A stretch of DNA of 64,000 nt from a bacterium (GTDB lineage Bacteria; Arandabacterota; Arandabacteria; Arandabacterales; Arandabacteraceae). Below the pieces are notes generated by a model, which was not told where the DNA came from, made no database searches, and saw only the letters and a list, made by a program, of their open reading frames with translations. The translations under genes were made by a program, and so were the position numbers. Location: positions 348 through 64,347 of the forward strand of contig JALGZP010000002.1 in the NCBI GenBank assembly GCA_025774845.1, in the 5' to 3' direction. How positions within the stretch are numbered: position 1 is the stretch's first letter; the number at the start of each line of letters is the position of its first letter. This document shows, one piece after another, positions 1 to 64,000 of the stretch.

Positions 1-519
1 GTTTTCCAGAACGTTCACCCTCGCTCCAAATCCTAACCCACCCCGCCCGGTGTGAGCATCGTAGCCCACGTTAAGCACCGGTGAAATCCCACCGGGAAGT
101 GGGGCGGTCTGCAGGGCGGCTTGATAGAAAAGAGCCGTCTCCCTGCCGGAAACCGGGGATTGCTCAAAGCTGAAGAGCTCGACTTCAGCCTTGGCCCTCA
201 GGAGTGAGTCGGGGAGAACCACGGTGTAGCTGAGATCTACCAGCCACTTACTGAAGTCCATAACGTACGAGCTACTGACCTCAAGCTTGCGCCAGACGGG
301 TCCCCTCAGAGTGAGACCTACATTGGCACCTCCATCCATTCCAAAGAAGGTGTCGAAAGGGTCTTCGTCAACAGGCCCAAAAAACCTGTGCTGGACCTTA
401 AACTCCATCTGCCCTCTCTCGAGATTCGAGGGAACACTCAGGTTCAGCATACTCATCTCGTAAGATAGGCACATCGCCGGCAGGCATACAAACAGGATGA
501 CAAGACTGACTTGCTTCAT
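1..519 (-). CDS. Exported beta-barrel-like protein, first 173 codons only (continues past window start); DUF5777-like, tentative
   Basis: Not in ORF track because it has no stop inside the window. ATG at 519..517 with GGAG upstream. I translated the minus strand to position 1 without meeting a stop. Signal peptide MKQVSLVILFVCLPAMC. The block GQMEFKVQHRFFG...FFGMDGGANVGL recalls HRF-motif barrels found beside DOMON proteins. Confidence 0.5.
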   Translation of the reverse strand, partial: MKQVSLVILFVCLPAMCLSYEMSMLNLSVPSNLERGQMEFKVQHRFFGPVDEDPFDTFFGMDGGANVGLTLRGPVWRKLEVSSSYVMDFSKWLVDLSYTVVLPDSLLRAKAEVELFSFEQSPVSGRETALFYQAALQTAPLPGGISPVLNVGYDAHTGRGGLGFGARVNVLEN

Positions 520-558
520 ACTCCTATCTCTCCGCGACAGATTCCTGCATTCATCTTT

Positions 559-945
559 CTATTCGTCCAGACTTTCTGCGTTCTGCTCTTTCTCCTCGGC
601 CTTCACAATAATCTCGGCTTTCTTCTTACCGGAGATACTGCAGCCCGAGATCACACTTATCTTGTCGCCCACCCTGGCATCGATGACTCTGTAAGAGGCT
701 TCCTGTATACCTTTGTCGATCTGGCTCTTGAACTTCTGCTCGATGATCTTCCTGCCGTTAAGCTCCACCTTTATCTCGTCCACGTAGTGCTTGGATGCGT
801 CCGCTACATTGTGTGCAACGACTATCCTGAGCAGATGGTCTGCGATATCAAACTCAACGCTCACCTTTGCAGGGGGGTGTCCAAAACCGGAAGCCGCGAG
901 GCTTAATAGCAGCACAAGGGCCAGTGAGATCGCTGAATACTTCAT
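559..945 (-). CDS. Small exported protein with superoxide-reductase-like His/Cys spacing, function unknown
   Basis: 128-aa ORF with signal peptide MKYSAISLALVLLLSLAASGFG. Candidate ligands are H23 (HPP), H45 (AHN), H53 (KHY) and C102 (GCSISG). Lies on the same strand between the DOMON gene and the barrel gene. Confidence 0.6.
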   Translation of the reverse strand: MKYSAISLALVLLLSLAASGFGHPPAKVSVEFDIADHLLRIVVAHNVADASKHYVDEIKVELNGRKIIEQKFKSQIDKGIQEASYRVIDARVGDKISVISGCSISGKKKAEIIVKAEEKEQNAESLDE

Positions 946-977
946 AATACCCTCCTTGCCGTATACGTGCAGCGAGG

Positions 978-1532
978 TTAGAGCGTGATTGTAGTAGCAG
1001 CTCTGGCCGCGTGTTGGGTTGTGTGATCGTCGGCACCGTTCGGACCTCTGCTCAGGATCACTCCATAGGTGTTACCCTCTGCCAACGGGCGGTCTCTGGT
1101 ATCACCGGAATCCAAAGGAATCGAGAAAGTTATCTCGGTCACTCCACCGGTTTCCGTACCACCTTTGTCGGTGACATCATCCGATCCTCCACCACTGACA
1201 TCCGACTCATGGGAAGTGAGCGCTGAGCCATAGTCATCACGTATGAATGCATCTCCGCCGCTCACATAGCCGATAATCAGATTCGCGTTCTGCATTCTAT
1301 TCGTGGGGTCGAATCCAACCGCCACCCACCCGGTTGTTGATGCGCTTACCTTTACCATCAGTGTTGAATCCTGGACCTTCCACTTCAGTGTAACTCCAGC
1401 GGCAGTCACCTGTGAGAAACCATCATCGTCAGTCCCGCCACCGGTACCTGTACCTCCATTGTCCGAACCGCAGGCACAGCAAGCCAGTAGCCCCAGACAC
1501 AAAACGAGTATCAGCCACCGTCCTGAATTCAT
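978..1532 (-). CDS. DOMON-domain lipoprotein
   Basis: Track ORF is 978..1628. The likely start is the internal MNSGRWLILVLCLGLLACCACGS (lipobox). VTLKWKV...STTGWVAVGFDP...NANLIIGY...EITFSIPL is a typical DOMON pattern. Confidence 0.7.
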   Translation of the reverse strand: MNSGRWLILVLCLGLLACCACGSDNGGTGTGGGTDDDGFSQVTAAGVTLKWKVQDSTLMVKVSASTTGWVAVGFDPTNRMQNANLIIGYVSGGDAFIRDDYGSALTSHESDVSGGGSDDVTDKGGTETGGVTEITFSIPLDSGDTRDRPLAEGNTYGVILSRGPNGADDHTTQHAARAATTITL

Positions 1533-1763
1533 TAGGGATACCCCCTTGTCTCTATGTTCACGGGCCTTATCACTCGCGATGAGCGAGTCTACGAAACTTT
1601 GGATTACGTGACCGTCATATGGTTGCATGCAGGAAAGATCGTGTCAAGAGGTGGGTACCGGGCTCTGCCGGGTCGATCAACGAAACCTCATCACACGCGG
1701 TAGCATCAAAAGCATATCTCTTGCGAATCTCAGTGAGGGAACCACAAACCAAGGAGGAGAGTC

Positions 1764-2516
1764 ATGCGGGATTCCGTTAGGCATGGAGCCACGATGCTTG
1801 TTGTTGCATTGGTGCTTGTCCTGACACAGTCGCGGGTCGCGCAAGCGGTCACAGTGACACTCGAGGGGGTGAAGGATAACTCGATCTATTCTGAGAGCGG
1901 CTCAGAAAGCAACGGTGCAGGCGATCACTTCTTCGCGGGGAGGACCAACACCGATAGCATTCGCAGGGCGCTGATAGCGTTCCCTGTCGCCGACAGCATC
2001 CCGCCGTGTGCCAGCATCACAAGTGTGACCCTCACGCTTCACGTTTCCCGGACCACGAGTGCTCTACAAACCGTCACCCTGCACAGACTGATTGCCGACT
2101 GGGGCGAGGGAACCTCGCATGCTCCGGGGCAGGAAGGCAAAGGGGCGGCTGCCACACCGAATGACGCTACGTGGGACAACACGTTTTTCCCGGGGACCTT
2201 CTGGACAAACACAGGAGGAGATTATAATCCCGTAGGCAGCGGGCTCCAGTCAGTCGGAGCAGCCGGTTTCTACAGTTGGGCCGATGCCGCCATGGTAACG
2301 GATGTTCAGATGTGGCTAGGCGATCCGGGTACCAACTTTGGCTGGATGCTAATCGGGAATGAGGCAGCAAATCATACAAGCAAGCGCTTCGATTCGCGTA
2401 CCAACGCCACCGCAGCCAACAGGCCCGTGCTGGTGGTGGACTATGAGGACTGTGCAGGTATCCATGAAGGCCCTGCCTTAAGATGGGGGAAGATCAAGTC
2501 TCTTTATCGGAAGTAA
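1764..2516 (+). CDS. Exported protein, DNRLRE/CBM96-like beta-sandwich (tentative)
   Basis: 250-aa ORF with GGAGGAG RBS and signal peptide MLVVALVLVLTQSRVAQA. KDNSIY...NGAG...IRRALIAFPV...ITSVTLTLHV resembles DNRLRE-type domains. Confidence 0.6.
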   Translation: MRDSVRHGATMLVVALVLVLTQSRVAQAVTVTLEGVKDNSIYSESGSESNGAGDHFFAGRTNTDSIRRALIAFPVADSIPPCASITSVTLTLHVSRTTSALQTVTLHRLIADWGEGTSHAPGQEGKGAAATPNDATWDNTFFPGTFWTNTGGDYNPVGSGLQSVGAAGFYSWADAAMVTDVQMWLGDPGTNFGWMLIGNEAANHTSKRFDSRTNATAANRPVLVVDYEDCAGIHEGPALRWGKIKSLYRK

Positions 2517-2520
2517 CCGG

Positions 2521-4374
2521 CTAGTTTATATATCCCAACGCCTTGAGCCTATCCATCAGCTGCTCATCGACCTCGGGTGGAGCCTTTCCGGCATGAAGCC
2601 GCCCGGTCTCATAGGTTTCGATTGTCGAGATCGGGTGCTGCGTGAGCCAGGTGTCCCGGAATGCTTCCGTTAGAACCCTTCCCGGCATATCCTCACCGAC
2701 CGGCAGACCCAGCAGGTAAAGGACCGTGGGAGCAATATCATAGACTGAGGCCTCGGTCAGAGTCACGCCCTGTCTGAAGGGTTTGCCCCAGAGAATCAGG
2801 ATGCCGGGTTCAGGATAGTGATGTGCGTTCCCCGTCATCTCGTGACCGTGATCGGAGGCTATGATAAGCGCGTAGTCCTCCCCCAGCCAGTCCATCCAGA
2901 GCCCAAACAGGCTGTCGTGGAAAACATAGGTGTTTTCGATCGTGTCCCCCAGCCATTCGATCAGCCGCTCGGACGTGAACTTCGACAGGTAGCCGGTCAT
3001 GGGATACTCTTCCGGATGACGCTTCAGAGAGTGTTCGTAGTAGAAGAGATGCTCAATCGCGTCTATGCTTGTAAGTCCCATGGCCATGAGGTTTGCATCC
3101 ATAGTACCAAACAGGCTCTCTGAAACGGCCTGGTACTTAAAATCGGAGGTGAGGTGCCATCCAAGCATGCCTATCCGGTCACTCGCCCCGGGGTAGGCCT
3201 CGAGACTCTCTGCCGGACAGCCTATGAACGCTGACAGAGCGGGATCGGGAAGCCCGCCCGTTATGTCGGAGATGTAAGTGGCAAGCTCGGGTGGATGGAC
3301 ATGATCCTTTGGCTCCTCTGCGTGAAGCCGGTCGGAAACCATGAATCCCCGGACTTCTTCCACCGGCCAGGTATACCGCCACCCCACAATTCCCACATCG
3401 GCGCCGGTGTCACCCACTATGTTCCAGACAGCCCTTACCCTCCTGTGACTGGGTCCCAGCGGACGCGAGCTACCGAAGCCCCTGGCATGAAGCTTGATGA
3501 AGATGTCGGGCAGCATCATTCGGGTCGGACACGGAAACCTAGCGATGCCGTGCTGCATCCCGGGGAAAGCGTAGTTGATGAAGCTGCCGACGGCGTGTCG
3601 CTCCGGTGAGTGTCCTGTGGCAAGTGTGGTCCACACCGGAGGGGAAACTGTCGGCGATAGCGTTTCCAGATGCGCCCTCGTACCCTCTTTGGTGAGCCTA
3701 CTGTATGCAGGGAGTCGTCCCTCACTCATCAGGGGATCGATGATATCCCATGTTACACCGTCGTCAACAATGATAAGGACCTTTTCGATACCGCCGGTCC
3801 GCTCGAGAGCCCCGGCCGCCTGATCCGCTTGGACTGCCACACCCCTTGTGGGGACAGACAGATAGCTCCAGGCACAGGCCACTATGGCCACAGCGACCAC
3901 GGTTCCAAGGAAGCCGATCCTGATCTTGCGGGAAGACCACCGGCGGACAATCACAAGCGCGATCAGACCTGCAATGGCACCTGCAGCCGCTGAGGCAAGG
4001 GCTACTCCCGCCGTCAGGATCAGACTCTTAAGCGGATGGTAAATCAGATGGGGTGCTCGCTCATCAAGGAACTGGTGACACGGGTAGCATGCGGCAAATC
4101 TGTCTGCAAAGATGAAAATGCCTGCCGAGATGGTGACAATGAGAAACGCCAGTCCACCCGTACCGAGTCTCTTGAGAGCACCGAAGACCGCACCGATTGC
4201 TCCCAGTATGAACCCCGCCAACCCGAACAGCAGCACTGACCAGAAGAGCAGGAAGAAGAGATCACGCGGGGTTTCCCAGACGTAGTTGACCCCGGCAAGT
4301 TCGAAGCCGACCAGGAGACCCAAGAACGCGGCCGGAGCGGCCCCGAACTTGAGAATTGCTTTAACAAACACCAT
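2521..4374 (-). CDS. Membrane-anchored alkaline-phosphatase-superfamily enzyme (type I phosphodiesterase/nucleotide pyrophosphatase family)
   Basis: 617 aa. About 6 N-terminal TM helices, then VLIIVDDGVTWD...LSPTVSPPVWTTLATGHSPERHAV...IIASDHGH. These are the metal and Thr-nucleophile motifs of the NPP/AlkP fold. Confidence 0.8.
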   Translation of the reverse strand: MVFVKAILKFGAAPAAFLGLLVGFELAGVNYVWETPRDLFFLLFWSVLLFGLAGFILGAIGAVFGALKRLGTGGLAFLIVTISAGIFIFADRFAACYPCHQFLDERAPHLIYHPLKSLILTAGVALASAAAGAIAGLIALVIVRRWSSRKIRIGFLGTVVAVAIVACAWSYLSVPTRGVAVQADQAAGALERTGGIEKVLIIVDDGVTWDIIDPLMSEGRLPAYSRLTKEGTRAHLETLSPTVSPPVWTTLATGHSPERHAVGSFINYAFPGMQHGIARFPCPTRMMLPDIFIKLHARGFGSSRPLGPSHRRVRAVWNIVGDTGADVGIVGWRYTWPVEEVRGFMVSDRLHAEEPKDHVHPPELATYISDITGGLPDPALSAFIGCPAESLEAYPGASDRIGMLGWHLTSDFKYQAVSESLFGTMDANLMAMGLTSIDAIEHLFYYEHSLKRHPEEYPMTGYLSKFTSERLIEWLGDTIENTYVFHDSLFGLWMDWLGEDYALIIASDHGHEMTGNAHHYPEPGILILWGKPFRQGVTLTEASVYDIAPTVLYLLGLPVGEDMPGRVLTEAFRDTWLTQHPISTIETYETGRLHAGKAPPEVDEQLMDRLKALGYIN

Positions 4375-4484
4375 ACAGGTTCCCCATCCGTGCCCTATAC
4401 AGAGTCTAAAGGATGAAAACCTCTAGAGCACTCACATACTTGAGATGCCTCTGAAGCCCAATTGGGCATGTGTGCACCGTGATC

Positions 4485-5603
4485 TCAGAGCAGGAACTTT
4501 ATTGCGCACAGTACCTGTGAGGTCGAATCCCCGATCCGGTGTTCAACACCCGCCACAGTGGAGTGCCCTTTCAGGAAGTAGTGAAGACCGTACGTGTAGT
4601 CGGCGATGTCATCTCCACCATCCGGGCTCTGCTGGGAGTACTTGAGCGTGAGCATTGCGCTCTTCTTTCTCACTCCGGCCTCGGCAAAGAACGTGTTGCC
4701 TTTGTACGCGCTGTCCCACTCATAGAAACCGGCGTTCAACACGGCATCCACCCTGCCCAGATTCACGCCTGCCTGGCAGTCGACCACCCAGTTCTCTGAA
4801 TCCATGACCGTTTTGCTCGTGAGTGTCGCATCGTCTGAAACGCTGGTAACCGTCTCAAAGGTCGCATCCGGCTGCATGTCGACGCCCGCGCCGACGAGAA
4901 GATAATCCCCGGCCTTTCCAAGCCTGTCCTGACCATAGAACCAGCCGGTCTGCGCGTCACCCATAAGCGCAAACTGTACATGGCCCGTGAGGCGCATGCC
5001 GGCCTCGGGATTCTTGCCCTTGGCTGTGGTCACCGTGGTGGTATCCGTTACAACTACAGATGTACTGAGGTTATCGTGGCCGTCGAAAACGCCCAGGCTG
5101 TAGGCGAACTTGTTCGCGACCGAACCGTGAAGCATCGCGCCAAAGTCTCTCCACACGAAGTGGTTGCTGAATTTCACTATCTCGGAGTTGTAGTCGATAC
5201 CCAGCAGACTAGCGGCGGATGAACCGTTTTCAAATGAGAAGGGAAGCAGGATAAGCCCTGCCATCACCCAGTGGCCGGAACCGCCGACACTCAGGTCGAT
5301 GAAGGCGTCCTGTATCTTGGTGGATGATGACGAACCGATCATACCGGCGTTGGCGTTATCCGTCTCGACAAACACTTTGATGCCGTCCGTTATCTGGCCG
5401 GCGATGATGAATCTCCCGCGCTTCATGAAGATATCATCGTTCTCGAGAGCGTCTTCCTGGTCAACGAACCGGCCGTGGAACTGGCCAAGAAAACTGAGAT
5501 TGAGATACGAATCGTCCCCGAATTCCACTTTGGGGCCGGCCACGAGACCGGATGCCGTAAACAGCACCAGCAAACCAATGCAAAAGATTATGCTCTTCTT
5601 CAT
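4485..5603 (-). CDS. Outer-membrane porin (beta-barrel)
   Basis: 372 aa with signal peptide MKKSIIFCIGLLVLFTASGLVAG. Alternating beta-strand pattern with an aromatic-rich C-terminus. Lies downstream of the MFS and acs genes. Confidence 0.6.
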   Translation of the reverse strand: MKKSIIFCIGLLVLFTASGLVAGPKVEFGDDSYLNLSFLGQFHGRFVDQEDALENDDIFMKRGRFIIAGQITDGIKVFVETDNANAGMIGSSSSTKIQDAFIDLSVGGSGHWVMAGLILLPFSFENGSSAASLLGIDYNSEIVKFSNHFVWRDFGAMLHGSVANKFAYSLGVFDGHDNLSTSVVVTDTTTVTTAKGKNPEAGMRLTGHVQFALMGDAQTGWFYGQDRLGKAGDYLLVGAGVDMQPDATFETVTSVSDDATLTSKTVMDSENWVVDCQAGVNLGRVDAVLNAGFYEWDSAYKGNTFFAEAGVRKKSAMLTLKYSQQSPDGGDDIADYTYGLHYFLKGHSTVAGVEHRIGDSTSQVLCAIKFLL

Positions 5604-5651
5604 GACTTCGTCTCACTCCTTACGCTGTGAACCTGTAGGCTATGTTTAAGC

Positions 5652-6935
5652 TTACGCGACCTCTGCTTTTATCGGCTTGAGCAACAATGCCAGCCCCGCA
5701 GCAACAAGACACGCAACCGCTGCGATGATGAAGGCAACGTAGAATGTTCCCATGGTATCCCAGACCCTGCCTGCCATCACCGGGCCGAGTATCCCACCGA
5801 CGCCGTAGGCGGAGAAAACCACGCCGTAATTGGCGCCAAGGTTCTTCGGTCCGAAGTTTTCAAGCGTGAGAAGTGGGAACAGGGCGAAGTTGCCGCCGAA
5901 ATTGAAGCCGAGCCAGCAGGCAGCAACCGTCAGCGTCAACGCGCTTGAACCCATCCGTATAAGCAGGAACATCATCGCGCCCTGGAGCACGCACATGAGA
6001 ATGACCGCGCCCTTGGCGGAAAGCTTGTGAGAGAGCGTTCCCCAGACGATTCTGCCAAGACCGTTAAACAGGGCCAGAAGACCAAGCGCCGACCCCGCGG
6101 CAGCTGCCGTGAGACCGCCCTGGAGTACCCCGAAGTTCTTGAGGCACTTGATTACCATAAGCCCGCATCCGGCACTGAACACAAAGGCGAGCCAGATCAT
6201 CCAGAACTGTCCTGTCCTGACCACCTGGTTCTGGGTCAGGTCTCTGACCGTCGCCAAGGCCGAGCCGTCTTTCGCCGTAGGAGGACTCCAGCCGGAAGGT
6301 TTCCAGCCATTCGGGGGATTCGATAGCAAAAGCCCGCCGATCACCACGCAGACGGCGAAGATGATACCGAATATCAGGAATGTTCCGTTGACACCGTGGA
6401 CGGCTATCAGGTTCATCCACGAACCGGCCAGTTTGACGAATATAAAGGCCCCGGCACCGAATCCCGCCACCGCAAGACCGGTGATAAGACCCTTGAGATC
6501 CGGAAACCATTTGACGCACGCGGCGATGGGACAAACATAGCCCATGCCGATACCGGCACCACCGACGATACCGATGAAGAGCAGCATCAGGGGATAGGAA
6601 GTTCCCGTGAGGCTGGCGAGACAATAACCGGCACCCAGCATCAGACCGCCGATCACCGCGATCTTACGCGGCCCGAACCTGTCCTGGAGCCGGCCGGCAA
6701 GTATCATCGTGAAGGCAAATGATGCCAGCCCTGCCGAGAATATCCACGAGGTTTGTGATGCAGAGTACTGAAACGGACCACCTGGATCCTGCAGTGCTCC
6801 CGTAAATGCGCCCCAGGCATAGATGGCACCAAGGCACAACTGCACCAAAAGGCCGCCTATGACAACCCACCAGCGATTCATAACCTTCTGTTCCACAGAA
6901 AACCTCCTATACTGGTTTCCGACAGAAACCGGCAC
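5652..6935 (-). CDS. MFS transporter, oxalate/formate antiporter (OFA)-like
   Basis: 427 aa with 12 predicted TM helices and Gly-rich MFS loops (GRLQDRFGPRK). The start may instead be the internal MNRWW at 6881. Confidence 0.8.
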   Translation of the reverse strand: MPVSVGNQYRRFSVEQKVMNRWWVVIGGLLVQLCLGAIYAWGAFTGALQDPGGPFQYSASQTSWIFSAGLASFAFTMILAGRLQDRFGPRKIAVIGGLMLGAGYCLASLTGTSYPLMLLFIGIVGGAGIGMGYVCPIAACVKWFPDLKGLITGLAVAGFGAGAFIFVKLAGSWMNLIAVHGVNGTFLIFGIIFAVCVVIGGLLLSNPPNGWKPSGWSPPTAKDGSALATVRDLTQNQVVRTGQFWMIWLAFVFSAGCGLMVIKCLKNFGVLQGGLTAAAAGSALGLLALFNGLGRIVWGTLSHKLSAKGAVILMCVLQGAMMFLLIRMGSSALTLTVAACWLGFNFGGNFALFPLLTLENFGPKNLGANYGVVFSAYGVGGILGPVMAGRVWDTMGTFYVAFIIAAVACLVAAGLALLLKPIKAEVA

Positions 6936-7039
6936 CCAGCCGGACCGGTCGTGCGTACCCGCACGCCTCAGTCATAAGAGAGGAGTACCCGAGATTCAAG
7001 AACTTTGTTTCCCGGATACTCCTCATACCAAAAACTGAA

Positions 7040-9025
7040 TTACTTACGTCCCTCGATCAGAGAGTCAACAACTGAGGGATCCGCCAGGGTCGTTGTGTCA
7101 CCGACCTGGTCGATCTGACCGGCGGCGATCTTCCTCAGGATTCGACGCATGATCTTGCCCGACCGTGTCTTGGGCAGGCTGTCAGCGAACTGAATCTTAT
7201 CAGGCGTCGCTATGGGGCTTATGACTTTCCTGACGTGGCCCCGCAGTTCCTTCAGCAGCTCGTCGGTCTTATCATAACCCTGCTTCAATGTGACAAAGCA
7301 ATAGATCCCCTGACCCTTGATCTCATGGGGCATCGCGGCTACGGCCGCCTCCGCCACCGACTGGTGGTCGACCAGTGCGCTCTCAACCTCAGCCGTGCTG
7401 ATCCTGTGACCTGACATATTGATCACGTCATCCGTCCGGCCCATGAGCCAGTAGTACCCGTCCTCGTCCTTCTTGCAGGCATCACCTGTAAAGAACTTGC
7501 CCGGATACACCGAGAAGTAGACCTTCTTCACCAGCTCGTTCTTCGGATCGCCCTGGGTCATGCGGAACATACCCGGCCAGGCCCGCTCGATGATGAGGAT
7601 GCCGCTCTCATTGGTGTCGGCTTCCGAACCGTCTTCTCTCAGGACCTTGGGTACAATACCGAAGAAAGGCTTCGTCGCCGAACCCGGTTTGGTCGGGATG
7701 GCGCCCGGGAGCGGAGTGATAAGGATTCCGCCGGTCTCGGTCTGCCACCATGTATCGACGATCACGCAATTCTCGCGGCCGATCACCCGGTGGTACCACA
7801 TCCACGCCTCGGGGTTGATGGGCTCACCTACGGAACCGAGAATACGAAGGCTCGACAGGTCATGCTTGTCGGGCCACGTTTCGCCCAGTCTCATAAGAGC
7901 GCGAATAGCGGTCGGAGCCGTGTAGAACACGGTGACCTTGTAATCGGCGACGATCTTCCAGAACCTGTCGGGCTCGGGATAGGTGGGGACACCTTCAAAC
8001 ATCACCTGGGTTGCCCCGTTTGACATCGGGCCGTAAACGATATAGGAGTGACCGGTGATCCAGCCGATATCGGCCGTGCACCAGAAAATATCATCATCAT
8101 GCACATCAAAGATGTTCTTAAAGGTAATTGTTACATAGAGCAGGTAACCGGCGGTTGTGTGAACCACGCCCTTGGGCTTACCGGTGGTTCCGCTCGTGTA
8201 GAGAATGAACAGCGGATCTTCAGCATCCATCTGCTCCGGCTCGCAGGTATCCGTGATATCGTCAGCCGACATCTCATCCTGCCACCAGAAATCTCTCCCT
8301 GCCTTCATGTTCGGGCTGGTGTTGCCGCGATTGTACACAAAGACTCTCTCCACACAATCGCACTTGTCGGCGGCCTCATCTGCCTTGCTCTTAAGGTCCG
8401 AGACTTTGCCGGCATGTATGCTGACGTCGGAGGTGATGATCGCCTTCGAGGTGGAATCCAGAACACGGGTAGCCAGCGCCTCCGAGCTAAACGCCGAAAA
8501 GACCACGGAATGAACCGCACCGATCCGGGCGCACGCAAGAACCGCGATGGTCAGCTCGGGAATCATGGGCATATACAGCGTGACCCGGTCACCCTTGCCG
8601 ATACCATGCTTCCTCAGGACGTTTCCGAACCTGCAGACCTCGGTAGTGATCTCACCATAAGTGTAGGTCTTCCTCTCGTCGTCCTTCTCGCCCTGCCACA
8701 GAATGGCGATCTTGTCCTTCTTGCCGGCTTTGACATGTCTATCAAGACAGTTGTAGGCGACGTTGAGTTTCCCACCTTCGAACCACTTGGTGTAAGGCTC
8801 GGCGACTTCACCAATCTTGGAGAAGTCGTAATACATAACCTTGTCCCACTTCTTGAACCAGTCAACGTTCTCATCGGCCATCTTGGCCCAGAAGGTTTCA
8901 GGATCATCAATTGACTGGTTATAGAGTTTCTCGTACTCCTCCATACTCTTGATGTACGCGTTCTCGCTCAGCGCTTTCGGAGGGTAGAACACCTTTTCAT
9001 CTTTGATCGTGGATTCGTTCGACAT
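7040..9025 (-). CDS. acs: Acetyl-CoA synthetase (AMP-forming)
   Basis: Start taken at MSNESTIKD (strong GGGAGGAAGGA RBS). Motifs YTSGTTGKPKGV, WWQTETGG, YFTGD and SGHRISTAEVE, with PKTRSGKIMRR at the C-terminus. Confidence 0.95.
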   Translation of the reverse strand: MSNESTIKDEKVFYPPKALSENAYIKSMEEYEKLYNQSIDDPETFWAKMADENVDWFKKWDKVMYYDFSKIGEVAEPYTKWFEGGKLNVAYNCLDRHVKAGKKDKIAILWQGEKDDERKTYTYGEITTEVCRFGNVLRKHGIGKGDRVTLYMPMIPELTIAVLACARIGAVHSVVFSAFSSEALATRVLDSTSKAIITSDVSIHAGKVSDLKSKADEAADKCDCVERVFVYNRGNTSPNMKAGRDFWWQDEMSADDITDTCEPEQMDAEDPLFILYTSGTTGKPKGVVHTTAGYLLYVTITFKNIFDVHDDDIFWCTADIGWITGHSYIVYGPMSNGATQVMFEGVPTYPEPDRFWKIVADYKVTVFYTAPTAIRALMRLGETWPDKHDLSSLRILGSVGEPINPEAWMWYHRVIGRENCVIVDTWWQTETGGILITPLPGAIPTKPGSATKPFFGIVPKVLREDGSEADTNESGILIIERAWPGMFRMTQGDPKNELVKKVYFSVYPGKFFTGDACKKDEDGYYWLMGRTDDVINMSGHRISTAEVESALVDHQSVAEAAVAAMPHEIKGQGIYCFVTLKQGYDKTDELLKELRGHVRKVISPIATPDKIQFADSLPKTRSGKIMRRILRKIAAGQIDQVGDTTTLADPSVVDSLIEGRK

Positions 9026-9230
9026 CGTCCTTCCTTCCTCCCTTCGACATAAATCTAAAGGTCTCATGCTTCTTGGTGATTACATCTTGGTGAGTGACAG
9101 CTGTCATCTCGCGGTTTTCGTATCTGATGAGTCAGATGCTCTTCGCCCCAGCTATAGAACCTCCTTTCGCACAGCACGATAACAGCGTTAATGAGTTGCT
9201 CTAGATGTGTCAAGATAGATAGGGATGAAT

Positions 9231-9259
9231 AATATAAGCGTTTTTGGCTGTGATGTCAA
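9231..9259 (-). promoter_or_regulatory. Candidate sigma70 promoter (TTGACA-N17-TATATT), about 200 nt upstream of acs
   Basis: Minus strand reads TTGACA (9259..9254), a 17-nt spacer, then TATATT (9236..9231). Confidence 0.35.
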
Positions 9260-9282
9260 CCGGGATGATCAATATTCCGGGG

Positions 9283-12200
9283 CTATCTGAGGAGGATCAT
9301 TTTGCGGGTCACGGCCTCCCGGGCAGTGCTGACCCGGTAGAAGTAAAGACCGCTTGCGACCATGCGGCCTGAGGAGTCACGTCCATCCCATTCTACGGCG
9401 TGTCTTCCCGGCCGCATCGCACGATTGAGCAGGTTCCGGACAATCCTTCCGTCAACAGCGATCACATCTATATGGACCATACCCGGGCGCGGCAGATGGA
9501 ATCCGACTTCAGTACTACCGCTGAAGGGATTGGGGACGTTTTGAATGACGCTGAGTTTGCCCGATCCGAACTCCGGTGTAATCTCATTGGGTCTGTGGAC
9601 CAGCACATAGGTCCCGAGGGCATGGGTAAACGCACTTATCCTGTGCTCTTTGCTATGAAGATAGGAGCTGACCGGTGTTGTCCCGGTGTCTTCAACCCTG
9701 GCCAGGGAGAGATGCTCGGCATCATGGCAGTCCGTATCATATTCAATCGAAATCTCGATCCAGTCATCGATATCGAGGCCGCCCGGTGATATCTCGTAAG
9801 CAACCGGATCGGCTTCGCCGGGGTCACCTGATTCGAATATGACCACGTAGGCGTCCCGACCAATCGTTCCCGGCTCCAGCCGTACCGTGCACCTGCCGTC
9901 CGGGCTGACTGCAGTACCGCCGGAGCCGGCAAGGACAAGCAAGGAGGAGAAATCTCTTGCGAGACGGGCCCAGTTACCCCTCAGATCAGTACCTTCGATA
10001 CAGATTGACATCACCCCGCTCGAGCACAGGTCGTAGTCACCGCGATACACGTTCAGGGAAGGCTCGGTCACTTCAAGCTCGACGGTGACGTGATCAACAC
10101 TGCACCTGAGGCTTGCTTCCGTAATCACCTCGCTCGCCACCAGGAAAACGTCGAGGTGGTTTGTTATATAGGGATTCTGGAGAACGGAGATCGAGAACTC
10201 AGGCGGAGTCTGGTCATAGGGTGTGGCGGATGCCGTATCCGGTTCTGAATAGTTGGGCATTTCATCGTATGAGAATATCGAGTAGTAGTAGGTAGTTTCG
10301 TTGGCAAGGCCGGCGTGGACAAACGAATCCGCGCCCGCCGGCGACGCCGGGAATCTTCCGGAATACCCGTTCTCCACGGGTATCCCGTCGTCGGGTGAAG
10401 AGGGGCAGGTTGTCGTTGAATACTGTATGAGCACCCCCTCAAGGTCCGGATCATCTGGGAAGTACCACCTCAGAAACACCGCGGAATCACCTACAAACAC
10501 TCTGAATCCAGTGACCGGGTCGGGTGGAGTGGTATCGAACGGAGCGGCACTTGCCGTTACGGCACCCGAGTAGTTCGGTACCTCGTCGGCTGAGAACGCG
10601 GCGTAGTAGTAGGTCACGTTGTTTACAAGACCGGTGTGAGCGAAGCTGTCCGTGCTCGCCGGCGTATTGACGAACACTCCATCCGATCCGTTCTCCACGT
10701 CGGCCCCATCCGCCGGTGAGTCGGGATAACCCTTGGTCGAATATCTTATCACGGTCGAGCTGAAGTCGGTATCCTCCGGATTGGACCACCTGAGCATCGC
10801 CCTAGCGTCACCCGGAGTGGCTGTGAAAGCCTGGGGAGTAGCCGGCGCGACAACATCCGCCGGGACTGCACTCGCATTCTCTCCGACCGAGTAGTTGCCT
10901 TCGTCATCATAGGTAAACGCTGTATAGTAACAGGTTTCCCCGTTTGTCAAACCGTGATGCAGGAACGAATCCTGGGATGCCGGGGCATTCGCGAACATCC
11001 CTGACAGGCCGTTCTCCACCGGGCTCCCGCCGGTCGGCTCCACAGGGAAGTCGACTGTTGAATATCTGATGATCGTCCCTTCGAAATCGCTGTCGGGTGG
11101 ATTGGTCCAGCGGATATTCACCAGGGTATCACCGGCCTCAGCAGTCAGGCCCGTGACCTCACCGGGCGGTGTGTAATCTCCGGGTGATGCACTCGCATGG
11201 GCCGCGGGTGAATGGTTCGGAACCTCATCAAACGCGAACGCCGAGTAATAGTAAACGGTGCCGTCCGTAAGCCCGCTGTGGATGAAAGATGTATCGCTAC
11301 CTGGCCGTCCCGGGAAGATACCTCCGGCCCCGTTTTCCACGGGTAACCCGCCGGAGATGGTTGCCGGATAGGAACTTGTCGAGTAGCGTATGACCGATCC
11401 TTCAAGATCACTCGCTGTGGGATTGACCCAGGAGAGCGTGATCTGGCCGGGTGCGGGCTGGGTCAGGAAGGCGACGGGCGTACCGGGGGGCATCGTATCA
11501 GATGGAATACCTCTACCGGTAAGTCCCGTTTCACTCAGCAGTGTCCCATTGTAGGCATAAGCGGTGTAGTAGTAGGTCGTATCATTAAGAAGCCCCGTAT
11601 GCGTGAAACTCCCCTGACCGGAGGGTGTACCCATTACATATCCGGCGTGGTCGTTTTCAATGGGTAGACCTGCTTCTGCGCTCTCAGGGTAGGCCGATGT
11701 CGAATAGACTATGAGCGCGCCCTGAACCGGTGCCGGTGGCAATGACCACTCAAGCACATTGGATGTATCTCCCGCGCTCACAGTGAAGGTCGGCAGCGCC
11801 TCGGGTGTCTCTGTGGGACAGCCCTGACCGATCGCGCCTATACGACCGCAGCCGTATCCGGTAAGACACGGCGAGTTATCAGATAGAGAGTAGTTCCCGC
11901 CCACACGATCGCAGAACAGGGGATCCTCCGAGAAGTTGCCGCCGCCATCGGTACCGCAGACCGTGTCGCTCTGGGTATTCGAGTAGAGGTCACAACAGGA
12001 GATGACGGGATTCGATCCCTGCAAGCACGTGATGGCGTCACCACCCTGGGTGTTTGAGACTATGGTCCGGGTGAGCTCACCCCCACTCCCGCCCGCGTAG
12101 TACACACCCGCGGCCGCCGTGTTGCCTTCGATCGTACATTCGGTGATCCGCGGTGACGAGGCGTCACTGTTTATACCCACACCCATCAACGCGTTTCCGG

Positions 12201-13959
12201 CCACCACACAGGCTTCTATACGCGGGGTCGAATTCGTGATCTTGATCACACCCGACGCGAGCGGATTTTCAAGACCGGTAAGAGTGAATCCCCTAAAACG
12301 TGCCCCGCTCCCGACGAGGTCGAACCAGACTATGTGCTCATGAGAACCGTCCGTGCCGGCATCGATGATCGTGCTTTCGGGACCCGCTTCACTCATGATG
12401 ACGATCGCCTGATCGATCAGGATCGAGCCTTCGGGGTAGGTACCGGGAGCCACGATTACGGTGTCCCCGGCGTCCGCAAGACCGACGGCCTCTCCTATGG
12501 TCGAAACATCGGACGGCACGTGCCAGGTGTGGGTTGACGAAAGCTCGGTTCCCCTGAGCCGTATGCAGACATCGGAGTCTTCGCAGCCTTCGATGGTCCG
12601 GACATCCTGCCACTCGCTCCCGTCGGCACTCACAAAACACTTGCCGGGTGCCACTATGCCGTTACCGTCGAGGGCGACCGGATAGGGAAAAGATGAATTG
12701 GTGAACCGGACCACCGCGTAGACAGCGTCTCCCGGTTCCACGGCAACGGGTGCGGAAAGCTCGACCGAGTGATAGCCGTATTCGGAAAACGCCTGATCGA
12801 GTTCGCTCGAAAGCAGTGTTGAGAGCGTGGTCCCGTCGAAGTCATCGTAGAGATACACATCGATATCGGTGGTGATATCGGTTGCCCAGAATTCGACACG
12901 TTCCAGCCGTGTGTCCTCCTCCGCGGCGAACTTGCACATCCCCCATGCCGTGGTCCCTTCGAAGCCCACCTGGACTTCACCTTGATACCCGCCCTCGTCG
13001 TAATAGAGCAGCCGACCGTCGGGATCATAATCCTGCCAACCGGTCATCGAGGACGACCAGCAGCCTATCATCGCAGTGCCGTATGCCATCGTGAAGAAAC
13101 CGCGCTCGGTGCCGTAGCCGCAGCGCCCTCCCCAGTCATTGCCCCAGCTGTTCTTGGCTATCCAGCCACCCTGACCACCCTCCTGCTCCAGTGAATCGTC
13201 CCAGCCTAACAGCAGGACCGCATGGTTGGGCTCTTGCCTTACGGGGTTATACAGTGTGTATGAACCGTCATAGGCTTTCATCTCGAAATACCAGGAGCTG
13301 CCCGACCCGGCATATAGCGATGTGTAAAGCGGTCCATAGGCCATTATGTAGGATTTCAGCAGATCGGGTTCCGGGATACTCTCCGCCGATACCATGCTCC
13401 AATCCAGAAGTGTGGTGACGTAGCTGCAGTTGCTCTTGCACGCCACGTTGGCGGGCACGTAGGGGTCACAGGTCTCAAGTACGGCGCCCTTCTGCGACAG
13501 GAAGTTTGCCATCCTGTGGTAGTTGCCTCCCGAGCAGCTACTCCTGTACCATTCGCATTCCTTGATGTTGTTCTCAGAGAAGTCATACCGTGGCTCCCCA
13601 TCGACCAGCAATTTGGCCTCGAGATTGGCAAGCGCGGCGAACGCATAGCATGAGCCGCAGGCCCCTTGATTCTTGACCGAGGTAATCCTTCCCTGCTCCC
13701 GCCAATCAAATCGTGAGGGCAGAGACACCGCGCGCTGAACCGGACGGACGGGTGTTATATGCAGCATGCTCCGCGCCGGGGGAATGAAACCCGCATCTTC
13801 TAAGACCGGATGGCTGGCGAGCGGTGCGTGCACCAGCGCCCGTGCCCTGGGTTTCCCGGCGGCGCCGGCAAGGGGGATCCTGACCGTACTTCCGACTACA
13901 CACAGGAGGAGAAATGCTGCCGGCAGGGATTTCACCCTGGTTGTACGTATACCGATCAT
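9283..13959 (-). CDS. Exported multidomain papain-family (C1) cysteine protease with right-handed beta-helix, five Fn3-like repeats and Por/FlgD-Ig-type C-terminal domain
   Basis: 1558 aa. Catalytic triad motifs are NQGACGSCYAF (Cys104), NHAVLLLGWDD and NSWGNDWG. The beta-helix region has GNTAAAG and NSPCL-type turns (aa ~480-715). C-terminus is NPFSGSTEVGFHLP...WDGRDSSGRMVASGLYFYRV. Confidence 0.85.
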   Translation of the reverse strand: MIGIRTTRVKSLPAAFLLLCVVGSTVRIPLAGAAGKPRARALVHAPLASHPVLEDAGFIPPARSMLHITPVRPVQRAVSLPSRFDWREQGRITSVKNQGACGSCYAFAALANLEAKLLVDGEPRYDFSENNIKECEWYRSSCSGGNYHRMANFLSQKGAVLETCDPYVPANVACKSNCSYVTTLLDWSMVSAESIPEPDLLKSYIMAYGPLYTSLYAGSGSSWYFEMKAYDGSYTLYNPVRQEPNHAVLLLGWDDSLEQEGGQGGWIAKNSWGNDWGGRCGYGTERGFFTMAYGTAMIGCWSSSMTGWQDYDPDGRLLYYDEGGYQGEVQVGFEGTTAWGMCKFAAEEDTRLERVEFWATDITTDIDVYLYDDFDGTTLSTLLSSELDQAFSEYGYHSVELSAPVAVEPGDAVYAVVRFTNSSFPYPVALDGNGIVAPGKCFVSADGSEWQDVRTIEGCEDSDVCIRLRGTELSSTHTWHVPSDVSTIGEAVGLADAGDTVIVAPGTYPEGSILIDQAIVIMSEAGPESTIIDAGTDGSHEHIVWFDLVGSGARFRGFTLTGLENPLASGVIKITNSTPRIEACVVAGNALMGVGINSDASSPRITECTIEGNTAAAGVYYAGGSGGELTRTIVSNTQGGDAITCLQGSNPVISCCDLYSNTQSDTVCGTDGGGNFSEDPLFCDRVGGNYSLSDNSPCLTGYGCGRIGAIGQGCPTETPEALPTFTVSAGDTSNVLEWSLPPAPVQGALIVYSTSAYPESAEAGLPIENDHAGYVMGTPSGQGSFTHTGLLNDTTYYYTAYAYNGTLLSETGLTGRGIPSDTMPPGTPVAFLTQPAPGQITLSWVNPTASDLEGSVIRYSTSSYPATISGGLPVENGAGGIFPGRPGSDTSFIHSGLTDGTVYYYSAFAFDEVPNHSPAAHASASPGDYTPPGEVTGLTAEAGDTLVNIRWTNPPDSDFEGTIIRYSTVDFPVEPTGGSPVENGLSGMFANAPASQDSFLHHGLTNGETCYYTAFTYDDEGNYSVGENASAVPADVVAPATPQAFTATPGDARAMLRWSNPEDTDFSSTVIRYSTKGYPDSPADGADVENGSDGVFVNTPASTDSFAHTGLVNNVTYYYAAFSADEVPNYSGAVTASAAPFDTTPPDPVTGFRVFVGDSAVFLRWYFPDDPDLEGVLIQYSTTTCPSSPDDGIPVENGYSGRFPASPAGADSFVHAGLANETTYYYSIFSYDEMPNYSEPDTASATPYDQTPPEFSISVLQNPYITNHLDVFLVASEVITEASLRCSVDHVTVELEVTEPSLNVYRGDYDLCSSGVMSICIEGTDLRGNWARLARDFSSLLVLAGSGGTAVSPDGRCTVRLEPGTIGRDAYVVIFESGDPGEADPVAYEISPGGLDIDDWIEISIEYDTDCHDAEHLSLARVEDTGTTPVSSYLHSKEHRISAFTHALGTYVLVHRPNEITPEFGSGKLSVIQNVPNPFSGSTEVGFHLPRPGMVHIDVIAVDGRIVRNLLNRAMRPGRHAVEWDGRDSSGRMVASGLYFYRVSTAREAVTRKMILLR
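10210..11811 (-). repeat. Five tandem ~100-aa protein repeats (first one divergent) inside the protease gene
   Basis: Recurring PP..V..F....GD....L.W.NP.D.D.EG..IRYST..YP.....G.PVENG..G.F...P...DSF.H.GL...T.YYY.AF..DE.PNYS, spanning aa ~717-1250. Confidence 0.75.
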
Positions 13960-14056
13960 GCTCTGTTCTTTCGACCCGTGTACCGTGGTTATTCGCCAGT
14001 ACCACTATACTCACACACAGCAGGATCGGCAATTACTCTAAGTACATGCGCGGTCA

Positions 14057-16192
14057 CTATTCTAGCAGGATGATCTTGGTGGCCTCCGAGTGCGGTCTGC
14101 CCTCGCCGGTGACGGCGCTCAGCCGGAGGAAGTAGACACCGCTCGCCGCCCTGTTACCGGTTCCGGTCATTCCGTCCCAGGCCGCTTCATATCGGCCCGG
14201 TCCATCGTTGCGTTTAAGCAGGGTGCGTACGACTCTACCTCTCAGGTCAACCACGCTCAGTTCCACCCTCGCCCGAACGGGCAGGCTGTAACGGATGGTT
14301 GTACCTGAAGCAAACGGGTTTGGCCGGACCCGCTCGAGCCACACCCCACTCCGGGGTCGATCCGGTACGTCATCCACCGACGCAGTCCCCAGGAGCTCGT
14401 GTATGGTATCGATCGCGAGTTTCGGTTTGTGGCCGAAGTAGGGCAGTACCACAATCCCGTCCCGGTCGATTATGAAATTACGGCCGAACGGTAACCCGGT
14501 GTTGGGCTGGGTATAGTGAATCGAGGCGACAGCGGTCGAATCGTGCATAACGGGACCTCTGAGGTAATAGTTATCCCAGAGGATAAACATCCAGGCCAGG
14601 GTCTCTTTGTAGTAACCGCCTGCATTGAGGAGGACTGTAACGACTTCGGGGTTATCTTCGAATTCCTTAACTATCGTGTTCTGCATGTCCGCGACCGCGG
14701 GCAGGCAGGCCGGTCACCACGAGCCGTAAACAGCCATCCAGATGATCTTTCCCAGATGGTCGGAGAGCGTGAAGGTTCCCTCCTCGTATTCACCGGTCTC
14801 ATGGTTCTTCGTGAAGATGGGAAGTGTGAAGTCCACAGCCGGTTCGCCGGGATCGAGATGGTCGGTGCTGGCGAACACCTGGATCGAGAGAGGGCTTTCG
14901 TCGGGGTCGTTGGAGTAGAAGTAGACTATGCCGTAGCCTTCTTCCGGCGTCCCGTCGTGGATGATATTAAAGGTCGCCGTATCCCCTGGGGCGATCGTTC
15001 CACCGGTGTACGAAAGGCTGACAGCCGGTACCGTCACAGTTACGCTGTCGATTATGAGATCACCTGCACCGAAGTTGGAGAGGGTCACGAGCTTCGTGCC
15101 CCCACTGGGTGTAAATCTTATCCTGGAAGTACTCGGTGTTATGTCGGCCTGTGTGCTCATCGAAGCCGGGATCAGCCGGTAAACGTCCATCGAGTTCCAG
15201 GTTGAGCAGAGAACCAGGTTACCATCCGAACCCACTCCGCCGAAACTTCGGAATACAGCATTGGCATTCCTTCGTGCGCCCTTCTCACGTGCGACCAGGG
15301 TTAGGTCACCGTTCGGTGCAACGCTGTATACGCGAACCCCGGAAAAGTCGGTTACGGCGAGATAGTCTTCTACCCACTCCATGTCCTCGGCGGCAGCGTC
15401 GACCGGGTATACCGTGCGGTCAAGGGGATTACCGTTCCGGTAGTGAATCACACCGGCTCCACCCGCCGCAAGATAGACATGACCGTTACGCGAGACCACT
15501 CCCTCAGCCGTCCCCAACGCTGTGGAAAGGTCATCGCCATCCAGGATTACGGGGTTTCCCACATCGGACACGTCGACCACCTTAAGACCACCTGCACCAT
15601 CGGCAACGTATGCCGTGTCGCCTGTGACAACGATATCGAAGGCATCAACGAAGCCTGAGTCCAGCGAGCCGGTCAGAGCAGGATTCAGGGGGTCGGTGAG
15701 ATCATAGACACGTATGCCATGGCTGTGGGCTGCAACGTACAGGTAATCTCCATCGACACACATCTTCTCGAAGTAGACCTTGCGCTGCTTCACTGTCTTC
15801 CGCCGGTAGAGAGTGTTGCCCACACGCTCGATCACTGCGAAGCCGGTTGTAAGCGATACATCGGGGTGGTGAAGATTGGCGTAGATGAAATTGCCGTCCT
15901 TGAGATAGATGTCCCGCGAGTTGATATTCATCATACGTGATATGTAGCTGTTGGTTCCCTCGACGGGGAGAGCAGTGAGATCCACCACGGCAAGAGCGAG
16001 GTTACTCGATACAACTGCCAGCGAGTCCCCAAGCGGGATTACATCGAGGAGCTCATCCGGTTCGCCGGGCTGCCGCAGGTAGCGGCCTGTGTACTCCAGG
16101 ACCATGTCCTGTGAAAAACCCTGCGATGCGAGAACAACAAGAAGAGCGAAGAAGAGCCAGTGCCTGCGAAAACCATCCTTGATTAGATCCAT
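14057..16192 (-). CDS. Exported LVIVD-repeat beta-propeller / Ig-like / TlpA-type redoxin protein with in-frame UGA (candidate Sec, W-U-P-A-C) and Por/FlgD-Ig C-terminal domain
   Basis: Track ORFs 14714..16282 and 14057..14686 share one frame and are separated only by TGA at 14714..14716. Read-through gives DFTLP...FTLSDHLGKIIWMAVYGSW-U-PACLPAVADMQ. Start taken at MDLIKDGFRRHWLFFALLVVLASQGFS. LVIVD-like repeats include GIRVYDLTDPLNP and GLKVVDVSDVGNP. Confidence 0.75.
14681..14704 (-). promoter_or_regulatory. Candidate bacterial SECIS hairpin for UGA 14714
   Basis: mRNA folds as CUGC-CCGC-GGUC-GCGG-(ACAU)-GCAG, starting 10 nt after the UGA. Apical loop is GGUC with G at +18/+19. Confidence 0.5.
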
Positions 16193-16360
16193 CCGTCCAC
16201 CCCACTTTTCCTGAACCTCCACCCAATCATATACAGATGGATAGGAGCACATCCTGGCTATTCTGATGTAGGATGCACCCAACAGTTGCAGTCTAATCCG
16301 GACTTCTCATGGTGTGAGGGGCAGTAACCCCGGGCACTCCGCAGGAGAAAGCTGGAACAG

Positions 16361-16492
16361 CTATGCAGTTGGCTCGGAGACCTTCGCGGCCTTTGCCTTT
16401 GCCTTGATCTTCTTCTTTTTGCGAGGACGGGTGTTACCCGAGCTCTTCTTCCAGATCTTACCCTTCCGTGTCCTTCGATCTCCTCTTCCCAT
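16361..16492 (-). CDS. 30S ribosomal protein THX (bTHX), 43 aa, below the track length cut-off
   Basis: Hand translation gives MGRGDRRTRKGKIWKKSSGNTRPRKKKKIKAKAKAAKVSEPTA. This closely parallels the Thermus Thx sequence as I remember it ([25 protein letters not shown]). GGGAGG lies 8 nt upstream of the ATG. Overlaps the 3' end of the upstream gene by 35 nt in another frame. Confidence 0.7.
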   Translation of the reverse strand: MGRGDRRTRKGKIWKKSSGNTRPRKKKKIKAKAKAAKVSEPTA

Positions 16493-17750
16493 CTTTGATA
16501 CCTCCCATATAGATACAGTCCTCTATTTCGCCATACCCGCGGACGATGTCATCGGCAAAAGCGATGCAGGTCGGAGCACCGCAGCATCCGCAGTCGATCC
16601 TGGGCAGCGCATTGTATATTGTATCCTTCTGTTTCTTCTTTTCAATCGCTGTGGCCAGGTCGCTGGCAAGGGGCCGAAGCGGCCTTGGGGCCAGCTTCTT
16701 TTCAAGGGAATAATGTCCCTTGTTATACTTCTCTATAACTTCATCTCTGTCAACCGGAACCTTACCACCATACTTCCTGAGCAGGTGCAGAGTGCTGCTG
16801 CGTGCGACGTACATGTTCTCAACGACAAGCGATCCACCGATGCAACCACCCAGACACGAGGAGAGTTCTACGAATTCCACATCTCTGAGTTTGGAGTTCT
16901 CGATATCGTCAAGGATCTTTGTAACATCACTCATACCGGAAACGGCGATCGAATGCTCCGCACCTATCAGCCTGGTCATCTCCCCCAACATGGACCAGCC
17001 CGCACCGAACTTGAAGTCCCGGGCAACATCCTCGTCAATCTCTTCATTCTCGAGGTCGGCGACCGCTGAGAAGAGAGGAGCAAAGACATCGACGATCGAC
17101 ACGGCACCGTCTATCCAGGATTTCGCCTTTTCGGCAGGCTGTTTGATTGAGACGATCTTTGCGGGGCAGGTCGTGATATAGACTACACCGATCCCCCCGA
17201 CATCCACACCAAGCTCACGTGCCAGATTCTGCTTAACATCTCTGGCAGCTATCTCCCTGGGAACATCTACAGGCACAACCCTGCCGGTCAGATCCGGGTA
17301 CTTCACCTGAATCAACCTCACGACCGCAGGGCAGAACGAGGAGAGAACGGGGAGCCTGCCCCTGTGTTGGGCAATGGACTCATCGATCGCAATGCTCACC
17401 TCTTGACAAGCGAGGGATAGATCACACACATAGTCGAATCCGATTCGCTTGAGCCCCATTATCACTTTTCTCGGATCGACCTCGGGTCTGAACTGCGAAT
17501 AGAGCACCGGTGACGGTAGTGCTACCTTGTACTTGAAATCCAGAGACTGCGCAAAGGGATCCGTAAGCGGCACGATCGCACCCGAGGGACAGACATTTAT
17601 ACACTCACCGCAATCCACGCACAGCTCTTCAATCACCCTCGCCTTGCCGTCACGCATCCTTATCGCAGCTGTGGGACAGCTGCGCATACACTTCATTCTC
17701 CCGTCGCATCTTTCGTCAACGAACTCTATGGGGTGATAGTATTTTCCCAT
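16458..17750 (-). CDS. [FeFe]-hydrogenase large-subunit homologue of the putative sensory type (no PAS domain)
   Basis: 430 aa. N-terminal 2x[4Fe-4S] region (CMRSCP, CVDCGECINVCP). H-cluster-like motifs are SSFCPAV (L1, proton-relay Cys replaced by Phe), TTCPAK (L2) and SSCLGGCIGG (L3, Ser where catalytic enzymes have Met). C-terminal CGCCGAPTC-x16-C. Confidence 0.8.
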   Translation of the reverse strand: MGKYYHPIEFVDERCDGRMKCMRSCPTAAIRMRDGKARVIEELCVDCGECINVCPSGAIVPLTDPFAQSLDFKYKVALPSPVLYSQFRPEVDPRKVIMGLKRIGFDYVCDLSLACQEVSIAIDESIAQHRGRLPVLSSFCPAVVRLIQVKYPDLTGRVVPVDVPREIAARDVKQNLARELGVDVGGIGVVYITTCPAKIVSIKQPAEKAKSWIDGAVSIVDVFAPLFSAVADLENEEIDEDVARDFKFGAGWSMLGEMTRLIGAEHSIAVSGMSDVTKILDDIENSKLRDVEFVELSSCLGGCIGGSLVVENMYVARSSTLHLLRKYGGKVPVDRDEVIEKYNKGHYSLEKKLAPRPLRPLASDLATAIEKKKQKDTIYNALPRIDCGCCGAPTCIAFADDIVRGYGEIEDCIYMGGIKDGKRRSKDTEG

Positions 17751-17752
17751 CG

Positions 17753-18184
17753 CTAATCCGTGTGAATCGTTATGGCCAGTTTGGTGCCTTTCCCCACCTC
17801 GGATTCGATCTCGAAGTCATCTGCATTACGCTTAATGTTCGGAAGCCCCATTCCCGCCCCGAAACCCATCTCCCTCATTTCAGCGGTCGCGGTCGAATAG
17901 CCCTCCTCCATCGCCCGTTCGATACACTCGATGCCCGGGCCTTCATCCTCTAGCTCGATTCGTATGCTTGTCGGGGTGGCCGACAATCTCACCACCGCCC
18001 TCTTCGCATACATGACGATATTCATCTCGGCTTCATAGGATGCAATGGCCGCCCGTCTGATCTTCACCGGATCGAAACCGATTTCCTTGAGAATCGATTT
18101 TATCTCCGTAGAGACCGTACCCGCGTTGGTGAAGTCCTTGCCAAGGACTGAAAATTCTTGGAAGAACAGAACTTCATCGCTCAT
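17753..18184 (-). CDS. RsbW/SpoIIAB-like anti-sigma-type ATPase (HATPase_c) protein
   Basis: 143 aa. EDEGPGI...GFGAGMGLPNIKRNAD...GKGTKLAITI are GHKL ATPase G-boxes. ATGA overlap with the upstream gene. Confidence 0.75.
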   Translation of the reverse strand: MSDEVLFFQEFSVLGKDFTNAGTVSTEIKSILKEIGFDPVKIRRAAIASYEAEMNIVMYAKRAVVRLSATPTSIRIELEDEGPGIECIERAMEEGYSTATAEMREMGFGAGMGLPNIKRNADDFEIESEVGKGTKLAITIHTD

Positions 18185-18540
18185 TTTCCACCAATCTGGC
18201 TTCCGGATTTCATGCCCTTTTCATAGAGGCGGCCGCATGCTTCGAACATCGAAAGCGGACATGACAACAGCGGAATACCCTTCTGTCCGGCCAGCTTCAC
18301 CGCCTCCTCGTCGGGCGTCTTCCCGCGTACATAGACTATCGCTCGCACCTCTGCTACATGAGAGGTTATGACGGATTGGACGTTCCTTAAGCCCGTGAGA
18401 AGAATCCCGCCAGGTGCGGCGAACGCAAGCACATCGCTCATGAGATCGGCGCCGCACACTTCCTCGTAGTCGTGATCGAGCATATCTTCTCCCGTAATCA
18501 CCTCACACTCAATTACCTGGCATATTTCCTTTAGTGTCAA
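18181..18540 (-). CDS. DRTGG-domain-like small protein
   Basis: Track ORF is 18181..18606. I place the start at TTG 18540..18538, which sits 5 nt after GCAGGAGG and just past the upstream stop. Product (M)TLKEICQVIECEVITGED...GGILLTGL...VYVRGK resembles the small DRTGG proteins of NuoEF/[FeFe]-hydrogenase operons. Confidence 0.6.
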   Translation of the reverse strand: MTLKEICQVIECEVITGEDMLDHDYEEVCGADLMSDVLAFAAPGGILLTGLRNVQSVITSHVAEVRAIVYVRGKTPDEEAVKLAGQKGIPLLSCPLSMFEACGRLYEKGMKSGSQIGGK

Positions 18541-18556
18541 TGAAGCCTCCTGCTGT

Positions 18557-20875
18557 TCATACTCCCAGATACTTGCATATCGTACCAGCCGCGCCAACGC
18601 CCTCAACGAATGCTTCTTCGGCTATGACCGGAGACCGGCCAAAACCGCAGGCGAAGATGCCGGAAGCACTTGTGGCGAATGGGGCGGCCAGCGAATCACC
18701 CGTCGCTATGAACTTAAGATCGTCAAGCCTGACTCCGGCCACGCGCGCCAGCTCTTCGTGGTCCGAGCCGTGGAGATGCCCGACTGAAAGCACCACGGCG
18801 TCAAACTCGTTGGAAACACTCTTCCCATCCGTCGAGTCGACGGCTACCTTGAGAGCCCCTTCCGTAGTAATCCGTGGCTCACCCGTGATCTCGATGAAGT
18901 TTACCCCGAGGTCGGCGGCATCCGTGTAGAGATCCTCCTCGAAGCCAAAAACCCTGATCCCTCTGTGGAACACGGTTACCTCTGCGCCGGGATTGTCCTC
19001 TTTGAGTCTGAGCACGTTGGCCAGGGCTTGCTTGCAGCAGTACCTGCTGCAGTAGGGGTGTTCGGCGCTGCGTGCACCTACACACTGAATCATCGCCACC
19101 CGCTTCCAGGAAGCCCGGCCTCCGGTGATACGCTGGCGGAACTCACTCTGGGTCAGGATTGCCTCGTGCTCTCCATGGTGGTACCCCGCAGGCACATAGG
19201 CGTTCGCGCCGGTTGCCATCAGCATCGCACCTGCTTCGAGCGTCTTCTCACCCTGGGGGGTGGAAACCTTGACCGTGATCTTTCCATCCGACGTTTCTAC
19301 GGCCGCTACGGTGCTTTCCTTAAGAACCGTTGCAACCGGGTTCGTCTCTATGGCTTTCACAAAACCGTCAACCACATCGACCTCTGTGCCTTCGGCGATG
19401 GCGGCGAAAGTCAGAGGCTTGCCTATTTCCGCCGACTTCTCAACCACTGTCACTTCTACACCACGCCGCACGAGCTCACTCGCGGCGGCGAGACCCGAGG
19501 TGCCTCCGCCGACCACAACCACACTCGCGGGTCTCTTCTCCCTCCCGGCCTCCGGCAGCTGCGAGGCAGAGGAGCCCTCCGTGACCGAGGCCAATTTCGC
19601 CTTCAGGTCGCCGCTCAGGCCTTCACCACCCACAATCGTGACGCTTCCCCGGGGGAGACCCGAGACCGTCTCAAAGAGCTCTTCATGACTGCCTTTGTGA
19701 CATCCCACCACGACTATCGATGATGTCTCATCCAGATTCGCCCTCATCGCGGCTCTGCCGTCCTTGTAACAAAGGAACGGGTGGACGATACAAAGCCCTT
19801 CGACATCCGACCGGTTCACACCTGCAAGCTCGAGACCGTATTCACAGGCATACACGAACGTCTTGCCCTTGTGCCGGGGTGACTGCTGAGACGGCACAGC
19901 CCCTGAGGAGTCGAGTGATCTGGTTGATGCCGCCAATGCATCGATCACACTCCGGTAAACCGGAGCCGGTCCGCAAACGGCACCACCAAATGATACGGCT
20001 TCGGTCTCGGCGATGAGACTTCCTATGCTGCGTTCAATGAACCCGAACTTGTTGACCCTGATCCCCGCCGTCCTGGCATAGCGCTTGAAGCCGCCAAGGG
20101 CATGGACACCAACGGCAAGCACGACGAGATCGAATTTCGCTTCGGCGGTTTCACCCGCGGCTGAGTATCCAACACTCAGGGTCCCATCCCCGGGATCCTC
20201 CTTGACCGAGGTCACCTCTCCCTCGATGAACTCGATCCAGTTCTCGCCCTGAAGCTCCGAAAGATCGAGCTCACTCCCTTTACCCACTGGTCTTAAGCCC
20301 CTGTGGAATACATGGACCTCCACATCGCCGGCAAGCTTCCTGGCATGTCTGGCCTGTGAAAACGTACGCGAGCAGCAGTCCGATGAGCAGAAGTTCGCGC
20401 CAATGCCCTCTTCCCTCGAACCGACACACTGAATGAAAGCGATTCGTTTCGGTATGTCCCCGTCAAAGGGTCTTACCAGGAGTCCGCCGAATGGACCCGT
20501 GGGACTCACCAGACGCTCGAATTCGAAACTGGTTATCACGTTCGCAGCGTCCGCGTAGCCGAGCTCCTTCTTCCCGTCGGGGTTAAAGACCTGACCGTCG
20601 GACGTGAATACTATGGCGTCTGCTTCGAGCTCGACCCTGCTTGCCGCTTCATCGTAGACGATCGCCTTGGGATCACACTCTGCAAGACACAGCCCGCAGC
20701 CGATACAGCGCCGGCAGCTCAGGCACCGTGCTGCTTCCTTAAGAACCATCTCCTCCGAAAGCCCGAGTTCAACCTCTTCGAAGTTGAGATTCCTCTCTTC
20801 AAGCGGCAGTTCGGGCATCCTATTCCGCTCGGAAGGAATGTCTTTGAACTCGGGTATGAACTTCGGTTTCTTCAT
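18557..20875 (-). CDS. Large HdrA-related flavoprotein: N-terminal Fe-S module plus two HdrA-like modules
   Basis: 772 aa. CLSCRRCIGCGLCLAEC, then two CxGxR...C..CC signatures (IQCVGSREEGIGANFCSSDCC and IQCVGARSAEHPYCSRYCC) and one GGGTSG FAD site. Confidence 0.8.
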   Translation of the reverse strand: MKKPKFIPEFKDIPSERNRMPELPLEERNLNFEEVELGLSEEMVLKEAARCLSCRRCIGCGLCLAECDPKAIVYDEAASRVELEADAIVFTSDGQVFNPDGKKELGYADAANVITSFEFERLVSPTGPFGGLLVRPFDGDIPKRIAFIQCVGSREEGIGANFCSSDCCSRTFSQARHARKLAGDVEVHVFHRGLRPVGKGSELDLSELQGENWIEFIEGEVTSVKEDPGDGTLSVGYSAAGETAEAKFDLVVLAVGVHALGGFKRYARTAGIRVNKFGFIERSIGSLIAETEAVSFGGAVCGPAPVYRSVIDALAASTRSLDSSGAVPSQQSPRHKGKTFVYACEYGLELAGVNRSDVEGLCIVHPFLCYKDGRAAMRANLDETSSIVVVGCHKGSHEELFETVSGLPRGSVTIVGGEGLSGDLKAKLASVTEGSSASQLPEAGREKRPASVVVVGGGTSGLAAASELVRRGVEVTVVEKSAEIGKPLTFAAIAEGTEVDVVDGFVKAIETNPVATVLKESTVAAVETSDGKITVKVSTPQGEKTLEAGAMLMATGANAYVPAGYHHGEHEAILTQSEFRQRITGGRASWKRVAMIQCVGARSAEHPYCSRYCCKQALANVLRLKEDNPGAEVTVFHRGIRVFGFEEDLYTDAADLGVNFIEITGEPRITTEGALKVAVDSTDGKSVSNEFDAVVLSVGHLHGSDHEELARVAGVRLDDLKFIATGDSLAAPFATSASGIFACGFGRSPVIAEEAFVEGVGAAGTICKYLGV

Positions 20876-20877
20876 AT

Positions 20878-22566
20878 CTAACTCAGGTACTCCTTCATTG
20901 AATCGGCTGCTATGTGGCCCGCGCGTATTGCCTCAATCACCGTGGCAGGCCCGGTCACACCATCCCCCCCCGCATATATGCCGGGACGGTTGGTGGCCAT
21001 AGTCCTTTCGTCAACCACAAACGAGTTCCAACGCGATATCTCGAAGCCATGCTCGTCCGGGAGGAACGTGATATCCGGCTGCTGGCTGATGGCCGGAATG
21101 ATGAGATCGGCCTCGACGGTGAATTCCGAACCCTCGACAGGAATCGGCCGTCTTCGGCCGCTTGCATCGAGTTTGCCCAGTCTCATCTTGGTGCATTCCA
21201 TGCCGGCTACCTTTCCGCCTTTACCCAGGATCTTGACCGGTGCGGCAAGGTAGTGAATCTTGACGCCCTCCTCCTCCGCTCCCTCGACCTCCCAGTCGTT
21301 TGCAGGCATCTCCCTTCGCGATCTCCTGTAGAGTATGGTGACCTCCTCACAACCCAACCTGAGCGCCGTCCTTGCCGAATCGATCGCCGAGTTTCCGCCG
21401 CCTATGACTATCACCTTGTTACCCGGTCTTGTCTTGTCTCCGAGATTCACATCCCGGAGGAACTTTATACAGTCAAGAAAACCTTCGTAGTCGTCTTCCC
21501 CGGGCACCCTGAGTTTAAGACCTTCATATGCACCCACGCCCAGGAAGATTCCCTTAAAGCCCTGCTTGAAGAGGTCGTCGACCGTGAACTCCTTCGTGAG
21601 AGGGGTGTTGAGTTTTATCTCGACACCAAGATCTTCGATGTATGCAACATCACTCAAGAGGATGTCCCTGGGCAGCCTGTATTCGGGAATTCCGAGGTGC
21701 ATCATGCCGCCGGGCACGGGAGCGGCCTCAAAAACGGTTACCCGATAACCTTCAAGCGCGAGATCGTGTGCAACCGTAAGACCCGCGGGGCCGGCCCCCA
21801 CCACTGCCACTTTGGTCTTAAGGTCTTTCTTGGGCTTCGGCGGTACGAACTTGCCGGCCTTTCGCTGTGCGACCTCATAATCGCTTACAAAACGCTTGAG
21901 AGCATCAATCGCAATCGCCTCGTCCTGACGCCCCCTGTTACAGACCGTCTCACACGGATGAGGACAGATCCGGCCGCAAACTGCTGGCAGCGGATTCCTG
22001 TCACGAATAACTCTTATTGCTTCTTCGTACCGGCCACCGGCGATCAGTCCCACGTACCTTCTTATGTCTATGTGAACGGGGCATCGCTCCTGGCAGGCGG
22101 GTGTTTCCTTCTCGATATTGTACTCGCCCCCGAAAGTACGCGGCCCCGCAAAGTCTATCGCGGTCCTGAGCATCAAACCCTCGTTATAGCTATCATATGG
22201 CTTTATCGGACAGACAAGCAGGCACTCGGCGCAGGCATTACAGGCCTCGGTTACCCTGCCCGGCTGGTGAGTTAGACTGACTTTGATCCTGTCGTCTTTC
22301 TTACGCACGCTCCCGAGGGTCGAGTTCGTGAGTACCCTGATCCCCGGGTGAGCAAGAACCTCATTCACCAACTTGGATGAAAGACAGACCGATGGGAAGC
22401 CCTCGGGAACCACCCGTTCCTGCTTGAGCAAGAGCCCGCCCAGGAACGGCGACTCCTCAACAAGCGCAACCCTGGCGCCCGATCCCGCAACCTCGAGTGC
22501 TGCCGTAAGCCCGGTGATACCGCCACCGACAACAACTACTTCCCTCGGGGAAGACTTATCACTCAT
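20878..22566 (-). CDS. GltD/NfnB-like NAD(P)H oxidoreductase subunit with an N-terminal HdrA-like FAD fragment
   Basis: Start taken at MSDKSS (ATGAGTGA overlap with the mvhD stop). VVVGGGITG...ACNACAECLLVCP is followed by CGRICPHPCETVCNRG and VAVVGAGPAGL...PGGMMHLGIPEYRLPRD...VIGGGNSAIDSAR, typical of GltD/NfnB. Confidence 0.8.
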   Translation of the reverse strand: MSDKSSPREVVVVGGGITGLTAALEVAGSGARVALVEESPFLGGLLLKQERVVPEGFPSVCLSSKLVNEVLAHPGIRVLTNSTLGSVRKKDDRIKVSLTHQPGRVTEACNACAECLLVCPIKPYDSYNEGLMLRTAIDFAGPRTFGGEYNIEKETPACQERCPVHIDIRRYVGLIAGGRYEEAIRVIRDRNPLPAVCGRICPHPCETVCNRGRQDEAIAIDALKRFVSDYEVAQRKAGKFVPPKPKKDLKTKVAVVGAGPAGLTVAHDLALEGYRVTVFEAAPVPGGMMHLGIPEYRLPRDILLSDVAYIEDLGVEIKLNTPLTKEFTVDDLFKQGFKGIFLGVGAYEGLKLRVPGEDDYEGFLDCIKFLRDVNLGDKTRPGNKVIVIGGGNSAIDSARTALRLGCEEVTILYRRSRREMPANDWEVEGAEEEGVKIHYLAAPVKILGKGGKVAGMECTKMRLGKLDASGRRRPIPVEGSEFTVEADLIIPAISQQPDITFLPDEHGFEISRWNSFVVDERTMATNRPGIYAGGDGVTGPATVIEAIRAGHIAADSMKEYLS

Positions 22567-23347
22567 ATGCAGTCTCACCGTTACCTGAAAGTTCCCACAT
22601 CGGGGTGTTTCCCACGACGGAGTGTATCTCAGCAAAACCCATCTTCTTTAGATCCGCCATCTGTCTTACGAGAATCTTCGGTGCCGTGTCCATCTTGGTG
22701 GCCAGCTCTTTTACCGAATGGGGTTTACCCTTGAGCCGTTCCAGTATCTCTCTCAGTCTGAATTCATCCATCGCTATCTCGTCAAAGAGCCTACCTATCT
22801 CATGGGCCGTGAACTTCTCCCCGTAGAGGTTACCCTTCTCGGTGAATTCCACGATCTTGCCCGTGACCCATCTGATCTTACGGCCGCCGAGCGCCTTCCC
22901 CGCAGCCTGAAGCTTGACCTCAAGATCGTTCTTATCGATGCCCTCGGGCTTACCCAGGGGACCCAGCTCGGTGATATCCTTCTGGAACTCACCTGCGAAC
23001 TCGACGAACTTGTTGCCCTCAGCGCTCGACATCATACGCATCCGGAGTCTGGCAGGATCTATACCCGCCATCCTGAGGACCCGCTTGGTGATTTCCATCT
23101 TGCCCTCGGCATGGAGGTTACCCGAGGTATAATGGCACTCTCCACGCTTGCAGGCGCCCACGAACACTCCGTCCGCACCCGCCAGCAATGACTCGATGAC
23201 CATCACAGGATCCACCCTTCCCGAACACATCACTCTCACAACCCTGATGTCGGGTGCATATTGAAACCTCGCTACCCCGGCGAGGTCAGCCGCACTGTAT
23301 GCTCACCAGTTACAGCAGAAAGCTATGATGTGCGGTTTGAAACTCAT
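22559..23347 (-). CDS. mvhD: MvhD-like iron-sulfur subunit with in-frame UGA (candidate Sec in CCNW-U)
   Basis: Track ORF starts at 23239. Extending upstream in frame gives [47 protein letters not shown], with TGA at 23303..23305. The ATG at 23347 lies 2 nt after the upstream stop. Without the extension the conserved N-terminal Cys block of MvhD is missing. Confidence 0.8.
23267..23285 (-). promoter_or_regulatory. Candidate bacterial SECIS hairpin for UGA 23303
   Basis: mRNA folds as CCUCGC-CGGGGUA-GCGAGG. The 6-bp stem starts 18 nt after the UGA and loop Gs lie at +25 to +28. Confidence 0.6.
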
Positions 23348-23349
23348 AC

Positions 23350-25038
23350 TCACTCCTTTTCGAAAGCTGCCCGTATCTGGGCCGTCAATTGCTCGTCGCT
23401 ATAATGCTTCATTGTAATTGCCCCCCGGTAGCAGGTCGCTCCGCACGTTCCGCAACCCTTGCAGGCGACATCGATTGTCCGTGCTTTCTCGCCGGCCTCG
23501 GTCTCAATCAGCTCAATCGCTCCGTATGGACAGAGCGCCACACAGAGTCCGCACCCCCTGCAGTCTTCCTCGGTTATGAATGAGACAATCGGTTCAACCT
23601 TGACCCGACCGCTTTCGAGGAACGTGGATGCACGCGACGCGGCACCGAGTGCCTGCTCGATGCACTCCTGGATGCCGGCGGGCCACCGTGCGGTTCCGCA
23701 GACAAAGATCCCGTCGGTCGCAAAGTCAAGCGGTCTGAGCTTCACGTGGGCCTCGAGGAAGAAGCCGTATTCATCGAGCGGGACCTTGAGCATCCTGGAA
23801 AGAGCTTCATTCGTACCGGCCGGTACAAGCGGGGTCTCAAGCACAAGGAGATCATACGGGAGCACCATCTCTCTCCCAAGTATGGCACTCGTCACCTTGA
23901 CCTCGCCCTTCTCGGCAAGCGGCGGTGCGTCGTCTGGGTAATTCACGAACCTGACACCGGCTTCCTTGGCATCCATCAGCAGGCTCTCGTTCTTGATCCC
24001 GTAACACATGAGATCCCGGTAGAGCATGGTCACATCAGATTTCCACTTCTTGCGAATGAGGATCGCATTCTTGATTGCCGTCATACAGCATATACGCGAG
24101 CAGTAAAGCCTGTCCCGCATTCTCGACCCGACGCAACCGATCATGACAACGTTCTTAGGACGGGTCCCGGGCTTTGCGAGCAGGCCTTCAAGTTGAAGTT
24201 GGGTTACAGCCCGCTTTGAATCAAAGCCGTACTGTCCTTCCGGAACCAGTACTTCCGCTCCTGTCGCCAGGATTATGATACCTGCCGTCACAGGTTCCTT
24301 AAGCGATGTCACGGATACGATGTAGTTACCTATGTAACCCTTGACCTCGGTCACTTCCGATGACTTGAGAACCTTGATGCGCCGGGCTTTTCCTACACGC
24401 CCCACCAGACCCTTCACATACTCCGCCGCCGGTTTCTCATGCGGGTAGATCCAGTTGACCGCCCTTAAGAGCCCACCGAGTTGTTTCTGTTTCTCAACCA
24501 GAACCACCTCAAACCCTCGTCTCGCAAGCTCGAGCGAAGCGGTCATGCCCGAGATACCTCCACCGATCACAAGCGCGCGTTTCGTCACATCCCCGATGAT
24601 GGGTTCCATCGGCTCAAGATACGCCGCCCGTGCTACACCCATCCTTATGAGGTCCTTCGCCTTCTCCGTAGCCGCCTCGCGATCTTCCTTATGCACCCAC
24701 GAGCAGTGCTCCCTGATATTGACGAATTCAAAATAGTAGGGATTAAGCCCGGCATCTTCGCATGCCGCACGGAATGTTGGCTCATGTGTCCTCGGTGTAC
24801 AGGCGGCGACAACGACCCGTTCAAGTTTGTTATCGGTAATGGCCTGACGGATGTCATTGATCCCGGCTTCCGAACACGAGTAAAGATTCTCTCTCACAAA
24901 GATCACATTTGGAAGACCCGACGCGTAATCGGCCACGGTTTTGGCATCCAGGAAGCCCGCAATATTCGTCCCGCAGTTACAGACGAAAACCCCTATACGC
25001 GGGCCGTTCACCGTGTCTTTCCTGCCTTGCTTACTCAT
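23350..25038 (-). CDS. HdrA paralogue with intact N-terminal Cys domain and C-terminal 2x[4Fe-4S] ferredoxin, lacking the FPTxDCSxC block
   Basis: 562 aa. RIGVFVCNCGTNIAG, VVVAACTPRTHEP, NIREHCSWVH, VIGGGISG, IGCVGSRMRDRLYCSRICCM, and CRGCGLCVALCP / CKGCGTCGATC. ATGA overlap with the upstream gene. Confidence 0.85.
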   Translation of the reverse strand: MSKQGRKDTVNGPRIGVFVCNCGTNIAGFLDAKTVADYASGLPNVIFVRENLYSCSEAGINDIRQAITDNKLERVVVAACTPRTHEPTFRAACEDAGLNPYYFEFVNIREHCSWVHKEDREAATEKAKDLIRMGVARAAYLEPMEPIIGDVTKRALVIGGGISGMTASLELARRGFEVVLVEKQKQLGGLLRAVNWIYPHEKPAAEYVKGLVGRVGKARRIKVLKSSEVTEVKGYIGNYIVSVTSLKEPVTAGIIILATGAEVLVPEGQYGFDSKRAVTQLQLEGLLAKPGTRPKNVVMIGCVGSRMRDRLYCSRICCMTAIKNAILIRKKWKSDVTMLYRDLMCYGIKNESLLMDAKEAGVRFVNYPDDAPPLAEKGEVKVTSAILGREMVLPYDLLVLETPLVPAGTNEALSRMLKVPLDEYGFFLEAHVKLRPLDFATDGIFVCGTARWPAGIQECIEQALGAASRASTFLESGRVKVEPIVSFITEEDCRGCGLCVALCPYGAIELIETEAGEKARTIDVACKGCGTCGATCYRGAITMKHYSDEQLTAQIRAAFEKE

Positions 25039-26330
25039 ACGCCGACTTCCTCATATATCCTGGCCGCCGCCCGCTCTGCGGCGGCACTGGCCTGGCTTAC
25101 CGCCTCGGGTATATCACACGGCCCCTTACAGAACCCACAGGCGAAGATGCCTGCCACACTGGTATCCGCCGGTTGCTCGGGGGGACACAGGATGAAACCG
25201 TACTTGTCCGCCTTGATCCGGAGAAGTTTCGCGAGCCCAAGCGCTCCCCTTGACGGCATCGCCGCGGTTGCCAGCACGACCATTTCGGTCTCAAGCGATT
25301 CGACTTTTCTCTTTCTCGTGTCCTCGTACCACACGATGGGATTCCCGTTGGGACCATCCTCGATCTCGGCAACCCTTCCCCTTATGTACTGGACCCCGTA
25401 CTCTTCCGCCGCCCGCTTCTCGTACTTCTGGAACCCCTTGCCCACGTTCCGGAGGTCCGTGTGGAAGACGTAGGAAACCGATTCGGGATCGTGTTCCCTC
25501 GCCAGCATGGCATCCTTGATCGAATACATACAGCAAACGCTCGAGCAATACGCGCAGTTGTTGAGATCTCTCGAGCCCACACACTGTACGTAAGCCACCT
25601 TCTTGGCCAGCTTGCCGTCGGAGGGTCTGTGGAGATGCCCTCCGGTGGGACCGGTCGCATTTATGAGTCTCTCATACTGTAAGCCGGTTATTACATTCTG
25701 GATCTTGCCAAAACCGTAGTGGGTAAGCGCCGTCGGGTCGAAGATATCAAGCCCGGTCGCGACTATTACCGCATCGACGTCGAGAGCAAGGATCTTGTCC
25801 TTCATCTCGTAGTCTATCGCGCCCTTGTCGCAGATCTTCTTACACACGCCACACTTGCCCTTGGTGAAGTATATGCAGTGGTCGCTGTCTATGGTCATTA
25901 CCGCGGGAATGCCCTGTGAGAAGTAAAGGTATATCGCTTTCCGTTTCCTCAAGTCCATGTCGAAGGCATCGGGTGCTTTTCCCGGGCACTTGCTCACACA
26001 GTCTCCACAGGCATTACAAATTTCTTCATCGACGTAGCGGGTGCGCTTTCTCACCTTGAGTGAGAACTTGCCGCCTTTCCGCTTAAGCCCCTCTATCTCA
26101 CTGTACGCCAGCAGTTCGACCCTGGGATGCCGACCGGCATCCAGCATTTTAGGCGCGAGAATTCATATGGAGCAGTCATTGGTGGGAAAAGTCTTATCAA
26201 GCTGTGCCATCACCCCGCCTATGCTGGGTTTCTTCTCGATCAGATAGACTTGAATACCCATCTCACCGAGGTCTAGCGCAGCCTGAATACCGGCAATCCC
26301 ACCGCCGATCACTGCAACCTTACCTTCCAC
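25035..26330 (-). CDS. hdrA: HdrA core (FAD domain plus inserted ferredoxin) with in-frame UGA (candidate Sec in FPTNDCSI-U)
   Basis: Track ORFs 26163..26372 and 25035..26147 share one frame and are separated only by TGA at 26163..26165. Read-through gives [15 protein letters not shown]...[29 protein letters not shown]...[12 protein letters not shown]...[22 protein letters not shown]. Start placed at GTG 26330, 8 nt after GGGAGG; the ATG at 26372 is an alternative. Confidence 0.85.
26122..26144 (-). promoter_or_regulatory. Candidate bacterial SECIS hairpin for UGA 26163
   Basis: mRNA folds as CUGGAUGCC-GGUC-GGCAUC(C)CAG. A 7-bp perfect core extends to 9 bp with one bulged C. It starts 19 nt after the UGA and has a GGUC tetraloop. 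Confidence 0.7.
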
Positions 26331-27462
26331 GCTTCTTACCTCCCAATGATCCGGCCACAAGCGTGACCGCATCGGTTATCTCTATTTGACCTGAGCAATC
26401 CTCATCCCGCAGGGCGCATCTCAGGTGGATATTGCACTTCGGACAAGCGGTAACAAGCACCTGCGCGCCTGTTGAGATGGCTTCATCAAGTCTCTCGACC
26501 TGGATCTTCTTGTTGACCCTCGAGCAGCTCACCCAGTTGCTTGAACCACAGCAAAGTGCATCCTTACCCCTTCGCGTCATTTCCGCCAGCTCGAGATCGG
26601 GTATGCTCTTGAGCACGTTCCGAGGTTCCTCGATAATGTCATCAGACTTGGCGAGCCTGCAGGGATCGTGGTAGGTCACTTTGGTTTTGCGTGAATTCAA
26701 TCGTATGTCACCCATCTTTTCACTCAGAAGATCAAGGAGGAAGACCACCTCGAGCCCCATACCCCTTACGAACTCCGAATAGACGTGTTTGAACATGTGA
26801 TAGCATTCCGGACAGGAGAACACGACACGTTTTGCACCCGTCTTCTTTATAGCTGCGACATTACGTTTAGCAAGTTCCTTTACGAGATCGCCTCCCCCGG
26901 TCCAGTACTCATCATGACCGCAGCACACCTCACCTTCGCTGACGGCAGGTATGATGCCCAACTGATTGAGCAGACGTACGCTTGAGTTCCCGATCCCCCT
27001 GCCGTCGAAACCGATTTCCTTGAACACGACATCAAGAAAAGGCAGGCAGCCTCCGAAGTAATACGTGCTTGATCTCGACCGTGTCTTCGCGCCACGCCCC
27101 AGCCAGGAAGCCTGTCGTCTGAACCCTGGCATACGTTGCAGGTCGATCAGGGCTGCGAGTGTGTCCGCATGGGTGCAGACACCGCTCTCACCAACCTGTC
27201 TTGCGCGCTCCCTCATCGATCTCATGAAACCCGTGAAATCAACCGTGGACGGACACCGGAGATCACAGGTGCCGCAGGTGAGACAGCTCCACATTTCCGG
27301 GTCGTGCACACTTTCATCCTCACTGAAGAGGAGCGCCTTCTCCACGGTCAGCCGCGGTGAGTAGGCGTCGCGATGCCTGGAAACGGGACAACTGCCCGTA
27401 CAGATACCGCACTCGAGGCAGAGATATGCCTTTGTCTTATCTACGGCCGCGCGAAGCGACAC
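26320..27462 (-). CDS. HdrD-like (fused HdrC/HdrB) Fe-S protein with two CCG domains
   Basis: [12 protein letters not shown] and [12 protein letters not shown] (HdrC-like), then VCCGHDEYW and [11 protein letters not shown] motifs. Start placed at GTG 27462 after AGGAGGAGG; the track start at 27510 is a TTG. Confidence 0.8.
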
Positions 27463-27880
27463 GTTTCCTCCTCCTGGTTGTTTTCTTGAACTGCTTGAGG
27501 AAGTTCCCAAGCACCCTCTTGTATTCCTTGCCCCCGCTCTCCGATATCATGTGAAAGCCGAGGCGTTTCCCCGGTACTCCGGCAATCTCAAGTATCTCCT
27601 GCGTCTCCTTTACTATCTCTCCGCATCTCTGGCTTCCGTTGTAGTAATGACAGTCTCCCTCCTCACAACCCAGTACCAGTACTCCGTCGAAACCCTTGGC
27701 AAACAGCTTCAGCAGGAAAGACACCTTGACCAGACCTGTACATTTGACCGGTATGACAGTCGGACCCGCGTCACAGGTGAAGCCATCCTTCGCGGCATTC
27801 TCCATCGCTGTAAGCGGATGCCATTTGCACGGCACTATTGCCACCTTCGTTTTGATGCTATATACCCCCTGCCGCTTCAA
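27437..27880 (-). CDS. Second MvhD-like Fe-S protein (all-Cys version)
   Basis: 147 aa. VPVKCTGLVKVSFLLKLFAKGFDGVLVLGCEEGDCHYYNGS parallels VMCSGRVDP...GACKRGECHYTSGN of the neighbouring MvhD. Start codon uncertain (the track start is a TTG with no clear RBS). Confidence 0.7.
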   Translation of the reverse strand: MKRQGVYSIKTKVAIVPCKWHPLTAMENAAKDGFTCDAGPTVIPVKCTGLVKVSFLLKLFAKGFDGVLVLGCEEGDCHYYNGSQRCGEIVKETQEILEIAGVPGKRLGFHMISESGGKEYKRVLGNFLKQFKKTTRRRKRVASRGRR

Positions 27881-29612
27881 TAGTCGTATCGATCAGACGG
27901 GCCGTCATATCGGCGTGCGAAAGCGCGCCCGAAGGGCAAACTGAGACACACACTCCGCAACCCACACACTGAATCGGAATCACCTCTGCCCGCTTCAAGC
28001 CGTCTTCGTCAACCACGAGCTCGATGGCGCCGTGCCGGCACACCTCTTCACAACGGCCGCACCCCCTGCACAGGTCCCGGTCGACAGTGGTCGTACGCGC
28101 AATACGCTCTACCTTGCCGAGACTGATGAGGTCGAATGCCCGCGAGGCGGCGCCGTAACCCTGTACGATCGACTCGGTGATCGTCGACGGCCAGTGCGCA
28201 CTCCCCGCAACGAAAACACCTCTCGGAGCATACTCCTCAGGCCTCACCTTAAGCCTCGGCTCCACCAGGAAGCCGTAGCTGTCAGTCGGTATCTTGAACA
28301 TCCGGGCGAGTGATGTGTTCGTCGCCGGGGGCAGCATCGGCACCGCAAGCACAATGCGGTCGAACGGTATGTGGGCTTCCATCTCGGATATCTGGTCGTA
28401 GACCTCAACCGTGGTGTCTCCGAGGACGGGCGGCTTCTCCGGTGAGTACCGGATTATGTCGACACCCATGTCCCTCGCCCGGTCAAGATCACCGGCATAA
28501 CCTGCAAAGCCCCGCGACAGTATCGTCACCTGCGAAGCCGGGAACTTCTGCTTGATCAGGATCGCGTTCTTGATTGAGGCCGTACAACATATACGTGAGC
28601 AATAAGGTCTTTCATCGTTCCGCGATCCCACACACTGGATCATCACGACGTCTGAACCGGGATTGTCCCCACGCTTGAGTATGGCTTCGAACTCAACCTG
28701 GGTAACCACCTGGTCGCGTTCACCGTAGCCAAACAGACCCTTCGGCGTAAGCAGGTCCGCCCCGGTGGCAACAATTATCACACCTGCTTCGATCTTTTCG
28801 CCGCCGGTGAGCTCAATCTCGAAATTCCCGACATGACCGCGGACCGAAACCGGTTCCACCCCGGTTTTCACCTCGACCGCGCCCGCATCGATGTTCCGTG
28901 ACTGGCCGTTGAGAAACTCGGATGCTTCTATGTAGGACGGGAAGACGATGTTGAGTTGTTTTAGCAGTCCCCCGACACTTTCATCCTTCTCTACTATGAT
29001 TGTCTTTACACCTCTCGAAGCCATGGCCGTGGCCGCCGACATACCCGCTATACCACCACCCAGCACAACGCACACCGGTTTGATATCGGCTTCTACCTTT
29101 TCCATCGGACTCGTGCCGGCTACACGGGCAACAGCCATATTTATGAGCCCCAGTGCGCCCGATGTCGTTGCCTTCTTTGCTCCCGGCGGGGCCGAGCACA
29201 ACCTGCTTATGTCCGCAAACTCCACCAGTGAAGGATCGATACCCGACTGCGCCAGAATGTTCCTGAAGAACTTGCCGTACAACCGCTCACTGCTGCCGGC
29301 GACAACTACCCGTGACAGTCCGCGTTTGACAATCAGAGCGCCGATCGCATCTATCTTCCCGATCGTGCAGGGGTAGTCCTGGACCTTGACGAGGGCCACC
29401 TCGGGATTTGCCGCCACCTGTTTCTCGAGTGAGGTGATATCGAGCACACGTGAGAGATCGCTCTCACACTGCGATATTACGACGGCGACACCTGTACCCT
29501 TTGCCCGGACCGGCCGCGTTTGGGATTTCTTTGCAGGGCGTTTCTTGGCGGGTCGTTTCCGGACCCGCGTCGCCTTCTTCGACTTCTTCTTTGTCCGTGT
29601 CTTTCCCGGCAT
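27858..29612 (-). CDS. HdrA paralogue with degenerate (Cys-poor) N-domain and a Lys/Arg-rich N-terminal tail
   Basis: Start taken at ATG 29612 (GAGGAG upstream). MPGKTRTKKKSKKATRVRKRPAKKRPAKKSQTRPVRAK, then VLGGGIAGMSAA, IQCVGSRNDERPYCSRICCT, and CRGCGRCEEVCRHG / CVGCGVCVSVCP. Confidence 0.8.
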   Translation of the reverse strand: MPGKTRTKKKSKKATRVRKRPAKKRPAKKSQTRPVRAKGTGVAVVISQCESDLSRVLDITSLEKQVAANPEVALVKVQDYPCTIGKIDAIGALIVKRGLSRVVVAGSSERLYGKFFRNILAQSGIDPSLVEFADISRLCSAPPGAKKATTSGALGLINMAVARVAGTSPMEKVEADIKPVCVVLGGGIAGMSAATAMASRGVKTIIVEKDESVGGLLKQLNIVFPSYIEASEFLNGQSRNIDAGAVEVKTGVEPVSVRGHVGNFEIELTGGEKIEAGVIIVATGADLLTPKGLFGYGERDQVVTQVEFEAILKRGDNPGSDVVMIQCVGSRNDERPYCSRICCTASIKNAILIKQKFPASQVTILSRGFAGYAGDLDRARDMGVDIIRYSPEKPPVLGDTTVEVYDQISEMEAHIPFDRIVLAVPMLPPATNTSLARMFKIPTDSYGFLVEPRLKVRPEEYAPRGVFVAGSAHWPSTITESIVQGYGAASRAFDLISLGKVERIARTTTVDRDLCRGCGRCEEVCRHGAIELVVDEDGLKRAEVIPIQCVGCGVCVSVCPSGALSHADMTARLIDTTIEAAGGI

Positions 29613-29629
29613 GGTCTCCTCAAACAAAC

Positions 29630-30277
29630 TCAGGGACTTCCGTAATGCGTCTCACACACAATACACCTGAAAGTGTCCTTCGAGCCTCCAACGCTGTGAA
29701 GACTCCTTCGCGCAAATACTTTCCTAAGGTCAAACGTTCTGGCCGGACAGATCGTGGTACAGGTACCGCATCCCACGCAGACATTCGATTCCTGGCCGAA
29801 GGGTGGTACCACCTCACTCTCAGGACCTCGATTGGCGAATCCGATCGCCCCGACCCCGACGATCTCCTTGCAGGCCCTGACACACATCCCACACAGATAG
29901 CACTCTTCCTCACCCTTCGGAAACGGATTGGTTTTGACTCCGAGCTCCTTTGCCTTGTGCCTTATGATTTCGATGTCGGGGCACCGGGCGAGAAGCAGGG
30001 TTATGATCATCCTGCGGATTTCTGTTACCAGCTTTGTCTCCGTCCTCACAACCATTCCGTCCGCCACCGGTGTCACACACGAAGCCATCGTTCTTGTCCG
30101 CCCCCCCTGCTTGACCTCGACAACGCACAGCCGGCACGACCCGATCGGTGTCAGGGCTTCATGGTAACAAAGTGTCGGGATCTCGATCCCCATCTCCTTC
30201 GCTACCTCGAGGATGGTCCGGCCCTTTTCGGCCTTCCGGTTCCTGCCGTCGATCCTGATGCTCAATGTGTCGCTCAT
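29630..30277 (-). CDS. NuoG/HydA-N-terminal-like [2Fe-2S] plus 2x[4Fe-4S] ferredoxin subunit with no catalytic domain
   Basis: 215 aa. IRIDG...CYHEALTPIGSCRLCVVEV...ASC (plant-type 2Fe-2S), then CYLCGMCVRAC and CVGCGTCTTICP. Confidence 0.8.
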   Translation of the reverse strand: MSDTLSIRIDGRNRKAEKGRTILEVAKEMGIEIPTLCYHEALTPIGSCRLCVVEVKQGGRTRTMASCVTPVADGMVVRTETKLVTEIRRMIITLLLARCPDIEIIRHKAKELGVKTNPFPKGEEECYLCGMCVRACKEIVGVGAIGFANRGPESEVVPPFGQESNVCVGCGTCTTICPARTFDLRKVFARRSLHSVGGSKDTFRCIVCETHYGSP

Positions 30278-30283
30278 TTGGAT

Positions 30284-32113
30284 TTACTCCACATAAATCG
30301 CATCACCAGCAATCGCATCGAACTTGCACACTTCATAGCATGCGCCGCACTTTATGCATTTGGCTTGATCCAGATTGTGAGGTTGCGCCCTTGCTCCCGC
30401 CAACGCGCCTACCGGACAAGCCTTGACACATCTCTGGCAGCCCGTGCACTTATCCGCAACGACTCTGTAAACGATAAGAGCCTTGCAGACCTTTGCCGGA
30501 CAGCGCTTCTTGTATATGTGCGCTTCATATTCATCACGGAAATACTTGAGTGTAGTGAGTACCGGGTTTGGCGCCGTGGCTCCGAGACCGCAGAGCGATG
30601 CCTCCTTGATCGTCACCGCCAGACTCTCAAGCAGATCTATGTCACCCCGTCTGCCCTCACCCTTGACGATCCGTCCGAGGATTTCTCTCATCCTCCTGAT
30701 TCCCTCCCGGCAGGGTGTGCATTTCCCGCAGGATTCCTCCTCAAGGAAGGCCACGAAGTAATGGGCGACATCGACCATACAGGTATCCTCATCCATCACG
30801 ATCAGGCCTCCCGACCCCATGATCGAACCCGCCTTCGAGAGCTCCTCATAATCCACGGGAAGATCGATCAAAGACGTCGGGATGCAGCCGCCGGAGGGTC
30901 CCCCGCTCTGCACGGCCTTGAACTCCCTGTCCTTGAGTACCCCACCGCCGATATCATATATGATCTGCCTGAGCGTGGTCCCCATCGGAACCTCGATCAG
31001 ACCGGTGTTCTTTATCTTCCCCACAAGCGAGAAGACCTTTGTCCCCTTGCTCTTCTCGGTTCCGAGTGATGCGTACCAGTCTCCGCCGCGCAAAATGATG
31101 GGCGCCACGTTCGCCCAGGTTTCAACGTTGTTTACATTCGTGGGCTTGCCCCAGAGCCCGCTCTCCGCGGGAAATGGCGGACGTGGTCTCGGGCGACCCT
31201 GTTCGCCTTCAATCGATGCCATCAAGGCGGTTTCCTCGCCACAGACGAACGCCCCCGCACCCCTCACCACATTGATCTCGAAGTTGAAGCCGGTCCCGAG
31301 GATATTCTCACCCAAAAGACCGTACTCATGAGCGACTTCAATTGCCTTTGTCACGCGCTCAAGTGCCAGCGGGTACTCTTCTCTCACGTATATGTATCCG
31401 ACGTCAGCCCCGATCGCGCGCGCACCGATTGTCATCCCCTCGAGCACCGAGTGCGGATCGGACTCAAGCAGGCTCCTGTCCATAAAAGCCCCGGGATCTC
31501 CCTCGTCGGCGTTGCATATCACGTACTTACCATCCGGGCCGGGAGATTTCCTGCATATCCCCCACTTGATCCCCGTCGGGAAACCCCCACCTCCTCGTCC
31601 CCTCAAACCGGCTTTCTTGACCTCATCTATGATGTCCTCCGGCTTCATCTCCGTGAGAGCCTTCGGGAGCGCAAGATAACCCTCATTTGCGATGTAGTCA
31701 TCTATGCTGTCGGGATCGATCCTCCCGCGGTTTCGCATCGCAATCAGAACCTGATCCTTGAAAAAGCCGATATCCGAAAGCGAAGGCAGCGAATCCAGTC
31801 CCGGCTTCTCGCCGATCGTGAGACGCTTGACCACCTTCCCACCAACCAGGTGTTTCTTGACTATCTCTTCAACATCGCCGGCGGTTACTTTCCCATAGAC
31901 GGTCCCACCGGGTTCGACGGTTACAACGGGGCCCAGATTGCAGTACGCGTTGCACCTTCCCCCGGTCACCTTGACCCTGCCCGGGACCCTATGGCGCCCG
32001 AGCGATGCTTCGAGAGCTTGTTTCACCTCCCGCGCACCGTTTAAAACACAGCATGTGCCATAGCACACACTGACGGTCATCTGCTTGCGGCCGGATTTCT
32101 TAGTCATATCCAC
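30284..32113 (-). CDS. NuoF/HydB/HndC-like NAD(P)H-binding flavoprotein subunit
   Basis: 609 aa. N-terminal thioredoxin-like 2Fe-2S module, RGRGGGGFPTGIKW FMN-site signature, ESCGKCTPCREG, and C-terminal CTGCQRCVKACP / CIKCGACYEVC. The ATG at 32107 is the more likely start. Confidence 0.9.
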   Translation of the reverse strand: MDMTKKSGRKQMTVSVCYGTCCVLNGAREVKQALEASLGRHRVPGRVKVTGGRCNAYCNLGPVVTVEPGGTVYGKVTAGDVEEIVKKHLVGGKVVKRLTIGEKPGLDSLPSLSDIGFFKDQVLIAMRNRGRIDPDSIDDYIANEGYLALPKALTEMKPEDIIDEVKKAGLRGRGGGGFPTGIKWGICRKSPGPDGKYVICNADEGDPGAFMDRSLLESDPHSVLEGMTIGARAIGADVGYIYVREEYPLALERVTKAIEVAHEYGLLGENILGTGFNFEINVVRGAGAFVCGEETALMASIEGEQGRPRPRPPFPAESGLWGKPTNVNNVETWANVAPIILRGGDWYASLGTEKSKGTKVFSLVGKIKNTGLIEVPMGTTLRQIIYDIGGGVLKDREFKAVQSGGPSGGCIPTSLIDLPVDYEELSKAGSIMGSGGLIVMDEDTCMVDVAHYFVAFLEEESCGKCTPCREGIRRMREILGRIVKGEGRRGDIDLLESLAVTIKEASLCGLGATAPNPVLTTLKYFRDEYEAHIYKKRCPAKVCKALIVYRVVADKCTGCQRCVKACPVGALAGARAQPHNLDQAKCIKCGACYEVCKFDAIAGDAIYVE

Positions 32114-32981
32114 CCAGAACCTGCGGGATCTTCTCCTGGGTCATCTTCCCGTAGAATTTCCCGTCAACAACGAATACCGGAGCCAGTCCGCAGCAACCCA
32201 CACATCTCACGGACTCAAGCGAGAACTTGTCATCATAGGTGGTCTCACCCGTGTGAATTCCCAACTCCCGCTCGAAACTGTCGAGAAGGTTGGTGCCTCC
32301 CCTCACATGACAGGCAGTCCCCAGACACACGTGGATCATGTGTCTCCCCCTCGGAAGCAGGCTGAATGACTTGTAGAAGGTCGCAATTCCATAAACCCTC
32401 GGAAGATCGATGTTGACTCTTCCTGCGACAAACCTCAGCGCCTCCTGAGGCAGGTAGTTGAGTTCCTTCTGTATATCCTGCAAGTAGGAAATCAGCATGG
32501 ATTCTGAAAAGCGATGTTTGGCAAGGATCCCGTCAATCGCAGCAAGACTTGCGGGATCGTCAAAACTCTTGATCCTCCGCTCCCTGGCTTTCTCCCTGGT
32601 TTCGACCTCCATGCGTTCCTTACCCAACGCGTGGGATATCATGTCGGAGAGTTCCGGCATGGGGCTGAACTTGGAGATGTAGTTGTAGGCTCCTCTCCGC
32701 ATCGCCTCCACGGCCCCTTCGACGGTCGGAGTTGCCGTCTCGCCTATGATCGGAACCATCGGCATGATATCGTGGACGGTCTTCAGAAGCATCAGGCCGT
32801 CATCATGAGGAAGATCGAGATCAATGATAACGAGATGGGGAGGTCTTGCACCTATCTCGGAAAGCAAGGCGGCCCCGTCGGGAGCCAGTCGTACCGCATA
32901 CCCGTGGCCGGTCAGTGCGCTTTCTAACTCACTCCGCCTTCCGGGTTCTTGCTCCAATACTAGAAGAACAAGTTCGATCAA
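32100..32981 (-). CDS. Receiver (REC)-domain fused to NuoE/HydC-like [2Fe-2S] subunit
   Basis: 293 aa with a TTG start after AAAGGA. N-terminus LVLLVLEQEPGRR...HLVIIDLDLPHDDG...ISKF follows a CheY-like pattern. C-terminus HVCLGTACHVRG...VRCVGCCGLAPV carries the NuoE Cx4C...Cx3C cluster motif. Confidence 0.8.
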   Translation of the reverse strand: MIELVLLVLEQEPGRRSELESALTGHGYAVRLAPDGAALLSEIGARPPHLVIIDLDLPHDDGLMLLKTVHDIMPMVPIIGETATPTVEGAVEAMRRGAYNYISKFSPMPELSDMISHALGKERMEVETREKARERRIKSFDDPASLAAIDGILAKHRFSESMLISYLQDIQKELNYLPQEALRFVAGRVNIDLPRVYGIATFYKSFSLLPRGRHMIHVCLGTACHVRGGTNLLDSFERELGIHTGETTYDDKFSLESVRCVGCCGLAPVFVVDGKFYGKMTQEKIPQVLGGYD

Positions 32982-33010
32982 GCGATGTCCTTTCTACACC
33001 CAGGTACTGC

Positions 33011-33376
33011 CTAGTGGAGGCTCTCGGCGCCAGCGCCGAGAACAAACTTGCCGACCGGTTTCCCCCCGAGAACATGTTCCGCGTAAATCTGTTTTGCCTT
33101 GGCTCCATCGAGATCGCAGTACTTCACCGGAGGCGCTCCGGGGAGTTCGACCGTCATCATCGGCTCCCGCGAGCAAAGCCCGGCACACCCTGTAGTCTTA
33201 ATCGTGACACCCGATTTCCCGAGTTCTTCTGAAGCTGAGAGAACAGCTTCAAGCACACCCTCGGATCCGGATGCTATACCACACGTACCCATATGGACTA
33301 TGACCAACCTGGATTTCTTGCGGTTCTTCAGGTCACGATAGTGGGACTGCAGCTTCTCAGCACTGAGTTTCTGCAT
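33011..33376 (-). CDS. Thioredoxin-like [2Fe-2S] ferredoxin (HndB-like)
   Basis: 121 aa. VHMGTCGIASG...TTGCAGLCSREP. Confidence 0.75.
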   Translation of the reverse strand: MQKLSAEKLQSHYRDLKNRKKSRLVIVHMGTCGIASGSEGVLEAVLSASEELGKSGVTIKTTGCAGLCSREPMMTVELPGAPPVKYCDLDGAKAKQIYAEHVLGGKPVGKFVLGAGAESLH

Positions 33377-33411
33377 ATCGTTCCCCGTTTGTGTAGTTCG
33401 GCCCTGATCGC

Positions 33412-33750
33412 CTATCCGACAGGCTTGAGGCCGGCTTCGTAGAGCTGGACGGCGACCTTGAACGAATCGAGATCTGTTCCGAAGACGGTCACGCCGACCT
33501 TGTCCGCCATCTTCACCGTGTCTTCCGGAACCTTCTTCCCCCTCACGACTATGATTGCAGGAACATCTACAAGATTTGCGGCGGCGATAGTGTTCTTATG
33601 GGTCTGGACCGTAACCCAGACGCTGCCCGCCTGTGCACCCGCCATGACATCGCTGAGCATGTCGGAGATGAAGGCGCCGTCGATCTCGTTTTCAGTAACC
33701 TTGTTCAAGGGTTTGAAATTCAGTTTGGTTTCCAGGTCTTTGACTGTCAC
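33412..33750 (-). CDS. DRTGG-domain-like small protein
   Basis: 112 aa. FISDMLSDVM...VWVTVQTHKNTIAAANLVDVPAIIVVRGKK parallels the 18181..18540 product. Confidence 0.6.
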   Translation of the reverse strand: MTVKDLETKLNFKPLNKVTENEIDGAFISDMLSDVMAGAQAGSVWVTVQTHKNTIAAANLVDVPAIIVVRGKKVPEDTVKMADKVGVTVFGTDLDSFKVAVQLYEAGLKPVG

Positions 33751-33775
33751 GGTTTGGCCTCCTTCATTTGGCGAT

Positions 33776-34309
33776 CTAACCCTCAGGGGTCAGGCTGAGC
33801 ATGCCCACATCCTTGAGCATCTCGCCACGACATAGATCGGGTCTTCTTGTCAGGGAACCGGGTACAACCAGTATCTTCTTGCCGGGCGTACGGAGTCTCG
33901 ATGTAAAGTAGTCGGTCAAGATCACCAGTTTCTCGACCGGCAGATCGACCTCTTCCCCGAGTTGATAGGACAGGGCGGCATAGAGCCAGACGTTCTGTCC
34001 CTCGCAGATCCGGGACATTATGTTTACATGGCACTCAGGATCACAACCCACGCAATGCATCAGACCCATCAGGTCTTCGAACGGGACGGTCTTCTCGCAC
34101 CTGGTGCAAACCATATCGAACTTGACCGACTGGGCGCTCCCGGCATAGTTCCAGTAGTGATCGTCCTCTTTGTATTCATCCTTTGGAGGAACATCTTCAT
34201 AGGAGAAGTACACGCGATTCTTGTTACAGTGGTAACATTTCTCAGTTACTATGAAACCGTCCCTGAGATTTGTCATTTTCCAGGTGTGGTCGCACTCATC
34301 ACTAACCAT
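33776..34309 (-). CDS. Cys-rich (zinc-ribbon-like) hypothetical protein, first gene of the operon
   Basis: 177 aa with GGGAG RBS. CxxC-type pairs CYHC, CTRC and CVGCDPEC. I recognise no family. Confidence 0.6.
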   Translation of the reverse strand: MVSDECDHTWKMTNLRDGFIVTEKCYHCNKNRVYFSYEDVPPKDEYKEDDHYWNYAGSAQSVKFDMVCTRCEKTVPFEDLMGLMHCVGCDPECHVNIMSRICEGQNVWLYAALSYQLGEEVDLPVEKLVILTDYFTSRLRTPGKKILVVPGSLTRRPDLCRGEMLKDVGMLSLTPEG

Positions 34310-34373
34310 ATTGTTCTCCCTGCGCGGATTCAGTCAGATCCCGACCCGAGGCCCACCCGAGTCCTTACGACAC

Positions 34374-34402
34374 AGAATACGGGGGCAAAACGGCAATGTC
34401 AA
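34374..34402 (-). promoter_or_regulatory. Candidate sigma70 promoter for the Hdr/Nuo operon (TTGACA-N17-TATTCT)
   Basis: Minus strand reads TTGACA (34402..34397), a 17-nt spacer, then TATTCT (34379..34374). Lies about 65 nt upstream of the ATG at 34309. Confidence 0.4.
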
Positions 34403-34411
34403 GCAGGATAA

Positions 34412-35698
34412 TCAGCGGAAAGCCTTTATATACTGGCGGTAGCTTGCATTAAGGATGAGCATGGGAATGAGATAGTGGGTGCGCCTGCCCAGACTGAACG
34501 CCCTTCTCACCGTTCCTTTGAGCGAATAGAACTCATCCTCAATCCACCGGCGGCCCCGATCGAGTTCTTCAACTGTCATCTTGGCCGGCTTGAAGACCGT
34601 GTGCGCGATATCGTACTTCCTCCAGTCCTCGGTGATTATGCGGTTCTCACGCTTGAGCCGCTCCTGAAGCTTGGTCCCCGGGAAAGGAGTCAGGATCCCG
34701 AACTGGGCGAAATCTATCTTGGTCTTGTTGATGAAATCCAGTGTGCGCTTGAAAACACTCTTATCATCATGGTCGAAACCAAATACGAAAGCTCCCTCGA
34801 TGCTGATACCGGTGTCATGTATCCTCTTGATGTGATCATGGAACCGGGCAACCACGTTGAAGCTCTTCCCCACTTCTCTGAGGCTATCGGGCATTATCGA
34901 CTCAAAGCCGACAAAGACCCCCCGGCACCCGGCCTTGTGCATCATCTTCAAGAATCCGAGGTCCTTCCCTATCGTGATGGGTGCCTGGCAGATCCACTTG
35001 ACATTCAGTGGGGCAATCCCTGCAAAGAGCTCTCTTGCATACGAGCGACTACCCGCCAGATTATCATCGACAAAGACCACGAACTTTGTGGCGAGGGCAC
35101 GTATCTCATCTACCACTGAGCCCACCGACCGGAACCTGAATTTGTCTCCAAAGAAGCGCTGGACGCTGCAGAAGTCACAGCCAAGGGGACAGCCCCTGGA
35201 TGTCTGGACCGTTCCTTTGAGGAAGTAGCCCTTGCGCTCGAAGATATCCCTTCTGGGAATTGATATCTGTGAAGGATCTGGCTTCCTACCCCTGTAAAAC
35301 TTCTTGAGGCGTCCGGCCCTGAAGTCCGCGAGCAGCCTCGGCCATATTCCCTCAGCCTCACCGATCGCGACACAGTCCGCGTGCTGAATAGCCTCAAACG
35401 GTACGGCAGACGGATGTATTCCGCCCAGGACCGTCTTTACTCCCCGTTCTCTGTATTGATGTGAGATCTCGTACGCCCTCGGGGCATTCGCGGTCAGACT
35501 GGTTATGGCAACGAGATCGGGGGTGCTCGCAAAGTCCAGGTCGCGCATACTTTCATCAACCATCTCAATCTCAAAATCATCGGGTGTGAGCGATGCCAGA
35601 ATCCCAAGAGCCAGCGGCGGAACCTGAAAGGCACGTCCTGAGATACTACGTTTCTCTTTCTTCCCCGTTCCCGGGGCGGCCAGGAGAATCTTCAACAT
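34412..35698 (-). CDS. B12-binding-domain radical SAM protein
   Basis: 428 aa. N-terminal cobalamin-binding-like Rossmann fold (DLVAITSLTANA...VLGGIHPS), then SRGCPLGCDFCSV (CxxxCxxC). Confidence 0.85.
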   Translation of the reverse strand: MLKILLAAPGTGKKEKRSISGRAFQVPPLALGILASLTPDDFEIEMVDESMRDLDFASTPDLVAITSLTANAPRAYEISHQYRERGVKTVLGGIHPSAVPFEAIQHADCVAIGEAEGIWPRLLADFRAGRLKKFYRGRKPDPSQISIPRRDIFERKGYFLKGTVQTSRGCPLGCDFCSVQRFFGDKFRFRSVGSVVDEIRALATKFVVFVDDNLAGSRSYARELFAGIAPLNVKWICQAPITIGKDLGFLKMMHKAGCRGVFVGFESIMPDSLREVGKSFNVVARFHDHIKRIHDTGISIEGAFVFGFDHDDKSVFKRTLDFINKTKIDFAQFGILTPFPGTKLQERLKRENRIITEDWRKYDIAHTVFKPAKMTVEELDRGRRWIEDEFYSLKGTVRRAFSLGRRTHYLIPMLILNASYRQYIKAFR

Positions 35699-35776
35699 AG
35701 CCTCCGATACGTATGATGAGATCTATGTTAAGCGGAGGCTACAGGATGGGGGCGTAAATGTCAAGGTCGGGCGGTC

Positions 35777-37138
35777 TCAGCGTATGTAACCCAGAGACTT
35801 GAGCTGGTCGATCTGGTCGCGGCTGAGCTTGGGACTGCGTGTCTTGAGCTCGGCGCGTCTCAACCGCATTTCGTAGTCCCACTCATGCAGTTCCGTCTGC
35901 ATCTTTCTGAGAGTCGTCAGGTCATCTACACTCACGTCCCGCTTCTCTCCGGGATCTTCAGCCAGGTTGATCAACTGGGTCACGTCACTGGTCGGATCGT
36001 AGATCAGTTTCAAACCGTCACGGATCATCGTCTGGAAGGTACCCCACCTCATGGTCTCGCTGAACACCGCCCGGGGCTGGGGCGTTTTGCCGCCGGCAAA
36101 CTCAAGCGCCACTCCATCGTGCGTATACCCATCCGGCATCTCGAGACCGTTCAGACTGAGGATTGTGGGTGCGATGTCCACGAGCCCTACATGCTGGTCT
36201 ATGACCCTTGCCGTGGTTTCTCCCGGAAGCCTGATCATCAGGGGCACGTGAATCAGCTCCTGATAGACGGTCTTGGTGTGGCCGATCCAGTTATCTCCGC
36301 GCTCAAGGAACTCTTCGCCGTGATCGGCAGCGATGATGATAATCGAATTGTCGTAGAGCCCCTGCTCCTTGAGCACGTCCAGGAACCTCCCGACATGCTC
36401 GTCCGTGAACCTGATTTCCGAATCGTAGAGAGCGTTCAGGTAGTCTACGTCATCTTCGGTCATCTCCGGGGCCAGCTCTCTCAGGTCACTGATCGTCTGG
36501 CCGCTGAGGAGCGTTCCATCATAGTCAGGATAGTAGTTGTACTCCTCATGCTGGATGTAGTCGCAATGAGGATCGAAGTAATGCAGGAACAGGAAGAACT
36601 TGCGATCCTTGTGCTCTTCGATAAAGGCGACAGCCTTGTCGGTGACCGACGGTGACGACACATGGCCGTGCCCCTGGGAGTTTTCCTCGTCATAGATGTC
36701 AAAGCCCTGGCCTATGCCGAAGGTGTTCGAGATATAGGCATGCGCGATTATTCCCCCGGTCGCGTAGCCACTGTTCCTGAGTACTTCGGCCAGGCAGGGG
36801 AACTTCTCGTCAAGTACAACTGCCTGATCCTGGTACCCGAGAACGTGTGGGTACTGGGCCGTGAACATGCTCGCCACCGTTGGAGTGGTCCACGGAGCAG
36901 GAGAAATTGCATTCCTGAACAAGACGGCGTCAGCGGCGAACTTGTCGAGATTGGGAGTCGTGTTCCGGTCGTACCCGTAGCAGCCGACATGATCTGCTCT
37001 CATGGTATCGATCATGATCAGTATGACATTGTGCCTGTCTTTTGCCGTCAGATTGTCATCATCATCGGCCGCAGTACACGCGACCAGTGCAATGGCGGCC
37101 ATCAGGAACGCGAAGGAGACCCGTCTCATAAGCATCAC
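35777..37138 (-). CDS. Exported sulfatase-fold (AlkP superfamily) hydrolase/transferase, Thr at nucleophile position
   Basis: 453 aa. VILIMIDTMRADH...SPAPWTTPTVASMFT...IIIAADHGEEF. No C/S-x-P-x-R formylglycine motif. Confidence 0.8.
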   Translation of the reverse strand: MMLMRRVSFAFLMAAIALVACTAADDDDNLTAKDRHNVILIMIDTMRADHVGCYGYDRNTTPNLDKFAADAVLFRNAISPAPWTTPTVASMFTAQYPHVLGYQDQAVVLDEKFPCLAEVLRNSGYATGGIIAHAYISNTFGIGQGFDIYDEENSQGHGHVSSPSVTDKAVAFIEEHKDRKFFLFLHYFDPHCDYIQHEEYNYYPDYDGTLLSGQTISDLRELAPEMTEDDVDYLNALYDSEIRFTDEHVGRFLDVLKEQGLYDNSIIIIAADHGEEFLERGDNWIGHTKTVYQELIHVPLMIRLPGETTARVIDQHVGLVDIAPTILSLNGLEMPDGYTHDGVALEFAGGKTPQPRAVFSETMRWGTFQTMIRDGLKLIYDPTSDVTQLINLAEDPGEKRDVSVDDLTTLRKMQTELHEWDYEMRLRRAELKTRSPKLSRDQIDQLKSLGYIR

Positions 37139-37185
37139 ATATTACTATATTGCACTCAACGTCATGGGGAAAGTGCTTTCGATCG

Positions 37186-39195
37186 CTAACGTGAGAGGAT
37201 GATCTTCTTGCTCACCATGCCGGGGCCTGTAGCTACCGAGACGAAGTAAACGCCGGGGGCCACTCTATCACCGTACGAGTCTCTGAGATTCCAGGTAAAC
37301 GGCCCGGCTTCTCCGATAGCACCCTTCCTTACGACCCGGCCCAGGATGTCATAGATCTCGACTCTTCCTTTCGCACCCGGCCGGGACAACGAGATTGCAG
37401 CATAAGATGTTGCCGGGTTGGGGTAGCATGTCACGACCAGTGCCGGATTCTCGATATCGATTCCGCCCAGACCGCCGAACCAGTCCACAATCCTTGAGAG
37501 CAGGAGCACACGGTCCTCCGGAGTCGAGATCGCTTCGAACCCAAAGGAGAGATAGACGACCTTCGAGGAATCCGAGTCGAATCGGACCCCACCATGCTTG
37601 GCCGGATCACTGTAGTCAAAAATGACCTGAGCGGGTGCGACCGAATCTATCACATCGGGGTAGTTCTGGTTATTTGCCCCGTCTCCACCCTGGATCGTAA
37701 TCGACAAGCCGTCGGTTATGGGATCACCCGCCCGCCCGGACAAATTCCAGAGGTTGGAATTCGGCATGATGTGCCGTGCGTGAAGGTAGTTCCTGTAGAA
37801 TGTCTCGGAGTCCTCCGAATATTCATGACTGTTGATATCGTCAAGACCCCAGCCGATGTCCTGCCCCGTCAGGAAGAGCCGGCCGTCGCCTGCGAGGTAT
37901 GAGGTTAGAACCGATTGATCGTGCACATCAAGACTCGGGGCGGCATGGCCGGTGAACCAGACCACAAATTCCGTCGCGTCGAGGTCGTCAAGCTCGGGAA
38001 CGTCGATTGTCCGATCCCAGGTCCCCCACGAGATACCTAAGGAATCGAGTGCGTCTTCGTAGTAAGGCTCGAGATCATAGCCTCCATCGTCATCGACTAT
38101 GAGAGCGCATACACCTGAGATGGCAAGGTACCGGAGACTCCGGCTGAAAGCAGGGTCCCGGCGCGATGTCAGGGTCAGAGTCGCCACCCCGGTACCGGTG
38201 TCATAGCCGCAGCCGATGGTAACGTTGATGGCACAGGAGCTGTCACTCTCGAGGGCGACTGAACCACCCAGTGGAACGCCACCCACGACTTCGTAATCTG
38301 CGGACCAGTCCGAGGGTAGCTGCTGTGTGAAGTCTATGTCAAACGTGTCCACAACCGACGTGCGACTTAACAGCGTTCCGGGGAAGACTGCGTCCCTTCC
38401 TTCACCGGCAACATCCCCGCGTCTCGGCGCGGTGTATCTTGCCCAGGCCGCCGGTGGCTGTGCGGACGACACTGCCTGGACTATACTCGTGTCTGTTTCA
38501 TCCTGGATAAAAACAATGGTGCTGACGTTGGCCGGGTCCCACGATGGGTCAACCTCAAAGGCGAGATTGAAGTCCAGGGTTTCCCCGGCGTCTATCGCGA
38601 ACGCGATCCCGCCGGGATCGGGAACGAAATCCCTGAAGACAAAGTTGAAAATGTCCTGACCGTTGGGTGCCTCATAGTATATGCTGTCCTCGATCGCGGC
38701 CGCTCTTAGGATCAGGCTGTCCGCCAAAGGCTCCCACTCCGCTATCACGCTTATGTCAACAAAGCAGGAATCGCCGCTCAATGAGTCACTCGCCACCAGC
38801 TTTATCGGGCTCGGGACGTCAAGATTCTCATCGATCACATCCTTGATCGGTCCAACGAAGCAGGACTTCGGTCGCTTGACGCCGTCGATGAACATCGCCG
38901 GCATCTTGGTGATTGAGTAGTAGCCTAAGCGTTCCTCAATCTCCACCGGGTTGGCAAGGTAGAAGGGATCTAACGCCCACGGATCCCTTCCGTGGTATCT
39001 GATCATCACAACATCAACTGGACTGTAATAAACGAGCATCGAATCCAAACTTGGATTCAGGCAGCGGCCTCACCCGCAGCCGACATTGATCGCGTGCTCG
39101 ATCAGCACCGTCCGTCTCGCCGCGTCCGCAGTACCGACGCCAACAGCAGCCAGAACCGCCATCGCTACCAGACACCAGATTAAGAATCTTTGCAT
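37186..39195 (-). CDS. Exported thioredoxin-fold / Ig-like protein with in-frame UGA (candidate Sec, GCG-U-GRC) and Por/FlgD-Ig C-terminal domain
   Basis: Track ORFs 39070..39270 and 37186..39048 share one frame and are separated by TGA at 39070..39072. Only the upstream piece has a signal peptide (MQRFLIWCLVAMAVLAAVGVGTADA). Read-through gives RRTVLIEHAINVGCG-U-GRCLNPSLDSMLVYY...IRYHGRDPW...PAMFIDG. C-terminus is YPNPATSYAAISL...GVYFVSV. Confidence 0.65.
39041..39058 (-). promoter_or_regulatory. Candidate bacterial SECIS hairpin for UGA 39070
   Basis: Perfect palindrome GAAUCCAA-GU-UUGGAUUC, realistically a 6-bp stem with an AAGUUU loop. Starts 12 nt after the UGA with the loop G at +20. 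Confidence 0.5.
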
Positions 39196-39335
39196 TCTAC
39201 CCCTATGTCTCAAAATAACAAATAAAGCGGAACGCGCCTGCGTCCCGCTCCAACACAACAATGGTACCACGAAACCCGCTCGAAGTCAAGTCAAACCCGT
39301 GGGGTTCAGGAGCCCGTGATGGCGCCCTGTGCCGG

Positions 39336-39761
39336 CTACTTACCCAGGAGGGCCTGGAAAGTATCCAGATGATCTTCCTCTTCAGCCAGAATTGTCTTAA
39401 ACATCGTGACCGTGGTGTAGTCTTTCTCCTTCTCGGCCAGCGCTATTATCTCCTTGTAGAGCTTGACTGCACCCTGTTCGGCCTTGATATCCTCCCTGAC
39501 CATCTGTCTGAAGGTCTTGCCCACTGTGATCGGGTCCGGTTCAGTGGTCGGGCGGCCACCGAAGTAAGCGAGTCTCATCGCTATCTCTTCGGCATGTCTC
39601 ATCTCGGTCAGCGCAATAGCCCTCAACTCATCCTTCACCGTGAAACCCTCGATCCCCTTCCAGAGCACCTGCTGCCACATGTACTGGATCGAAACCTGGA
39701 TCTCTCTCGCTATCGCCTTGTTTAGAAGTACCATCAGTTTCTTCGAAGCCATACCGAACAC
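39336..39761 (-). CDS. Bacterioferritin/ferritin-like di-iron protein
   Basis: 141 aa. LNKAIAREIQVSIQY...TEMRHAEEIA...EEEDHLD matches the ExxH ferroxidase pattern. Confidence 0.7.
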   Translation of the reverse strand: MFGMASKKLMVLLNKAIAREIQVSIQYMWQQVLWKGIEGFTVKDELRAIALTEMRHAEEIAMRLAYFGGRPTTEPDPITVGKTFRQMVREDIKAEQGAVKLYKEIIALAEKEKDYTTVTMFKTILAEEEDHLDTFQALLGK

Positions 39762-39790
39762 CTCCGTTCATTGGACCGCCAGTGCCGCTC

Positions 39791-40537
39791 CTACTTTACT
39801 ATCGGTGACGCCTCCTGGTCAAATGGATTGGTTCTCATTGCCAGTGAGAAGAGATAAGGATAGTGGTTCTTGAGGTGTTTCATGTAATCCAGCCATTCGC
39901 TGACCAGCAGGACATAGGCTCTCCTTATGTCCCCTGCCAGATGCTTGTAGTCGCTATCCGGTAAGCCGGCCAGATCCCCACGACTCCGGACTTCCTCAGT
40001 GAGATGAAAAACCGCACGGAGAAGATCGGTGAAAGTCTCATGTTCGAGCAGAGCGGGGTTCTCAAGAAGCCGAACCATAAAATCCCTCTTGGTGATCAGA
40101 AAGTTCCGCAGGTTCTCGAGGTCAACCTTGGTGATATCGATCCCATAGTCATACGACCTGAGATGGCGGCTCACGACTTCGAATTCTTTATCTGACCAGT
40201 CATTTGAGACAATCATCTTCTTTCTGATGCTATCGAGTCCGGGATCGGCATCCGAGAGTGACACAAGAAGCCCCGTCCCAGCCTCACTAAAGAAGGTCCC
40301 TATGACCATGTTGAGTTTCTCAAGCACTATCCGCTTCTCCCGCCGGACAAGCAGGCTGTGGATTATCAGGGTAACAAGCAGCACTTCGATCGGAACAAAC
40401 GCTACGTCTCCCACCATGTATATGAATATGTGATGGGCATCGTGGAAGACCGTATAGTGGAAGAAATACAGCACCGCGGACAACACAACCAGCGAAAGAC
40501 CCAGGACAATCTGCCAGCGCCGAAACGTCATATGCAA
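39791..40537 (-). CDS. Hypothetical membrane protein (2 N-terminal TM helices)
   Basis: 248-aa ORF with a hydrophobic N-terminus and a soluble helical C-terminal region. I recognise no family. Confidence 0.55.
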   Translation of the reverse strand: MHMTFRRWQIVLGLSLVVLSAVLYFFHYTVFHDAHHIFIYMVGDVAFVPIEVLLVTLIIHSLLVRREKRIVLEKLNMVIGTFFSEAGTGLLVSLSDADPGLDSIRKKMIVSNDWSDKEFEVVSRHLRSYDYGIDITKVDLENLRNFLITKRDFMVRLLENPALLEHETFTDLLRAVFHLTEEVRSRGDLAGLPDSDYKHLAGDIRRAYVLLVSEWLDYMKHLKNHYPYLFSLAMRTNPFDQEASPIVK

Positions 40538-40625
40538 TCACTCCTCCCCATGTGAACGACGACTTGCGCCCATACTCCTTTGATTCTGACTCCTTGAGGT
40601 CGACCGGGGTTGCTCAACCGGTCCG

Positions 40626-41387
40626 CTAAATCTGACAGTCATGGCAGGCATAGGTGATCCGCCCGGCCTGCCGAAACGACTCCACACGGCCTCCGCATCT
40701 CGGACATGGTCTGCTCTTGCCGCGATAGACGCGGATCCACTCATCCTCCCTCCCCCGCTCCTCAAGCCATTTCTTCATCAGTCTGAGTGTCCAGTCTGTA
40801 AGTCGCCGCTTGTCATTCCGGGAAAGCCGGGCCACTTTTCTCCGGGGGTGGATCTTCGCTCGAAACATGACTTCGATCCGAAGGATATTCCCCACACCTG
40901 AAACGATCGTCTGATCAAGGAATGCCTCCCCGATCGTATAGGAAGGCCTGGCATCAAGACGCCGCAGGAACTCTCTCCTGGAAAAGTCGCTTCTCAGAGG
41001 ATCCGGACCCAGATTGCCCCATGTCGGGTGCCGATCGAGGTCCTCCTGAGTGAGAAGTCTCACAACAGGCGCCGAGAACGCAACGGCGGCGTGGGAACCG
41101 GTAGTCAGAATCAGGCGAGCGCGCTCACGCGGTCTATCCCAGGTCTCCGCTTTACGATAGATGCGCCAGTAGCCCCACATCATGAGGTGTACAAGAATGA
41201 TCCTCTCATCGGAAAGTCTGATACGGAATTGCTTGCCGTAGGCTTCAACGTCGTTGATGCGCAGGTTCCGGAGCGAAGACTCGAACCGCTTGAGCTTGCG
41301 AACACCGAACTCGATCCGGACCCTTTTACCCTTGAGCACCCTTCTGAGCTGCCTGGCATTGTAGTGTACTAAAGGACCTTCCGCCAT
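40626..41387 (-). CDS. Fpg/Nei-family DNA glycosylase
   Basis: 253 aa. H2TH block LDQTIVSGVGNILRIEVMFRAKIHP and C-terminal zinc finger CPRCGGRV...YACHDCQ. The N-terminus is MAEGP rather than MPEGP. Confidence 0.8.
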   Translation of the reverse strand: MAEGPLVHYNARQLRRVLKGKRVRIEFGVRKLKRFESSLRNLRINDVEAYGKQFRIRLSDERIILVHLMMWGYWRIYRKAETWDRPRERARLILTTGSHAAVAFSAPVVRLLTQEDLDRHPTWGNLGPDPLRSDFSRREFLRRLDARPSYTIGEAFLDQTIVSGVGNILRIEVMFRAKIHPRRKVARLSRNDKRRLTDWTLRLMKKWLEERGREDEWIRVYRGKSRPCPRCGGRVESFRQAGRITYACHDCQI

Positions 41388-41415
41388 AATTCAATCCCGG
41401 GTGGACCTCAACCGC

Positions 41416-42396
41416 TCACTCTTCCACCATTGCCCTGAAGGCTTCGTCCTGCCTGAGTGCTTCAAGATCGGAGTCGTCACGCGCCATCTTCTTAAATTCA
41501 GGTGACAGCGTGAGGGCCTGTCCAAGAGTCTCCAGCGCCTCATCCTTCATACCGGATAGCGAGTAATAACATGCTAGGTCATACAGGGCTTCCGGCAAGG
41601 TGGGGTTGAGTTCAACCGCCCTCAGGGCCGCACCCAGAGCTCCGTCGAGATCGCCTTCCTCTTTCAAGGCACTTGCCTCAAAGAGAGCGCTGTAGGAGAG
41701 CTGGATCCCCAGCAGGCGTGACAATTCATCAATCGGTTCGGCATGATCATCGACTCTCAGGTCGATATACCTGTCATTGAGACCCAGGTATCCCCCGGCC
41801 TCTTTGACCACGAGCAGTGAAGCCGACTGCTTGCCCCTGGAGTCACCACCGGCTTCCTCACCGGCCTTGAGTGCCTTGACCAGACGAAGAGCCAGCTCAC
41901 CCTCGGTCTCCCCGAAGGTCTGGGACATCGCGGTGATGGCCGTCCCATCAACGAGTATGTTACCCTGGCAGGCAAAGTACTTACCGGCCTTGCCACCGGC
42001 CCAGGCGATGCACTCCTTGCCGGTGAAGGTGGCCGACCGTCCCACTGCATCCACTATCCCGACCTGCCGTCGGTCCCTGCCTTCGTCGGAGCCGACCAAG
42101 CTCTCCAGGACTTCATTCGGATCAAGACCGGACGCAAGAAGCGCAAGACCCTCCGGGCCATACATCGTATTGGCATATGACTGGGTCGCAACGGCTCCGA
42201 CCCCCGCGCTTGCCCACGGTACGACTGCACCGACCGCGAGGAATTTCGAAGCCACTGCTACACCAAGCTCGCCCGTCTCCGGATCGAATCCCACAATCGA
42301 GAAAGTGGAAACCTGTGAAGTCCTGTTTGGCGCAGTCGCAAGACAGACCGCCACACAACCCCAGATAAGAACCGTACTGATCAGTAGCTTTTTCAT
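41416..42396 (-). CDS. Exported DUF1028 (Ntn-hydrolase fold) protein with C-terminal TPR region
   Basis: 326 aa. STFSIVGFDPETGELGVAVASKFLAVGAVVPWA is the characteristic DUF1028 N-terminus. TPR-like helices at the C-terminus. Confidence 0.75.
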   Translation of the reverse strand: MKKLLISTVLIWGCVAVCLATAPNRTSQVSTFSIVGFDPETGELGVAVASKFLAVGAVVPWASAGVGAVATQSYANTMYGPEGLALLASGLDPNEVLESLVGSDEGRDRRQVGIVDAVGRSATFTGKECIAWAGGKAGKYFACQGNILVDGTAITAMSQTFGETEGELALRLVKALKAGEEAGGDSRGKQSASLLVVKEAGGYLGLNDRYIDLRVDDHAEPIDELSRLLGIQLSYSALFEASALKEEGDLDGALGAALRAVELNPTLPEALYDLACYYSLSGMKDEALETLGQALTLSPEFKKMARDDSDLEALRQDEAFRAMVEE

Positions 42397-43616
42397 CGCT
42401 CTCCCCTCCTTCCCCAGAAGAAGACAAGCATATCGTCAATATGAGCACGCCAGTTGCCCCAGCTGTGTCCTTCGTTGAACTCCTGGTACTTCAGGCGATA
42501 CCCCTTTTCGGTGAGAATAGTCTGCATCCTCCTGTTTTCGCTCAGGAGATCGCCGAATTTCCCGCAGTCAATATAGAAGTCGACAAGCTGTTTCGGACTC
42601 TCCTCCGCCTGCATGAGGAGTTTCCCATCATCCACTTCAAATGCCCCCGACTGCGACCCGCACATACCGAAAATCTCCGGGTGATTCATCGCAATCATAA
42701 AGGATATGGCACCACCGAGCGATGCTCCCATGATCGCGGTATCGTCCGGGCGGGTGCTGACGTCATAGCGCACGCGGATGAACGGCATGATCTCTTCGAT
42801 CAGTAACCGTTCATAGTCGGCGTTCAGCCAGTATTCGTAATTCCTGTCGAACGGATCGATGAAAACGGCGATGATAGGAGGAATACGGCCCCGTCGGATT
42901 ATGTTGTCCAGCACGTTGACCATCGAGGCGAGTGTGATGTACTCTCCACCGTCCTGCACAAAAACAACAGGATACGGCCCGGGATTTGCGGCCACGCCTG
43001 TCGAGTCGGGCCGGGACCCGTACGGCATATAGACCTGGATCTTCCTCGTACTGGGGAGTATGTCGCTCGTGAACTCATGAACATCGACTGTGCCCCGCTG
43101 CGGGAACATGGCCTCGGCAATCTCAGATGGTGGCACGTAGTCAGGCATGCTGAATTCGGAATTGTCTCCAAAACCGCCTGTTATCGTCCTCGCGTTGAGC
43201 GGGTCAAGCATCCAGAGCCGGTCGACATAGAACTTATAGTCTATGCGCGCGTCCATCGGCATGGTGAGTGTAAGGTAGTACAGGTTGGTCCGTCCCAGCC
43301 TTGTCATCTCACGGGTCTTTGTATCCCAGCGGTTTATGTCAGAGGGGACGGTTGCCCTCAAGCCCACCGCGCCATGGTAGACAAAGGTGACCAGACTATC
43401 TTCGATTAGCGGGAATTTCCCGTTGTTTTCCTCAAGGAAGTTGGTCACCGGCCAGCCGCCCGTACCCGAATAGGCGCGTCCAAGCCTCTCCTGCAATCTT
43501 CTAATCCTGGGGCTCATGATCTCCGACTCATCTTCGGGGTAGCAGAGACCGCTCAGGGCCAGAAACAGACCCATTGTAAGGACCAGTATGATTGCCGATC
43601 GTACCACACTAACCAT
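42393..43616 (-). CDS. Exported esterase (enterochelin-esterase-like alpha/beta hydrolase)
   Basis: 407 aa. N-terminal Ig/CBM-like domain, GASLGG nucleophile elbow and HSWGNW near the C-terminus. Confidence 0.7.
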   Translation of the reverse strand: MVSVVRSAIILVLTMGLFLALSGLCYPEDESEIMSPRIRRLQERLGRAYSGTGGWPVTNFLEENNGKFPLIEDSLVTFVYHGAVGLRATVPSDINRWDTKTREMTRLGRTNLYYLTLTMPMDARIDYKFYVDRLWMLDPLNARTITGGFGDNSEFSMPDYVPPSEIAEAMFPQRGTVDVHEFTSDILPSTRKIQVYMPYGSRPDSTGVAANPGPYPVVFVQDGGEYITLASMVNVLDNIIRRGRIPPIIAVFIDPFDRNYEYWLNADYERLLIEEIMPFIRVRYDVSTRPDDTAIMGASLGGAISFMIAMNHPEIFGMCGSQSGAFEVDDGKLLMQAEESPKQLVDFYIDCGKFGDLLSENRRMQTILTEKGYRLKYQEFNEGHSWGNWRAHIDDMLVFFWGRRGER

Positions 43617-43709
43617 ATTGTGTATCCCCCTTCCGGTGAATCGAAACCTTCGAGTTCTTTATAACATCTTGAAACCTGCCATGCCACCGGAATCCACCAA
43701 CGGTAGTGC

Positions 43710-43738
43710 TTGACTTCAACGGGATTCCGTGGTACAAT
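43710..43738 (+). promoter_or_regulatory. Candidate sigma70 promoter (TTGACT-N17-TACAAT with TGg extended -10)
   Basis: TTGACT at 43710..43715, a 17-nt spacer ending in TGG, and TACAAT at 43733..43738. Confidence 0.5.
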
Positions 43739-43755
43739 AGTTACGATCACAGGCA

Positions 43756-46700
43756 TTGGGACGCCGGGAGTGTGCCGACTCACCGGTGTTTTTATATGTA
43801 TGCTTACATGAGAGGAACATATTGAAACTAAACAGGTTATTGCCATTGCTGGCGGTACTCGTGCTCCTTTTCATTCCTTCCTCGTGCTACCCGATATGGC
43901 ACTGCGGAGACATCGAGCTGCCTGCCGAGCCCCGTACGACCCTGATCGATCCCGTGACGGGAGATTTCTTTGTCGGTGCCGCCTCGGCGCACCTCATGAG
44001 AATCGACGAGGCCACATATGAAGTGACCCTGTTCGACCTTGTAGATACCCCGGTGGCAATGGGATTGGACCCGGCTGCAAGGTTGCTCTACGCCTGCCAT
44101 GCCGACCCCGGTATGGTGACAATCATGAGCATCGAGACAGGCGACACTACCCTGGTTGCGGTCGGGAAGTCCCCATCGGGTGTGGCTATAGATCCGATCC
44201 GCGGCCTGGCGTACGTGGCGGCCGCGGGTGACAGCACCATTTGGGTCCTGGAAAGCTCGGCCGTATCAGACACAATCGAATGCGTTGGCAGCCCTGCCGC
44301 CGTCTCCGTAGATCCATGGACGGGAAGGGGTTTCGCAGCGCTCACCGACTCCGACCTGCTTTTCGACTTCGATACCTCAACCGGTGATACGGCATACTTC
44401 ACCACCGGGCTCGCACCCGCGGACATAGAGATTGATCCCGAGAAAGGTGAACTCTACATCGCGAACTCCGGGGAGGCCACGATAACGGTCTTCACCATTG
44501 ACTCGGACTCGGTTTACAGTGTCTCAGTCGACGGTCCGGTCACGACCCTCGCACTCAATCCCGAAACCGGGCGCCTTTTTGCCGGTACCACACCGGCCGG
44601 TGTTACCATTGTAGACACGGACACATATACGACGCAGAACGTCGGGCTCCCGGCCGAGCCCGGGTTTATCTCGATAGATGGTCTGGCCGACAGAGCTTTC
44701 GCAGGCCTTCCCGACGCGGACCTTCTCATCGAGATAGACTCAGCCGGTGACACCCTGATGATCCCGGTTCCGGGAAGTCCGGCCATGCTTGCGGTCAACC
44801 CCGTGACCTATAAGTGCTATGTCACCGATACCGAGTCATGGGCATTGAGTGTCTTCGAGGCGATCAACCTTAGCGGCGAGCGCGTCTCAGCCCCGGGCGG
44901 TCCCGGTCAGGTGAAAATCAACTTAGAGGACCACAAAGTCTATTCACCGAAGTGGTGGGTCACGGGGCTCGTGGTCATAGACGGTTACACGAATCAGGTA
45001 TCCTCGCTCCCAACCGCAGACGGCCCGAACGCTGTGCACATAGACCCCGTAAGCGACGATCTCTACGTAGTCTGCGCCTGGGCGAACAGGGTGATGGTGA
45101 AAAGGAGCGATAGCCCGGATACCGTGCTTGTGCCCCTGGGCGACTATGCCCACGGGATGGGCCTCAATCCCAATACCGGAAGAGCATTCGTAAGCAACAG
45201 GTACTCGAGGGATCTGACCGTCATTGACATGGCGACGCTCGATACGACGCTCGTAAGAATGGGTGGCTACCCGTGCCATGTCGATGTTAATCTCGACCAC
45301 AACAGGGTTTACGTTCCCAATCGAACCAGCTGGTCCCTCTCAGTAGTAGATGGGGCCCTGCTGACGACGACTTTTACACCAATCGGCCGCGCGCCCACAA
45401 TCGCCCGTGTCGAACCCGTGACCAACAAGATCCTGACTGCCGATAGCGGCGGAAGGACGATTTCAGTTGTGGACGGGATTACACTCGAGCGTGTCGAGAT
45501 CCCGGTGGGAACGACCCCACGAGGCGTGGGAGTCAACTCGAACACCAACACCATATACGTATCAAGCTCCATGGATGGCGAGGTAACCGTGATCGACGGA
45601 GACACGTACGAAAGGACTCCCGTTCCGTGCGGGGCTCTCGTCTTCGCTGTTAAGGTGGATCCGTGGCTCGACCGGGTTTTCACACCCAGCTGGTCATTTG
45701 ACACGGTGCACATGATTGACGGTAACTTCAAATCGATGCTGACGATCCCGGCAGGTGGTGAGCCGCATGGTACTGCCTACGACCCGGTGCTTGAGAAGTT
45801 CTACATCGCCAACCATGCGGGAAACTCCATCGACATCATACAGTTCAGGGAGAAGATCTCTCCGAGACTGGAAGTAGCCATCGACACTTTGCCCGGTGAC
45901 GTTGCCTACATCCCGACACCGACTATCACGGGGACGGCGACATCGCTCAGGACCCCGCGGAACTATGGCATAATGAAGGTGCTTTACAAGATAGACAATC
46001 TCAGAGGTCCCTGGAGCGAAGCCACCATCATTGGTCAGGGAGCGAGTGTCCCGTGGGAGATCACGACTCCCCCGCAGCTCCTTGGTGCCCATCTGATCTT
46101 CGTTGCTGCCATTGACAGCACGGCCGGCTCGCTTTCGTCGTCTTCCTTATCCTCACTTGTGCGGATGAGTGATATCGCCTGTTATGAGTTCACGTGCCTT
46201 ACCCCACCACCCGGAGCCCCCGAGCTGGTTATCCCGGATGATGAACAGCTCGGCGGCCAGAGCCTGGCATGGACTCCGACGTGTGGAGATGACGGATGGT
46301 ACGATATCGAGTTGTCTCCCGATCCGGATTTCTCAGGCGGGGTGACCACAATCAGTGCGATCGGTTCACCATCATACACGCTGTCTGCAGGTGAGGTGGA
46401 AGGTGGCCTGTCTTACTGGCGGGTTGCGGCTGTTGACTACCCGCACGGCAAACGTAGCGACTTCAGCCCTGTCTACACCATAAGCCTCGCAGACGGTCCG
46501 GGAGGTCCGGCAGGTCCGGCTCTGGCACAATGGGCGCTTACCGTCTATCCGAATCCTGCGTCGGAAAACGTGTCACTGAGACTGGCCGGTGCAAACCCGG
46601 CAAAGAGCCACTGCACGGTCTATGATGTTGCAGGCAGATTCGTTGCCGCCATACCCCTGGTGGCATCTGATAACGGCCTCTCCGGCTCGTGGAGTGCTAC

Positions 46701-46797
46701 TGACGCATGGGGCAACCCGCTACCCCAGGGAGTGTACTATGCGCGGATCAAGGCCGGCGGAGAAACCTTCGAACACAAGATCATCCTGTTACGCTGA
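43756..46797 (+). CDS. Exported YVTN/YncE-type beta-propeller repeat protein with Por/FlgD-Ig C-terminal domain
   Basis: 1013-aa ORF. The true start is probably TTG 43822 after GAGAGGAA, giving (M)KLNRLLPLLAVLVLLFIPSSC. Repeats such as LYIANSGEATITVF, VYVPNRTSWSLSVVD and IYVSSSMDGEVTVID. C-terminus is YPNPASENVSLRL...GVYYARI. Confidence 0.8.
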   Translation: MGRRECADSPVFLYVCLHERNILKLNRLLPLLAVLVLLFIPSSCYPIWHCGDIELPAEPRTTLIDPVTGDFFVGAASAHLMRIDEATYEVTLFDLVDTPVAMGLDPAARLLYACHADPGMVTIMSIETGDTTLVAVGKSPSGVAIDPIRGLAYVAAAGDSTIWVLESSAVSDTIECVGSPAAVSVDPWTGRGFAALTDSDLLFDFDTSTGDTAYFTTGLAPADIEIDPEKGELYIANSGEATITVFTIDSDSVYSVSVDGPVTTLALNPETGRLFAGTTPAGVTIVDTDTYTTQNVGLPAEPGFISIDGLADRAFAGLPDADLLIEIDSAGDTLMIPVPGSPAMLAVNPVTYKCYVTDTESWALSVFEAINLSGERVSAPGGPGQVKINLEDHKVYSPKWWVTGLVVIDGYTNQVSSLPTADGPNAVHIDPVSDDLYVVCAWANRVMVKRSDSPDTVLVPLGDYAHGMGLNPNTGRAFVSNRYSRDLTVIDMATLDTTLVRMGGYPCHVDVNLDHNRVYVPNRTSWSLSVVDGALLTTTFTPIGRAPTIARVEPVTNKILTADSGGRTISVVDGITLERVEIPVGTTPRGVGVNSNTNTIYVSSSMDGEVTVIDGDTYERTPVPCGALVFAVKVDPWLDRVFTPSWSFDTVHMIDGNFKSMLTIPAGGEPHGTAYDPVLEKFYIANHAGNSIDIIQFREKISPRLEVAIDTLPGDVAYIPTPTITGTATSLRTPRNYGIMKVLYKIDNLRGPWSEATIIGQGASVPWEITTPPQLLGAHLIFVAAIDSTAGSLSSSSLSSLVRMSDIACYEFTCLTPPPGAPELVIPDDEQLGGQSLAWTPTCGDDGWYDIELSPDPDFSGGVTTISAIGSPSYTLSAGEVEGGLSYWRVAAVDYPHGKRSDFSPVYTISLADGPGGPAGPALAQWALTVYPNPASENVSLRLAGANPAKSHCTVYDVAGRFVAAIPLVASDNGLSGSWSATDAWGNPLPQGVYYARIKAGGETFEHKIILLR

Positions 46798-46803
46798 CCC
46801 GGG

Positions 46804-48084
46804 CTAGGGTTGGCGGTGTGCCTCGAGCAGAGGCTCAACGATCTCCGGGGGAATGCGTTCCATCCTGTAGACCTGCTCCCGGTGGTTAACTCTCATAGCG
46901 GGGTTGTACCATTCCCAGACAATCTCGCCTTCCCCGGTAATCTCGAAACACCGGCCACGGTCGCCTTCGCATACCAGTGTGTTACCGTTCGGAAACCTCT
47001 GGGATGAGCCCCGTTCAGGCGTGTAGAAGGTCTCCGGAGGGTCGCCGACATACTCCCACTCGATTTCTTCAGTCAATGGATTGAGCTCGATTAGCCGGGT
47101 GTATTTCCTCTTCCTCGCCCCGTTGTCGAATATCAGGATGTTGCCGCTATCGAGCATGGTCGGATGGTGGGGCCAATCCAGATCACCCTCACCCCATACC
47201 CAGAGGATTTCCTTGGTATCCTTCTCAAGCACGGCAATCTGGTTCACATTCCTGAAGCATATCAGGAGGTTTCCCTCACCAAATCTCGGGTCACTCCCGC
47301 CAAGCGGTGTATCGGGGATGATACTTATCGTGTTCATATGAAACTGGTCATATCTGCGCGGCCACGCATCTATCTCGGCCTTGACCGACTCGGCGTGGGC
47401 GGTCAATGGCTCCCAGGTCTTGGGATCCACACCATCGGCTATGAGGCTGTCCAGGATGGTATCGATAAACGAGCGCTGATCGAACTTCCGCTTGATCTCT
47501 GCAAGATTCGCGAAAGTAGACCACCTTTCGATCTCCTCACCACACTCTGAAAGCCGAACGATCGCCGGAAACCTTACACGCAACCTTCTGTGCTCGTGAA
47601 TCTCACGGCCTATCACATAGATGGTACTGTCAGGAAGAAGTGTTATCTCATGGTGTGATCTCAGCTCGATTCTCCAGATGAGCTGCGAATTCCAGTCGAG
47701 TTTGATCACATCATGGAACTTGCGTATTACGATCAGGTCGCCGTTATCAAACATCCGGGCATAGTCCCATACTCTCGGCCGCACGTCCGGGTATGCCCAC
47801 GTGTTGACAACTGTCCCTGTCATATCCATGAGGACAACTTCGGAGGTCAGTGAGCTGCAGTAGAGATTGTAGCCCCTGTACGACTTTGATGGCTTGAATC
47901 TCACGACCCCGGCCTTCGCGGGATCACTCTCATCCTTGGTAACGGTCGTGTAGGGTACCGACCGGAGGGCTTTCAGGTTGTCTTCATTCTTGTCACTGTC
48001 GGCCCGGACGCCGGTTGATATGATTGTCGCTGAGATAAGAACTGCGGCTATAACCAGATAGTGCTTTGCGGCCTGTGTTCTCAA
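46804..48084 (-). CDS. Exported arylsulfotransferase (ASST)-like beta-propeller protein
   Basis: 426 aa with a signal peptide. HHEITLLPD...QFHMNTISI...WPHHPTMLDSGNILIFDNG...GNTLVCEG resembles the ASST family. Confidence 0.65.
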   Translation of the reverse strand: MRTQAAKHYLVIAAVLISATIISTGVRADSDKNEDNLKALRSVPYTTVTKDESDPAKAGVVRFKPSKSYRGYNLYCSSLTSEVVLMDMTGTVVNTWAYPDVRPRVWDYARMFDNGDLIVIRKFHDVIKLDWNSQLIWRIELRSHHEITLLPDSTIYVIGREIHEHRRLRVRFPAIVRLSECGEEIERWSTFANLAEIKRKFDQRSFIDTILDSLIADGVDPKTWEPLTAHAESVKAEIDAWPRRYDQFHMNTISIIPDTPLGGSDPRFGEGNLLICFRNVNQIAVLEKDTKEILWVWGEGDLDWPHHPTMLDSGNILIFDNGARKRKYTRLIELNPLTEEIEWEYVGDPPETFYTPERGSSQRFPNGNTLVCEGDRGRCFEITGEGEIVWEWYNPAMRVNHREQVYRMERIPPEIVEPLLEAHRQP

Positions 48085-48147
48085 TACAACCTCTCATTTC
48101 CGCAGACAATAGAAACATAAGCTATTCCTGAGAGTGAAGACAAGAGG

Positions 48148-50658
48148 TTGCCACGCTCCCTTCGGGAGTTCGCAATGACACCTTTCAGTCGAGAGAGCTT
48201 GTCAGTGCCGGGCCGGTCTGGCATTATTCCATATATGAAGTCAAGTCCTGAAACCGGAAGGGATATGGTCGAGCGGCGTCTGCTCGCCGCTTTGACCTTC
48301 ATCGTGTCACTGATATTCTATATGGCAACGCTTCCCAGAAGCGTGCTTCCCGGTGACAGCGGCGAGCTCATAGCGGCGTCGCGTACGCTGAGCATCGCAC
48401 ATCCCCCGGGTTATCCCCTCTATGTCATGATCGGCAAGTTGTTTTCCACTCTCTTCGCATGGGGTACCGTGGCCTACAGGTACAATCTCCTCTCGGCAGT
48501 CGCGGTGTCTGCCACCCTGGCACTTGTCTATCTTATTCTCACCGAGCTGCGTGTTGGAAGGATCATCGGGATTGCCGTGACGCTCGGTCTGGCAACACTC
48601 CAGTCCTTCTGGCTTCAGGCAACGACCGCGGAGGTCTATGCTTTTAACGCACTCTTCACGGTGATACTCCTCTATTCCGCACTCCTCGGGAGGAGGCGCG
48701 GCGAGGGGAGTTTCCTCCTGATCGCGTTCGTCGCCGGTCTCGCGCTTTCACATCATCTCAGCCTCATCTATCCTGTGATCTCAGCACTCGTGATACTGGT
48801 CTTCGGACTGAGGGTGATACCCAGGGTCAGAACAGGCATGCTCTCCGTGCTTCTCTTTTTGCTTGGCCTGACCGCATGGCTTTATATACCCGTGAGATCG
48901 AGTGCCGGCCCGTTACTAACCTGGGGCAGTACCGATACGCTGTCGGGGTTCATATCACACATAACAGCTCAGGGTTACAGGTGGCGGCTGAGAGAATTCG
49001 CTGTCGCCGCAAGAGCGGTCAATTTCTTCGATTACTTCCGGGTCGCTACGGCGGAATCGGGAGTGCTGTTGATATCCGCCGCGCTTATCGGAGTTGCGGC
49101 CAACATCAGGCGGTTCGCACTGATAGCAGGTTTTATCCTCCTGGTACTCTTCTTTGCGGCCCACTTTGCTATGTACAGCATCCCCGACATTGAGAGTCAT
49201 GTGTTCCCGGCATTGATCGGAATCGGCGTGCTGGCGGGGCTGGGGCTCCAGGGCATCGCGGGTCTCGCGGCGGGGTACAAGAAATCGGCGGGTCTTATCG
49301 TTGCTGTTTGCACGTTTCTGATTCTCATTCCCAACCTGCTTGAGGTTCATCCGCGAAGGGATGAATGGTTCGCTCTTGACTATGCTCATGCGATCGAGCA
49401 GAGCGCGCGTGGTGCCTGCGGTGATGACTGTATTGTGGTGACGAGCGGGGCTCTCTCGACTTTCCCATTGCTCTACACGTCCCTTGCCGAATCTGATGGT
49501 GTGCTGATATACGACCTCGCTGCATCGAATCCATCGATCATCGGCGGAGACCACCGGTCCGAAAGCCTGGAGGAATGCGTCGCCTGGGCTGCAGAGAAAT
49601 TCGGCAGATCGAAGGTCGCCCTGCTTGGACCGGTGCCGAGGTACGTTCTCGGGAGCAGGCCGCGTATCTGTGGAATGGTACACGTTATTGAAGAACCGCC
49701 GGCGGTGTGCCCTTCGCCGCTGGATTACAGCATCCGCGGGGCCGGTGAGGATCTCAGGGAGTACTCCTCGAGACTCCTGACCGGGACGTACTACCTCCAA
49801 CTTGCGCGGTGGCACGCCCAGGAGGGTGATACGACCGCTGTTAAGAGTAAGGTCAAACTGGCCCTTGCCGCGGCGAGTGACGATGTGGGTACGCACATAA
49901 ACGCGGCAACACTCTATCTCGAGACGGGTATGGTGCGACAGGCATTCGGCACAGCCGTCCTGGCGGTCAAGGTCGACCCCGACTTCTTCGAGGCGCATGA
50001 TCTGCTTGCCAACATGCTTACAAGTGCAGGCCGTGTCGATGAGGCCATTGTTGAGTACAGGGAAGCGCTCAAGGGAAATCCAAGGCCCGCGATGGTCTAC
50101 TCCAATCTGGCGAATGCCTATGCCACCAAAGGTGATCACACGAGCGCCCTCGACAATTTCTATAAGGCCATCGAACTTGATTCGACGCTTGCGAACACCT
50201 ATGTCGGCCTCGGACGTACGCTCGAGGCCCTTGGAAGAACAGGCGAGGCCCTGAAATACATGCGGCGCGCCCGTTCAATCGATCCCAATTCAACCCTTGC
50301 CTGTCGTGTCGAGGCGACCCTGCTCCTGAAGTCAGGGAAGGTTGAGGAGGCCGTCGAGGTGCTTAAGACTGCACTCTCTCTGGAGCCCGATAGCCCGGTT
50401 CTCTTCTCAGACATAGGGCTCTGCTACTTAAGGATGGACGATCTCGACAGCGCGATTGTCCATCTTAAAGAGGCTCTTGAGCTCGATCCAACTCTGCTTA
50501 CGGCCCGGGGCAATCTCGCCGTCGCATATGAGCGAAGCGGCCGGCCGCGGGAAGCAATCAGGGAATACAGAGAGTACATAGAGCTGGCTCCCCCTGGGCC
50601 GCTCAGGGAAAGAGCACGGGAAGCCATCGAGCATCTCGAGGCCGGTGGTGCCGGGTAA
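48148..50658 (+). CDS. DUF2723-type membrane glycosyltransferase-like protein with C-terminal TPR repeats
   Basis: 836-aa ORF; the start may be M30 or M40 (48238 or 48265). LPGDSGELIAA...HPPGYPLYVMIGKLF, about 10 TM helices, then about 7 TPR units. Confidence 0.8.
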   Translation: MPRSLREFAMTPFSRESLSVPGRSGIIPYMKSSPETGRDMVERRLLAALTFIVSLIFYMATLPRSVLPGDSGELIAASRTLSIAHPPGYPLYVMIGKLFSTLFAWGTVAYRYNLLSAVAVSATLALVYLILTELRVGRIIGIAVTLGLATLQSFWLQATTAEVYAFNALFTVILLYSALLGRRRGEGSFLLIAFVAGLALSHHLSLIYPVISALVILVFGLRVIPRVRTGMLSVLLFLLGLTAWLYIPVRSSAGPLLTWGSTDTLSGFISHITAQGYRWRLREFAVAARAVNFFDYFRVATAESGVLLISAALIGVAANIRRFALIAGFILLVLFFAAHFAMYSIPDIESHVFPALIGIGVLAGLGLQGIAGLAAGYKKSAGLIVAVCTFLILIPNLLEVHPRRDEWFALDYAHAIEQSARGACGDDCIVVTSGALSTFPLLYTSLAESDGVLIYDLAASNPSIIGGDHRSESLEECVAWAAEKFGRSKVALLGPVPRYVLGSRPRICGMVHVIEEPPAVCPSPLDYSIRGAGEDLREYSSRLLTGTYYLQLARWHAQEGDTTAVKSKVKLALAAASDDVGTHINAATLYLETGMVRQAFGTAVLAVKVDPDFFEAHDLLANMLTSAGRVDEAIVEYREALKGNPRPAMVYSNLANAYATKGDHTSALDNFYKAIELDSTLANTYVGLGRTLEALGRTGEALKYMRRARSIDPNSTLACRVEATLLLKSGKVEEAVEVLKTALSLEPDSPVLFSDIGLCYLRMDDLDSAIVHLKEALELDPTLLTARGNLAVAYERSGRPREAIREYREYIELAPPGPLRERAREAIEHLEAGGAG

Positions 50659-50677
50659 CAACTTCACACACCGCAGG

Positions 50678-52495
50678 TTACTGGATGTACCCTAAGGCCC
50701 TGAGTCGCTGCTTGGTATCCTCACTTAGCTTCACGGGTGTGTCCGGCTGGAGCTCGTTTCCGGAGTGCCATATGAGGAAGTAAGGTGTCTGTGGCCTTGA
50801 CTCGGGGATCCCGCGTGACAGAGCCTTCCGTGTCGACTTCTCAGTGAACGGCATCTTCGAGGCAGGCAAGAGCGTGGGGCCGATAAACGTCTTGCCGGCT
50901 GCAGGCTCACCATCGATTCTGAGATCAAATGTCAGACCGGCCCGCTTGGGATTCGCTTTGAACGCCAGACGTAGAGTACCCTTGAGCTCTAGCCCTTCGA
51001 TCCTGAGGAGTTCCGATGAAATTTCGGTGAATTTCACCCGGTCGCTCTCCACAATGTACCCGTCCGCATCGAGGATCTTCGCCAACTTGATGTTCCCGGC
51101 AAACGGCTTCTGCTGGGCCGTCACGGTGAGATCGAAGGTGTGGCTTTCGCCGCCGCCCGAGATCTCAACAAACCATGATTCCGATATGGTGTAGAGGGTA
51201 CCGAAGAGTATGTTCTCCATCAACCCGCGGGTATCAGTCTCTTCTGCAAGGACGTTATGATGCTCACCGGGATCGACCGCGAGGTTAAGCAGCATCTCCT
51301 CTTCGGTCACTATGTCATAGACCAGTTTCCACGGATGGGCAGTAAGACTCTTCTTCTCCGTGCCGTACAACATCGACTCGGAGAAAGCAAACTTGGCCGG
51401 CAGAAGACTGACTTTGGATGCCTCCACGTCCCCCTGGCCCGTGATAAAAGGTTCGAGGCTCACTCCCTCAAGATGAGTTGCCGCACTTATACCCATGATA
51501 TCGAGGATAGTCGGCATGACGTCAAGAAGTCTCACCTGCTCACCGACCGTTACATTCTCGGGAAGTCTGCCGGGAAGTGAGAGTATGAGCGGCACCTTGA
51601 TGAGCTCGTCAAAAAGCGTATGGCCGTGCTCGAAACCCTTGTGTTCAAAGAACTCCTCACCGTGATCGCTCAAAAAGACTATCAGGGTATTGTCTCTCAA
51701 ACCTCTCTCATCAAGTCCCTTGAGAAGATCTCCAACGGCCGCATCCGTAAAAGCTATCTCACCATCATAAAGCGCCCGGATATGATTCCAGTCCGCGGCC
51801 GCGGCCGGATCGTCCTCTCTTGCGAGCTCACGCTCCAGACGTATGTAGGTTTCACGTTCAAAACCTTTCCCCAGCCGGCCTTCGTATCCCGGATCGAAAA
51901 GGGTGTCATAGGGGGCGGGTGGCGTGTAATCCAGATGCGGATCGAAGTAGTGCACGAATGCGAAGAAGGGCACATCCTTATTGAGGTCAATCCACTTCAG
52001 GGCATCGGCGGTGGTGCCATCGGCGATCCTCCTGTCCCACCGCGGCGTCGTATCATAGAACTCGAAACCCCTGTCGACACCGAACTCGGCCGCGAGAGCA
52101 GGGGCATTTATTATCGCGCCGGTCGTGTAGCCCTGCTTGAGCAGCAACATCGCAAGCGGCGGGAAGACCGTCCGCATCCGCTTTCCATATGCACCGGCCC
52201 CCGGTTCGAGAAACCCGGCCCCGTGCTGAGTCGGATAAAGCGAGGTCAGAATAGTGGCAAAAGACGGAAGCGTCCAGGGTGATTGACTGACTGCATCCTC
52301 GAACAGCACGCCTTCGGCTGCAAGCCCGTCGATGTTCGGACTTGTGTTGCGCTCGTAACCGTAGCAACCCAGGTGGTCGGGCCGCAGCGTATCGATCGCT
52401 ATTATCATGAGATTGAGTTTGCGCTCGCTCGTCTGCCCGCATGAAAGTGCAAGGCAAATGCCTAGAAGCAATGCCAGCCTGCCGGGAGTCCTCAT
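50678..52495 (-). CDS. Sulfatase-fold (AlkP superfamily) lipoprotein, Thr at nucleophile position
   Basis: 605 aa with lipobox LALSCG. MIIAIDTLRPDH...SQSPWTLPSFATILTSLYP...VFLSDHGEEF. Confidence 0.8.
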   Translation of the reverse strand: MRTPGRLALLLGICLALSCGQTSERKLNLMIIAIDTLRPDHLGCYGYERNTSPNIDGLAAEGVLFEDAVSQSPWTLPSFATILTSLYPTQHGAGFLEPGAGAYGKRMRTVFPPLAMLLLKQGYTTGAIINAPALAAEFGVDRGFEFYDTTPRWDRRIADGTTADALKWIDLNKDVPFFAFVHYFDPHLDYTPPAPYDTLFDPGYEGRLGKGFERETYIRLERELAREDDPAAAADWNHIRALYDGEIAFTDAAVGDLLKGLDERGLRDNTLIVFLSDHGEEFFEHKGFEHGHTLFDELIKVPLILSLPGRLPENVTVGEQVRLLDVMPTILDIMGISAATHLEGVSLEPFITGQGDVEASKVSLLPAKFAFSESMLYGTEKKSLTAHPWKLVYDIVTEEEMLLNLAVDPGEHHNVLAEETDTRGLMENILFGTLYTISESWFVEISGGGESHTFDLTVTAQQKPFAGNIKLAKILDADGYIVESDRVKFTEISSELLRIEGLELKGTLRLAFKANPKRAGLTFDLRIDGEPAAGKTFIGPTLLPASKMPFTEKSTRKALSRGIPESRPQTPYFLIWHSGNELQPDTPVKLSEDTKQRLRALGYIQ

Positions 52496-52611
52496 ACCGG
52501 ACTCGATACCTCCTGATGTCGCAGTTCGCCCACCGAACGGCGTCCAACAGATAATATATCGGATTCGTCTCCCATGGCGAAATCTTTTTCACTGGCCCGA
52601 TGTTTAATTTC

Positions 52612-52640
52612 AAAACCTGCCCGGGGGGATGACCCCGGGG
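52612..52640 (-). terminator. Candidate Rho-independent terminator after the ICDH-family gene
   Basis: mRNA folds as CCCGGGG-UCAUCC-CCCCGGG (7 GC pairs), followed 4 nt later by UUUU. Lies about 53 nt past the stop at 52693. Confidence 0.5.
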
Positions 52641-52692
52641 TGGGCATGGCATTGCCGTTGTGGTTGGAATGCTCTTGGAGCCAGTCTACCTG

Positions 52693-53889
52693 TCAGCCCG
52701 TATAAGCCTTCCAGCGCTTCTCGAGTTCCGGGTCTTTCATGGTCGCGAGTATGTAATCGCAGAAGTCATTACCCGTGGCCCCATCGGATCTACCGGTCAT
52801 CACCAGTTTCTTCTCGTACTGACCGCAGATATCAAGCGCCATCTCGAGTTTCTTGCCCTTTTCAGGAAATCCGATGTGGCTGAGAAGCATGGCCCCCGCC
52901 CGGATCATACTGGACGGATCGGCATGCTGGGCCCGTCCTTCCTTGACCATCCGTGGGGCAGACCCGTGTATGGCCTCAAACATGGAATACTTCTTGCCGA
53001 TGTTGGCGCTCCCGGCCGTCCCGACCCCACCCTGGAACTCAGCCGCCTCATCCGTGAGGATGTCCCCGTAAAGGTTGGGAAGAACGAAAACCTTGAAGGC
53101 GGTCCGCCTCTTGGGATCGACCAGCTTCGCCGTCATGATATCGATATACCAGTCATCACACTCGATCCCAGGATACTCTTCAGCTATCTTCTGGCCTATC
53201 TTCAGGAATTTCCCATCGGTCGTCTTCACGACATTCGCCTTGGTGACAATCGTAACCCGGTTGATGCCGTTCTTCTTGGCGTGATCAAATGCCAGCCTGA
53301 TGATACGCTCCGCGCCCTGGCTCGTGATCACTTTGAAATCGAATGCCAGGTCTTCGGTGACATCTATGCCGCAACTGCCGAGGACGTAGGCCCCCTCGGT
53401 GTTCTCCCTGAAAAACACCCAGTCCAGTCCTTCCCTGGGAACCTTGACCGGCCGGACATTTGCGAAGAGATCCAGATATCTGCGCATCGCGACATTCGCA
53501 CTCTCTATGTTGGGCCAGGGATCTCCCTTCCGGGGAGTGGTCGTAGGGCCCTTGAGGGTGACGTGACACTTCTTTATCTCCTCGAGGACATCATCGGGGA
53601 TAGCCTTGTTGACCTTGGCTCTATTCTCAATCGTCAGGCCTTCGATCACTCTGAACTCAACCTTGCCTGACTTGAGCTCATCTGCGAGCATTGTCTCAAG
53701 TACCCGCTGGGCATCTGCGGCGATGTACGGGCCGATCCCATCGCCACCGATTATCCCCACGATGATCGGTTTCAGACCGCCGAAGTCGGTCCACTCCTCA
53801 CCTTTCTTCATCCTCTCGACCCGTGCCAGCTGCTCGGTGACGAGATTCTCGAAATGCGTTTTGGCTTTCTCGACAACCTTCTTGTCCAC
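52693..53889 (-). CDS. Isocitrate/isopropylmalate dehydrogenase family enzyme (probably isocitrate dehydrogenase)
   Basis: 398 aa. IGGDGIGPYI, LKGPTTTP, NLYGDILTDEAA and FEAIHGSAPR. Confidence 0.85.
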   Translation of the reverse strand: MDKKVVEKAKTHFENLVTEQLARVERMKKGEEWTDFGGLKPIIVGIIGGDGIGPYIAADAQRVLETMLADELKSGKVEFRVIEGLTIENRAKVNKAIPDDVLEEIKKCHVTLKGPTTTPRKGDPWPNIESANVAMRRYLDLFANVRPVKVPREGLDWVFFRENTEGAYVLGSCGIDVTEDLAFDFKVITSQGAERIIRLAFDHAKKNGINRVTIVTKANVVKTTDGKFLKIGQKIAEEYPGIECDDWYIDIMTAKLVDPKRRTAFKVFVLPNLYGDILTDEAAEFQGGVGTAGSANIGKKYSMFEAIHGSAPRMVKEGRAQHADPSSMIRAGAMLLSHIGFPEKGKKLEMALDICGQYEKKLVMTGRSDGATGNDFCDYILATMKDPELEKRWKAYTG

Positions 53890-53976
53890 GACTTCCTCCT
53901 ATGGGGGTGTCCGCTCTTTGCTTCTCGAATTCTGGATATTACACCGTCTGAGCGTCTATGTCAACGAATGCCTGCG

Positions 53977-55326
53977 TTACAGGTGGAGGACGAACCTGGC
54001 GATCTCCAGATAGATGATAAGAGCTACTACATCGAGGACGCTGGCTATCAACGGCCCGGAAGCAACCGCGGGATCGAGTTTCACTTTCTTGAAGATCAGG
54101 GGAAGAACTGCCCCCAGTACTGTTGCGAACGTGACGACCGAGACCATGGCAAGTCCGACAGTCAAAGCCAGCCTGATGTTATTTTCAAGCACGTAACCCC
54201 TGAGCGCTCCCACGACTGCCACAACAATCCCGATGATCAGCCCGACAACGATCTCCTTCCAGAAGATACGAAGCGAATCGGAGAGTGATACCTCTCCCGT
54301 GGCAAGACCTCTAATGATAACTGTGGATGCCTGTGTCCCGGCATTTCCACCGGATGCATTAATAACCGGGATAAAGATGGCGAGTGCAAAAACGGTTGTT
54401 ATCATCGATTCATACCGGTGTATGATCATCCCCGAGACGAATCCCACGGCGGCAAGCAGGATTAGCCAGACGACCCTCTCACGCGCCAGCCTGAACGGGT
54501 TGGTGGGCAGATAACGAAGATGCTCACCGGCCGCCCCGTAGTGATACATGTCCTCTGTTGTCTCTTCCACAACAACATCCACAACATCATCGTGTGTGAC
54601 TATTCCGAGGAGTTTACCACCGGTATCGACAACGGGGACGGATACGAGATCATAGTCCTTGGCCACTCTCACAACTTCCTCGACATGCGAAGTCGCATGG
54701 ACAGACTTGACATCCGCCTTCATAACGTCCTTCACGCTTGCGAGGCTGGGGAGCACGAAGAGATCCTTGAGCAGAATCACACCGACGAGTTTCCTCGAGT
54801 TGTCAACAACATAGACGTTATACAGGGTGTCGCGGTCGGGAGCGATTCGTCGTAGCTCCCCGAGGGCCCCGCCAATCGTAAGATCGCCACTCACCGCTGC
54901 ATACTCGGTCGTCATGACCGATCCAGCCGTTCCTTCTTCGTACGTGACAAGCCTGGCGATCTCATTGCGTTTCGCCTGCGCGATCATAGGCAGAATCCTC
55001 TCCGCCACCTCCTCGGGAAGGGCCTTTATGAGATCCACCCGTTCATCCGGGTCCATCCGCTCAATCAGACGCGCATTGTCAGGCCTCTCCATGGTCTGGA
55101 GTACTTCAACCTGCACTTCGGTATCCAGCTTCTGAAAGGCATCGGGGCCGAGAGGATCGCCCAGAAGCAGTACGATCCGGGAAATCACCGGGGGCTCAAG
55201 TTCCGCGATGAACTCCGCAATGTCGTAGGGATCGTGCTCGCTCAGGAAGTCCCTGACAGCAACGGACCGGCCTTCCTCAAGCATCTCAAGGATCTCCGGT
55301 CCTATGATTGTGTTTCGTTCTCCCAT
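53977..55326 (-). CDS. mgtE: Magnesium transporter MgtE
   Basis: 449 aa. MgtE N-domain (PDERVDLIKALPEEVAERIL), two CBS domains and a 5-TM C-terminus with PVINASGGNAGTQAS. Confidence 0.9.
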   Translation of the reverse strand: MGERNTIIGPEILEMLEEGRSVAVRDFLSEHDPYDIAEFIAELEPPVISRIVLLLGDPLGPDAFQKLDTEVQVEVLQTMERPDNARLIERMDPDERVDLIKALPEEVAERILPMIAQAKRNEIARLVTYEEGTAGSVMTTEYAAVSGDLTIGGALGELRRIAPDRDTLYNVYVVDNSRKLVGVILLKDLFVLPSLASVKDVMKADVKSVHATSHVEEVVRVAKDYDLVSVPVVDTGGKLLGIVTHDDVVDVVVEETTEDMYHYGAAGEHLRYLPTNPFRLARERVVWLILLAAVGFVSGMIIHRYESMITTVFALAIFIPVINASGGNAGTQASTVIIRGLATGEVSLSDSLRIFWKEIVVGLIIGIVVAVVGALRGYVLENNIRLALTVGLAMVSVVTFATVLGAVLPLIFKKVKLDPAVASGPLIASVLDVVALIIYLEIARFVLHL

Positions 55327-55552
55327 ACGCCCCCATGCGCTTCCTGATCGCGCCGGTCAGGACTCGATGATAAGGTGTCCGGTTGTAGAAACTCAAGCGG
55401 TAAGATTAGTCTTACATCTACCTGGCAGGTTCGAAGCGAACGTAGTCCATCTTGCCGCCTCGTTGGCCGCTGATGAAGGAGAACCTCAGGGTGCAGGGAC
55501 CACCAAGGAGTTCAAACTGGCTGCTCCCGGCAGCCGTGTGGTAAGTAGGGCT

Positions 55553-56518
55553 TCAGCCGGCCCCCGAGCCTTCGTCGAGGAGTATATCTTCATATTGGTT
55601 AAGAGCGCTGCAACCCTCCACCTCAACCCGGAGGACAAGGGGCATATCCGGCCATGCGGCGTATCTCACACTCGCCGTGTAGGTTCCGGGGCCCGGGACC
55701 GTAATCGGGACCTCAATGTAATCCCCTTCATCATCCAGCCCGGCCACGGCCATACCCTCGGTCGCATACGCGCAGTACACTACCTCGATGGCATACGTAT
55801 GCGGGTCACCTGTGTCGAAGGCGAATGTGTAACGGTCGAGCTCCACATCAAAATTCGAGGCACCCGCAATCACTACGACCTTCGCTACCCCGCTCTTATC
55901 GGGACAGCCAACACTCGCGGCCCGTACCATCAGGGCGAGCGGTGATTCGGCCTTGGCGGGAGCGACATACATTCCATTGTCCGTGATGGTACCAACCACC
56001 TCGGGGTCTCCCGTGACAGCTGCAACCGACCAGACTACATCCGTGGTCGTGCAACCTGAGACCTCACTTGAAAACTCGAGGGAATCTGAAATGAAAACGG
56101 TCGCCGTGTCAGGGTCGACCTTGACAAAGGCCGTTGTGTCTTCCTTCGTAATGAAAATCGTGGCTTTAGCTTCAACCGTTGCATCTTCCATGGCCACCGC
56201 CTCGAGCGTAACTGAGGGTGGGACGAGCCCGAACGTTTCAGGCAGGCTATCCGGTGCAACATAGACGCCTTCGGTCGTTATCATTCCTACCCAGGGATCG
56301 CCGCCAGGAATTCCGTTCACATACCATGTTACATCAGGCGTATCACCATCGTAATCGACTTCGAAGGTCTCGGAGCAGCTGATCTCAATGGACATCGAAT
56401 TAGGAATTATGACCAGCTTTGGCTGAGGACCGGGGCCCTTGTCCTCGCCACAATGAAGACCGAGCACAATGCTCCCGGCAAGTGCCAGAAAACATACCAG
56501 TCTAGATCTGCTCGTCAC
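55553..56518 (-). CDS. Hypothetical lipoprotein with Ig-like repeats
   Basis: 321 aa with lipobox LGLHCG. Two similar Ig-like modules (TEGVYVAPD / DNGMYVAPA) and a C-terminal beta-sandwich-like region. Confidence 0.6.
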   Translation of the reverse strand: MTSRSRLVCFLALAGSIVLGLHCGEDKGPGPQPKLVIIPNSMSIEISCSETFEVDYDGDTPDVTWYVNGIPGGDPWVGMITTEGVYVAPDSLPETFGLVPPSVTLEAVAMEDATVEAKATIFITKEDTTAFVKVDPDTATVFISDSLEFSSEVSGCTTTDVVWSVAAVTGDPEVVGTITDNGMYVAPAKAESPLALMVRAASVGCPDKSGVAKVVVIAGASNFDVELDRYTFAFDTGDPHTYAIEVVYCAYATEGMAVAGLDDEGDYIEVPITVPGPGTYTASVRYAAWPDMPLVLRVEVEGCSALNQYEDILLDEGSGAG

Positions 56519-56520
56519 CT

Positions 56521-58053
56521 CTACCTCTTCCAGACAAGACCGATCTTTCCGGACTTGGCTTCCACCGCATTCAGGATGTCCCAGTCGGCTATCTTCTTTG
56601 CTATCGCCTGAATATCGGGGTAAAGCACCCGGTCCTTCTTGAGCGGTCTGACCACCTTACGAATCTCCTTATACGCCGCAAGTGTGCCGACCCCGGGCTT
56701 CCCGTCAAGGAAGTCGAGGGCCTGTGCACCCGACATCATTTCGATGGCTAGAATGTTGATTACGTTTCGAACTATTTCTTTGAGCTTGCGCACGCTGATC
56801 GGACCCATACACACATGGTCCTCCTGATCCGCCGCCATGCTGAAGTTGTCCACGATGGCCGGATGAGAAAGCAACTTGTTCTCGGAGCAAAGCGACGCAG
56901 CCGTGTATTGCGCGACCATCAGGCCCGAGTTCAGGCCCTCACCCTTCACGAGAAACGCAGGAAGACCCACGTTGAGATTGGGATTCATAAGCCGGTTGAT
57001 GTGCCGCTCGCTCAAGCCCCCGATCTCGCTCACCGCGATGGCAAGCAGGTCGAGCACCATCGCAACCGGCTGGCCGTGGAAGTTCCCGCAGGATATACGC
57101 TCCCTGTCGGCTGCGAAGAAGAGCGGATTATCCACGGCGGAGTTCATCTCGATCTCGATCTGTTGCCTTGCATAGTGAAGGGCGTCGATTGAGGGGCCGT
57201 AGACCTGGGGAATACACCGCAGGCTGTATGCATCCTGAACCTTCGTTCCCTTGCCGGCAAGCCTGCTGCCTCTGAGCAGCTTTCTCAGGTTGGCCGCAAC
57301 GACATTCTGTCCGTTGTAGGGTCTTATCTCGTGAACACGTTTGTCGTACCCGCCCAGAGGAGTCCTCAGGGCATCGGCCGACATAGCGCTCGCTATGATG
57401 GCGGTCTTCATCAGCCTGATCGCATCATAGAGTCTGAGTGCGCCGCAAGCGGTGAACATCTGTGTCCCGTTGATCAGCCCAAGACCCTCCTTGAAACTGA
57501 GATTGACGGGCTTGATGCCGGCGAGCGAAAGCGCCTTCTTCCCACTCATCAACTTGCCTTTGTAAAACGCCCTGCCCTCTCCCATCACAACTTCGGCCAT
57601 CTGTGAAAGCGGTGAGAGGTCACCACTCGTTCCGACCGAGCCTTTCTCGTTGATCGCAGGAATGACGTTCTTGTTGATCATCTTGATCAGGGTTTGAAGG
57701 GTGCTTAGCCGCACGGCCGAATAGCCTTTGGCCAGCAGGTTGGCCCTGAGGAGCATCGCTCCTCTGACCTCATCTTCCTCGAAGAAATCACCCACGCCTG
57801 CCGAGTGACTGTAGACGATCCGCTTCTGCAGCTCTTCACCTACTTCGGGTGGAACACGAACCCTTGAAAGCTCCCCGATACCGGTTGTAACACCGTAGAT
57901 CAACTGGCCTTCGGCCACCAGGTCCTCGACGGTCTTCCTGCACCTGATAACGGCCTTCTTGGCCTTGGGGGCAAGTCTCACGCGGGCGTGGTTGCGTGCG
58001 ACCTCGTGGACATCCTCGATTTTGAGTCTCTTGCCGTCAAGCTGTACGATCAT
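56521..58053 (-). CDS. hutH: Histidine ammonia-lyase (MIO-dependent)
   Basis: 510 aa. YGVTTGIG, the HAL-type SH pair in IVYSHSAGVG, and the MIO segment GSVGTSGDLSPLS (T142-S143-G144). Confidence 0.9.
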   Translation of the reverse strand: MIVQLDGKRLKIEDVHEVARNHARVRLAPKAKKAVIRCRKTVEDLVAEGQLIYGVTTGIGELSRVRVPPEVGEELQKRIVYSHSAGVGDFFEEDEVRGAMLLRANLLAKGYSAVRLSTLQTLIKMINKNVIPAINEKGSVGTSGDLSPLSQMAEVVMGEGRAFYKGKLMSGKKALSLAGIKPVNLSFKEGLGLINGTQMFTACGALRLYDAIRLMKTAIIASAMSADALRTPLGGYDKRVHEIRPYNGQNVVAANLRKLLRGSRLAGKGTKVQDAYSLRCIPQVYGPSIDALHYARQQIEIEMNSAVDNPLFFAADRERISCGNFHGQPVAMVLDLLAIAVSEIGGLSERHINRLMNPNLNVGLPAFLVKGEGLNSGLMVAQYTAASLCSENKLLSHPAIVDNFSMAADQEDHVCMGPISVRKLKEIVRNVINILAIEMMSGAQALDFLDGKPGVGTLAAYKEIRKVVRPLKKDRVLYPDIQAIAKKIADWDILNAVEAKSGKIGLVWKR

Positions 58054-58225
58054 CTTTTTCCTCCGGGTAACCCGACATATACGTTCAGGCTCCCACGAAT
58101 CTACTAAATATCCCGAACGCGGTCAAGGTGGGTCGCGAGGATGATACCGGGGATGAATGGCCGGCGACAGGAGTCACTGTGCCCCCGGAATGCATGATAC
58201 AGGTGATATCATCCGGAGAATCGGC

Positions 58226-58253
58226 TTGACACGGGTATGCTGTTTCTTATGAT
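58226..58253 (+). promoter_or_regulatory. Candidate sigma70 promoter for the two-component operon (TTGACA-N16-TATGAT)
   Basis: TTGACA at 58226..58231 and TATGAT at 58248..58253. Confidence 0.45.
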
Positions 58254-58358
58254 AATGATGGCTTGGGCAACACCCGTGGGAGCCGGCAACAACTCGGTGA
58301 AGCTAGTTCCTTGCAGTGGTAGAGCACTGGACCCCGTTATCCGGACAGGGGAGATCAC

Positions 58359-59813
58359 ATGAGAATAAGAGTTCGCTCGGTGCTCACCGCCGGACTCGGG
58401 ATAATAGTGGGTCTCTTTGCCCTTTCTACGCTGGTCACGATAGGGTCGGTGAGTCGGATCGGCAGGTTGGAGGAAAGCCTGGCACGTTTCGACCATGCGA
58501 AGCACGAAGGCCATCTTACCCTTTCGGCGGTCCAGAAGGCCTTCATGCACCAGTCCCAGATCATGATCCTCGGGAATCCCACACATATGGACCGGTACAC
58601 CGAGGCCCGCCGGGATGCACTGACACAACTGAAGAGGCTTGAGGAAGCCAGCGAGGCGGTCGGTGTGACGGAGGGGACGGATGAGATTCGGCAGACGTTT
58701 AATGAGCTCCAGCGCTACTTCGAGGAAGATGTACTGCCCGATCTGACGGAATCCGGATCCGAACGTATTACCCTTCATGACCACTTAGCAACGTTGACGG
58801 AACGAGCAGGAATTCTGAATCACGAACTCAACTCCATCCTCGAAGGTCGCAGTGCGGAAGCTCGTGACGAACTTAAAAACGTCCTCCGACTGACTCAGGC
58901 GGCCACCGTCACCATGCTCCTGCTCTCCGTTCTGGTCGCAGGCATAGTCGGGGTGGTTCTGGTTCGGCTCATAGCCCGTCCGGTTGCCGATCTGCACCAG
59001 GCACTGGAGGCCATCGGGGGCGGCAACCTGGATGTCCGAGTCAGTGCAGCCGGTCCCAAGGAACTCATGGATCTTGCTCAGGGTCTCAATGATATGGTAG
59101 CGGCGCTTCAGGAGAGCCGTCATCTAGTCGCACAACAGGAACGCCGGGCAGCCATAGGGGAGTTGGCTGCGGGAATTGCCCATGAGTTGAACAATCCGCT
59201 GGGCGTCATCAAGGGATATATCAAGGTGCTGCGCAAGGAGGTCAAGGGCCCGCAGTCCAACAAGGATCTGGATATCATTACTGACGAGGTCAATCAGTGT
59301 CAGCGAATAGTCCAGGGACTTCTCGAGCTGGCCCGCCCCCAGACACTCGAGATGCAGCAGGTCGAGCTCGTCGCAGTGGTGCGTGAAGCCCTGGAGCGCC
59401 TGGAAAAGGCCAGAACGACGGAAGGTCCGAGGATCACGCTCTCTACCGGCCCTGATAGGATTGAGGCCACTGTTGACAGTCAGGCAATCAAGCGCATTCT
59501 CATTAACCTCATAAACAATGCGACCGATGCCGCGGGCGCCGGCGGCGAGATCGACGTGACAGTAAGGGAAACAGATGGTACCGCAGTGATATCGGTCGCC
59601 GATTCTGGTAAGGGGATTCCATCGGAAATCCGTGACAATCTTTTTAAACCGTTTCAGACCACCAAGCCGAACGGCACCGGACTCGGGCTGGCCATCTGCG
59701 ATGCCCTGGTCAGGGCTCATGGCGGCCGTATCGAGGCGGGACCGGGGTCAAAGGGCGGGGCTCTTTTCCGTGTGATTTTGCCCAGCCGGGAGAGGAGTGA
59801 CAGCCACGGATGA
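58359..59813 (+). CDS. Sensor histidine kinase (2 TM, periplasmic helical domain, HAMP, HisKA, HATPase)
   Basis: 484 aa. H-box AAGIAHELNNPL, N-box LINLINNATDA and G-boxes DSGKGI / GTGLGLAI. Confidence 0.85.
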   Translation: MRIRVRSVLTAGLGIIVGLFALSTLVTIGSVSRIGRLEESLARFDHAKHEGHLTLSAVQKAFMHQSQIMILGNPTHMDRYTEARRDALTQLKRLEEASEAVGVTEGTDEIRQTFNELQRYFEEDVLPDLTESGSERITLHDHLATLTERAGILNHELNSILEGRSAEARDELKNVLRLTQAATVTMLLLSVLVAGIVGVVLVRLIARPVADLHQALEAIGGGNLDVRVSAAGPKELMDLAQGLNDMVAALQESRHLVAQQERRAAIGELAAGIAHELNNPLGVIKGYIKVLRKEVKGPQSNKDLDIITDEVNQCQRIVQGLLELARPQTLEMQQVELVAVVREALERLEKARTTEGPRITLSTGPDRIEATVDSQAIKRILINLINNATDAAGAGGEIDVTVRETDGTAVISVADSGKGIPSEIRDNLFKPFQTTKPNGTGLGLAICDALVRAHGGRIEAGPGSKGGALFRVILPSRERSDSHG

Positions 59814-61192
59814 GTGAATACAGGATTCTCGTGGTAGATGACAAGGAAACCATGCTCTCACTCTTCCAGCGCATACTGTCCGATCACCAGGTCCGCACCG
59901 CCAGTGATGGGGCGAAAGCGCTGGCCCTGATAGATGAAGACGAGCCCTTTGACCTCATCATCAGCGACATCCGTATGCCCGGGCTGGATGGTCTTTCCCT
60001 CCTGAAGGAGGTGAAGCAGATACATCCGGAGACAGAGGTCATCCTCATGACCGCCTATGCGGAGGTCGGCGATGCCGTGGAGGCGATGAAAGCAGGTGCC
60101 TCAGATTATCTGGTGAAACCGTTTGATCCCGACGAAGCCATCATCGTGGTCAACAGGGCATTGGAGATTCGCCGGCTGGGCCGGCAGGCAAAGCATTTGT
60201 GGGAATCCCTCGATGAAGCGCGTGGGTTCGGTCCGTTTATAGGTGAGAGCGAAGCCATGCAAAAGATTTACACATTGCTTGACAAGGCAGCGGTCAGCGA
60301 TGCCAACGTGCTCCTCCTGGGTGAGAGCGGGACAGGTAAGGAATTGGCTGCGCATACCATTCACCGGAACAGCCCCAGGCAGGACGGGCCCTTTGTACCC
60401 GTCAACTGTGGTGCACTGCCCGTCGAACTCGCCGAGTCCGAGCTCTTCGGCCACGTCAAGGGATCCTTTACAGGCTCGGTCCGGGATAAACCGGGTCTTT
60501 TCGAAGAGGCCGGAGGCGGCACACTCTTTCTCGACGAAATCAATGCCCTGCCTCGGGCTATACAGGTGAAACTAAACCGCGCGATCGAGGAGCATGAAGG
60601 CAGGCGCGTCGGAGCCAACACGCCGTACAAAGTAGACGTACGTCTGATGGCTGCTGCTAACGTCGATCTCAGAGCAGAAGTGGACGCCGGCAGGTTCCGG
60701 GAAGATCTGTACTTCAGACTGCATGTTCTGGCGATTCGCCTGCCGGCACTACGGGAAAGGAAAGAGGATATCCCTCTTCTGATAGCTCATTTTCTTGACA
60801 CGCTGGGGGCTAATCGAATAAAGGAATTGACTCCTGAGGCAATCAGGGTGCTGACGGCGTATTCGTGGCCCGGCAATGTTCGCGAGCTGCGCAACGCGGT
60901 GGAAAGTGCCCTTGCTCTTACCGAAGGTGACGACATCGGTGTCTCTGATCTTCCACTTCACATATCTGAAAGCTCGGCAGGCATGATACCTGCGGGGCAT
61001 CTGACCAGGCTGAGCTACCAGGAGGCCTGCGACCTGGGCAGGGATCGCATGGCGAGACGCTACCTGACGGCACTGATGAAGACATCCGGGGGCAATGTCA
61101 CAGTCGCCGCTGAGCGTGCCGGGGTGAAGCGTGAAACACTTCACCGGCTGCTTCGAAGACACGACATCGATCCGTCCGCATTCCGCCGTTAG
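59810..61192 (+). CDS. Sigma54-dependent response regulator (NtrC family: REC, AAA+, Fis-type HTH)
   Basis: 460 aa. DLIISDIRMPGLDG, Walker A GESGTGKE, ESELFGHVKGSFTGS (GAFTGA-type loop) and the C-terminal HTH AAERAGVKRETLHRLL. ATGA overlap with the kinase gene. Confidence 0.9.
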   Translation: MSEYRILVVDDKETMLSLFQRILSDHQVRTASDGAKALALIDEDEPFDLIISDIRMPGLDGLSLLKEVKQIHPETEVILMTAYAEVGDAVEAMKAGASDYLVKPFDPDEAIIVVNRALEIRRLGRQAKHLWESLDEARGFGPFIGESEAMQKIYTLLDKAAVSDANVLLLGESGTGKELAAHTIHRNSPRQDGPFVPVNCGALPVELAESELFGHVKGSFTGSVRDKPGLFEEAGGGTLFLDEINALPRAIQVKLNRAIEEHEGRRVGANTPYKVDVRLMAAANVDLRAEVDAGRFREDLYFRLHVLAIRLPALRERKEDIPLLIAHFLDTLGANRIKELTPEAIRVLTAYSWPGNVRELRNAVESALALTEGDDIGVSDLPLHISESSAGMIPAGHLTRLSYQEACDLGRDRMARRYLTALMKTSGGNVTVAAERAGVKRETLHRLLRRHDIDPSAFRR

Positions 61193-61371
61193 GGGGTCGA
61201 CCTCCGGGCGCGCCGGATTGTCTCAGGGTGAGCCCGGCCGGGGGCCGGGTCGGGCAGGTCGGAGTAATCTGTCCCGTCACGTGTAATCCTACAGGTCACA
61301 TATTCCTGCTGCTTGCGCAGCACTGAATTTGAAACTTATTGAAAACAATACGATTAACAGAGCATAGGCTT

Positions 61372-61387
61372 AGGCACGCCGATTGCA
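61372..61387 (+). promoter_or_regulatory. Sigma54 (-24/-12) promoter aGGCACG-N4-TTGCA
   Basis: GG at 61373..61374 and GC at 61385..61386, exactly 10 nt apart. Matches TGGCACG-N4-TTGCW at every position except the first T. Lies about 90 nt upstream of the ATG at 61477. Confidence 0.65.
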
Positions 61388-61476
61388 GAGGGTTACTGGC
61401 GTGAGGCCTTCCCCGCCAGATGGCCCAGAGGATCTGATGCCCGGATGCCGGGGAGAAAGTGAGAAGGAGGTTTGTT

Positions 61477-62346
61477 ATGTTGAGAGTCATATGTATGGTC
61501 GCCCTGGTGATCGCTCTGGCAGGCTTGCCTGCGCTTGCGGATGAGGAAAAGACTCAGACGGAAGAGACCCCCGAAGGTGGGGCAGCGACGACGACTAAAC
61601 AAGAGGTTGAAGCAGTGGAGAAGGCCGAGGATACGTATCCTCTTGATACGTGCATCGTCTCGGACGGCAAACTCGGATCGATGGGTGATCCCGTGGTCTA
61701 CGATCACGATGGACGCGAGATCAGGTTCTGCTGTAAGGGGTGTATCGGAGCATTTGAGAAGGATCCGAAAACCTATCTTGAGAAGATGGACAAAGCCATA
61801 ATCAAGAAGCAACTCCCCGATTATCCGCTTGAAACGTGCTTGGTCATGGGTCATGAGTTAGCGAGCGAGAAGGAGACCCCCGTCAACTACGTCTACGACA
61901 ACCAGCTCATACGCTTCTGCTGCGCGGCCTGTATCAAGACCTTCGAGAAGGATCCAGACAAGTATCTCAAGAAGATTGGGGAAGCCAAGGCCAAACGTGC
62001 AGCCAAGATTGAGCACGAAGCTCAAATGAAGCACGAAGGCCACATGGAGCAAAAGGAGCACGAGGGCCACATGAAGCACATGGAGCACGAGGGACATGGG
62101 CACATGACAGAGTCGAAAGCTACGAAGCATGCCGCTGTCGAGCCATACCCTCTGAGCACCTGCATCGTCTCAGGCGAAGAGCTGGGTTCTATGGGAGACC
62201 CGGTAACGCACGTATACGAAGGCCAGGAACTCAAGTTCTGCTGCGCGGGATGCATCGGGCAATTCAAAGAGGACCCTGAGAAGTACATAAAGCAAATGAA
62301 GGCTGCCGGGGCAGCGGCGGCAAAAGAGAGTCAAGGAACAGAGTAA
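61477..62346 (+). CDS. Periplasmic protein with three Cys-motif domains and a His/Met-rich linker (putative metal chaperone)
   Basis: The track start at 61459 is a GTG; the ATG at 61477 follows GAAGGAGG by 6 nt. Three copies of YPL.TC.V......(x17-19)..FCC.GCI..F..DP.KY. Linker is HEAQMKHEGHMEQKEHEGHMKHMEHEGHGHM. Confidence 0.75.
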   Translation: MLRVICMVALVIALAGLPALADEEKTQTEETPEGGAATTTKQEVEAVEKAEDTYPLDTCIVSDGKLGSMGDPVVYDHDGREIRFCCKGCIGAFEKDPKTYLEKMDKAIIKKQLPDYPLETCLVMGHELASEKETPVNYVYDNQLIRFCCAACIKTFEKDPDKYLKKIGEAKAKRAAKIEHEAQMKHEGHMEQKEHEGHMKHMEHEGHGHMTESKATKHAAVEPYPLSTCIVSGEELGSMGDPVTHVYEGQELKFCCAGCIGQFKEDPEKYIKQMKAAGAAAAKESQGTE

Positions 62347-62364
62347 CGGCGGAGGACACTAACA

Positions 62365-63747
62365 TTGACGACGCCTCGGATCTTCCAGCAGACGGATAGG
62401 GTGTTCTGGCTTGTATCGGCATTAGTCTTACTGGTGGTACTCTCAGGCTGTGCATCGGTGGGTGAACGACAGTCCTTCAGGGAGCTCCGAGAACTCTCAA
62501 GATCAGAGCATGTATCCGGCGATCGCGTGTTTACACGCGGTGACCTTCCCGAATTGCTGGAAGATGCTACGCTTCAAGATTACCTGGCCTATGCGGCACT
62601 CAGCAACCCGGGGCTCGAAGCAGCATTTGACGAGTGGAAGAGAGCCCTGGAGAAGGTCCCACAGGCTCGTACACTGCCCGACCCACGGTTCACCTACGCG
62701 CATTACATACGTGAGGTAGAGACCAGGGTGGGACCTCAGCGCCAGGCGTATAGCCTGATGCAGACCCTGCCGTGGTTCGGCAAACTCCGGCTGCGTGGCT
62801 ACGCGGCACTGGAAGGCTCGGATGCGGCTCATCAGAGGTACGAGGCGGCAAAGCTGAGACTCTTCTACCGCGTGAAGCACGCTTACTACGAGTACTACTA
62901 CCTGGCACGGGCCATCGCTATCACGGAAGAAAACATGAGGCTGCTTTCGAGTCTCGAGTCAGTCGCCCGGGCCAAGTTCAAGACCGGCATGGCACCCCAA
63001 CCGGCTATCATCAAGGCCCAGGTTGAGCTCGGCAAGCTTGAGGATCGCCTGAATAGCATGGAGGCCATGCGCAAGCCGACGGTTGCCAGGCTGAACGCCG
63101 CCCTCGGACGATCTACGGACAGCGACCTGCCCTGGCCTCAGAAAATAGTGCAGCAAGAGGCTGACCTCAAGGACGACGAACTCTTTGAAGAGCTAAAACA
63201 GAGTAATCCCGAGCTGCGTGCGCTTGCATTCATGACCGCCAAGGAAGAGGTATCAGTCAAACTCGCAAGGAAGAACTACTTCCCCGACATCACCCTTGGA
63301 GCGAAGTTTATCGACACGGGTGACGCGATGAACCCGGACATGGTGGACAGCGGCAAGGACCCGGTCATGGCAACGGTCTCGATTAACGTGCCGCTGTGGG
63401 TGGGGAAATACCGCGCCGGTGAGAGAGAGGCCCGCGCACGGGCCCACGCGGCAGCAAGTCGCCGCGAGGATCGTGAGAACAAGTTGTTGGCCGACCTGAC
63501 CATGGTCCTCTTCCATTTCCGCGACGCCGAACGCAAGATTGACCTGTATCATGACACGTTGGTTCCCAAGGCCGAACAGGCCCTTTCCACCACCCAAAGG
63601 GCTTTTGCCGCAGGCAAGGCGGATTTCTTCGACTTGATTGAGGCCGAGCGGACGCTGCTCGAGTTCCAACTTTCGTATGAGCGTGCGCTTGTCGATCGCG
63701 CCCAGCGGCTGGCCGAGATAGAGATGCTGATAGGCAGGGAGATATGA
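62365..63747 (+). CDS. Outer-membrane efflux lipoprotein (TolC/NodT family, CusC-like)
   Basis: 460 aa with lipobox VLSGCAS. Two OEP repeats are typical of RND outer-membrane factors. Confidence 0.85.
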   Translation: MTTPRIFQQTDRVFWLVSALVLLVVLSGCASVGERQSFRELRELSRSEHVSGDRVFTRGDLPELLEDATLQDYLAYAALSNPGLEAAFDEWKRALEKVPQARTLPDPRFTYAHYIREVETRVGPQRQAYSLMQTLPWFGKLRLRGYAALEGSDAAHQRYEAAKLRLFYRVKHAYYEYYYLARAIAITEENMRLLSSLESVARAKFKTGMAPQPAIIKAQVELGKLEDRLNSMEAMRKPTVARLNAALGRSTDSDLPWPQKIVQQEADLKDDELFEELKQSNPELRALAFMTAKEEVSVKLARKNYFPDITLGAKFIDTGDAMNPDMVDSGKDPVMATVSINVPLWVGKYRAGEREARARAHAAASRREDRENKLLADLTMVLFHFRDAERKIDLYHDTLVPKAEQALSTTQRAFAAGKADFFDLIEAERTLLEFQLSYERALVDRAQRLAEIEMLIGREI

Positions 63748-64000
63748 TGAAAGCGGATCACACCGAGGAGGATGGGGCAATGGAAGGTGTTGAAAAGAGG
63801 GTTAAACCCGGTTATTCAAAGCGAAGAATCCTCATTCTGTGCGTCGTCGCAGCTGCAGTCATTCTCATCTCCATCGGGACCGGGTACAGGCTTGGGAGAA
63901 GAGGTGGAGAGAGTGAGACCTATGCGGAACACGAGCACGGTGCCGGGGAGACATCCGCGGCGGAGGTGTGGACCTGCTCCATGCACCCCCAGATCAGACA
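63744..64000 (+). CDS. Efflux RND periplasmic adaptor (CusB-like), first 85 codons only (runs off window end)
   Basis: Not in ORF track. ATG at 63744 overlaps the upstream stop (ATATGATGA). One TM helix, then EVWTCSMHPQIR, the heavy-metal-binding N-terminal motif of CusB-type adaptors. Confidence 0.75.
   Translation, partial: MMKADHTEEDGAMEGVEKRVKPGYSKRRILILCVVAAAVILISIGTGYRLGRRGGESETYAEHEHGAGETSAAEVWTCSMHPQIR

What the first reader, a model, noticed from the sequence alone, without database searches (positions are those of the whole stretch)
16458..18540. Sensory-type [FeFe]-hydrogenase homologue with Cx2Cx4Cx16C tail, paired with an RsbW-like ATPase and a DRTGG protein
The 430-aa protein keeps the four H-cluster Cys and the L2 Lys (SSFCPAV, TTCPAK, SSCLGGCIGG). 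It replaces the proton-relay Cys of TSCCP with Phe and the L3 Met with Ser. As far as I recall, putative sensory hydrogenases also change both of these positions. The C-terminus reads C-G-C-C-G-A-P-T-C-x16-C, that is Cx2Cx4Cx16C. I remember this as the extra-cluster motif of one putative sensory subclass, but that needs checking. There is no PAS domain. Signal output may instead run through the adjacent GHKL ATPase and DRTGG proteins and the REC-NuoE subunit. This would mean H2 or redox sensing that controls an Hdr-type complex rather than a hydrogenase.
Basis: partly seen in the sequence, partly recalled or inferred. Interest (0 to 1): 0.65.

Follow-up and report, generated by a model that had tools for sequence, protein, structure and literature searches.

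The report
Putative hydrogen-sensor module on Hdr operon
The three genes encode a divergent member of the known "putative sensory" group D [FeFe]-hydrogenases together with its likely signalling partners (a SpoIIAB-like kinase and a DRTGG protein), here attached to an NADH/heterodisulfide-reductase-type operon that contains no hydrogenase.

Summary
Window 16458-18540 (minus strand) holds three tightly packed genes: DRTGG protein, 143-aa GHKL ATPase and a 430-aa [FeFe]-hydrogenase homologue. The hydrogenase homologue belongs to group D (M2e), the PAS-less "putative sensory" class. It is 39% identical over its full length to TamHydS, the only characterised member, and it groups with TamHydS against group A/B/C references in 200/200 bootstraps. 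The ATPase models as a SpoIIAB/RsbW-type serine kinase.

The trio keeps the same order in every one of the 39 related genomes whose contig is long enough. Its parts occur fused in all three pairings elsewhere, so it is one module. Its neighbours differ by lineage:
- Hdr only (Eisenbacteria, as here).
- Hdr plus [NiFe]-hydrogenase (Aminicenantes).
- Formate dehydrogenase (Zixibacteria).
- [FeFe] HydABC (Firmicutes, from the literature).

Most of these contexts include NuoE/NuoF. New details: this subclade has lost one Cys of the distal N-terminal cluster (Arg instead) and the group D proton-relay Glu. A second DRTGG gene and a [2Fe-2S] ferredoxin sit at the operon's 5' end. Whether the H-cluster is really made (hydEFG) could not be tested. 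Verdict: a variant of a known kind, of moderate interest.

The parts
16458..17750 (-). Group D (M2e) [FeFe]-hydrogenase homologue ('HydS'), 430 aa
   Evidence: Pfam Fe_hyd_lg_C + PF04060 + Fer4 dicluster, no PAS. 39% identity and E 8e-103 to TamHydS. NJ clade with TamHydS in 200/200 bootstraps. AF2 pLDDT 88.3; Foldseek top 50 hits are all [FeFe]-hydrogenases.
17568..17720 (-). N-terminal ferredoxin-like F-domain (residues 11-61); 7 of the usual 8 Cys, second Cys replaced by Arg18
   Evidence: Read from the sequence. The column is Cys in 112-113 of the ~144 family rows and Arg/His/Lys/other in 23 sequences that cluster around the window protein.
16833..17525 (-). H-domain (residues 76-306) with C140, C195, K198, C299, C303; F139 at CpI-C299, T193 at M353, S297 at M497, M258 at TamHydS-E252
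16515..16592 (-). C-terminal Cx2Cx4Cx16C motif (C387, C390, C395, C412)
   Evidence: PF04060 hit. The four Cys are conserved in 141-143 of 144 family members. The motif is defined in PMC8163306.
17753..18184 (-). 143-aa single-domain GHKL ATPase, SpoIIAB/RsbW-type Ser/Thr kinase fold
   Evidence: Pfam HATPase_c_2 1.3e-8. N-box E51/N55, G1 DEGPG and G2 GFGAGMG are read from the sequence and invariant in 38 homologues. AF2 pLDDT 89.7; Foldseek best hits are SpoIIAB (E 1e-9, TM 0.78-0.85), then RsbW and UsfX.
18181..18540 (-). DRTGG1 protein, 119 aa from the TTG at 18540 (the mechanical ORF runs to 18606)
   Evidence: Pfam DRTGG 5.8e-6. Start and RBS read. Conserved motifs sDLMSDVLA / lllTGL / yVRGKkP across 43 copies.
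33412..33750 (-). DRTGG2 protein, 112 aa, at the 5' end of the same operon
   Evidence: tblastn 36% to the DRTGG2 of Aminicenantes locus L030. Pfam DRTGG 5.6e-5 and Hpr_kinase_N 1.5e-4. It is the paralogue type found downstream of HydS, or fused to its C-terminus, elsewhere.
33011..33376 (-). Small thioredoxin-like [2Fe-2S] ferredoxin, 121 aa
   Evidence: Pfam 2Fe-2S_thioredx 6.4e-4, below the curated cut-off. The same kind of gene lies next to HydS in R. albus.
32100..32981 (-). REC-NuoE fusion (BfuC/HydC-like)
   Evidence: Pfam Response_reg + 2Fe-2S_thioredx. Fusion family of at least 796 proteins. D54/T82/K104 are mostly conserved.
30284..32113 (-). NuoF-like FMN/NADH subunit (BfuB/HydB-like)
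   Evidence: Pfam Complex1_51K, NADH_4Fe-4S, Fer4.
29630..30277 (-). [2Fe-2S] + 2x[4Fe-4S] protein: the HydA/BfuA N-terminal module without an H-domain
   Evidence: Pfam Fer2_4 + Fer4_7. 30-35% identity to residues 2-199 of group A HydA.
18557..29627 (-). Hdr-type block: HdrA-like genes (27858-29627, 25035-26147, 23350-25038, 18557-20875), MvhD (27437-27880), HdrD-like CCG protein (26320-27510), MvhD-HTH (22559-23239), HdrA(N)-GltD/NfnB fusion (20878-22635)
   Evidence: Pfam. The same order is found in Eisenbacteria-type loci L001-L009 and L012.

Best explanation
[quoted passage not shown] HydS carries an H-cluster. When it binds H2, or is reduced by the low-potential pool that H2 equilibrates with, its N-terminal clusters and its conformation change. 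This change passes by direct protein contact to a bound SpoIIAB/RsbW-type serine kinase and to DRTGG adaptor proteins (DRTGG1 here, DRTGG2 at the operon's 5' end). The kinase/DRTGG pair then changes the activity or the expression of the co-encoded NuoEF(Bfu)-Hdr electron-bifurcating complex, so that this NADH/ferredoxin-linked electron sink follows the ambient H2 or redox poise. In this subclade the enzyme seems tuned for switching rather than turnover. Both known proton relays are gone (C299 is Phe; TamHydS-E252 is Met, with a Glu one position earlier). The distal cluster has only three Cys ligands. Shown here: family membership, intact H-cluster ligands, the kinase fold with ATP motifs, conserved synteny and the fusions. 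Inferred: H2 as the signal, complex formation, phosphorylation, and the Hdr complex as the target.
For: Group D membership. The H-cluster Cys are invariant in 143-144 of 144 relatives, and K198 and P81 are invariant in the near family. TamHydS binds H2 with raised affinity and low turnover and changes conformation on H2 (PMC8163306 and PMC13104023). The trio has the same order in all 39 species-level loci with enough sequence, across Eisenbacteria, Aminicenantes, Zixibacteria and Calditrichia. Genes overlap or abut. Fusions found: DRTGG1-HydS (P0123, P0199), HydS-DRTGG2 (P0134, P0176, P0180, P0146, P0167), HATPase-HydS (P0181) and DRTGG1-HATPase (L036, L020, L025). The kinase fold is SpoIIAB/RsbW with intact N/G1/G2 boxes. 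The module is embedded in or abuts NuoEF/Hdr/hydrogenase operons. There is a precedent for a sensory hydrogenase governing a non-hydrogenase electron sink: R. albus hydS lies in one cluster with adhE (PMC11837493). Loss of E252 goes with loss of the cluster Cys: 22 of 23 versus 24 of 114.
Against: There is no evidence that the [2Fe] subcluster is made. No hydE/F/G lies in the 64-kb window or, by a crude motif screen, in the flanks of the related loci. In TamHydS, E252V/D variants almost lose H2 oxidation and respond little to H2 (PMC10407848). This clade has Met or Ile at that position, so H2 responsiveness is uncertain. The alignment there lies in a low-confidence loop (pLDDT 58-75). The C-terminal cluster of TamHydS does not respond to H2. 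No STAS partner, sigma factor or DNA-binding output belongs to the module. No hydrogenase was found in the window for an H2 signal to regulate. The sensor is transcribed with, and at the end of, the operon it would control.
Confidence: 0.5

Rival explanations
1. Redox-pool sensor, not an H2 sensor. The protein reads the reduction state of ferredoxin or of the NuoEF/Bfu complex through its F-clusters. The H-domain serves only as a redox-responsive scaffold. The kinase/DRTGG pair tunes the bifurcating complex accordingly.
For: The module sits beside enzymes with different third substrates: Hdr only, [NiFe]-hydrogenase, formate dehydrogenase, and [FeFe] HydA in Firmicutes. NuoE/NuoF is the most frequent neighbour. 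The group D Glu252 needed for H2 oxidation in TamHydS is absent and the distal cluster is altered. No hydrogenase lies in this window.
Against: All four H-cluster Cys, K198 and P81 are strictly conserved in this clade, which is hard to explain without the [2Fe] site. In at least 15 Aminicenantes loci a [NiFe]-hydrogenase lies within 10 kb of the module. In Parabacteroides the module stands alone without NuoEF.
Confidence: 0.2
2. Catalytic subunit. The group D protein is the working, slow hydrogenase of the complex. It feeds or withdraws electrons via MvhD/HdrA in place of the missing MvhAG or HydA H-domain.
For: TamHydS catalyses reversible H+/H2 conversion. The operon has two MvhD-like adaptors and a HydA N-terminal module but no hydrogenase. 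The gene is co-transcribed with the enzyme genes.
Against: It is always accompanied by, and sometimes fused to, a kinase and DRTGG proteins. The same module stands alone in Parabacteroides and sits beside a true [NiFe]-hydrogenase in Aminicenantes. Both proton relays are missing and one cluster ligand is lost. The activity of TamHydS is low.
Confidence: 0.12
3. Narf-like Fe-S protein without the [2Fe] subcluster. It is a regulatory or scaffold protein that kept only the cubane.
For: No maturase genes were seen in the sequence available. Both proton relays are lost.
Against: It groups inside group D with an enzyme proven to bind the H-cluster. K358 and the pocket Pro are conserved. The available sequence is a 65-kb contig plus 10-kb flanks, far too little to call maturases absent. 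Some organisms make active [FeFe]-hydrogenases without HydEFG (PMC11216029).
Confidence: 0.1

Closest known systems
TamHydS, Thermoanaerobacter mathranii group D (M2e) putative sensory [FeFe]-hydrogenase
   Same: Collinear architecture: 2-cluster F-domain, H-domain and a Cx2Cx4Cx16C tail, with no PAS. 39% identity over 414 aa. C299 is not Cys, M353 is a hydroxyl residue, and E289 is kept. A histidine-kinase-like ATPase is the neighbour.
   Different: Arg replaces the second Cys of the first cluster motif. Met stands at E252, Ser at D265 and Leu at S249. C299 is Phe rather than Ala, and M497 is Ser rather than Leu. The host is a Candidatus Eisenbacteria-like bacterium. The gene sits at the 3' end of a NuoEF-Hdr operon, not upstream of [FeFe] HydABC. 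No PHP protein, second ATPase or AraC regulator is nearby.
Group C (M2f) sensory hydrogenases: TmHydS, Ruminococcus albus HydS, Thermoanaerobacterium HfsB
   Same: Same F-domain, H-domain and Cx2Cx4Cx16C tail. M497 is Ser as in TmHydS. They are linked to Ser/Thr phospho-signalling and to control of electron sinks: hydS clusters with adhE in R. albus.
   Different: Group C proteins have a C-terminal PAS domain, Gly at M353 and a SpoIIE (PP2C) phosphatase neighbour. The window protein has none of these. It is only 24-25% identical to R. albus and Monoglobus HydS and falls outside their clade.
SpoIIAB/RsbW partner-switching kinases
   Same: Single-domain ~145-aa GHKL fold with TM 0.78-0.85 to SpoIIAB. 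The N, G1 and G2 boxes are intact.
   Different: No STAS-domain antagonist and no sigma factor is encoded nearby. The constant partners are DRTGG proteins and a hydrogenase homologue. Sequence similarity is marginal (E 0.008).
Regulatory [NiFe]-hydrogenase HoxBC-HoxJ
   Same: By analogy only, from established knowledge and as compared in PMC8163306: a low-turnover hydrogenase coupled to a kinase so that H2 controls redox enzymes.
   Different: The metal site and fold are unrelated. HoxJ is a PAS histidine kinase that acts on a response regulator. Here the kinase is a SpoIIAB-type ATPase without a His-phosphotransfer domain.
Bfu (HydABC-type) complexes combined with HdrA modules, e.g. BamDEFGHI of class II benzoyl-CoA reductase
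   Same: NuoE-like, NuoF-like and HydA-N-terminal-like subunits are encoded together with HdrA, MvhD-like and CCG proteins.
   Different: No tungsten AOR-type or other catalytic third subunit was recognised. NuoE carries a REC domain. A group D sensor module is attached.

Membership tests
[FeFe]-hydrogenase group D (M2e subclass) | H-domain with the four H-cluster-binding Cys of motifs L1-L3 | tested here: met
   C140, C195, C299 and C303 align to CpI C300, C355, C499 and C503. Pfam Fe_hyd_lg_C 6.6e-27. Foldseek top 50 hits are all [FeFe]-hydrogenases.
[FeFe]-hydrogenase group D (M2e subclass) | [quoted passage not shown] | tested here: inconclusive
   The ferredoxin dicluster domain is present, but the first motif is CxxRxxCxxxC, giving 7 of 8 Cys. 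The cluster type ([3Fe-4S] or a non-Cys ligand) cannot be told from sequence. The same change occurs in 23 relatives.
[FeFe]-hydrogenase group D (M2e subclass) | C-terminal Cx2Cx4Cx16C motif and no PAS domain | tested here: met
   C387, C390, C395 and C412. The protein ends 18 residues later. No PAS hit in Pfam. The definition is in PMC8163306.
[FeFe]-hydrogenase group D (M2e subclass) | C299 (CpI) not Cys; M353 replaced by Ser/Thr | tested here: met
   F139 and T193. In the sampled group D-like sequences this column is never Cys, and M353 is Thr/Ser in 124 of 144.
[FeFe]-hydrogenase group D (M2e subclass) | Phylogenetic placement with characterised group D, apart from groups A, B and C | tested here: met
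   NJ tree on 320 columns and 154 sequences. The clade of the window protein, TamHydS and the P. distasonis protein excludes the A/B/C references in 200/200 bootstraps. Groups E-G were not included and no ML tree was made.
[FeFe]-hydrogenase group D (M2e subclass) | Group D proton pathway E252-E289-S249-D265 (a highly conserved functional trait, not a membership criterion) | tested here: not met
   Only E289 (E295 here) is kept. E252 is M258, with E257 one position earlier. S249 is L255 and D265 is S271. E252 is Glu in 95 of the ~144 group D-like sequences sampled. The loop is modelled with low confidence.
[FeFe]-hydrogenase group D (M2e subclass) | An assembled [2Fe]H subcluster (hydEFG in the genome, H2 reactivity) | not testable with these tools
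   Only a ~65-kb contig is available. No HydE/F/G lies in the window by NCBIfam scans. A crude motif screen of the related loci found none.
[FeFe]-hydrogenase group C (M2f) | C-terminal PAS domain; Gly at M353; SpoIIE phosphatase neighbour | tested here: not met
   No PAS. Thr stands at M353. No PP2C gene lies in the operon. It falls outside the R. albus/Monoglobus HydS clade.
SpoIIAB/RsbW anti-sigma serine kinases (for the 143-aa ATPase) | Single-domain GHKL fold with N, G1 and G2 ATP-binding boxes | tested here: met
   Foldseek to SpoIIAB: E 1e-9, TM 0.78-0.85 over the whole length. E51/N55, D80-x-G82-x-G84 and G107-F-G-A-G-M-G113 are invariant.
SpoIIAB/RsbW anti-sigma serine kinases (for the 143-aa ATPase) | Cognate STAS-domain antagonist and sigma factor | tested here: not met
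   No STAS or sigma-factor family was found in the operon proteins scanned. The constant partners are DRTGG proteins and HydS. It therefore may work like these kinases but is not a member of such a system.
Bfu/HydABC-type NADH-ferredoxin module (for the operon) | NuoE-like + NuoF-like core with a HydA-N-terminal-like Fe-S subunit | tested here: met
   Pfam on 32100-32981, 30284-32113 and 29630-30277. tblastn to the group A HydA N-terminus. Cofactor ligands were not checked residue by residue.

The most novel reading that the evidence does not exclude
DRTGG1, a SpoIIAB-like kinase, HydS and DRTGG2 form a dedicated, physically associated regulator of NuoEF/Bfu-type electron-bifurcating complexes, whatever their third substrate. 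The Eisenbacteria/Aminicenantes/Zixibacteria subclade has turned the hydrogenase into a near non-turnover H2 (or redox) switch. It did so by losing both proton relays (C299, E252) and one ligand of the distal cluster. In Eisenbacteria this switch gates an NADH/ferredoxin-linked Hdr complex in an operon that has no hydrogenase of its own.
Probability: 0.3. Interest if true: 0.7.

Novelty: new variant of a known kind. Interest (0 to 1): 0.5.

Why it matters
How group D [FeFe]-hydrogenases signal, and whether they are sensors at all, is an open question. As of 2026 only TamHydS has been characterised, and the redox state of its C-terminal cluster has been ruled out as the signal (PMC13104023). 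The conserved order and the three pairwise fusions found here name concrete partners: a SpoIIAB-type kinase and two DRTGG paralogues. That makes the question testable in vitro. The varied neighbours (Hdr, [NiFe]-hydrogenase, formate dehydrogenase, [FeFe] HydABC) suggest the module regulates bifurcating NADH/ferredoxin complexes in general, not only hydrogenases. The subclade that lacks both Glu252 and a cluster Cys is a natural experiment on what the H-cluster environment needs for sensing as against catalysis.

Tried and rejected
1. PAS or other output domain in the 430-aa protein: none found.
2. hydE/F/G: NCBIfam scans of 20 further window ORFs found none. The only radical-SAM gene (34412-35698) is a B12-binding type. 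A motif screen of all held loci also found none.
3. A second hydrogenase in the window: no other H-domain, [NiFe] subunit or FdhA was found.
4. I first guessed that the large gene after NuoF in the Zixibacteria loci was a full HydA. Pfam shows a molybdopterin formate-dehydrogenase-type protein instead.
5. I considered that a conserved Cys of DRTGG1 might supply the missing cluster ligand. I dropped the idea because the Cys is also present where HydS keeps all eight Cys (P0123).
6. Promoter and terminator scans gave counts no higher than shuffled sequence and no clear terminator after hydS.
7. Full-text searches for DRTGG together with hydrogenase, and for Aminicenantes together with sensory FeFe, returned nothing relevant. 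Two Eisenbacteria papers gave no information on [FeFe]-hydrogenases or maturases.
9. The TamHydS protein was rebuilt from a machine-read DNA table that contained frameshifts. A few residues may be wrong, but the motifs agree with the residue numbering used in the papers.
Full report
**What is there.** Three genes lie head to tail on the minus strand.
- DRTGG1, 18181-18540. It starts at a TTG behind a GGAGG ribosome-binding site, 16 nt after the stop of the preceding hdrA-like gene.
- A 143-aa GHKL ATPase, 17753-18184, which overlaps DRTGG1 by 4 nt.
- A 430-aa [FeFe]-hydrogenase homologue, 16458-17750, which starts 2 nt after the ATPase.

Pfam finds Fe_hyd_lg_C, the PF04060 Fe-S motif and a ferredoxin dicluster domain in the large protein, and no PAS domain. 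It finds HATPase_c_2 and DRTGG in the other two. The finding's coordinates are exact.

**The operon.** The trio ends a minus-strand operon of about 17 kb. In transcription order it encodes:
- DRTGG2 (33412-33750)
- a small [2Fe-2S] ferredoxin (33011-33376)
- REC-NuoE
- NuoF
- a HydA-N-terminal-like Fe-S protein without an H-domain
- several HdrA-like proteins, two MvhD-like proteins (one fused to an HTH), an HdrD-like CCG protein and an HdrA(N)-GltD fusion
- the trio itself.

The 64-kb window holds no other H-domain, no [NiFe] subunit, no formate dehydrogenase and no HydE/F/G. The closest relative of the large protein (92% identity) comes from a Candidatus Eisenbacteria MAG.

**Family of the 430-aa protein.** Land et al. 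2020 define the M2e subclass (group D) by four traits: two N-terminal cluster motifs, an H-domain, a C-terminal Cx2Cx4Cx16C motif and no PAS domain. In this subclass C299 is not conserved and M353 is replaced by Ser or Thr. The group C (M2f) relatives add a PAS domain.

I rebuilt the TamHydS protein from the coding sequence in a 2026 supplement. The window protein is 39% identical to it over 414 residues (E 8e-103) and collinear from the first Cys to the last. Its best match to any solved structure, all of group A or B, is E 5e-18.

Annotated references for groups A, B and C came from plasmid-collection records. A neighbour-joining tree of 154 sequences puts the window protein with TamHydS and a Parabacteroides group D protein. 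This clade excludes groups A, B and C in 200/200 bootstraps. The AlphaFold model is confident (pLDDT 88.3), and its 50 best PDB matches are all [FeFe]-hydrogenases. The family is large: 313 clusters at 50% identity with E of 1e-30 or better.

**How this protein differs from canonical group D.** The four H-cluster Cys are invariant across 144 relatives, and K198 (CpI K358) is kept here. Two other positions differ.
- The second Cys of the first ferredoxin motif is Arg18. By analogy with CpI this motif ligates the cluster distal to the H-cluster. The column is Cys in about 113 relatives but Arg, His, Lys or another residue in 23 sequences around the window protein.
- Glu252 of TamHydS is highly conserved in group D. 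Its E252V/D variants lose nearly all H2 oxidation (PMC10407848). It aligns with Met258 here. A Glu (E257) occupies the preceding, normally Gly, position in the Eisenbacteria clade only. D265 and S249 are also changed.

The two losses go together: 22 of 23 sequences without the Cys lack Glu252, against 24 of 114 with the Cys. Fisher's test gives 1e-11, but it is not corrected for phylogeny, and the sequences lie in several neighbouring clades. This loop is the least confident part of the model, so the assignment of E257 versus M258 is provisional. With C299 as Phe, the protein has no obvious proton relay next to the active site. I read that as tuning for switching rather than turnover. This reading is inference.

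**The partners.** The ATPase has intact N, G1 and G2 boxes, invariant in 38 homologues. Its model matches SpoIIAB best (E 1e-9, TM about 0.8 over the full length), then RsbW and UsfX. Sequence-level similarity is marginal.

Among one-genome-per-species contigs, 39 loci encode a relative of HydS. Every locus with enough sequence shows DRTGG1, ATPase and HydS in that order.

Gene fusions link all three pairs:
- DRTGG1-HydS
- HydS-DRTGG2
- ATPase-HydS
- DRTGG1-ATPase as a single ORF in Zixibacteria and Calditrichia.

N-terminal fusions carry the DRTGG1 paralogue and C-terminal fusions carry the DRTGG2 paralogue, which mirrors the gene order. This is good evidence for one physically interacting module. 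It does not show what the module does.

In Aminicenantes, Parabacteroides and a metagenomic relative the full module has six genes: DRTGG1, ATPase, HydS, DRTGG2, a PHP-domain protein and a second ATPase. The window lacks the PHP protein and the second ATPase, and its DRTGG2 sits at the other end of the operon.

**Genomic context across lineages.**
- Eisenbacteria type (window plus 9 loci): the trio follows the Hdr block. No hydrogenase was detected in the stretches held, up to 10 kb on either side.
- Aminicenantes: the module is inserted between HdrC/HdrB/HdrA(N) and NuoE/NuoF/Fd-HdrA(C)/MvhD/[NiFe] small and large subunits. In a second arrangement it lies just downstream of a [NiFe]-hydrogenase. 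At least 15 loci have a [NiFe] enzyme in view.
- Zixibacteria and Calditrichia: the module precedes NuoE, NuoF, a molybdopterin formate-dehydrogenase-type subunit and NfnAB-like genes.
- Parabacteroides: the module stands alone.
- Firmicutes: it lies upstream of [FeFe] HydABC.

The most frequent neighbour is the NuoE/NuoF (Bfu) core rather than a particular catalytic enzyme. A combination of Bfu and HdrA modules is known from the Bam complex.

**Mechanism and rivals.** The best-supported reading is an H2-responsive (or H2/redox-responsive) switch. It would act through a bound SpoIIAB-type kinase and DRTGG adaptors on the co-encoded NuoEF-Hdr complex. The R. albus hydS-adhE cluster is a precedent for a sensory hydrogenase governing a non-hydrogenase electron sink.

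The weak points are these:
- there is no proof that the [2Fe] site is made
- Glu252 is absent
- no known output domain belongs to the module
- no hydrogenase is in view for an H2 signal to regulate.

Three rivals remain open: a pure redox sensor, a slow catalytic subunit of the Hdr complex, and a Narf-like Fe-S protein.

The REC domain on NuoE is conserved. The fusion family has at least 796 proteins, and D54, T82 and K104 are mostly kept. Its phosphodonor is unknown, and the SpoIIAB-type ATPase is not an obvious one.

**Novelty.** The protein is a member of a known group. That a histidine-kinase-like ATPase neighbours group D genes was already noted. Three things appear not to be described in the searchable literature:
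- the DRTGG/kinase/HydS module with its fusions
- its attachment to hydrogenase-free Hdr operons and to formate-dehydrogenase operons
- the subclade that lacks both Glu252 and a cluster Cys.

I rate it a new variant of a known kind, of moderate interest.

Noticed in passing
window 32100-32981 (-): NuoE carries an N-terminal receiver (REC) domain. The fusion family has at least 796 members, and the best 120 all carry both domains. The phospho-acceptor Asp, Thr and Lys are mostly conserved, but the acidic pair is Glu-x. Homologues lie on the same contigs as HydS homologues.
   Followed up: partly
window 22559-23239 (-): An MvhD (FlpD) domain is fused to an HTH_11 DNA-binding domain inside the Hdr block. 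It could be a redox-responsive regulator of the operon.
   Followed up: no
window 20878-22635 (-) and 25035-26147 / 23350-25038 (-): HdrA appears in pieces. An N-terminal FAD part is fused to a GltD/NfnB-like protein (HdrL-like). A 370-aa middle/C-terminal part is followed by a 562-aa HdrA. Aminicenantes loci also split HdrA around the sensor module.
   Followed up: no
window 29630-30277 (-): A 215-aa [2Fe-2S] + 2x[4Fe-4S] protein is 30-35% identical to the N-terminus of group A HydA but has no H-domain. The operon looks like HydABC with the catalytic domain replaced by Hdr parts.
   Followed up: partly
window 33776-34309 (-): A Cys-rich 177-aa ORF directly upstream of DRTGG2 has no Pfam match. 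It may be the first gene of the operon.
   Followed up: no
loci L036 9172-9969, L020 47-860, L025 9174-9965: In Zixibacteria and Calditrichia, DRTGG1 and the SpoIIAB-like ATPase form one open reading frame. The module there precedes NuoEF, a formate-dehydrogenase-type molybdoenzyme and NfnAB-like genes.
   Followed up: yes
locus L049 5453-12955: A metagenomic relative (P0122, His at the missing-Cys position) has HdrC, HdrB, a lactate/malate dehydrogenase and HdrA(N) directly upstream of the six-gene module. This is another Hdr-linked context.
   Followed up: partly
window 9283-13959 (-), 14057-14686 (-), 37186-39048 (-): A 1558-aa secreted protein has what looks by eye like a papain-type protease N-terminus, repeated modules and a sorting-type C-terminus; it was never run through a family search. 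Neighbouring proteins have FlgD_ig or Por_Secre_tail (T9SS) domains (Pfam), consistent with an FCB-superphylum-like host.
   Followed up: no
window 5652-9067 (-) and 58359-61192 (+): An L-lactate/oxalate-formate-type MFS transporter lies next to acetyl-CoA synthetase. A sensor histidine kinase and a sigma-54 response regulator pair lie about 25 kb upstream of the operon's 5' end. No link to the operon was established.
   Followed up: no

Follow-up and report, generated by a model that had tools for sequence, protein, structure and literature searches.

Evidence for a selenocysteine-containing MvhD/BamF-type adaptor behind an N-terminally truncated annotation in a lineage close to Candidatus Eisenbacteria

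The minus strand of the 64-kb stretch of bacterial DNA analysed here (the window) very probably encodes, at 22559..23347, a selenoprotein of 262 residues that belongs to the MvhD/VhuD/BamF family, in which an in-frame UGA is recoded as selenocysteine at residue 15 (Sec15). The literature already describes this selenoprotein family, the site of the Sec and the type of operon. MvhD/VhuD (PF02662) is a listed selenoprotein family with a CxxU motif (PMC13188914); the preliminary description of this DNA had likewise called it a known selenoprotein family. The gene, referred to here as Sec-mvhD, was annotated as an N-terminally truncated protein.

Gene Structure and Start Site

The reading frame of Sec-mvhD started at ATG 23347..23345 (minus strand), 2 nt after the TGA stop of the upstream gene (23352..23350), and extended over 262 codons to its true stop, TGA 22561..22559. 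It contained a single in-frame TGA, at 23305..23303, and no other disruption of the frame. The preliminary description had extended the gene in frame from this ATG and had placed a TGA at this codon; the coordinates and translation of the former and the position of the latter held on the minus strand. A Shine-Dalgarno-like AGGAG (aaaAGGAGtgagtATG), read from the sequence, is located 5 nt upstream of the ATG (23353..23357, minus strand) and probably serves as the ribosome-binding site.

The mechanical open reading frame call opened instead at GTG 23239 (MRVMCSG), without the N-terminal Cys block, which agrees with the earlier observation. The database protein (P0001) opened at the Met of MCSG (ATG 23230), and such a truncated start was annotated in 116 of the best 120 database homologues. 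The true start of Sec-mvhD was confirmed to be 39 codons upstream of this called start. Automatic gene callers end the frame at the UGA and resume at the MCSG Met, at the cost of the first beta-strand, a probable cluster-ligand Cys and the Sec. Between the TGA and the annotated start, 24 codons were conserved at the protein level and matched Cys-form MvhDs and solved structures residue for residue. An orthologue that starts at MRVMCSG with no conserved sequence upstream, which the preliminary description had named as counter-evidence, was not found.

Domain Architecture

The read-through protein covered the complete PF02662 profile (positions 1-123 of 123) in the Pfam search, with an E-value of 3.4e-47 and 159.9 bits against a cutoff of 22.3. 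It also aligned from residue 1 onward with solved MvhD chains (8rvu_F, E 5e-41, and also 5odc_D), so that the proposed alignment to MvhD/VhuD came out in favour of the extended gene. The MvhD (FlpD) [2Fe-2S] domain, as delimited by the Pfam FlpD match, occupied residues 7-129 (22961..23329, minus strand) and contained the conserved cysteines 11, 12, 41, 66, and 71, in addition to Sec15. Cys41, Cys66, and Cys71 were invariant in the homologue alignment, and Cys12 was conserved among the homologues. Apart from the Sec position, the CCNWC block retains only Cys12 in over 70 homologues with the form LCNWC, and this retention makes Cys12 a probable cluster ligand. The [2Fe-2S] ligands, as judged from this conservation, are likely to be Cys12, Cys41, Cys66, and Cys71.

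The C-terminal region contained a predicted winged helix-turn-helix located behind a helical linker (residues ~197-246; 22610..22759, minus strand), for which HTH_11 gave a weak match (E 1e-4, under the Pfam cutoff) at residues 197-246. The structure model was that of a Cys homologue, P0103, which is 46% identical to the window protein. It superimposed on 5odc_D and 8rvu_F with TM-scores of 0.84-0.88 and consisted of one alpha/beta domain (residues 8-129) followed by helices and then by a beta-hairpin wing at 213-254; weak structure matches to the ArsR/SmtB family were also obtained. With 262 aa, the product is considerably longer than the solved MvhDs (about 135-140 aa). An MvhD domain followed by more than 100 aa that end in a winged helix-turn-helix is the architecture of the long adaptors, and it is to this long, BamF type in particular that the protein belongs.

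Alternation of Cys and Sec at the UGA Codon

The UGA predicted to encode Sec15 (23303..23305, minus strand) forms the motif C12-N-W-U15 (CxxU) and lies where the CCNWC block has its third Cys. The full-length Cys homologues P0095, P0103, P0109, and P0116 read FCCNWCSYA at this site, followed by ADLAGVSR and QY, in accordance with CCNWCSY as the usual sequence in the preliminary description. Sec15 aligned with Cys16 of M. marburgensis MvhD (9sw2_D) and, judging from the alignment, is the site of the extra, non-ligand Cys beside the [2Fe-2S] cluster (Cys16 in MvhD, Sec19 in BamF).

The alternation of Cys and Sec in orthologues, which had been proposed as a check, was clearly present: 30 loci had TGA at the homologous codon, and 161 had TGC or TGT (the number of related loci in this codon comparison is stated as 164). 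All 12 members of the clade of the window, which were 53-93% identical and came from independent samples, carried TGA. The same codon was found in 18 further loci, and cultured Desulfoferrobacter suflitae was among the TGA forms. The conservation of the reading frame across the TGA, together with the clade-specific synonymous constraint described below, was far beyond chance. A second MvhD-like gene in the window (27437..27880) read PCKWHPL at the equivalent place; it had neither TGA, as noted before, nor Cys.

A Constrained Hairpin Downstream of the UGA

A SECIS-like hairpin was located at 23267..23285 (minus strand), within the codons for Asp21 to Arg27 (DLAGVAR). The stem is formed by CCTCGC (23285..23280) and GCGAGG (23272..23267), and the loop is CGGGGUA (23279..23273). 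The stem opened at the 18th nucleotide after the TGA, with a spacer of 17 nt, and both the sequence and the position of this 6-bp hairpin were as previously reported. Bacterial SECIS elements are stem-loops that follow the UGA within ~40 nt and carry G or GU in the apical loop (bSECISearch literature). The stem, spacer, and loop found here are all of this kind. On the other hand, hairpins of at least 6 bp with a G within the first two nucleotides of the loop occurred at the same distance from 5.7% of arbitrary window positions and after 5.4% of all TGA triplets in the window; with a background of ~6%, the hairpin alone is not decisive. Fold energy was tried as a discriminator between Sec and Cys forms and was rejected, the two forms being alike (mean -8.7 vs. 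-8.2 kcal/mol, p = 0.32); the stability of the hairpin by itself is not diagnostic of Sec.

The hairpin codons were under synonymous constraint in the TGA forms only and were unconstrained in the Cys forms. In the Sec clade of the window, synonymous variation at codons +6 to +12 was 0.077, compared with a gene mean of 0.514, which was the lowest value along the gene (rank 1 of 145 codon windows). The deltaproteobacterial Sec clade had synonymous differences of 0.04 vs. 0.48 at the same codons, whereas three Cys clades gave 0.41, 0.63, and 0.66 (ranks 115 of 238, 130 of 172, and 204 of 211, respectively). The stem was paired throughout 12 sequences (72 of 72 pair cells), and it contained one compensatory change, from C-G to U-A, through two synonymous substitutions. 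The covariation was thin, as five of the six pairs were invariant and 33 of 500 shuffles matched the observed score. Among the three Sec clades, the hairpins lay in slightly different registers (stem offsets, counted in nt from the UGA at its U, of 20-38, 20-37, and 25-37) and therefore gave no single SECIS consensus.

Scoring with a SECIS model had been suggested. The whole window contained no SECIS family of Rfam at the gathering threshold, Rfam having no usable bacterial SECIS model, and a permissive Rfam scan of 23180..23360 returned no SECIS, its sole match being a chance match to mir-138 (E = 4.6). The synonymous constraint confined to the TGA forms and the compensatory change, on the other hand, were in favour of a SECIS function. 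These results suggest that Sec insertion would be directed by a bacterial-type SECIS within the coding sequence (23285..23267), with a G-rich loop that contains GU.

Decoding of UGA in the Window

Translation of Sec-mvhD would start at ATG 23347, insert Sec at UGA 23305..23303 and continue to TGA 22561..22559. Support for the predicted insertion of Sec at residue 15 comes from the reading frame, the alternation of Cys and Sec, the constraint on the RNA, the domain architecture and the homologous position of the residue. Three more in-frame TGAs were identified in the window, each on a Cys-aligned position of a redox motif, and in-frame TGAs were confined to such positions; these three additional codons point to Sec decoding in this organism. 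Several adjacent pairs of open reading frames (29630/29627 and 20878/20875) were also considered as read-through candidates and were rejected because they were not in frame. A Pfam search that covered virtually every long ORF of the 64-kb window detected no selA, selB, or selD, and a tRNA scan of the same window detected no tRNA-Sec.

TGA ended 16 of the 39 long ORFs of the window, including Sec-mvhD and its upstream neighbour, and was the commonest genuine stop. UGA is therefore not reassigned, and genome-wide reassignment of UGA was rejected on this usage. This bears on the explanation that the UGA is read through without Sec, either through near-cognate suppression by tRNA(Cys/Trp) or through a lineage-specific reassignment (code 4 or code 25). 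Such read-through would be consistent with the absence of Sec machinery within the window, and the insertion of Cys would yield a functional protein. However, it is very improbable, given also that the in-frame TGAs are found at Cys-aligned redox positions only. Furthermore, an RNA element selected only in TGA forms is predicted by SelB/SECIS decoding and not by near-cognate suppression, and in BamF of G. metallireducens a Sec has been resolved experimentally at the homologous position (bioRxiv 10.64898/2026.04.10.717634).

It is scarcely credible that the UGA is a true stop, with the product being a truncated protein from GTG 23239 or ATG 23230 and the 14 upstream codons a remnant or a small leader peptide. 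The 24 codons that follow the TGA are conserved and align with Cys-form MvhDs and solved structures, and the truncated product would lack beta-strand 1 and Cys12, the probable cluster ligand. Although the truncated form is what most of the best database homologues are annotated as, and TGA outnumbers the other genuine stops of the window, ATG 23347 has a good AGGAG site in front of it, and the TGA and its conserved flanks recur in 30 independent assemblies. A pseudogene, or an assembly or sequencing error for TGC or TGT, can practically be dismissed: only one base separates these codons from TGA and the contig is metagenome-assembled, but the TGA recurred in each of the 12 clade members, which stem from independent samples, as well as in the 18 further loci, the frame was otherwise intact, and the protein was under purifying selection on both sides of the TGA codon.

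Operon Context and Proposed Function

The predicted recoding of the UGA as Sec15 has a counterpart in a partner gene of the operon. An HdrA-like (BamE TrxR1-like) gene at 25035..26372 (minus strand), 2.9 kb upstream of Sec-mvhD, was likewise mis-annotated as an N-terminally truncated protein and contained a second hidden candidate Sec, at TGA 26165..26163 (C67xxU70), followed by the hairpin GGAUGC-CGGUCG-GCAUCC (26142..26125, minus strand). The HdrA TGA was present in all of the loci that had Sec-mvhD and sufficient flank, and thus Sec in the MvhD adaptor always accompanied Sec in the CxxU pair of HdrA (18 of 18 loci). A second HdrA-like gene (23350..25038, minus strand), with TGA as its true stop, was located directly upstream of Sec-mvhD and encoded an N-terminal CNCG cluster, an FAD domain without a CxxC pair, and a C-terminal ferredoxin. 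The window contained BamD-, BamE-, BamG-, BamH-, and BamI-like genes (HdrD-like, HdrA-like, and NuoE/F/G-like), followed, in place of BamB/BamC, by a GltD-like gene and by an HdrA-like gene of 772 aa. No BamB-like (aldehyde oxidoreductase) ORF was detected in the window by the Pfam search, which covered virtually every long ORF. Since BamB and BamC were absent from the window, the substrate module may be a different one.

The product of Sec-mvhD would function as an electron-transfer adaptor, with the N-terminal domain holding a [2Fe-2S] cluster. The C-terminal winged helix probably docks the adaptor onto the neighbouring NuoG/BamI-like subunit, by analogy with BamF. In MvhD, Cys16 is paired with Cys202/Cys205 of HdrA (PMC13580544), and Sec197 has been described in HdrA (PMC13518236). 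By analogy with what has been proposed for this Cys, Sec15 and the CxxC/CxxU pair of the HdrA-type flavoprotein may take part in electron transfer through thiol/selenol chemistry, as electrons pass from the [2Fe-2S] cluster, a one-electron carrier, to the bifurcating FAD, a two-electron carrier.

Comparison with Known Systems

By published description, Sec-mvhD most resembled BamF of Geobacter metallireducens (Gmet_2083), which was annotated as a 'hydrogenase delta subunit; HTH motif' (PMC1924859). BamF is a long MvhD adaptor (~260 aa in the present case) that contains a winged helix-turn-helix at its C-terminus and exceeds other MvhDs in length by more than 100 aa; its Sec19 was experimentally resolved and equated with the extra Cys of MvhD (bioRxiv 10.64898/2026.04.10.717634). 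In both proteins, Sec is placed, by alignment in our case, at the Cys adjoining the [2Fe-2S] cluster. The bamF setting likewise includes HdrA-like (BamE), HdrD-like (BamD), and NuoE/F/G-like (BamGHI) neighbours (bioRxiv 10.64898/2026.04.10.717634; PMC1924859). In contrast to the class II benzoyl-CoA reductase cluster, the window contained no tungsten BamB or BamC; the equivalent of BamE was split into two genes and had CxxU instead of Cys59-Cys62. Two Rossmann-fold domains were described in the BamF preprint, whereas the P0103 model consisted of one alpha/beta domain and a helical linker. Sec-mvhD is thus BamF-like in its predicted working, but should not be classed as a benzoyl-CoA reductase subunit, because no BamB-like ORF was found in the window.

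The same [2Fe-2S] domain is found in the MvhD/VhuD of methanogens (5ODC, 8RVU, and 9SW2), with ~50% identity over 130 residues. The VhuD of Methanococcus is a selenoprotein that shares the CxxU motif (PMC13188914), and methanogen VhuD is likewise paired with a Sec-containing HdrA (PMC13518236). Lys67 and Glu70 correspond to His68 and Asp71 of MvhD, which are conservative substitutions noted previously (PMC13580544). On the other hand, the putative SECIS is of bacterial type and located within the ORF, unlike the archaeal SECIS in the 3'-UTR; one Sec is predicted here, whereas archaeal VhuD is listed with two. Unlike methanogen MvhD, the protein has an extra C-terminal extension of 130 residues, and there are no MvhA/MvhG hydrogenase genes nearby.

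According to its description, Desulfobacterium autotrophicum HRM2 contains four comparable genes (mvhD1, 2, 3, and 5), in which Sec-MvhD is encoded directly downstream of Sec-containing HdrA/HdrL; HdrL is a fusion of the Hdr/glutamate synthase type, which is comparable to the GltD-like neighbour in the window (PMC2702500). Strain HRM2 belongs to a different phylum, and the best genome match here was a Candidatus Eisenbacteria MAG (JBDRNT01, 93%).

Implications

A broader reading of the operon, which we consider doubtful, is that it encodes an uncharacterised double-Sec electron-bifurcating complex of Candidatus Eisenbacteria and Syntrophobacterales with a mechanistically required Sec relay. 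Such a complex would consist of NuoEFG-like, HdrD-like, and GltD-like subunits, a split BamE-like HdrA pair and a BamF-like adaptor, without BamBC, and both ends of its [2Fe-2S]-to-FAD relay would be Sec (U15 in MvhD and C67xxU70 in HdrA). If this were true, the strict co-occurrence of the two Sec residues would reflect a required selenol/selenenylsulfide relay, and the complex would provide a natural test system for the unresolved one- to two-electron transfer in HdrA-type bifurcation.

The mis-annotation of Sec-mvhD and of its HdrA-like neighbour extends to at least 12 checked relatives and is probably shared by the majority of the 116 truncated database homologues. Such truncated proteins are without a probable cluster ligand and the Sec, and therefore models and metabolic inferences derived from them would be wrong. 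No mention of selenocysteine in Candidatus Eisenbacteria was found in the literature searched. Sec-containing adaptors of the MvhD/BamF type, as predicted here, now extend to a lineage close to Candidatus Eisenbacteria.

Identification of a Probable Selenocysteine-Encoding MvhD/BamF-Like Gene

The MvhD/BamF-like gene (22559..23347, minus strand) is very probably a genuine selenocysteine (Sec)-decoding gene. Its frame ran from ATG 23347, located 2 bases after the stop of the upstream HdrA-like gene (TGA 23352..23350, minus strand) and 5 nt downstream of AGGAG, to the stop TGA 22561..22559, and contained a single internal TGA at 23305..23303. This hidden start, the in-frame TGA and a hairpin at 23285..23267 had been proposed in a preliminary description, and all were present. 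Translated with Cys at the TGA, the 262-residue protein covered the complete PF02662 (FlpD/MvhD) profile (positions 1-123 of 123, residues 7-129; Pfam E 3.4e-47), and the solved MvhD chains 8rvu_F (E 5e-41), 5odc_D, 7bkb_F, and 9sw2_D aligned with the read-through product from residue 1.

The alternative is a shorter product that starts at the internal MCSG motif. The mechanical ORF list called GTG 23239 as the start, the identical database protein (P0001) begins at the Met of MCSG, and 116 of the 120 best database homologues were only 212-256 aa long with a query coverage of only 77-85%, truncated N-terminally at or near MCSG (a start at this motif was seen in those that were inspected). However, such a product would be without beta-strand 1 and Cys12, which, apart from the Sec position, is the block's only Cys still present in the more than 70 "LCNWC" homologues. 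The four full-length proteins among the best 120 (P0095, P0103, P0109, and P0116) read FCCNWCSYA.ADLAGVSR.QY...IR.(I/V), and the hidden N-terminus matched them residue for residue, with their Cys at the TGA; the region upstream of MRVMCSG was thus conserved in the Cys homologues. Sequencing or assembly error and a pseudogene were excluded because the TGA recurs in 30 independent assemblies, with purifying selection acting on either side of it. Reassignment of UGA was ruled out, as 16 of the window's 39 long ORFs, this gene and its neighbor among them, end in TGA. The interpretation of the gene as a hidden selenocysteine MvhD was therefore supported.

MvhD/VhuD (PF02662, CxxU) figures among the listed selenoprotein families (PMC13188914; PMC9312934), as the preliminary description had stated, and four Sec-mvhD genes of Desulfobacterium autotrophicum adjoin Sec-hdrA/hdrL (PMC2702500). 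In BamF of G. metallireducens, the MvhD cysteine is Sec19, which was observed structurally (bioRxiv 10.64898/2026.04.10.717634). The window gene thus belongs to an already known kind of selenoprotein; it comes from a lineage near Candidatus Eisenbacteria, for which no mention of selenocysteine was found in the literature searched. In the alignment with the window protein, the NWC cysteine was residue 16 of 9sw2_D, whose His68 and Asp71 agreed with the numbering of PMC13580544 and corresponded to Lys67 and Glu70; Lys/Glu at these positions are conservative substitutions mentioned in that study. MvhD Cys16 and HdrA Cys202/Cys205 are named as further conserved cysteines, placed between the [2Fe-2S] cluster of MvhD and the FAD at which electrons bifurcate (PMC13580544), and the HdrA pair of M. 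maripaludis, Cys/Sec197, may form a selenylsulfide (PMC13518236). This alignment, together with the cited MvhD, HdrA, and BamF cysteines, indicates that the predicted Sec15 is not a cluster ligand, and it is a putative redox-active neighbor of the [2Fe-2S] cluster.

Distribution of Sec and Cys Forms

Across 160 loci from reference genomes and metagenomes, some with two mvhD genes, the homologous codon was TGA in 26 cases, TGC in 77, and TGT in 84. The same TGA was hidden in each of four additional "truncated" database homologues (53-70% identical), within unannotated gaps of about 117-150 nt. The expected Cys/Sec alternation was found, with TGA in 30 loci overall and TGC/TGT 161 times. TGA was present in all 12 members of the window's clade (the window, L001, L002, L081-L085, and L161-L164), which include a Candidatus Eisenbacteria MAG (L001, 93%) and an NC10 MAG (among L161-L164). 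The motif CCTW-U-GYAAADFAGVSR characterized another Sec clade, made up of Syntrophobacterales and further deltaproteobacterial MAGs together with a cultured bacterium, Desulfoferrobacter suflitae DRH4. An mvhD-like gene in a Proteobacteria MAG (L020:3742-4467, JADFWI010000157.1) had Cys at the usual Sec position and a TGA in VSG-*-HPGDCHY, the Cys66-equivalent position and a probable [2Fe-2S] ligand site; this could be the counterpart of the second Sec given for VhuD of archaea.

Hairpin Downstream of the TGA

The hairpin CCUCGC-CGGGGUA-GCGAGG (23285..23267, minus strand) is separated from the TGA by a 17-nt spacer. Its stability was not diagnostic of Sec: over nt +12 to +48, the MFE averaged -8.7 kcal/mol in 23 Sec forms vs. 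-8.2 in 160 Cys forms (p = 0.32), and hairpins of at least 6 bp with a G early in the loop at a comparable distance occurred at 5.7% of arbitrary positions. Synonymous-site variation was diagnostic. Among 7-codon windows (rank 1 being the most constrained), codons +6 to +12 had a value of 0.077 in the window's clade (gene mean 0.514, rank 1/145) and 0.04 in the deltaproteobacterial Sec forms (0.48, rank 4/171, the lowest windows, at 0.0, starting at +7 and +8), whereas Cys clades A, B, and C had 0.41 (0.415, rank 116/238), 0.63 (0.555, rank 131/172), and 0.66 (0.539, rank 205/211), respectively. In the window's clade (12 sequences), 72 of 72 stem cells were paired. Five pairs were invariant, and the closing pair, otherwise C-G, was U-A in L163, where both of its codons carried a synonymous change (GAC to GAT; AGG to AGA); being a single event, with a score equaled in 33 of 500 shuffles, this covariation is thin evidence. 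All three Sec clades had a hairpin over the Val codon, which places G/GU in the loop, in slightly different registers, in agreement with the loose definition of bacterial SECIS elements. The proposed SECIS role was supported by the synonymous constraint, but not by fold energy or by Rfam, where no SECIS family matched the window or hairpin region.

Other Predicted Sec Sites and Operon Context

Three other in-frame TGAs in the window occupied Cys positions of redox motifs. That of an HdrA-like gene (25035..26372, minus strand; mechanical call shortened to 25035..26147) lay at the canonical CxxU site (26165..26163) and was followed by a strong hairpin, GGAUGC-CGGUCG-GCAUCC (26142..26125). The HdrA TGA occurred in all 18 loci with Sec-mvhD and enough flank, at a constant spacing of about 2.9-3.3 kb, and alongside Cys-mvhD in nine cases. 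A gene of about 749 codons for a secreted protein (14057..16282, minus strand; two ORFs in the annotation) had TGA 14716..14714 in YGSW-U-PAC, within an AhpC/TSA (peroxiredoxin-fold) domain that extends across the TGA (Pfam E 4e-8), and only a weak 4-bp hairpin (CCGC-GGUC-GCGG) followed the TGA. The protein also has a C-terminal FlgD-Ig domain; it is likely a further selenoprotein. An Omp28-like secreted protein (37186..39195, minus strand), a possible UxxC selenoprotein, had a signal peptide, dropped by the called start at 39048, then NVGCG-U-GRC (TGA 39072..39070) ahead of its Omp28-like domain, and a hairpin (AAUCCA-AGUU-UGGAUU) starting 12 nt after the TGA. The 64-kb window contained no selA, selB, or selD, and a scan of it detected no tRNA.

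Along the minus strand, the operon encoded a response-regulator receiver fused to a NuoE-like domain (32100..32981), NuoF-like (30284..32113) and NuoG-N-terminal-like (29630..30277) proteins, an HdrA-like protein (27858..29627), a short MvhD without the Cys16 equivalent (PCKWH; 27437..27880), an HdrD-like protein with CCG domains (26320..27510), the Sec-containing HdrA-like protein (25035..26372), a second HdrA-like protein (23350..25038), the MvhD/BamF-like protein, a GltD-like protein (20878..22635), and a 772-aa HdrA-like protein (18557..20875). No CxxC/CxxU pair was present in the HdrA-like proteins at 27858..29627 and 23350..25038, and only one HdrA/MvhD pair of the operon had the residues proposed for the thiol/selenol relay, both of them Sec. 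The fusion heading the operon, of a receiver and a NuoE-type thioredoxin-like [2Fe-2S] domain, is unusual and suggests that electron input may be under phosphorylation control. Directly downstream of the Hdr-like genes, an [FeFe]-hydrogenase-like protein (16458..18606, minus strand; Fe_hyd_lg_C, Fer4, and a putative Fe-S domain), accompanied by two small ORFs without Pfam matches, may form a sensory hydrogenase-like module.

The operon resembled BamDEFGHI in gene content, and no BamB/BamC-type tungsten enzyme was present in the 64-kb window; the predicted complex would thus act like the Bam electron module and not as a benzoyl-CoA reductase. BamF exceeds other MvhD adaptors in length by more than 100 aa and has a winged HTH through which it docks on BamI (bioRxiv 10.64898/2026.04.10.717634); the annotation of Gmet_2083 reads "hydrogenase delta subunit; HTH motif" (PMC1924859). 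This description fits the window protein, in which the MvhD domain is followed by an extra 130 residues that form a linker of helices and then a winged helix. In the AlphaFold model of P0103, a Cys homologue with 46% identity (pLDDT 86.7), the MvhD domain matched 5odc_D and 8rvu_F (TM 0.84-0.88) and the C-terminus weakly matched ArsR/SmtB regulators.

Every truncated homologue with DNA checked in the window's clade (12/12) hid a TGA-containing N-terminus in an unannotated gap (about 117-150 nt), and the N-terminal mis-annotation of the database homologues is systematic. What these results mainly contribute is the corrected annotation and the observation that the MvhD and HdrA Sec sites are coupled.

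Follow-up and report, generated by a model that had tools for sequence, protein, structure and literature searches.

On the minus strand of a 64,000-nucleotide stretch of bacterial DNA, called the window here, two open reading frames (26163..26372 and 25035..26147) lie in the same frame and are divided by a single stop codon, the TGA at 26165..26163. The locus raises the question of whether this TGA ends a short gene or is read as selenocysteine (Sec) within a longer one. The evidence described below indicates, with a probability close to certainty, that it is the Sec codon of a single gene encoding a 431-residue HdrA-like flavoprotein.

The complete gene extends over 25035..26330 on the minus strand, from a GTG codon at 26330 to a TGA terminator at 25037..25035. 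GTG 26330 is the most plausible start, as inspection of the sequence finds a Shine-Dalgarno-like GGGAGG(T) at 26338..26344 (minus strand), 5' of the GTG. Residues 5-424 of the product align to residues 146-564 of 5odc_A (E = 4e-130), and the Pfam matches are Pyr_redox_2, FAD_oxidored and Fer4_7. The protein has a thioredoxin-reductase-like FAD domain and an inserted ferredoxin domain, and it has neither the N-terminal Fe-S domain nor the C-terminal ferredoxin domain of the four-domain methanogen HdrA. With two of the four canonical domains, it is therefore a truncated HdrA-like subunit and not a canonical HdrA. In Pfam searches of the two halves, the N-terminal piece matches only as the Rossmann start of an FAD-binding domain, and the C-terminal piece lacks that start. 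An earlier sequence-only reading had described two same-frame ORFs split by this TGA alone, a read-through that runs seamlessly into a conserved HdrA block, a fused product of 431 residues and two halves that make no sensible protein on their own; the minus-strand frames, the translation across the TGA, the GTG start and the Pfam matches bear out each of these points.

The TGA (26163..26165, minus strand) encodes residue 56, which closes the motif C53-S-I-U56 in the alignment to solved HdrA structures and homologues. It stands on the second Cys of the FPTxDCxxC motif, as in the Sec-HdrA family of CxxU type (PMC13518236; PMC13188914, Table 1), which also has Cys homologues and in which the UGA is kept in close orthologues. 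In the alignment with 5odc_A, Sec56 lines up with Cys197 of M. wolfeii HdrA, a residue that is Sec197 in the HdrA of M. maripaludis (PMC13518236). All 22 full-length homologues have Cys here, the invariant Cys of the block FPTNDC[SA]xC, and among the matches listed, 115 HdrA-like genes have TGA (48), TGC (40) or TGT (27) at this codon and nothing else. The sequence-only reading had held that this column is Cys in most HdrA and Sec in some methanogen and deltaproteobacterial ones, and had proposed an alignment of the fused product to HdrA families; that alignment, the Sec197 of M. maripaludis and the TGA of Desulfobacterota loci agree with it.

One base change from a true or ancestral TGC or TGT would suffice to produce such a TGA, either as a sequencing or assembly error or as a recent nonsense mutation in a pseudogene, and the window is a metagenome-type assembly. 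Against this, the identical TGA is in place in all 22 relatives whose DNA was examined, which were assembled independently, share 64-88 % protein identity and come from Eisenbacteria, Aminicenantes, Latescibacteria, Gemmatimonadota, KSB1 and metagenomes, covering five or more phyla. A complete Gemmatimonadota genome (CP070758.1, GCA_020348925.1) shares both the TGA and the hairpin, at 4,133,710, give or take a few bases. The scan of genome contigs returned mostly distant homologues (41-52 % identity) and two close ones among the matches listed, and the other close relatives came from the metagenome scan. Across 19 loci, the N-terminal piece has a mean identity of 85 %, with 398 synonymous and 148 nonsynonymous codon differences and no stop codons, figures that refer to this piece only, the ungapped identities of the C-terminal piece being lowered by indels in some loci. 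The N-terminal piece is under purifying selection. Moreover, the TGA is accompanied in the 22 relatives by a conserved SECIS-type hairpin that is missing from the Cys versions, and a second gene of the operon, of the MvhD type, repeats the pattern. An error or a pseudogene is effectively refuted by the conservation data, and its remaining probability is negligible.

The hairpin, CUGGAUGCC-GGUC-GGCAUC(C)CAG, is located at 26122..26144 (minus strand) and has a 7-bp core stem and a folding energy of -11.5 kcal/mol. Its conserved core consists of GGAUGCC (26142..26136), the loop GGUC (26135..26132) and GGCAUCC (26131..26125). It starts at the 19th nucleotide past the UGA, and the spacing from the UGA to the apical loop is 27 nt. 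In the window, the stem has 9 bp with a one-nucleotide bulge, of which relatives keep only the inner 7 bp (GGAUGCC/GGCAUCC). The coordinates, the nine pairs and the GGUC loop are those that the sequence-only reading had given, and the bacterial SECIS (bSECIS) model it had suggested as a check fits as well. The criteria used are those of the consensus model of Zhang and Gladyshev, as presented in PMC13188914 (Fig. 2), which asks for an apical loop of 3-9 nt with G at position 1 or 2, usually followed by G or U, an upper stem of 4-16 bp, 16-37 nt from the UGA to the apical loop and a minimum free energy (MFE) of -7.5 kcal/mol or lower. The 4-nt loop GGUC, the 7-bp stem, the 27-nt spacing and the energy of -11.5 kcal/mol fall within all four constraints.

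Conservation of the hairpin follows its structure. The GGUC loop is invariant in 19 sequences, the core positions pair in 97.7 % of cells, compared with 18-55 % in slid registers, and one compensatory pair (C-G to U-A) occurs in three sequences. Third-codon-position entropy is 0.21 within the hairpin and 1.21 outside it (p = 0.0009). Among the matches listed, a compliant hairpin is found in 60 of 67 TGA-type homologues and in 1 of 78 Cys-type homologues (Fisher p = 1e-31). A hairpin with bSECIS geometry follows 3.6 % of the 2,442 TGA trinucleotides of the window, and 0.6 % when the energy is -11 kcal/mol or lower; of the 16 strongest bSECIS-like sites, only those of the HdrA-like and MvhD-like genes are within an open coding frame. 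The folding energy of a 69-nt stretch at the HdrA site is ordinary relative to shuffled sequences (z = -0.45), such simple z-scores being uninformative for hairpins as short as these two in GC-rich coding sequence. Rfam gives no match to either hairpin, in the whole window at the gathering threshold or in 23100..26400 at E <= 10.

These data also bear on a true split gene, in which the UGA would end a 55-residue FAD-binding peptide and a separate 370-residue protein, translated from the ATG at 26147, would assemble with it non-covalently. Annotations follow this arrangement: JGI and NCBI records and ENA/Logan gene calls begin proteins of 364-382 residues at ATG 26147, an in-frame Met five codons past the UGA, and N-terminal pieces of 54-55 residues are annotated as genes of their own. 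Of the 120 best database homologues, which are 65-100 % identical, about 95 correspond to this truncated C-terminal piece of 364-382 residues. The C-terminal piece shares a 90 % cluster with MFH1312575.1 of Candidatus Eisenbacteria, from which, together with a related locus, the lineage is inferred. Yet this internal ATG, the annotators' start of the 370-residue piece, has no Shine-Dalgarno sequence, unlike GTG 26330 and the start of the MvhD-like gene, and the break falls exactly at the Cys/Sec column of the CxxC motif. A split would also do away with the conserved Cys197-equivalent residue entirely. The stop is TGA in 48 of 48 genes among the matches listed and never TAA or TAG, and synonymous sites are frozen within a hairpin that fits the SECIS model. 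A split gene is thus very improbable, and the preferred reading is one gene with an internal Sec codon.

The MvhD-like gene, which encodes an MvhD/FlpD-like protein of 262 residues, is located at 22559..23347 (minus strand), in the same operon as the Sec-HdrA gene and 2.9 kb downstream, and was overlooked in the sequence-only reading. Its own in-frame UGA was noticed because the Pfam FlpD match of the downstream piece (E = 9e-30) opened at profile position 32; a general scan for same-frame ORF pairs parted by TGA discriminates poorly. A Shine-Dalgarno sequence precedes the start. Residues 1-133 form a complete MvhD domain that aligns to 8rvu_F (E = 5e-41), and the C-terminal extension has a weak HTH_11 match. 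The UGA (23303..23305, minus strand) encodes Sec15 of the motif C12-N-W-U15, opposite Cys15 of 8rvu_F and Cys16 of 5odc_D. This FlpD domain with UGA on a Cys of CCNWC, read as CCNW-U, places the protein in the MvhD/FrhD/VhuD selenoprotein family (PF02662, CxxU; PMC13188914, Table 1), and both HdrA and FrhD/MvhD are common bacterial selenoprotein families (PMC1794560, PMC13188914).

The hairpin of the MvhD-like gene, GACCUCGC-CGGGGUA-GCGAGGUU, is found at 23265..23287 (minus strand) and has an energy of -11.6 kcal/mol. In the window its stem has 8 bp, with a conserved 6-bp core, a 7-nt loop (CGGGGUA) and 23 nt from the UGA to the loop, values within the bSECIS constraints, and shows one compensatory pair among relatives. 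In two of the related loci, L113 and L114, it misses the threshold of -7.5 kcal/mol under strict ungapped evaluation. Among Sec-clade relatives, the fetched sequence contained the MvhD motif in 14, and every one of these has TGA at this codon; across relatives the UGA of Sec-MvhD co-occurs with that of HdrA, and loci with Cys-HdrA have Cys-MvhD. A second UGA with its own hairpin gives independent support for Sec decoding in this organism. In both genes the hairpins are near-invariant, for which the conserved peptide LDAGRH could account in part, and covariation support is thin, with a single compensatory pair in each.

Read-through of UGA may also occur free of selenium, by genome-wide reassignment to Trp or Gly (codes 4 and 25) or by suppression through a near-cognate Cys or Trp tRNA. 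UGA is reassigned in some uncultured bacterial lineages, and insertion of Cys at Sec UGA codons under selenium limitation is known from other systems. In the window, TGA is not reassigned, since it is the ordinary terminator of 12 of 29 genes, the commonest one, and also ends the Sec-HdrA gene itself. Both internal TGAs, in turn, coincide with a Cys/Sec column in a known selenoprotein family, and each is accompanied by a SECIS-type hairpin, which leaves selenium-free read-through with a very small probability. Regarding the decoding machinery, Pfam finds no selA, selB or selD among the 30 long ORFs of the 64-kb window, and ARAGORN finds no tRNA genes, hence no tRNA-Sec, in the window or in 20 close related loci. 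A literature search on whether Eisenbacteria and FCB phyla use Sec returned nothing specific.

For the Sec reading, the mechanism would be that of other bacterial selenoproteins. The hairpin GGAUGCC-GGUC-GGCAUCC would act in the mRNA as a bacterial SECIS, with its apical loop 27 nt past the UGA, and, by analogy with the established bacterial mechanism, SelB-GTP-Sec-tRNA(Sec) would bind it and compete with release factor 2 for the UGA, delivering Sec there. The archetype is the SECIS of E. coli fdhF, which is likewise a stem-loop in the coding sequence directly 3' of the UGA and whose apical loop presents a GGUC/GU motif that is contacted by SelB. Sequence similarity between the two is limited to the loop, and the bulged U of the fdhF upper stem has no counterpart in the HdrA hairpin.

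Among known Sec-HdrA proteins, those of Methanococcales (HdrA-U of M. maripaludis with Sec197, and that of M. jannaschii) belong to the same family and have the same residue, in CxxU within an FPTxDCxxU block, and their operon partner is also a Sec-containing MvhD/VhuD. They differ in that the archaeal SECIS is in the 3'-UTR, whereas here an in-frame bacterial hairpin follows right after the UGA, and in that the archaeal proteins have about 650 residues and all four domains and form homodimers. The Sec-HdrA of Deltaproteobacteria and Clostridia (Syntrophobacter fumaroxidans, Desulfotalea and Moorella among others; Zhang et al. 2006, PMC1794560) have the same UGA column, a downstream hairpin and operonic co-occurrence with Sec-FrhD/MvhD, and the Desulfobacterota loci of our panel have TGA at this column with compliant hairpins. 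However, protein identity to these is just 41-52 % among the matches listed, the lineages here are Eisenbacteria and FCB-group phyla, and the deltaproteobacterial SECIS has mostly an AGGU loop at 22 nt, in contrast to the GGUC loop at 27 nt. Their operons contain the [NiFe]-hydrogenase genes frhAG, where the operon described here has NuoEF-like and GltD-like genes.

The gene that follows Sec-HdrA encodes, as domain search and alignment show, a second HdrA-like protein of 562 residues (23350..25038, minus strand), which has the N-terminal Fe-S domain and lacks the CxxC/U motif. The domains missing from the 431-residue Sec-HdrA are supplied by this adjacent paralogue. In tandem HdrA pairs, complementarity of this kind has been described together with Cys197 as an inter-subunit cluster ligand (PMC9012536), and the complementarity of the 431- and 562-residue proteins therefore fits the tandem-heterodimer model. 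By this analogy, they probably pair as an asymmetric heterodimer in which Sec56 serves the cluster of its partner. Tandem or fused pairs with complementary Cys197 and N-terminal domain are HdrA5/6 and HdrA12/13 of ANME and MetFV-HdrABC-MvhD of Moorella (Chadwick et al. 2022, PMC9012536). The pair described here differs from these in that Sec is at the Cys197 position, in that the two copies likewise divide the inserted and C-terminal ferredoxin domains between them in complementary fashion, and in that its hosts are FCB-group bacteria.

Sec56 completes a CxxU motif, the counterpart of Cys194/Cys197 in methanogen HdrA. In the solved Cys-type HdrA, Cys197 crosses the dimer interface and ligates the partner's N-terminal [4Fe-4S] cluster (PMC9012536), and for the Sec-type HdrA of M. 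maripaludis a redox-active selenylsulfide relay from FAD to the N-terminal cluster has been proposed (PMC13518236). From these homologues, Sec56 may be the fourth ligand to the N-terminal [4Fe-4S] cluster of the 562-residue HdrA. The operon also encodes NuoE/F-like subunits, an HdrD/GlpC-like subunit that has no Sec and two GltD/NfnB-like subunits, and this domain content suggests a soluble flavin-based electron-bifurcating complex. Tentatively, and with less than even probability, the Sec-HdrA/HdrA pair, Sec-MvhD and the NuoE/F-like, HdrD-like and two GltD/NfnB-like subunits could constitute an uncharacterised soluble NAD(P)H-linked, selenium-dependent electron-bifurcating complex that is conserved across FCB-group phyla (Eisenbacteria, Latescibacteria, Gemmatimonadota, KSB1 and Aminicenantes), in which the selenolate of one HdrA would be a ligand to, or gate, the [4Fe-4S] cluster of the other.

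The Sec-HdrA and Sec-MvhD families are long known, and the phenomenon is textbook selenoprotein biology; annotation software regularly breaks genes of this type in two. This gene and dozens of orthologues are recorded in NCBI, JGI and ENA as a "4Fe-4S binding protein / HdrA" of 370-374 residues plus an orphan 55-residue ORF, and the annotation of the MvhD-like gene also loses its N-terminus. Recognition of both as selenoproteins makes two redox subunits whole, and implies Sec decoding and a selenium need for an Hdr-type complex in Eisenbacteria and several related phyla that are for the most part uncultured. The pair offers a naturally asymmetric arrangement, in which one subunit carries the Sec and the other the N-terminal cluster that it would target, and bears on the role of HdrA residue 197 as a cluster ligand or as part of a selenylsulfide relay (PMC13518236, PMC9012536). 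If the bifurcating complex is real, Sec-dependent Hdr chemistry would reach well past methanogens and sulfate reducers, and an asymmetric system would be available for probing Sec197.

The minus-strand ORFs 26372..26163 and 26147..25035 lie in one frame and are separated by a sole stop, the TGA at 26165..26163, across which translation gives a continuous HdrA-like reading. The sequence-only reading had proposed a selenocysteine (Sec) HdrA here, with a GGUC-loop hairpin downstream of the TGA, and its coordinates for the ORFs, the TGA and the hairpin all proved right when re-read on the window sequence, as did the uninterrupted frame. The likely start is GTG 26330, which has GGGAGG upstream, and from it to the terminator at 25037..25035 the gene encodes 431 aa, comprising a thioredoxin-reductase-like FAD domain and an inserted ferredoxin domain. 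The internal ATG 26147, which annotators use as the start, has no Shine-Dalgarno sequence.

Residue 56, encoded by the TGA, is aligned without gaps to Cys197 of Methanothermobacter wolfeii HdrA (5odc_A, E = 4e-130), and the same residue is Sec197 in M. maripaludis HdrA (PMC13518236). Table 1 of PMC13188914 includes HdrA among the CxxU selenoprotein families, and it has been recognised since 2006 as one of the commonest of them in bacteria (PMC1794560). In a search of 5.8 billion proteins, from which the 120 best matches were considered, about 95 are 364-382 aa long and start with the same Met right after the TGA, with 65-100 % identity and from many phyla, while full-length homologues (428-443 aa) are found only at 56-61 % identity. 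All 22 aligned full-length homologues have Cys at this column, in the block FPTNDC[SA][IL]C. The codon in 115 HdrA-like genes, from the 78 genome loci listed, is TGA (48), TGC (40) or TGT (27), and TAA, TAG or another amino acid occurs in none of them, which agrees with the earlier proposal that the column is Cys in most HdrA and Sec in some. Public records (JGI, NCBI, e.g. MFH1312575.1, and ENA) systematically mis-annotate orthologues from at least five phyla, among the best database homologues P0001-P0120, as a 54-55-aa ORF and a 370-374-aa "HdrA / 4Fe-4S binding protein"; such orthologues lie at 5818..7122 in L113, 5818..7125 in L114 and 5818..7122 in L115.

The DNA of close relatives was gathered by scanning genomes and metagenomes once each and by three exact look-ups. 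The codon is TGA in 22/22 relatives of the Sec clade, which include Eisenbacteria (locus L001), Aminicenantes (L002), metagenomes (L081-L097), Latescibacteria (L113), the complete Gemmatimonadota genome CP070758.1 (L114) and KSB1 (L115). The 52 codons 5' of the TGA have a mean identity of 85 % to the window and show, over 19 loci, 398 synonymous and 148 nonsynonymous codon changes and no stops, so the N-terminal piece is translated and under purifying selection. A sequencing error or a pseudogene is excluded, because the TGA is kept in 22 assemblies and purifying selection acts on both sides of it. Genome-wide reassignment of UGA is also excluded by ordinary TGA terminators: TGA ends 12 of the 29 Pfam-supported genes in the window, Sec-HdrA included, and otherwise keeps its normal stop meaning in the window. 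Suppression of the UGA independently of Sec is an improbable alternative that nothing supports.

The hairpin CUGGAUGCC-GGUC-GGCAUC(C)CAG (26144..26122, minus strand) is found within the minimum-free-energy fold. All Sec-clade sequences share its core, GGAUGCC-GGUC-GGCAUCC; the Cys-type paralogues lack it and encode a different peptide at that place. Pairing holds in 97.7 % of the cells of a 19-sequence alignment and drops to 18-55 % once the 3' arm is shifted. Covariation is thin because the hairpin is nearly invariant: the one compensatory pair, C-G to U-A in three sequences, joins GCC to GUC (Ala to Val) with a synonymous CGG to CGA. The better signal is third-codon-position entropy, with a mean of 0.21 inside the hairpin versus 1.21 in the flanks (p = 0.0009), and the third positions that never vary inside it include fourfold-degenerate sites. 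A truly split gene, which would yield two separate proteins, is disfavoured by this frozen hairpin, by a stop that is exclusively TGA, by a break that sits on the Cys/Sec column and by the lack of a ribosome-binding site at ATG 26147.

The bacterial SECIS (bSECIS) model takes a loop of 3-9 nt with G within its first two positions, a stem of 4-16 bp, a distance of 16-37 nt from the UGA and a minimum free energy of at most -7.5 kcal/mol (PMC13188914, Fig. 2). The HdrA hairpin, with a GGUC loop, 7 bp, 27 nt and -11.5 kcal/mol, lies within all these published constraints, which 3.6 % of the 2,442 TGA trinucleotides in the window also pass by chance (0.6 % at -11 kcal/mol or below). In the homologue panel the model is passed by 60/67 unique TGA-type genes versus 1/78 Cys-type genes (Fisher p = 1e-31). 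The SECIS of this clade is its own variant, since the deltaproteobacterial Sec-HdrA hairpin mostly has an AGGU loop 22 nt after the UGA. In many Desulfobacterota loci (L017, L022, L025 and others), two Sec-HdrA genes lie next to each other at a spacing of about 3.9 kb; both have TGA at this column, and their hairpins are of the AGGU class. By the established bacterial mechanism, SelB-GTP-Sec-tRNA(Sec) would bind the window's hairpin when a ribosome arrives at the UGA and would insert Sec there.

A second Sec gene, MvhD/FlpD-like (22559..23347, minus strand), was absent from the sequence-only reading. The Pfam match of the FlpD/MvhD ORF 23239..22559 begins only at profile position 32, and an in-frame upstream extension reaches ATG 23347, preceded by AAGGAG, and reads MSFKPHIIAFCCNW-TGA-AYSAADLAG, with the TGA at 23305..23303. 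This UGA is the Sec15 position in CCNW-U; residues 1-133 of the fused product align to the solved MvhD 8rvu_F (E = 5e-41), in which Cys15 faces the UGA, and CxxU selenoproteins are known from the PF02662 family (PMC13188914, PMC1794560). The hairpin GACCUCGC-CGGGGUA-GCGAGGUU (23287..23265), with 23 nt from UGA to loop and -11.6 kcal/mol, passes the bSECIS model, has one compensatory C-G to U-A pair and shows reduced synonymous variation (p = 0.013); the 6-bp hairpins of L113 and L114 do not reach the energy threshold under strict ungapped evaluation. The TGA is present in 14/14 Sec-clade relatives whose fetched sequence held the MvhD motif, and Cys-HdrA loci carry Cys-MvhD. The protein ends in an extension of about 125 aa, unusual for MvhD, which HTH_11 matches weakly. 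The two UGAs are independent of each other, and each aligns with Cys, precedes a SECIS-type hairpin and falls in a known selenoprotein family, which makes Sec decoding very likely for this organism; the sel genes and tRNA-Sec are outside the window.

The adjacent HdrA (25038..23350, minus strand; 562 aa) has the converse domain content to Sec-HdrA. The domains of the tandem genes 23350..25038 and 25035..26330 are exactly complementary: of the features compared, the Sec copy carries just the CxxU motif and the inserted ferredoxin domain, and its neighbour has the N-terminal Fe-S domain but no CxxC/U motif. In the M. wolfeii structure, the N-terminal [4Fe-4S] cluster of one HdrA takes its fourth ligand, Cys197, from the other HdrA, and tandem HdrA genes with exactly such complementarity have been proposed as obligate heterodimers (PMC9012536). 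The window pair fits this model, which was put forward for HdrA pairs of ANME and Moorella, and the best reading is therefore an asymmetric heterodimer in which Sec56 would serve the partner's N-terminal cluster. Sec56 could be a selenolate ligand of that cluster or form a Cys-Sec selenylsulfide relay between it and FAD, the option suggested for M. maripaludis on the basis of cryo-EM density (PMC13518236).

The operon comprises, in order, a receiver-NuoE-like protein, a NuoF-like protein, a 2Fe-2S/4Fe-4S protein, a third HdrA-like protein, a degenerate MvhD-like ORF, an HdrD-like (CCG) protein, Sec-HdrA, the 562-aa HdrA, Sec-MvhD and two GltD/NfnB-like flavoproteins. This order is conserved in L113 and L115, and L114 retains only the part from the CCG-domain gene onward. 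The domain content suggests that these proteins form a soluble, NAD(P)H-linked complex for electron bifurcation. At the operon head (32100..32981, minus strand), fusion of an N-terminal response-regulator receiver domain to a NuoE-like thioredoxin-like [2Fe-2S] protein suggests phosphorylation-controlled electron input. The third HdrA-like gene (27858..29627, minus strand; 589 aa) has no CxxC/U motif (NIVFPSYIEAS) and encodes a Lys/Arg-rich N-terminal tail and an N-terminal-domain-like region. The small MvhD/FlpD-like ORF (27437..27880, minus strand), with VPCKWHPL in place of FCCNWC/U at its N-terminal motif, has presumably lost one cluster ligand; its position is kept in L113 and L115, whose gene calls list it as FlpD, 138-162 aa long. 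The GltD/NfnB-like flavoprotein at 20878..22635 (minus strand) has an extra N-terminal Rossmann segment (MSDKSSPREVVVVGGGITG...) before its Fer4_20 and Pyr_redox_2 domains; its listed TTG start overlaps the MvhD gene, and translation probably begins instead at an ATG some 85-90 nt further downstream, close to where the MvhD gene stops. Downstream of the operon, 16458..18560 (minus strand) holds an Fe-only-hydrogenase-like protein (Fe_hyd_lg_C and the "FeS" domain PF04060), a small anti-sigma/histidine-kinase-like ATPase ORF and a DRTGG-like ORF, a set that resembles sensory [FeFe]-hydrogenase regulatory modules.

The gene is a member of the Sec-HdrA family, with CxxU at the Cys197 position and a bacterial SECIS of the standard model. 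The pairing of Sec-HdrA with Sec-MvhD has been described in archaea, Deltaproteobacteria and Clostridia (PMC1794560, PMC13188914), and a literature search found no mention of selenocysteine in Eisenbacteria. New elements are the lineage (Candidatus Eisenbacteria, as judged from a cluster mate and the closest genome among the matches listed, along with several further FCB-group phyla), a GGUC hairpin specific to the clade, the co-occurrence of Sec and tandem-HdrA complementarity, and the NuoEF/GltD operon context. The main use of the finding is the correction of annotations and a pointer to selenium dependence in these phyla.
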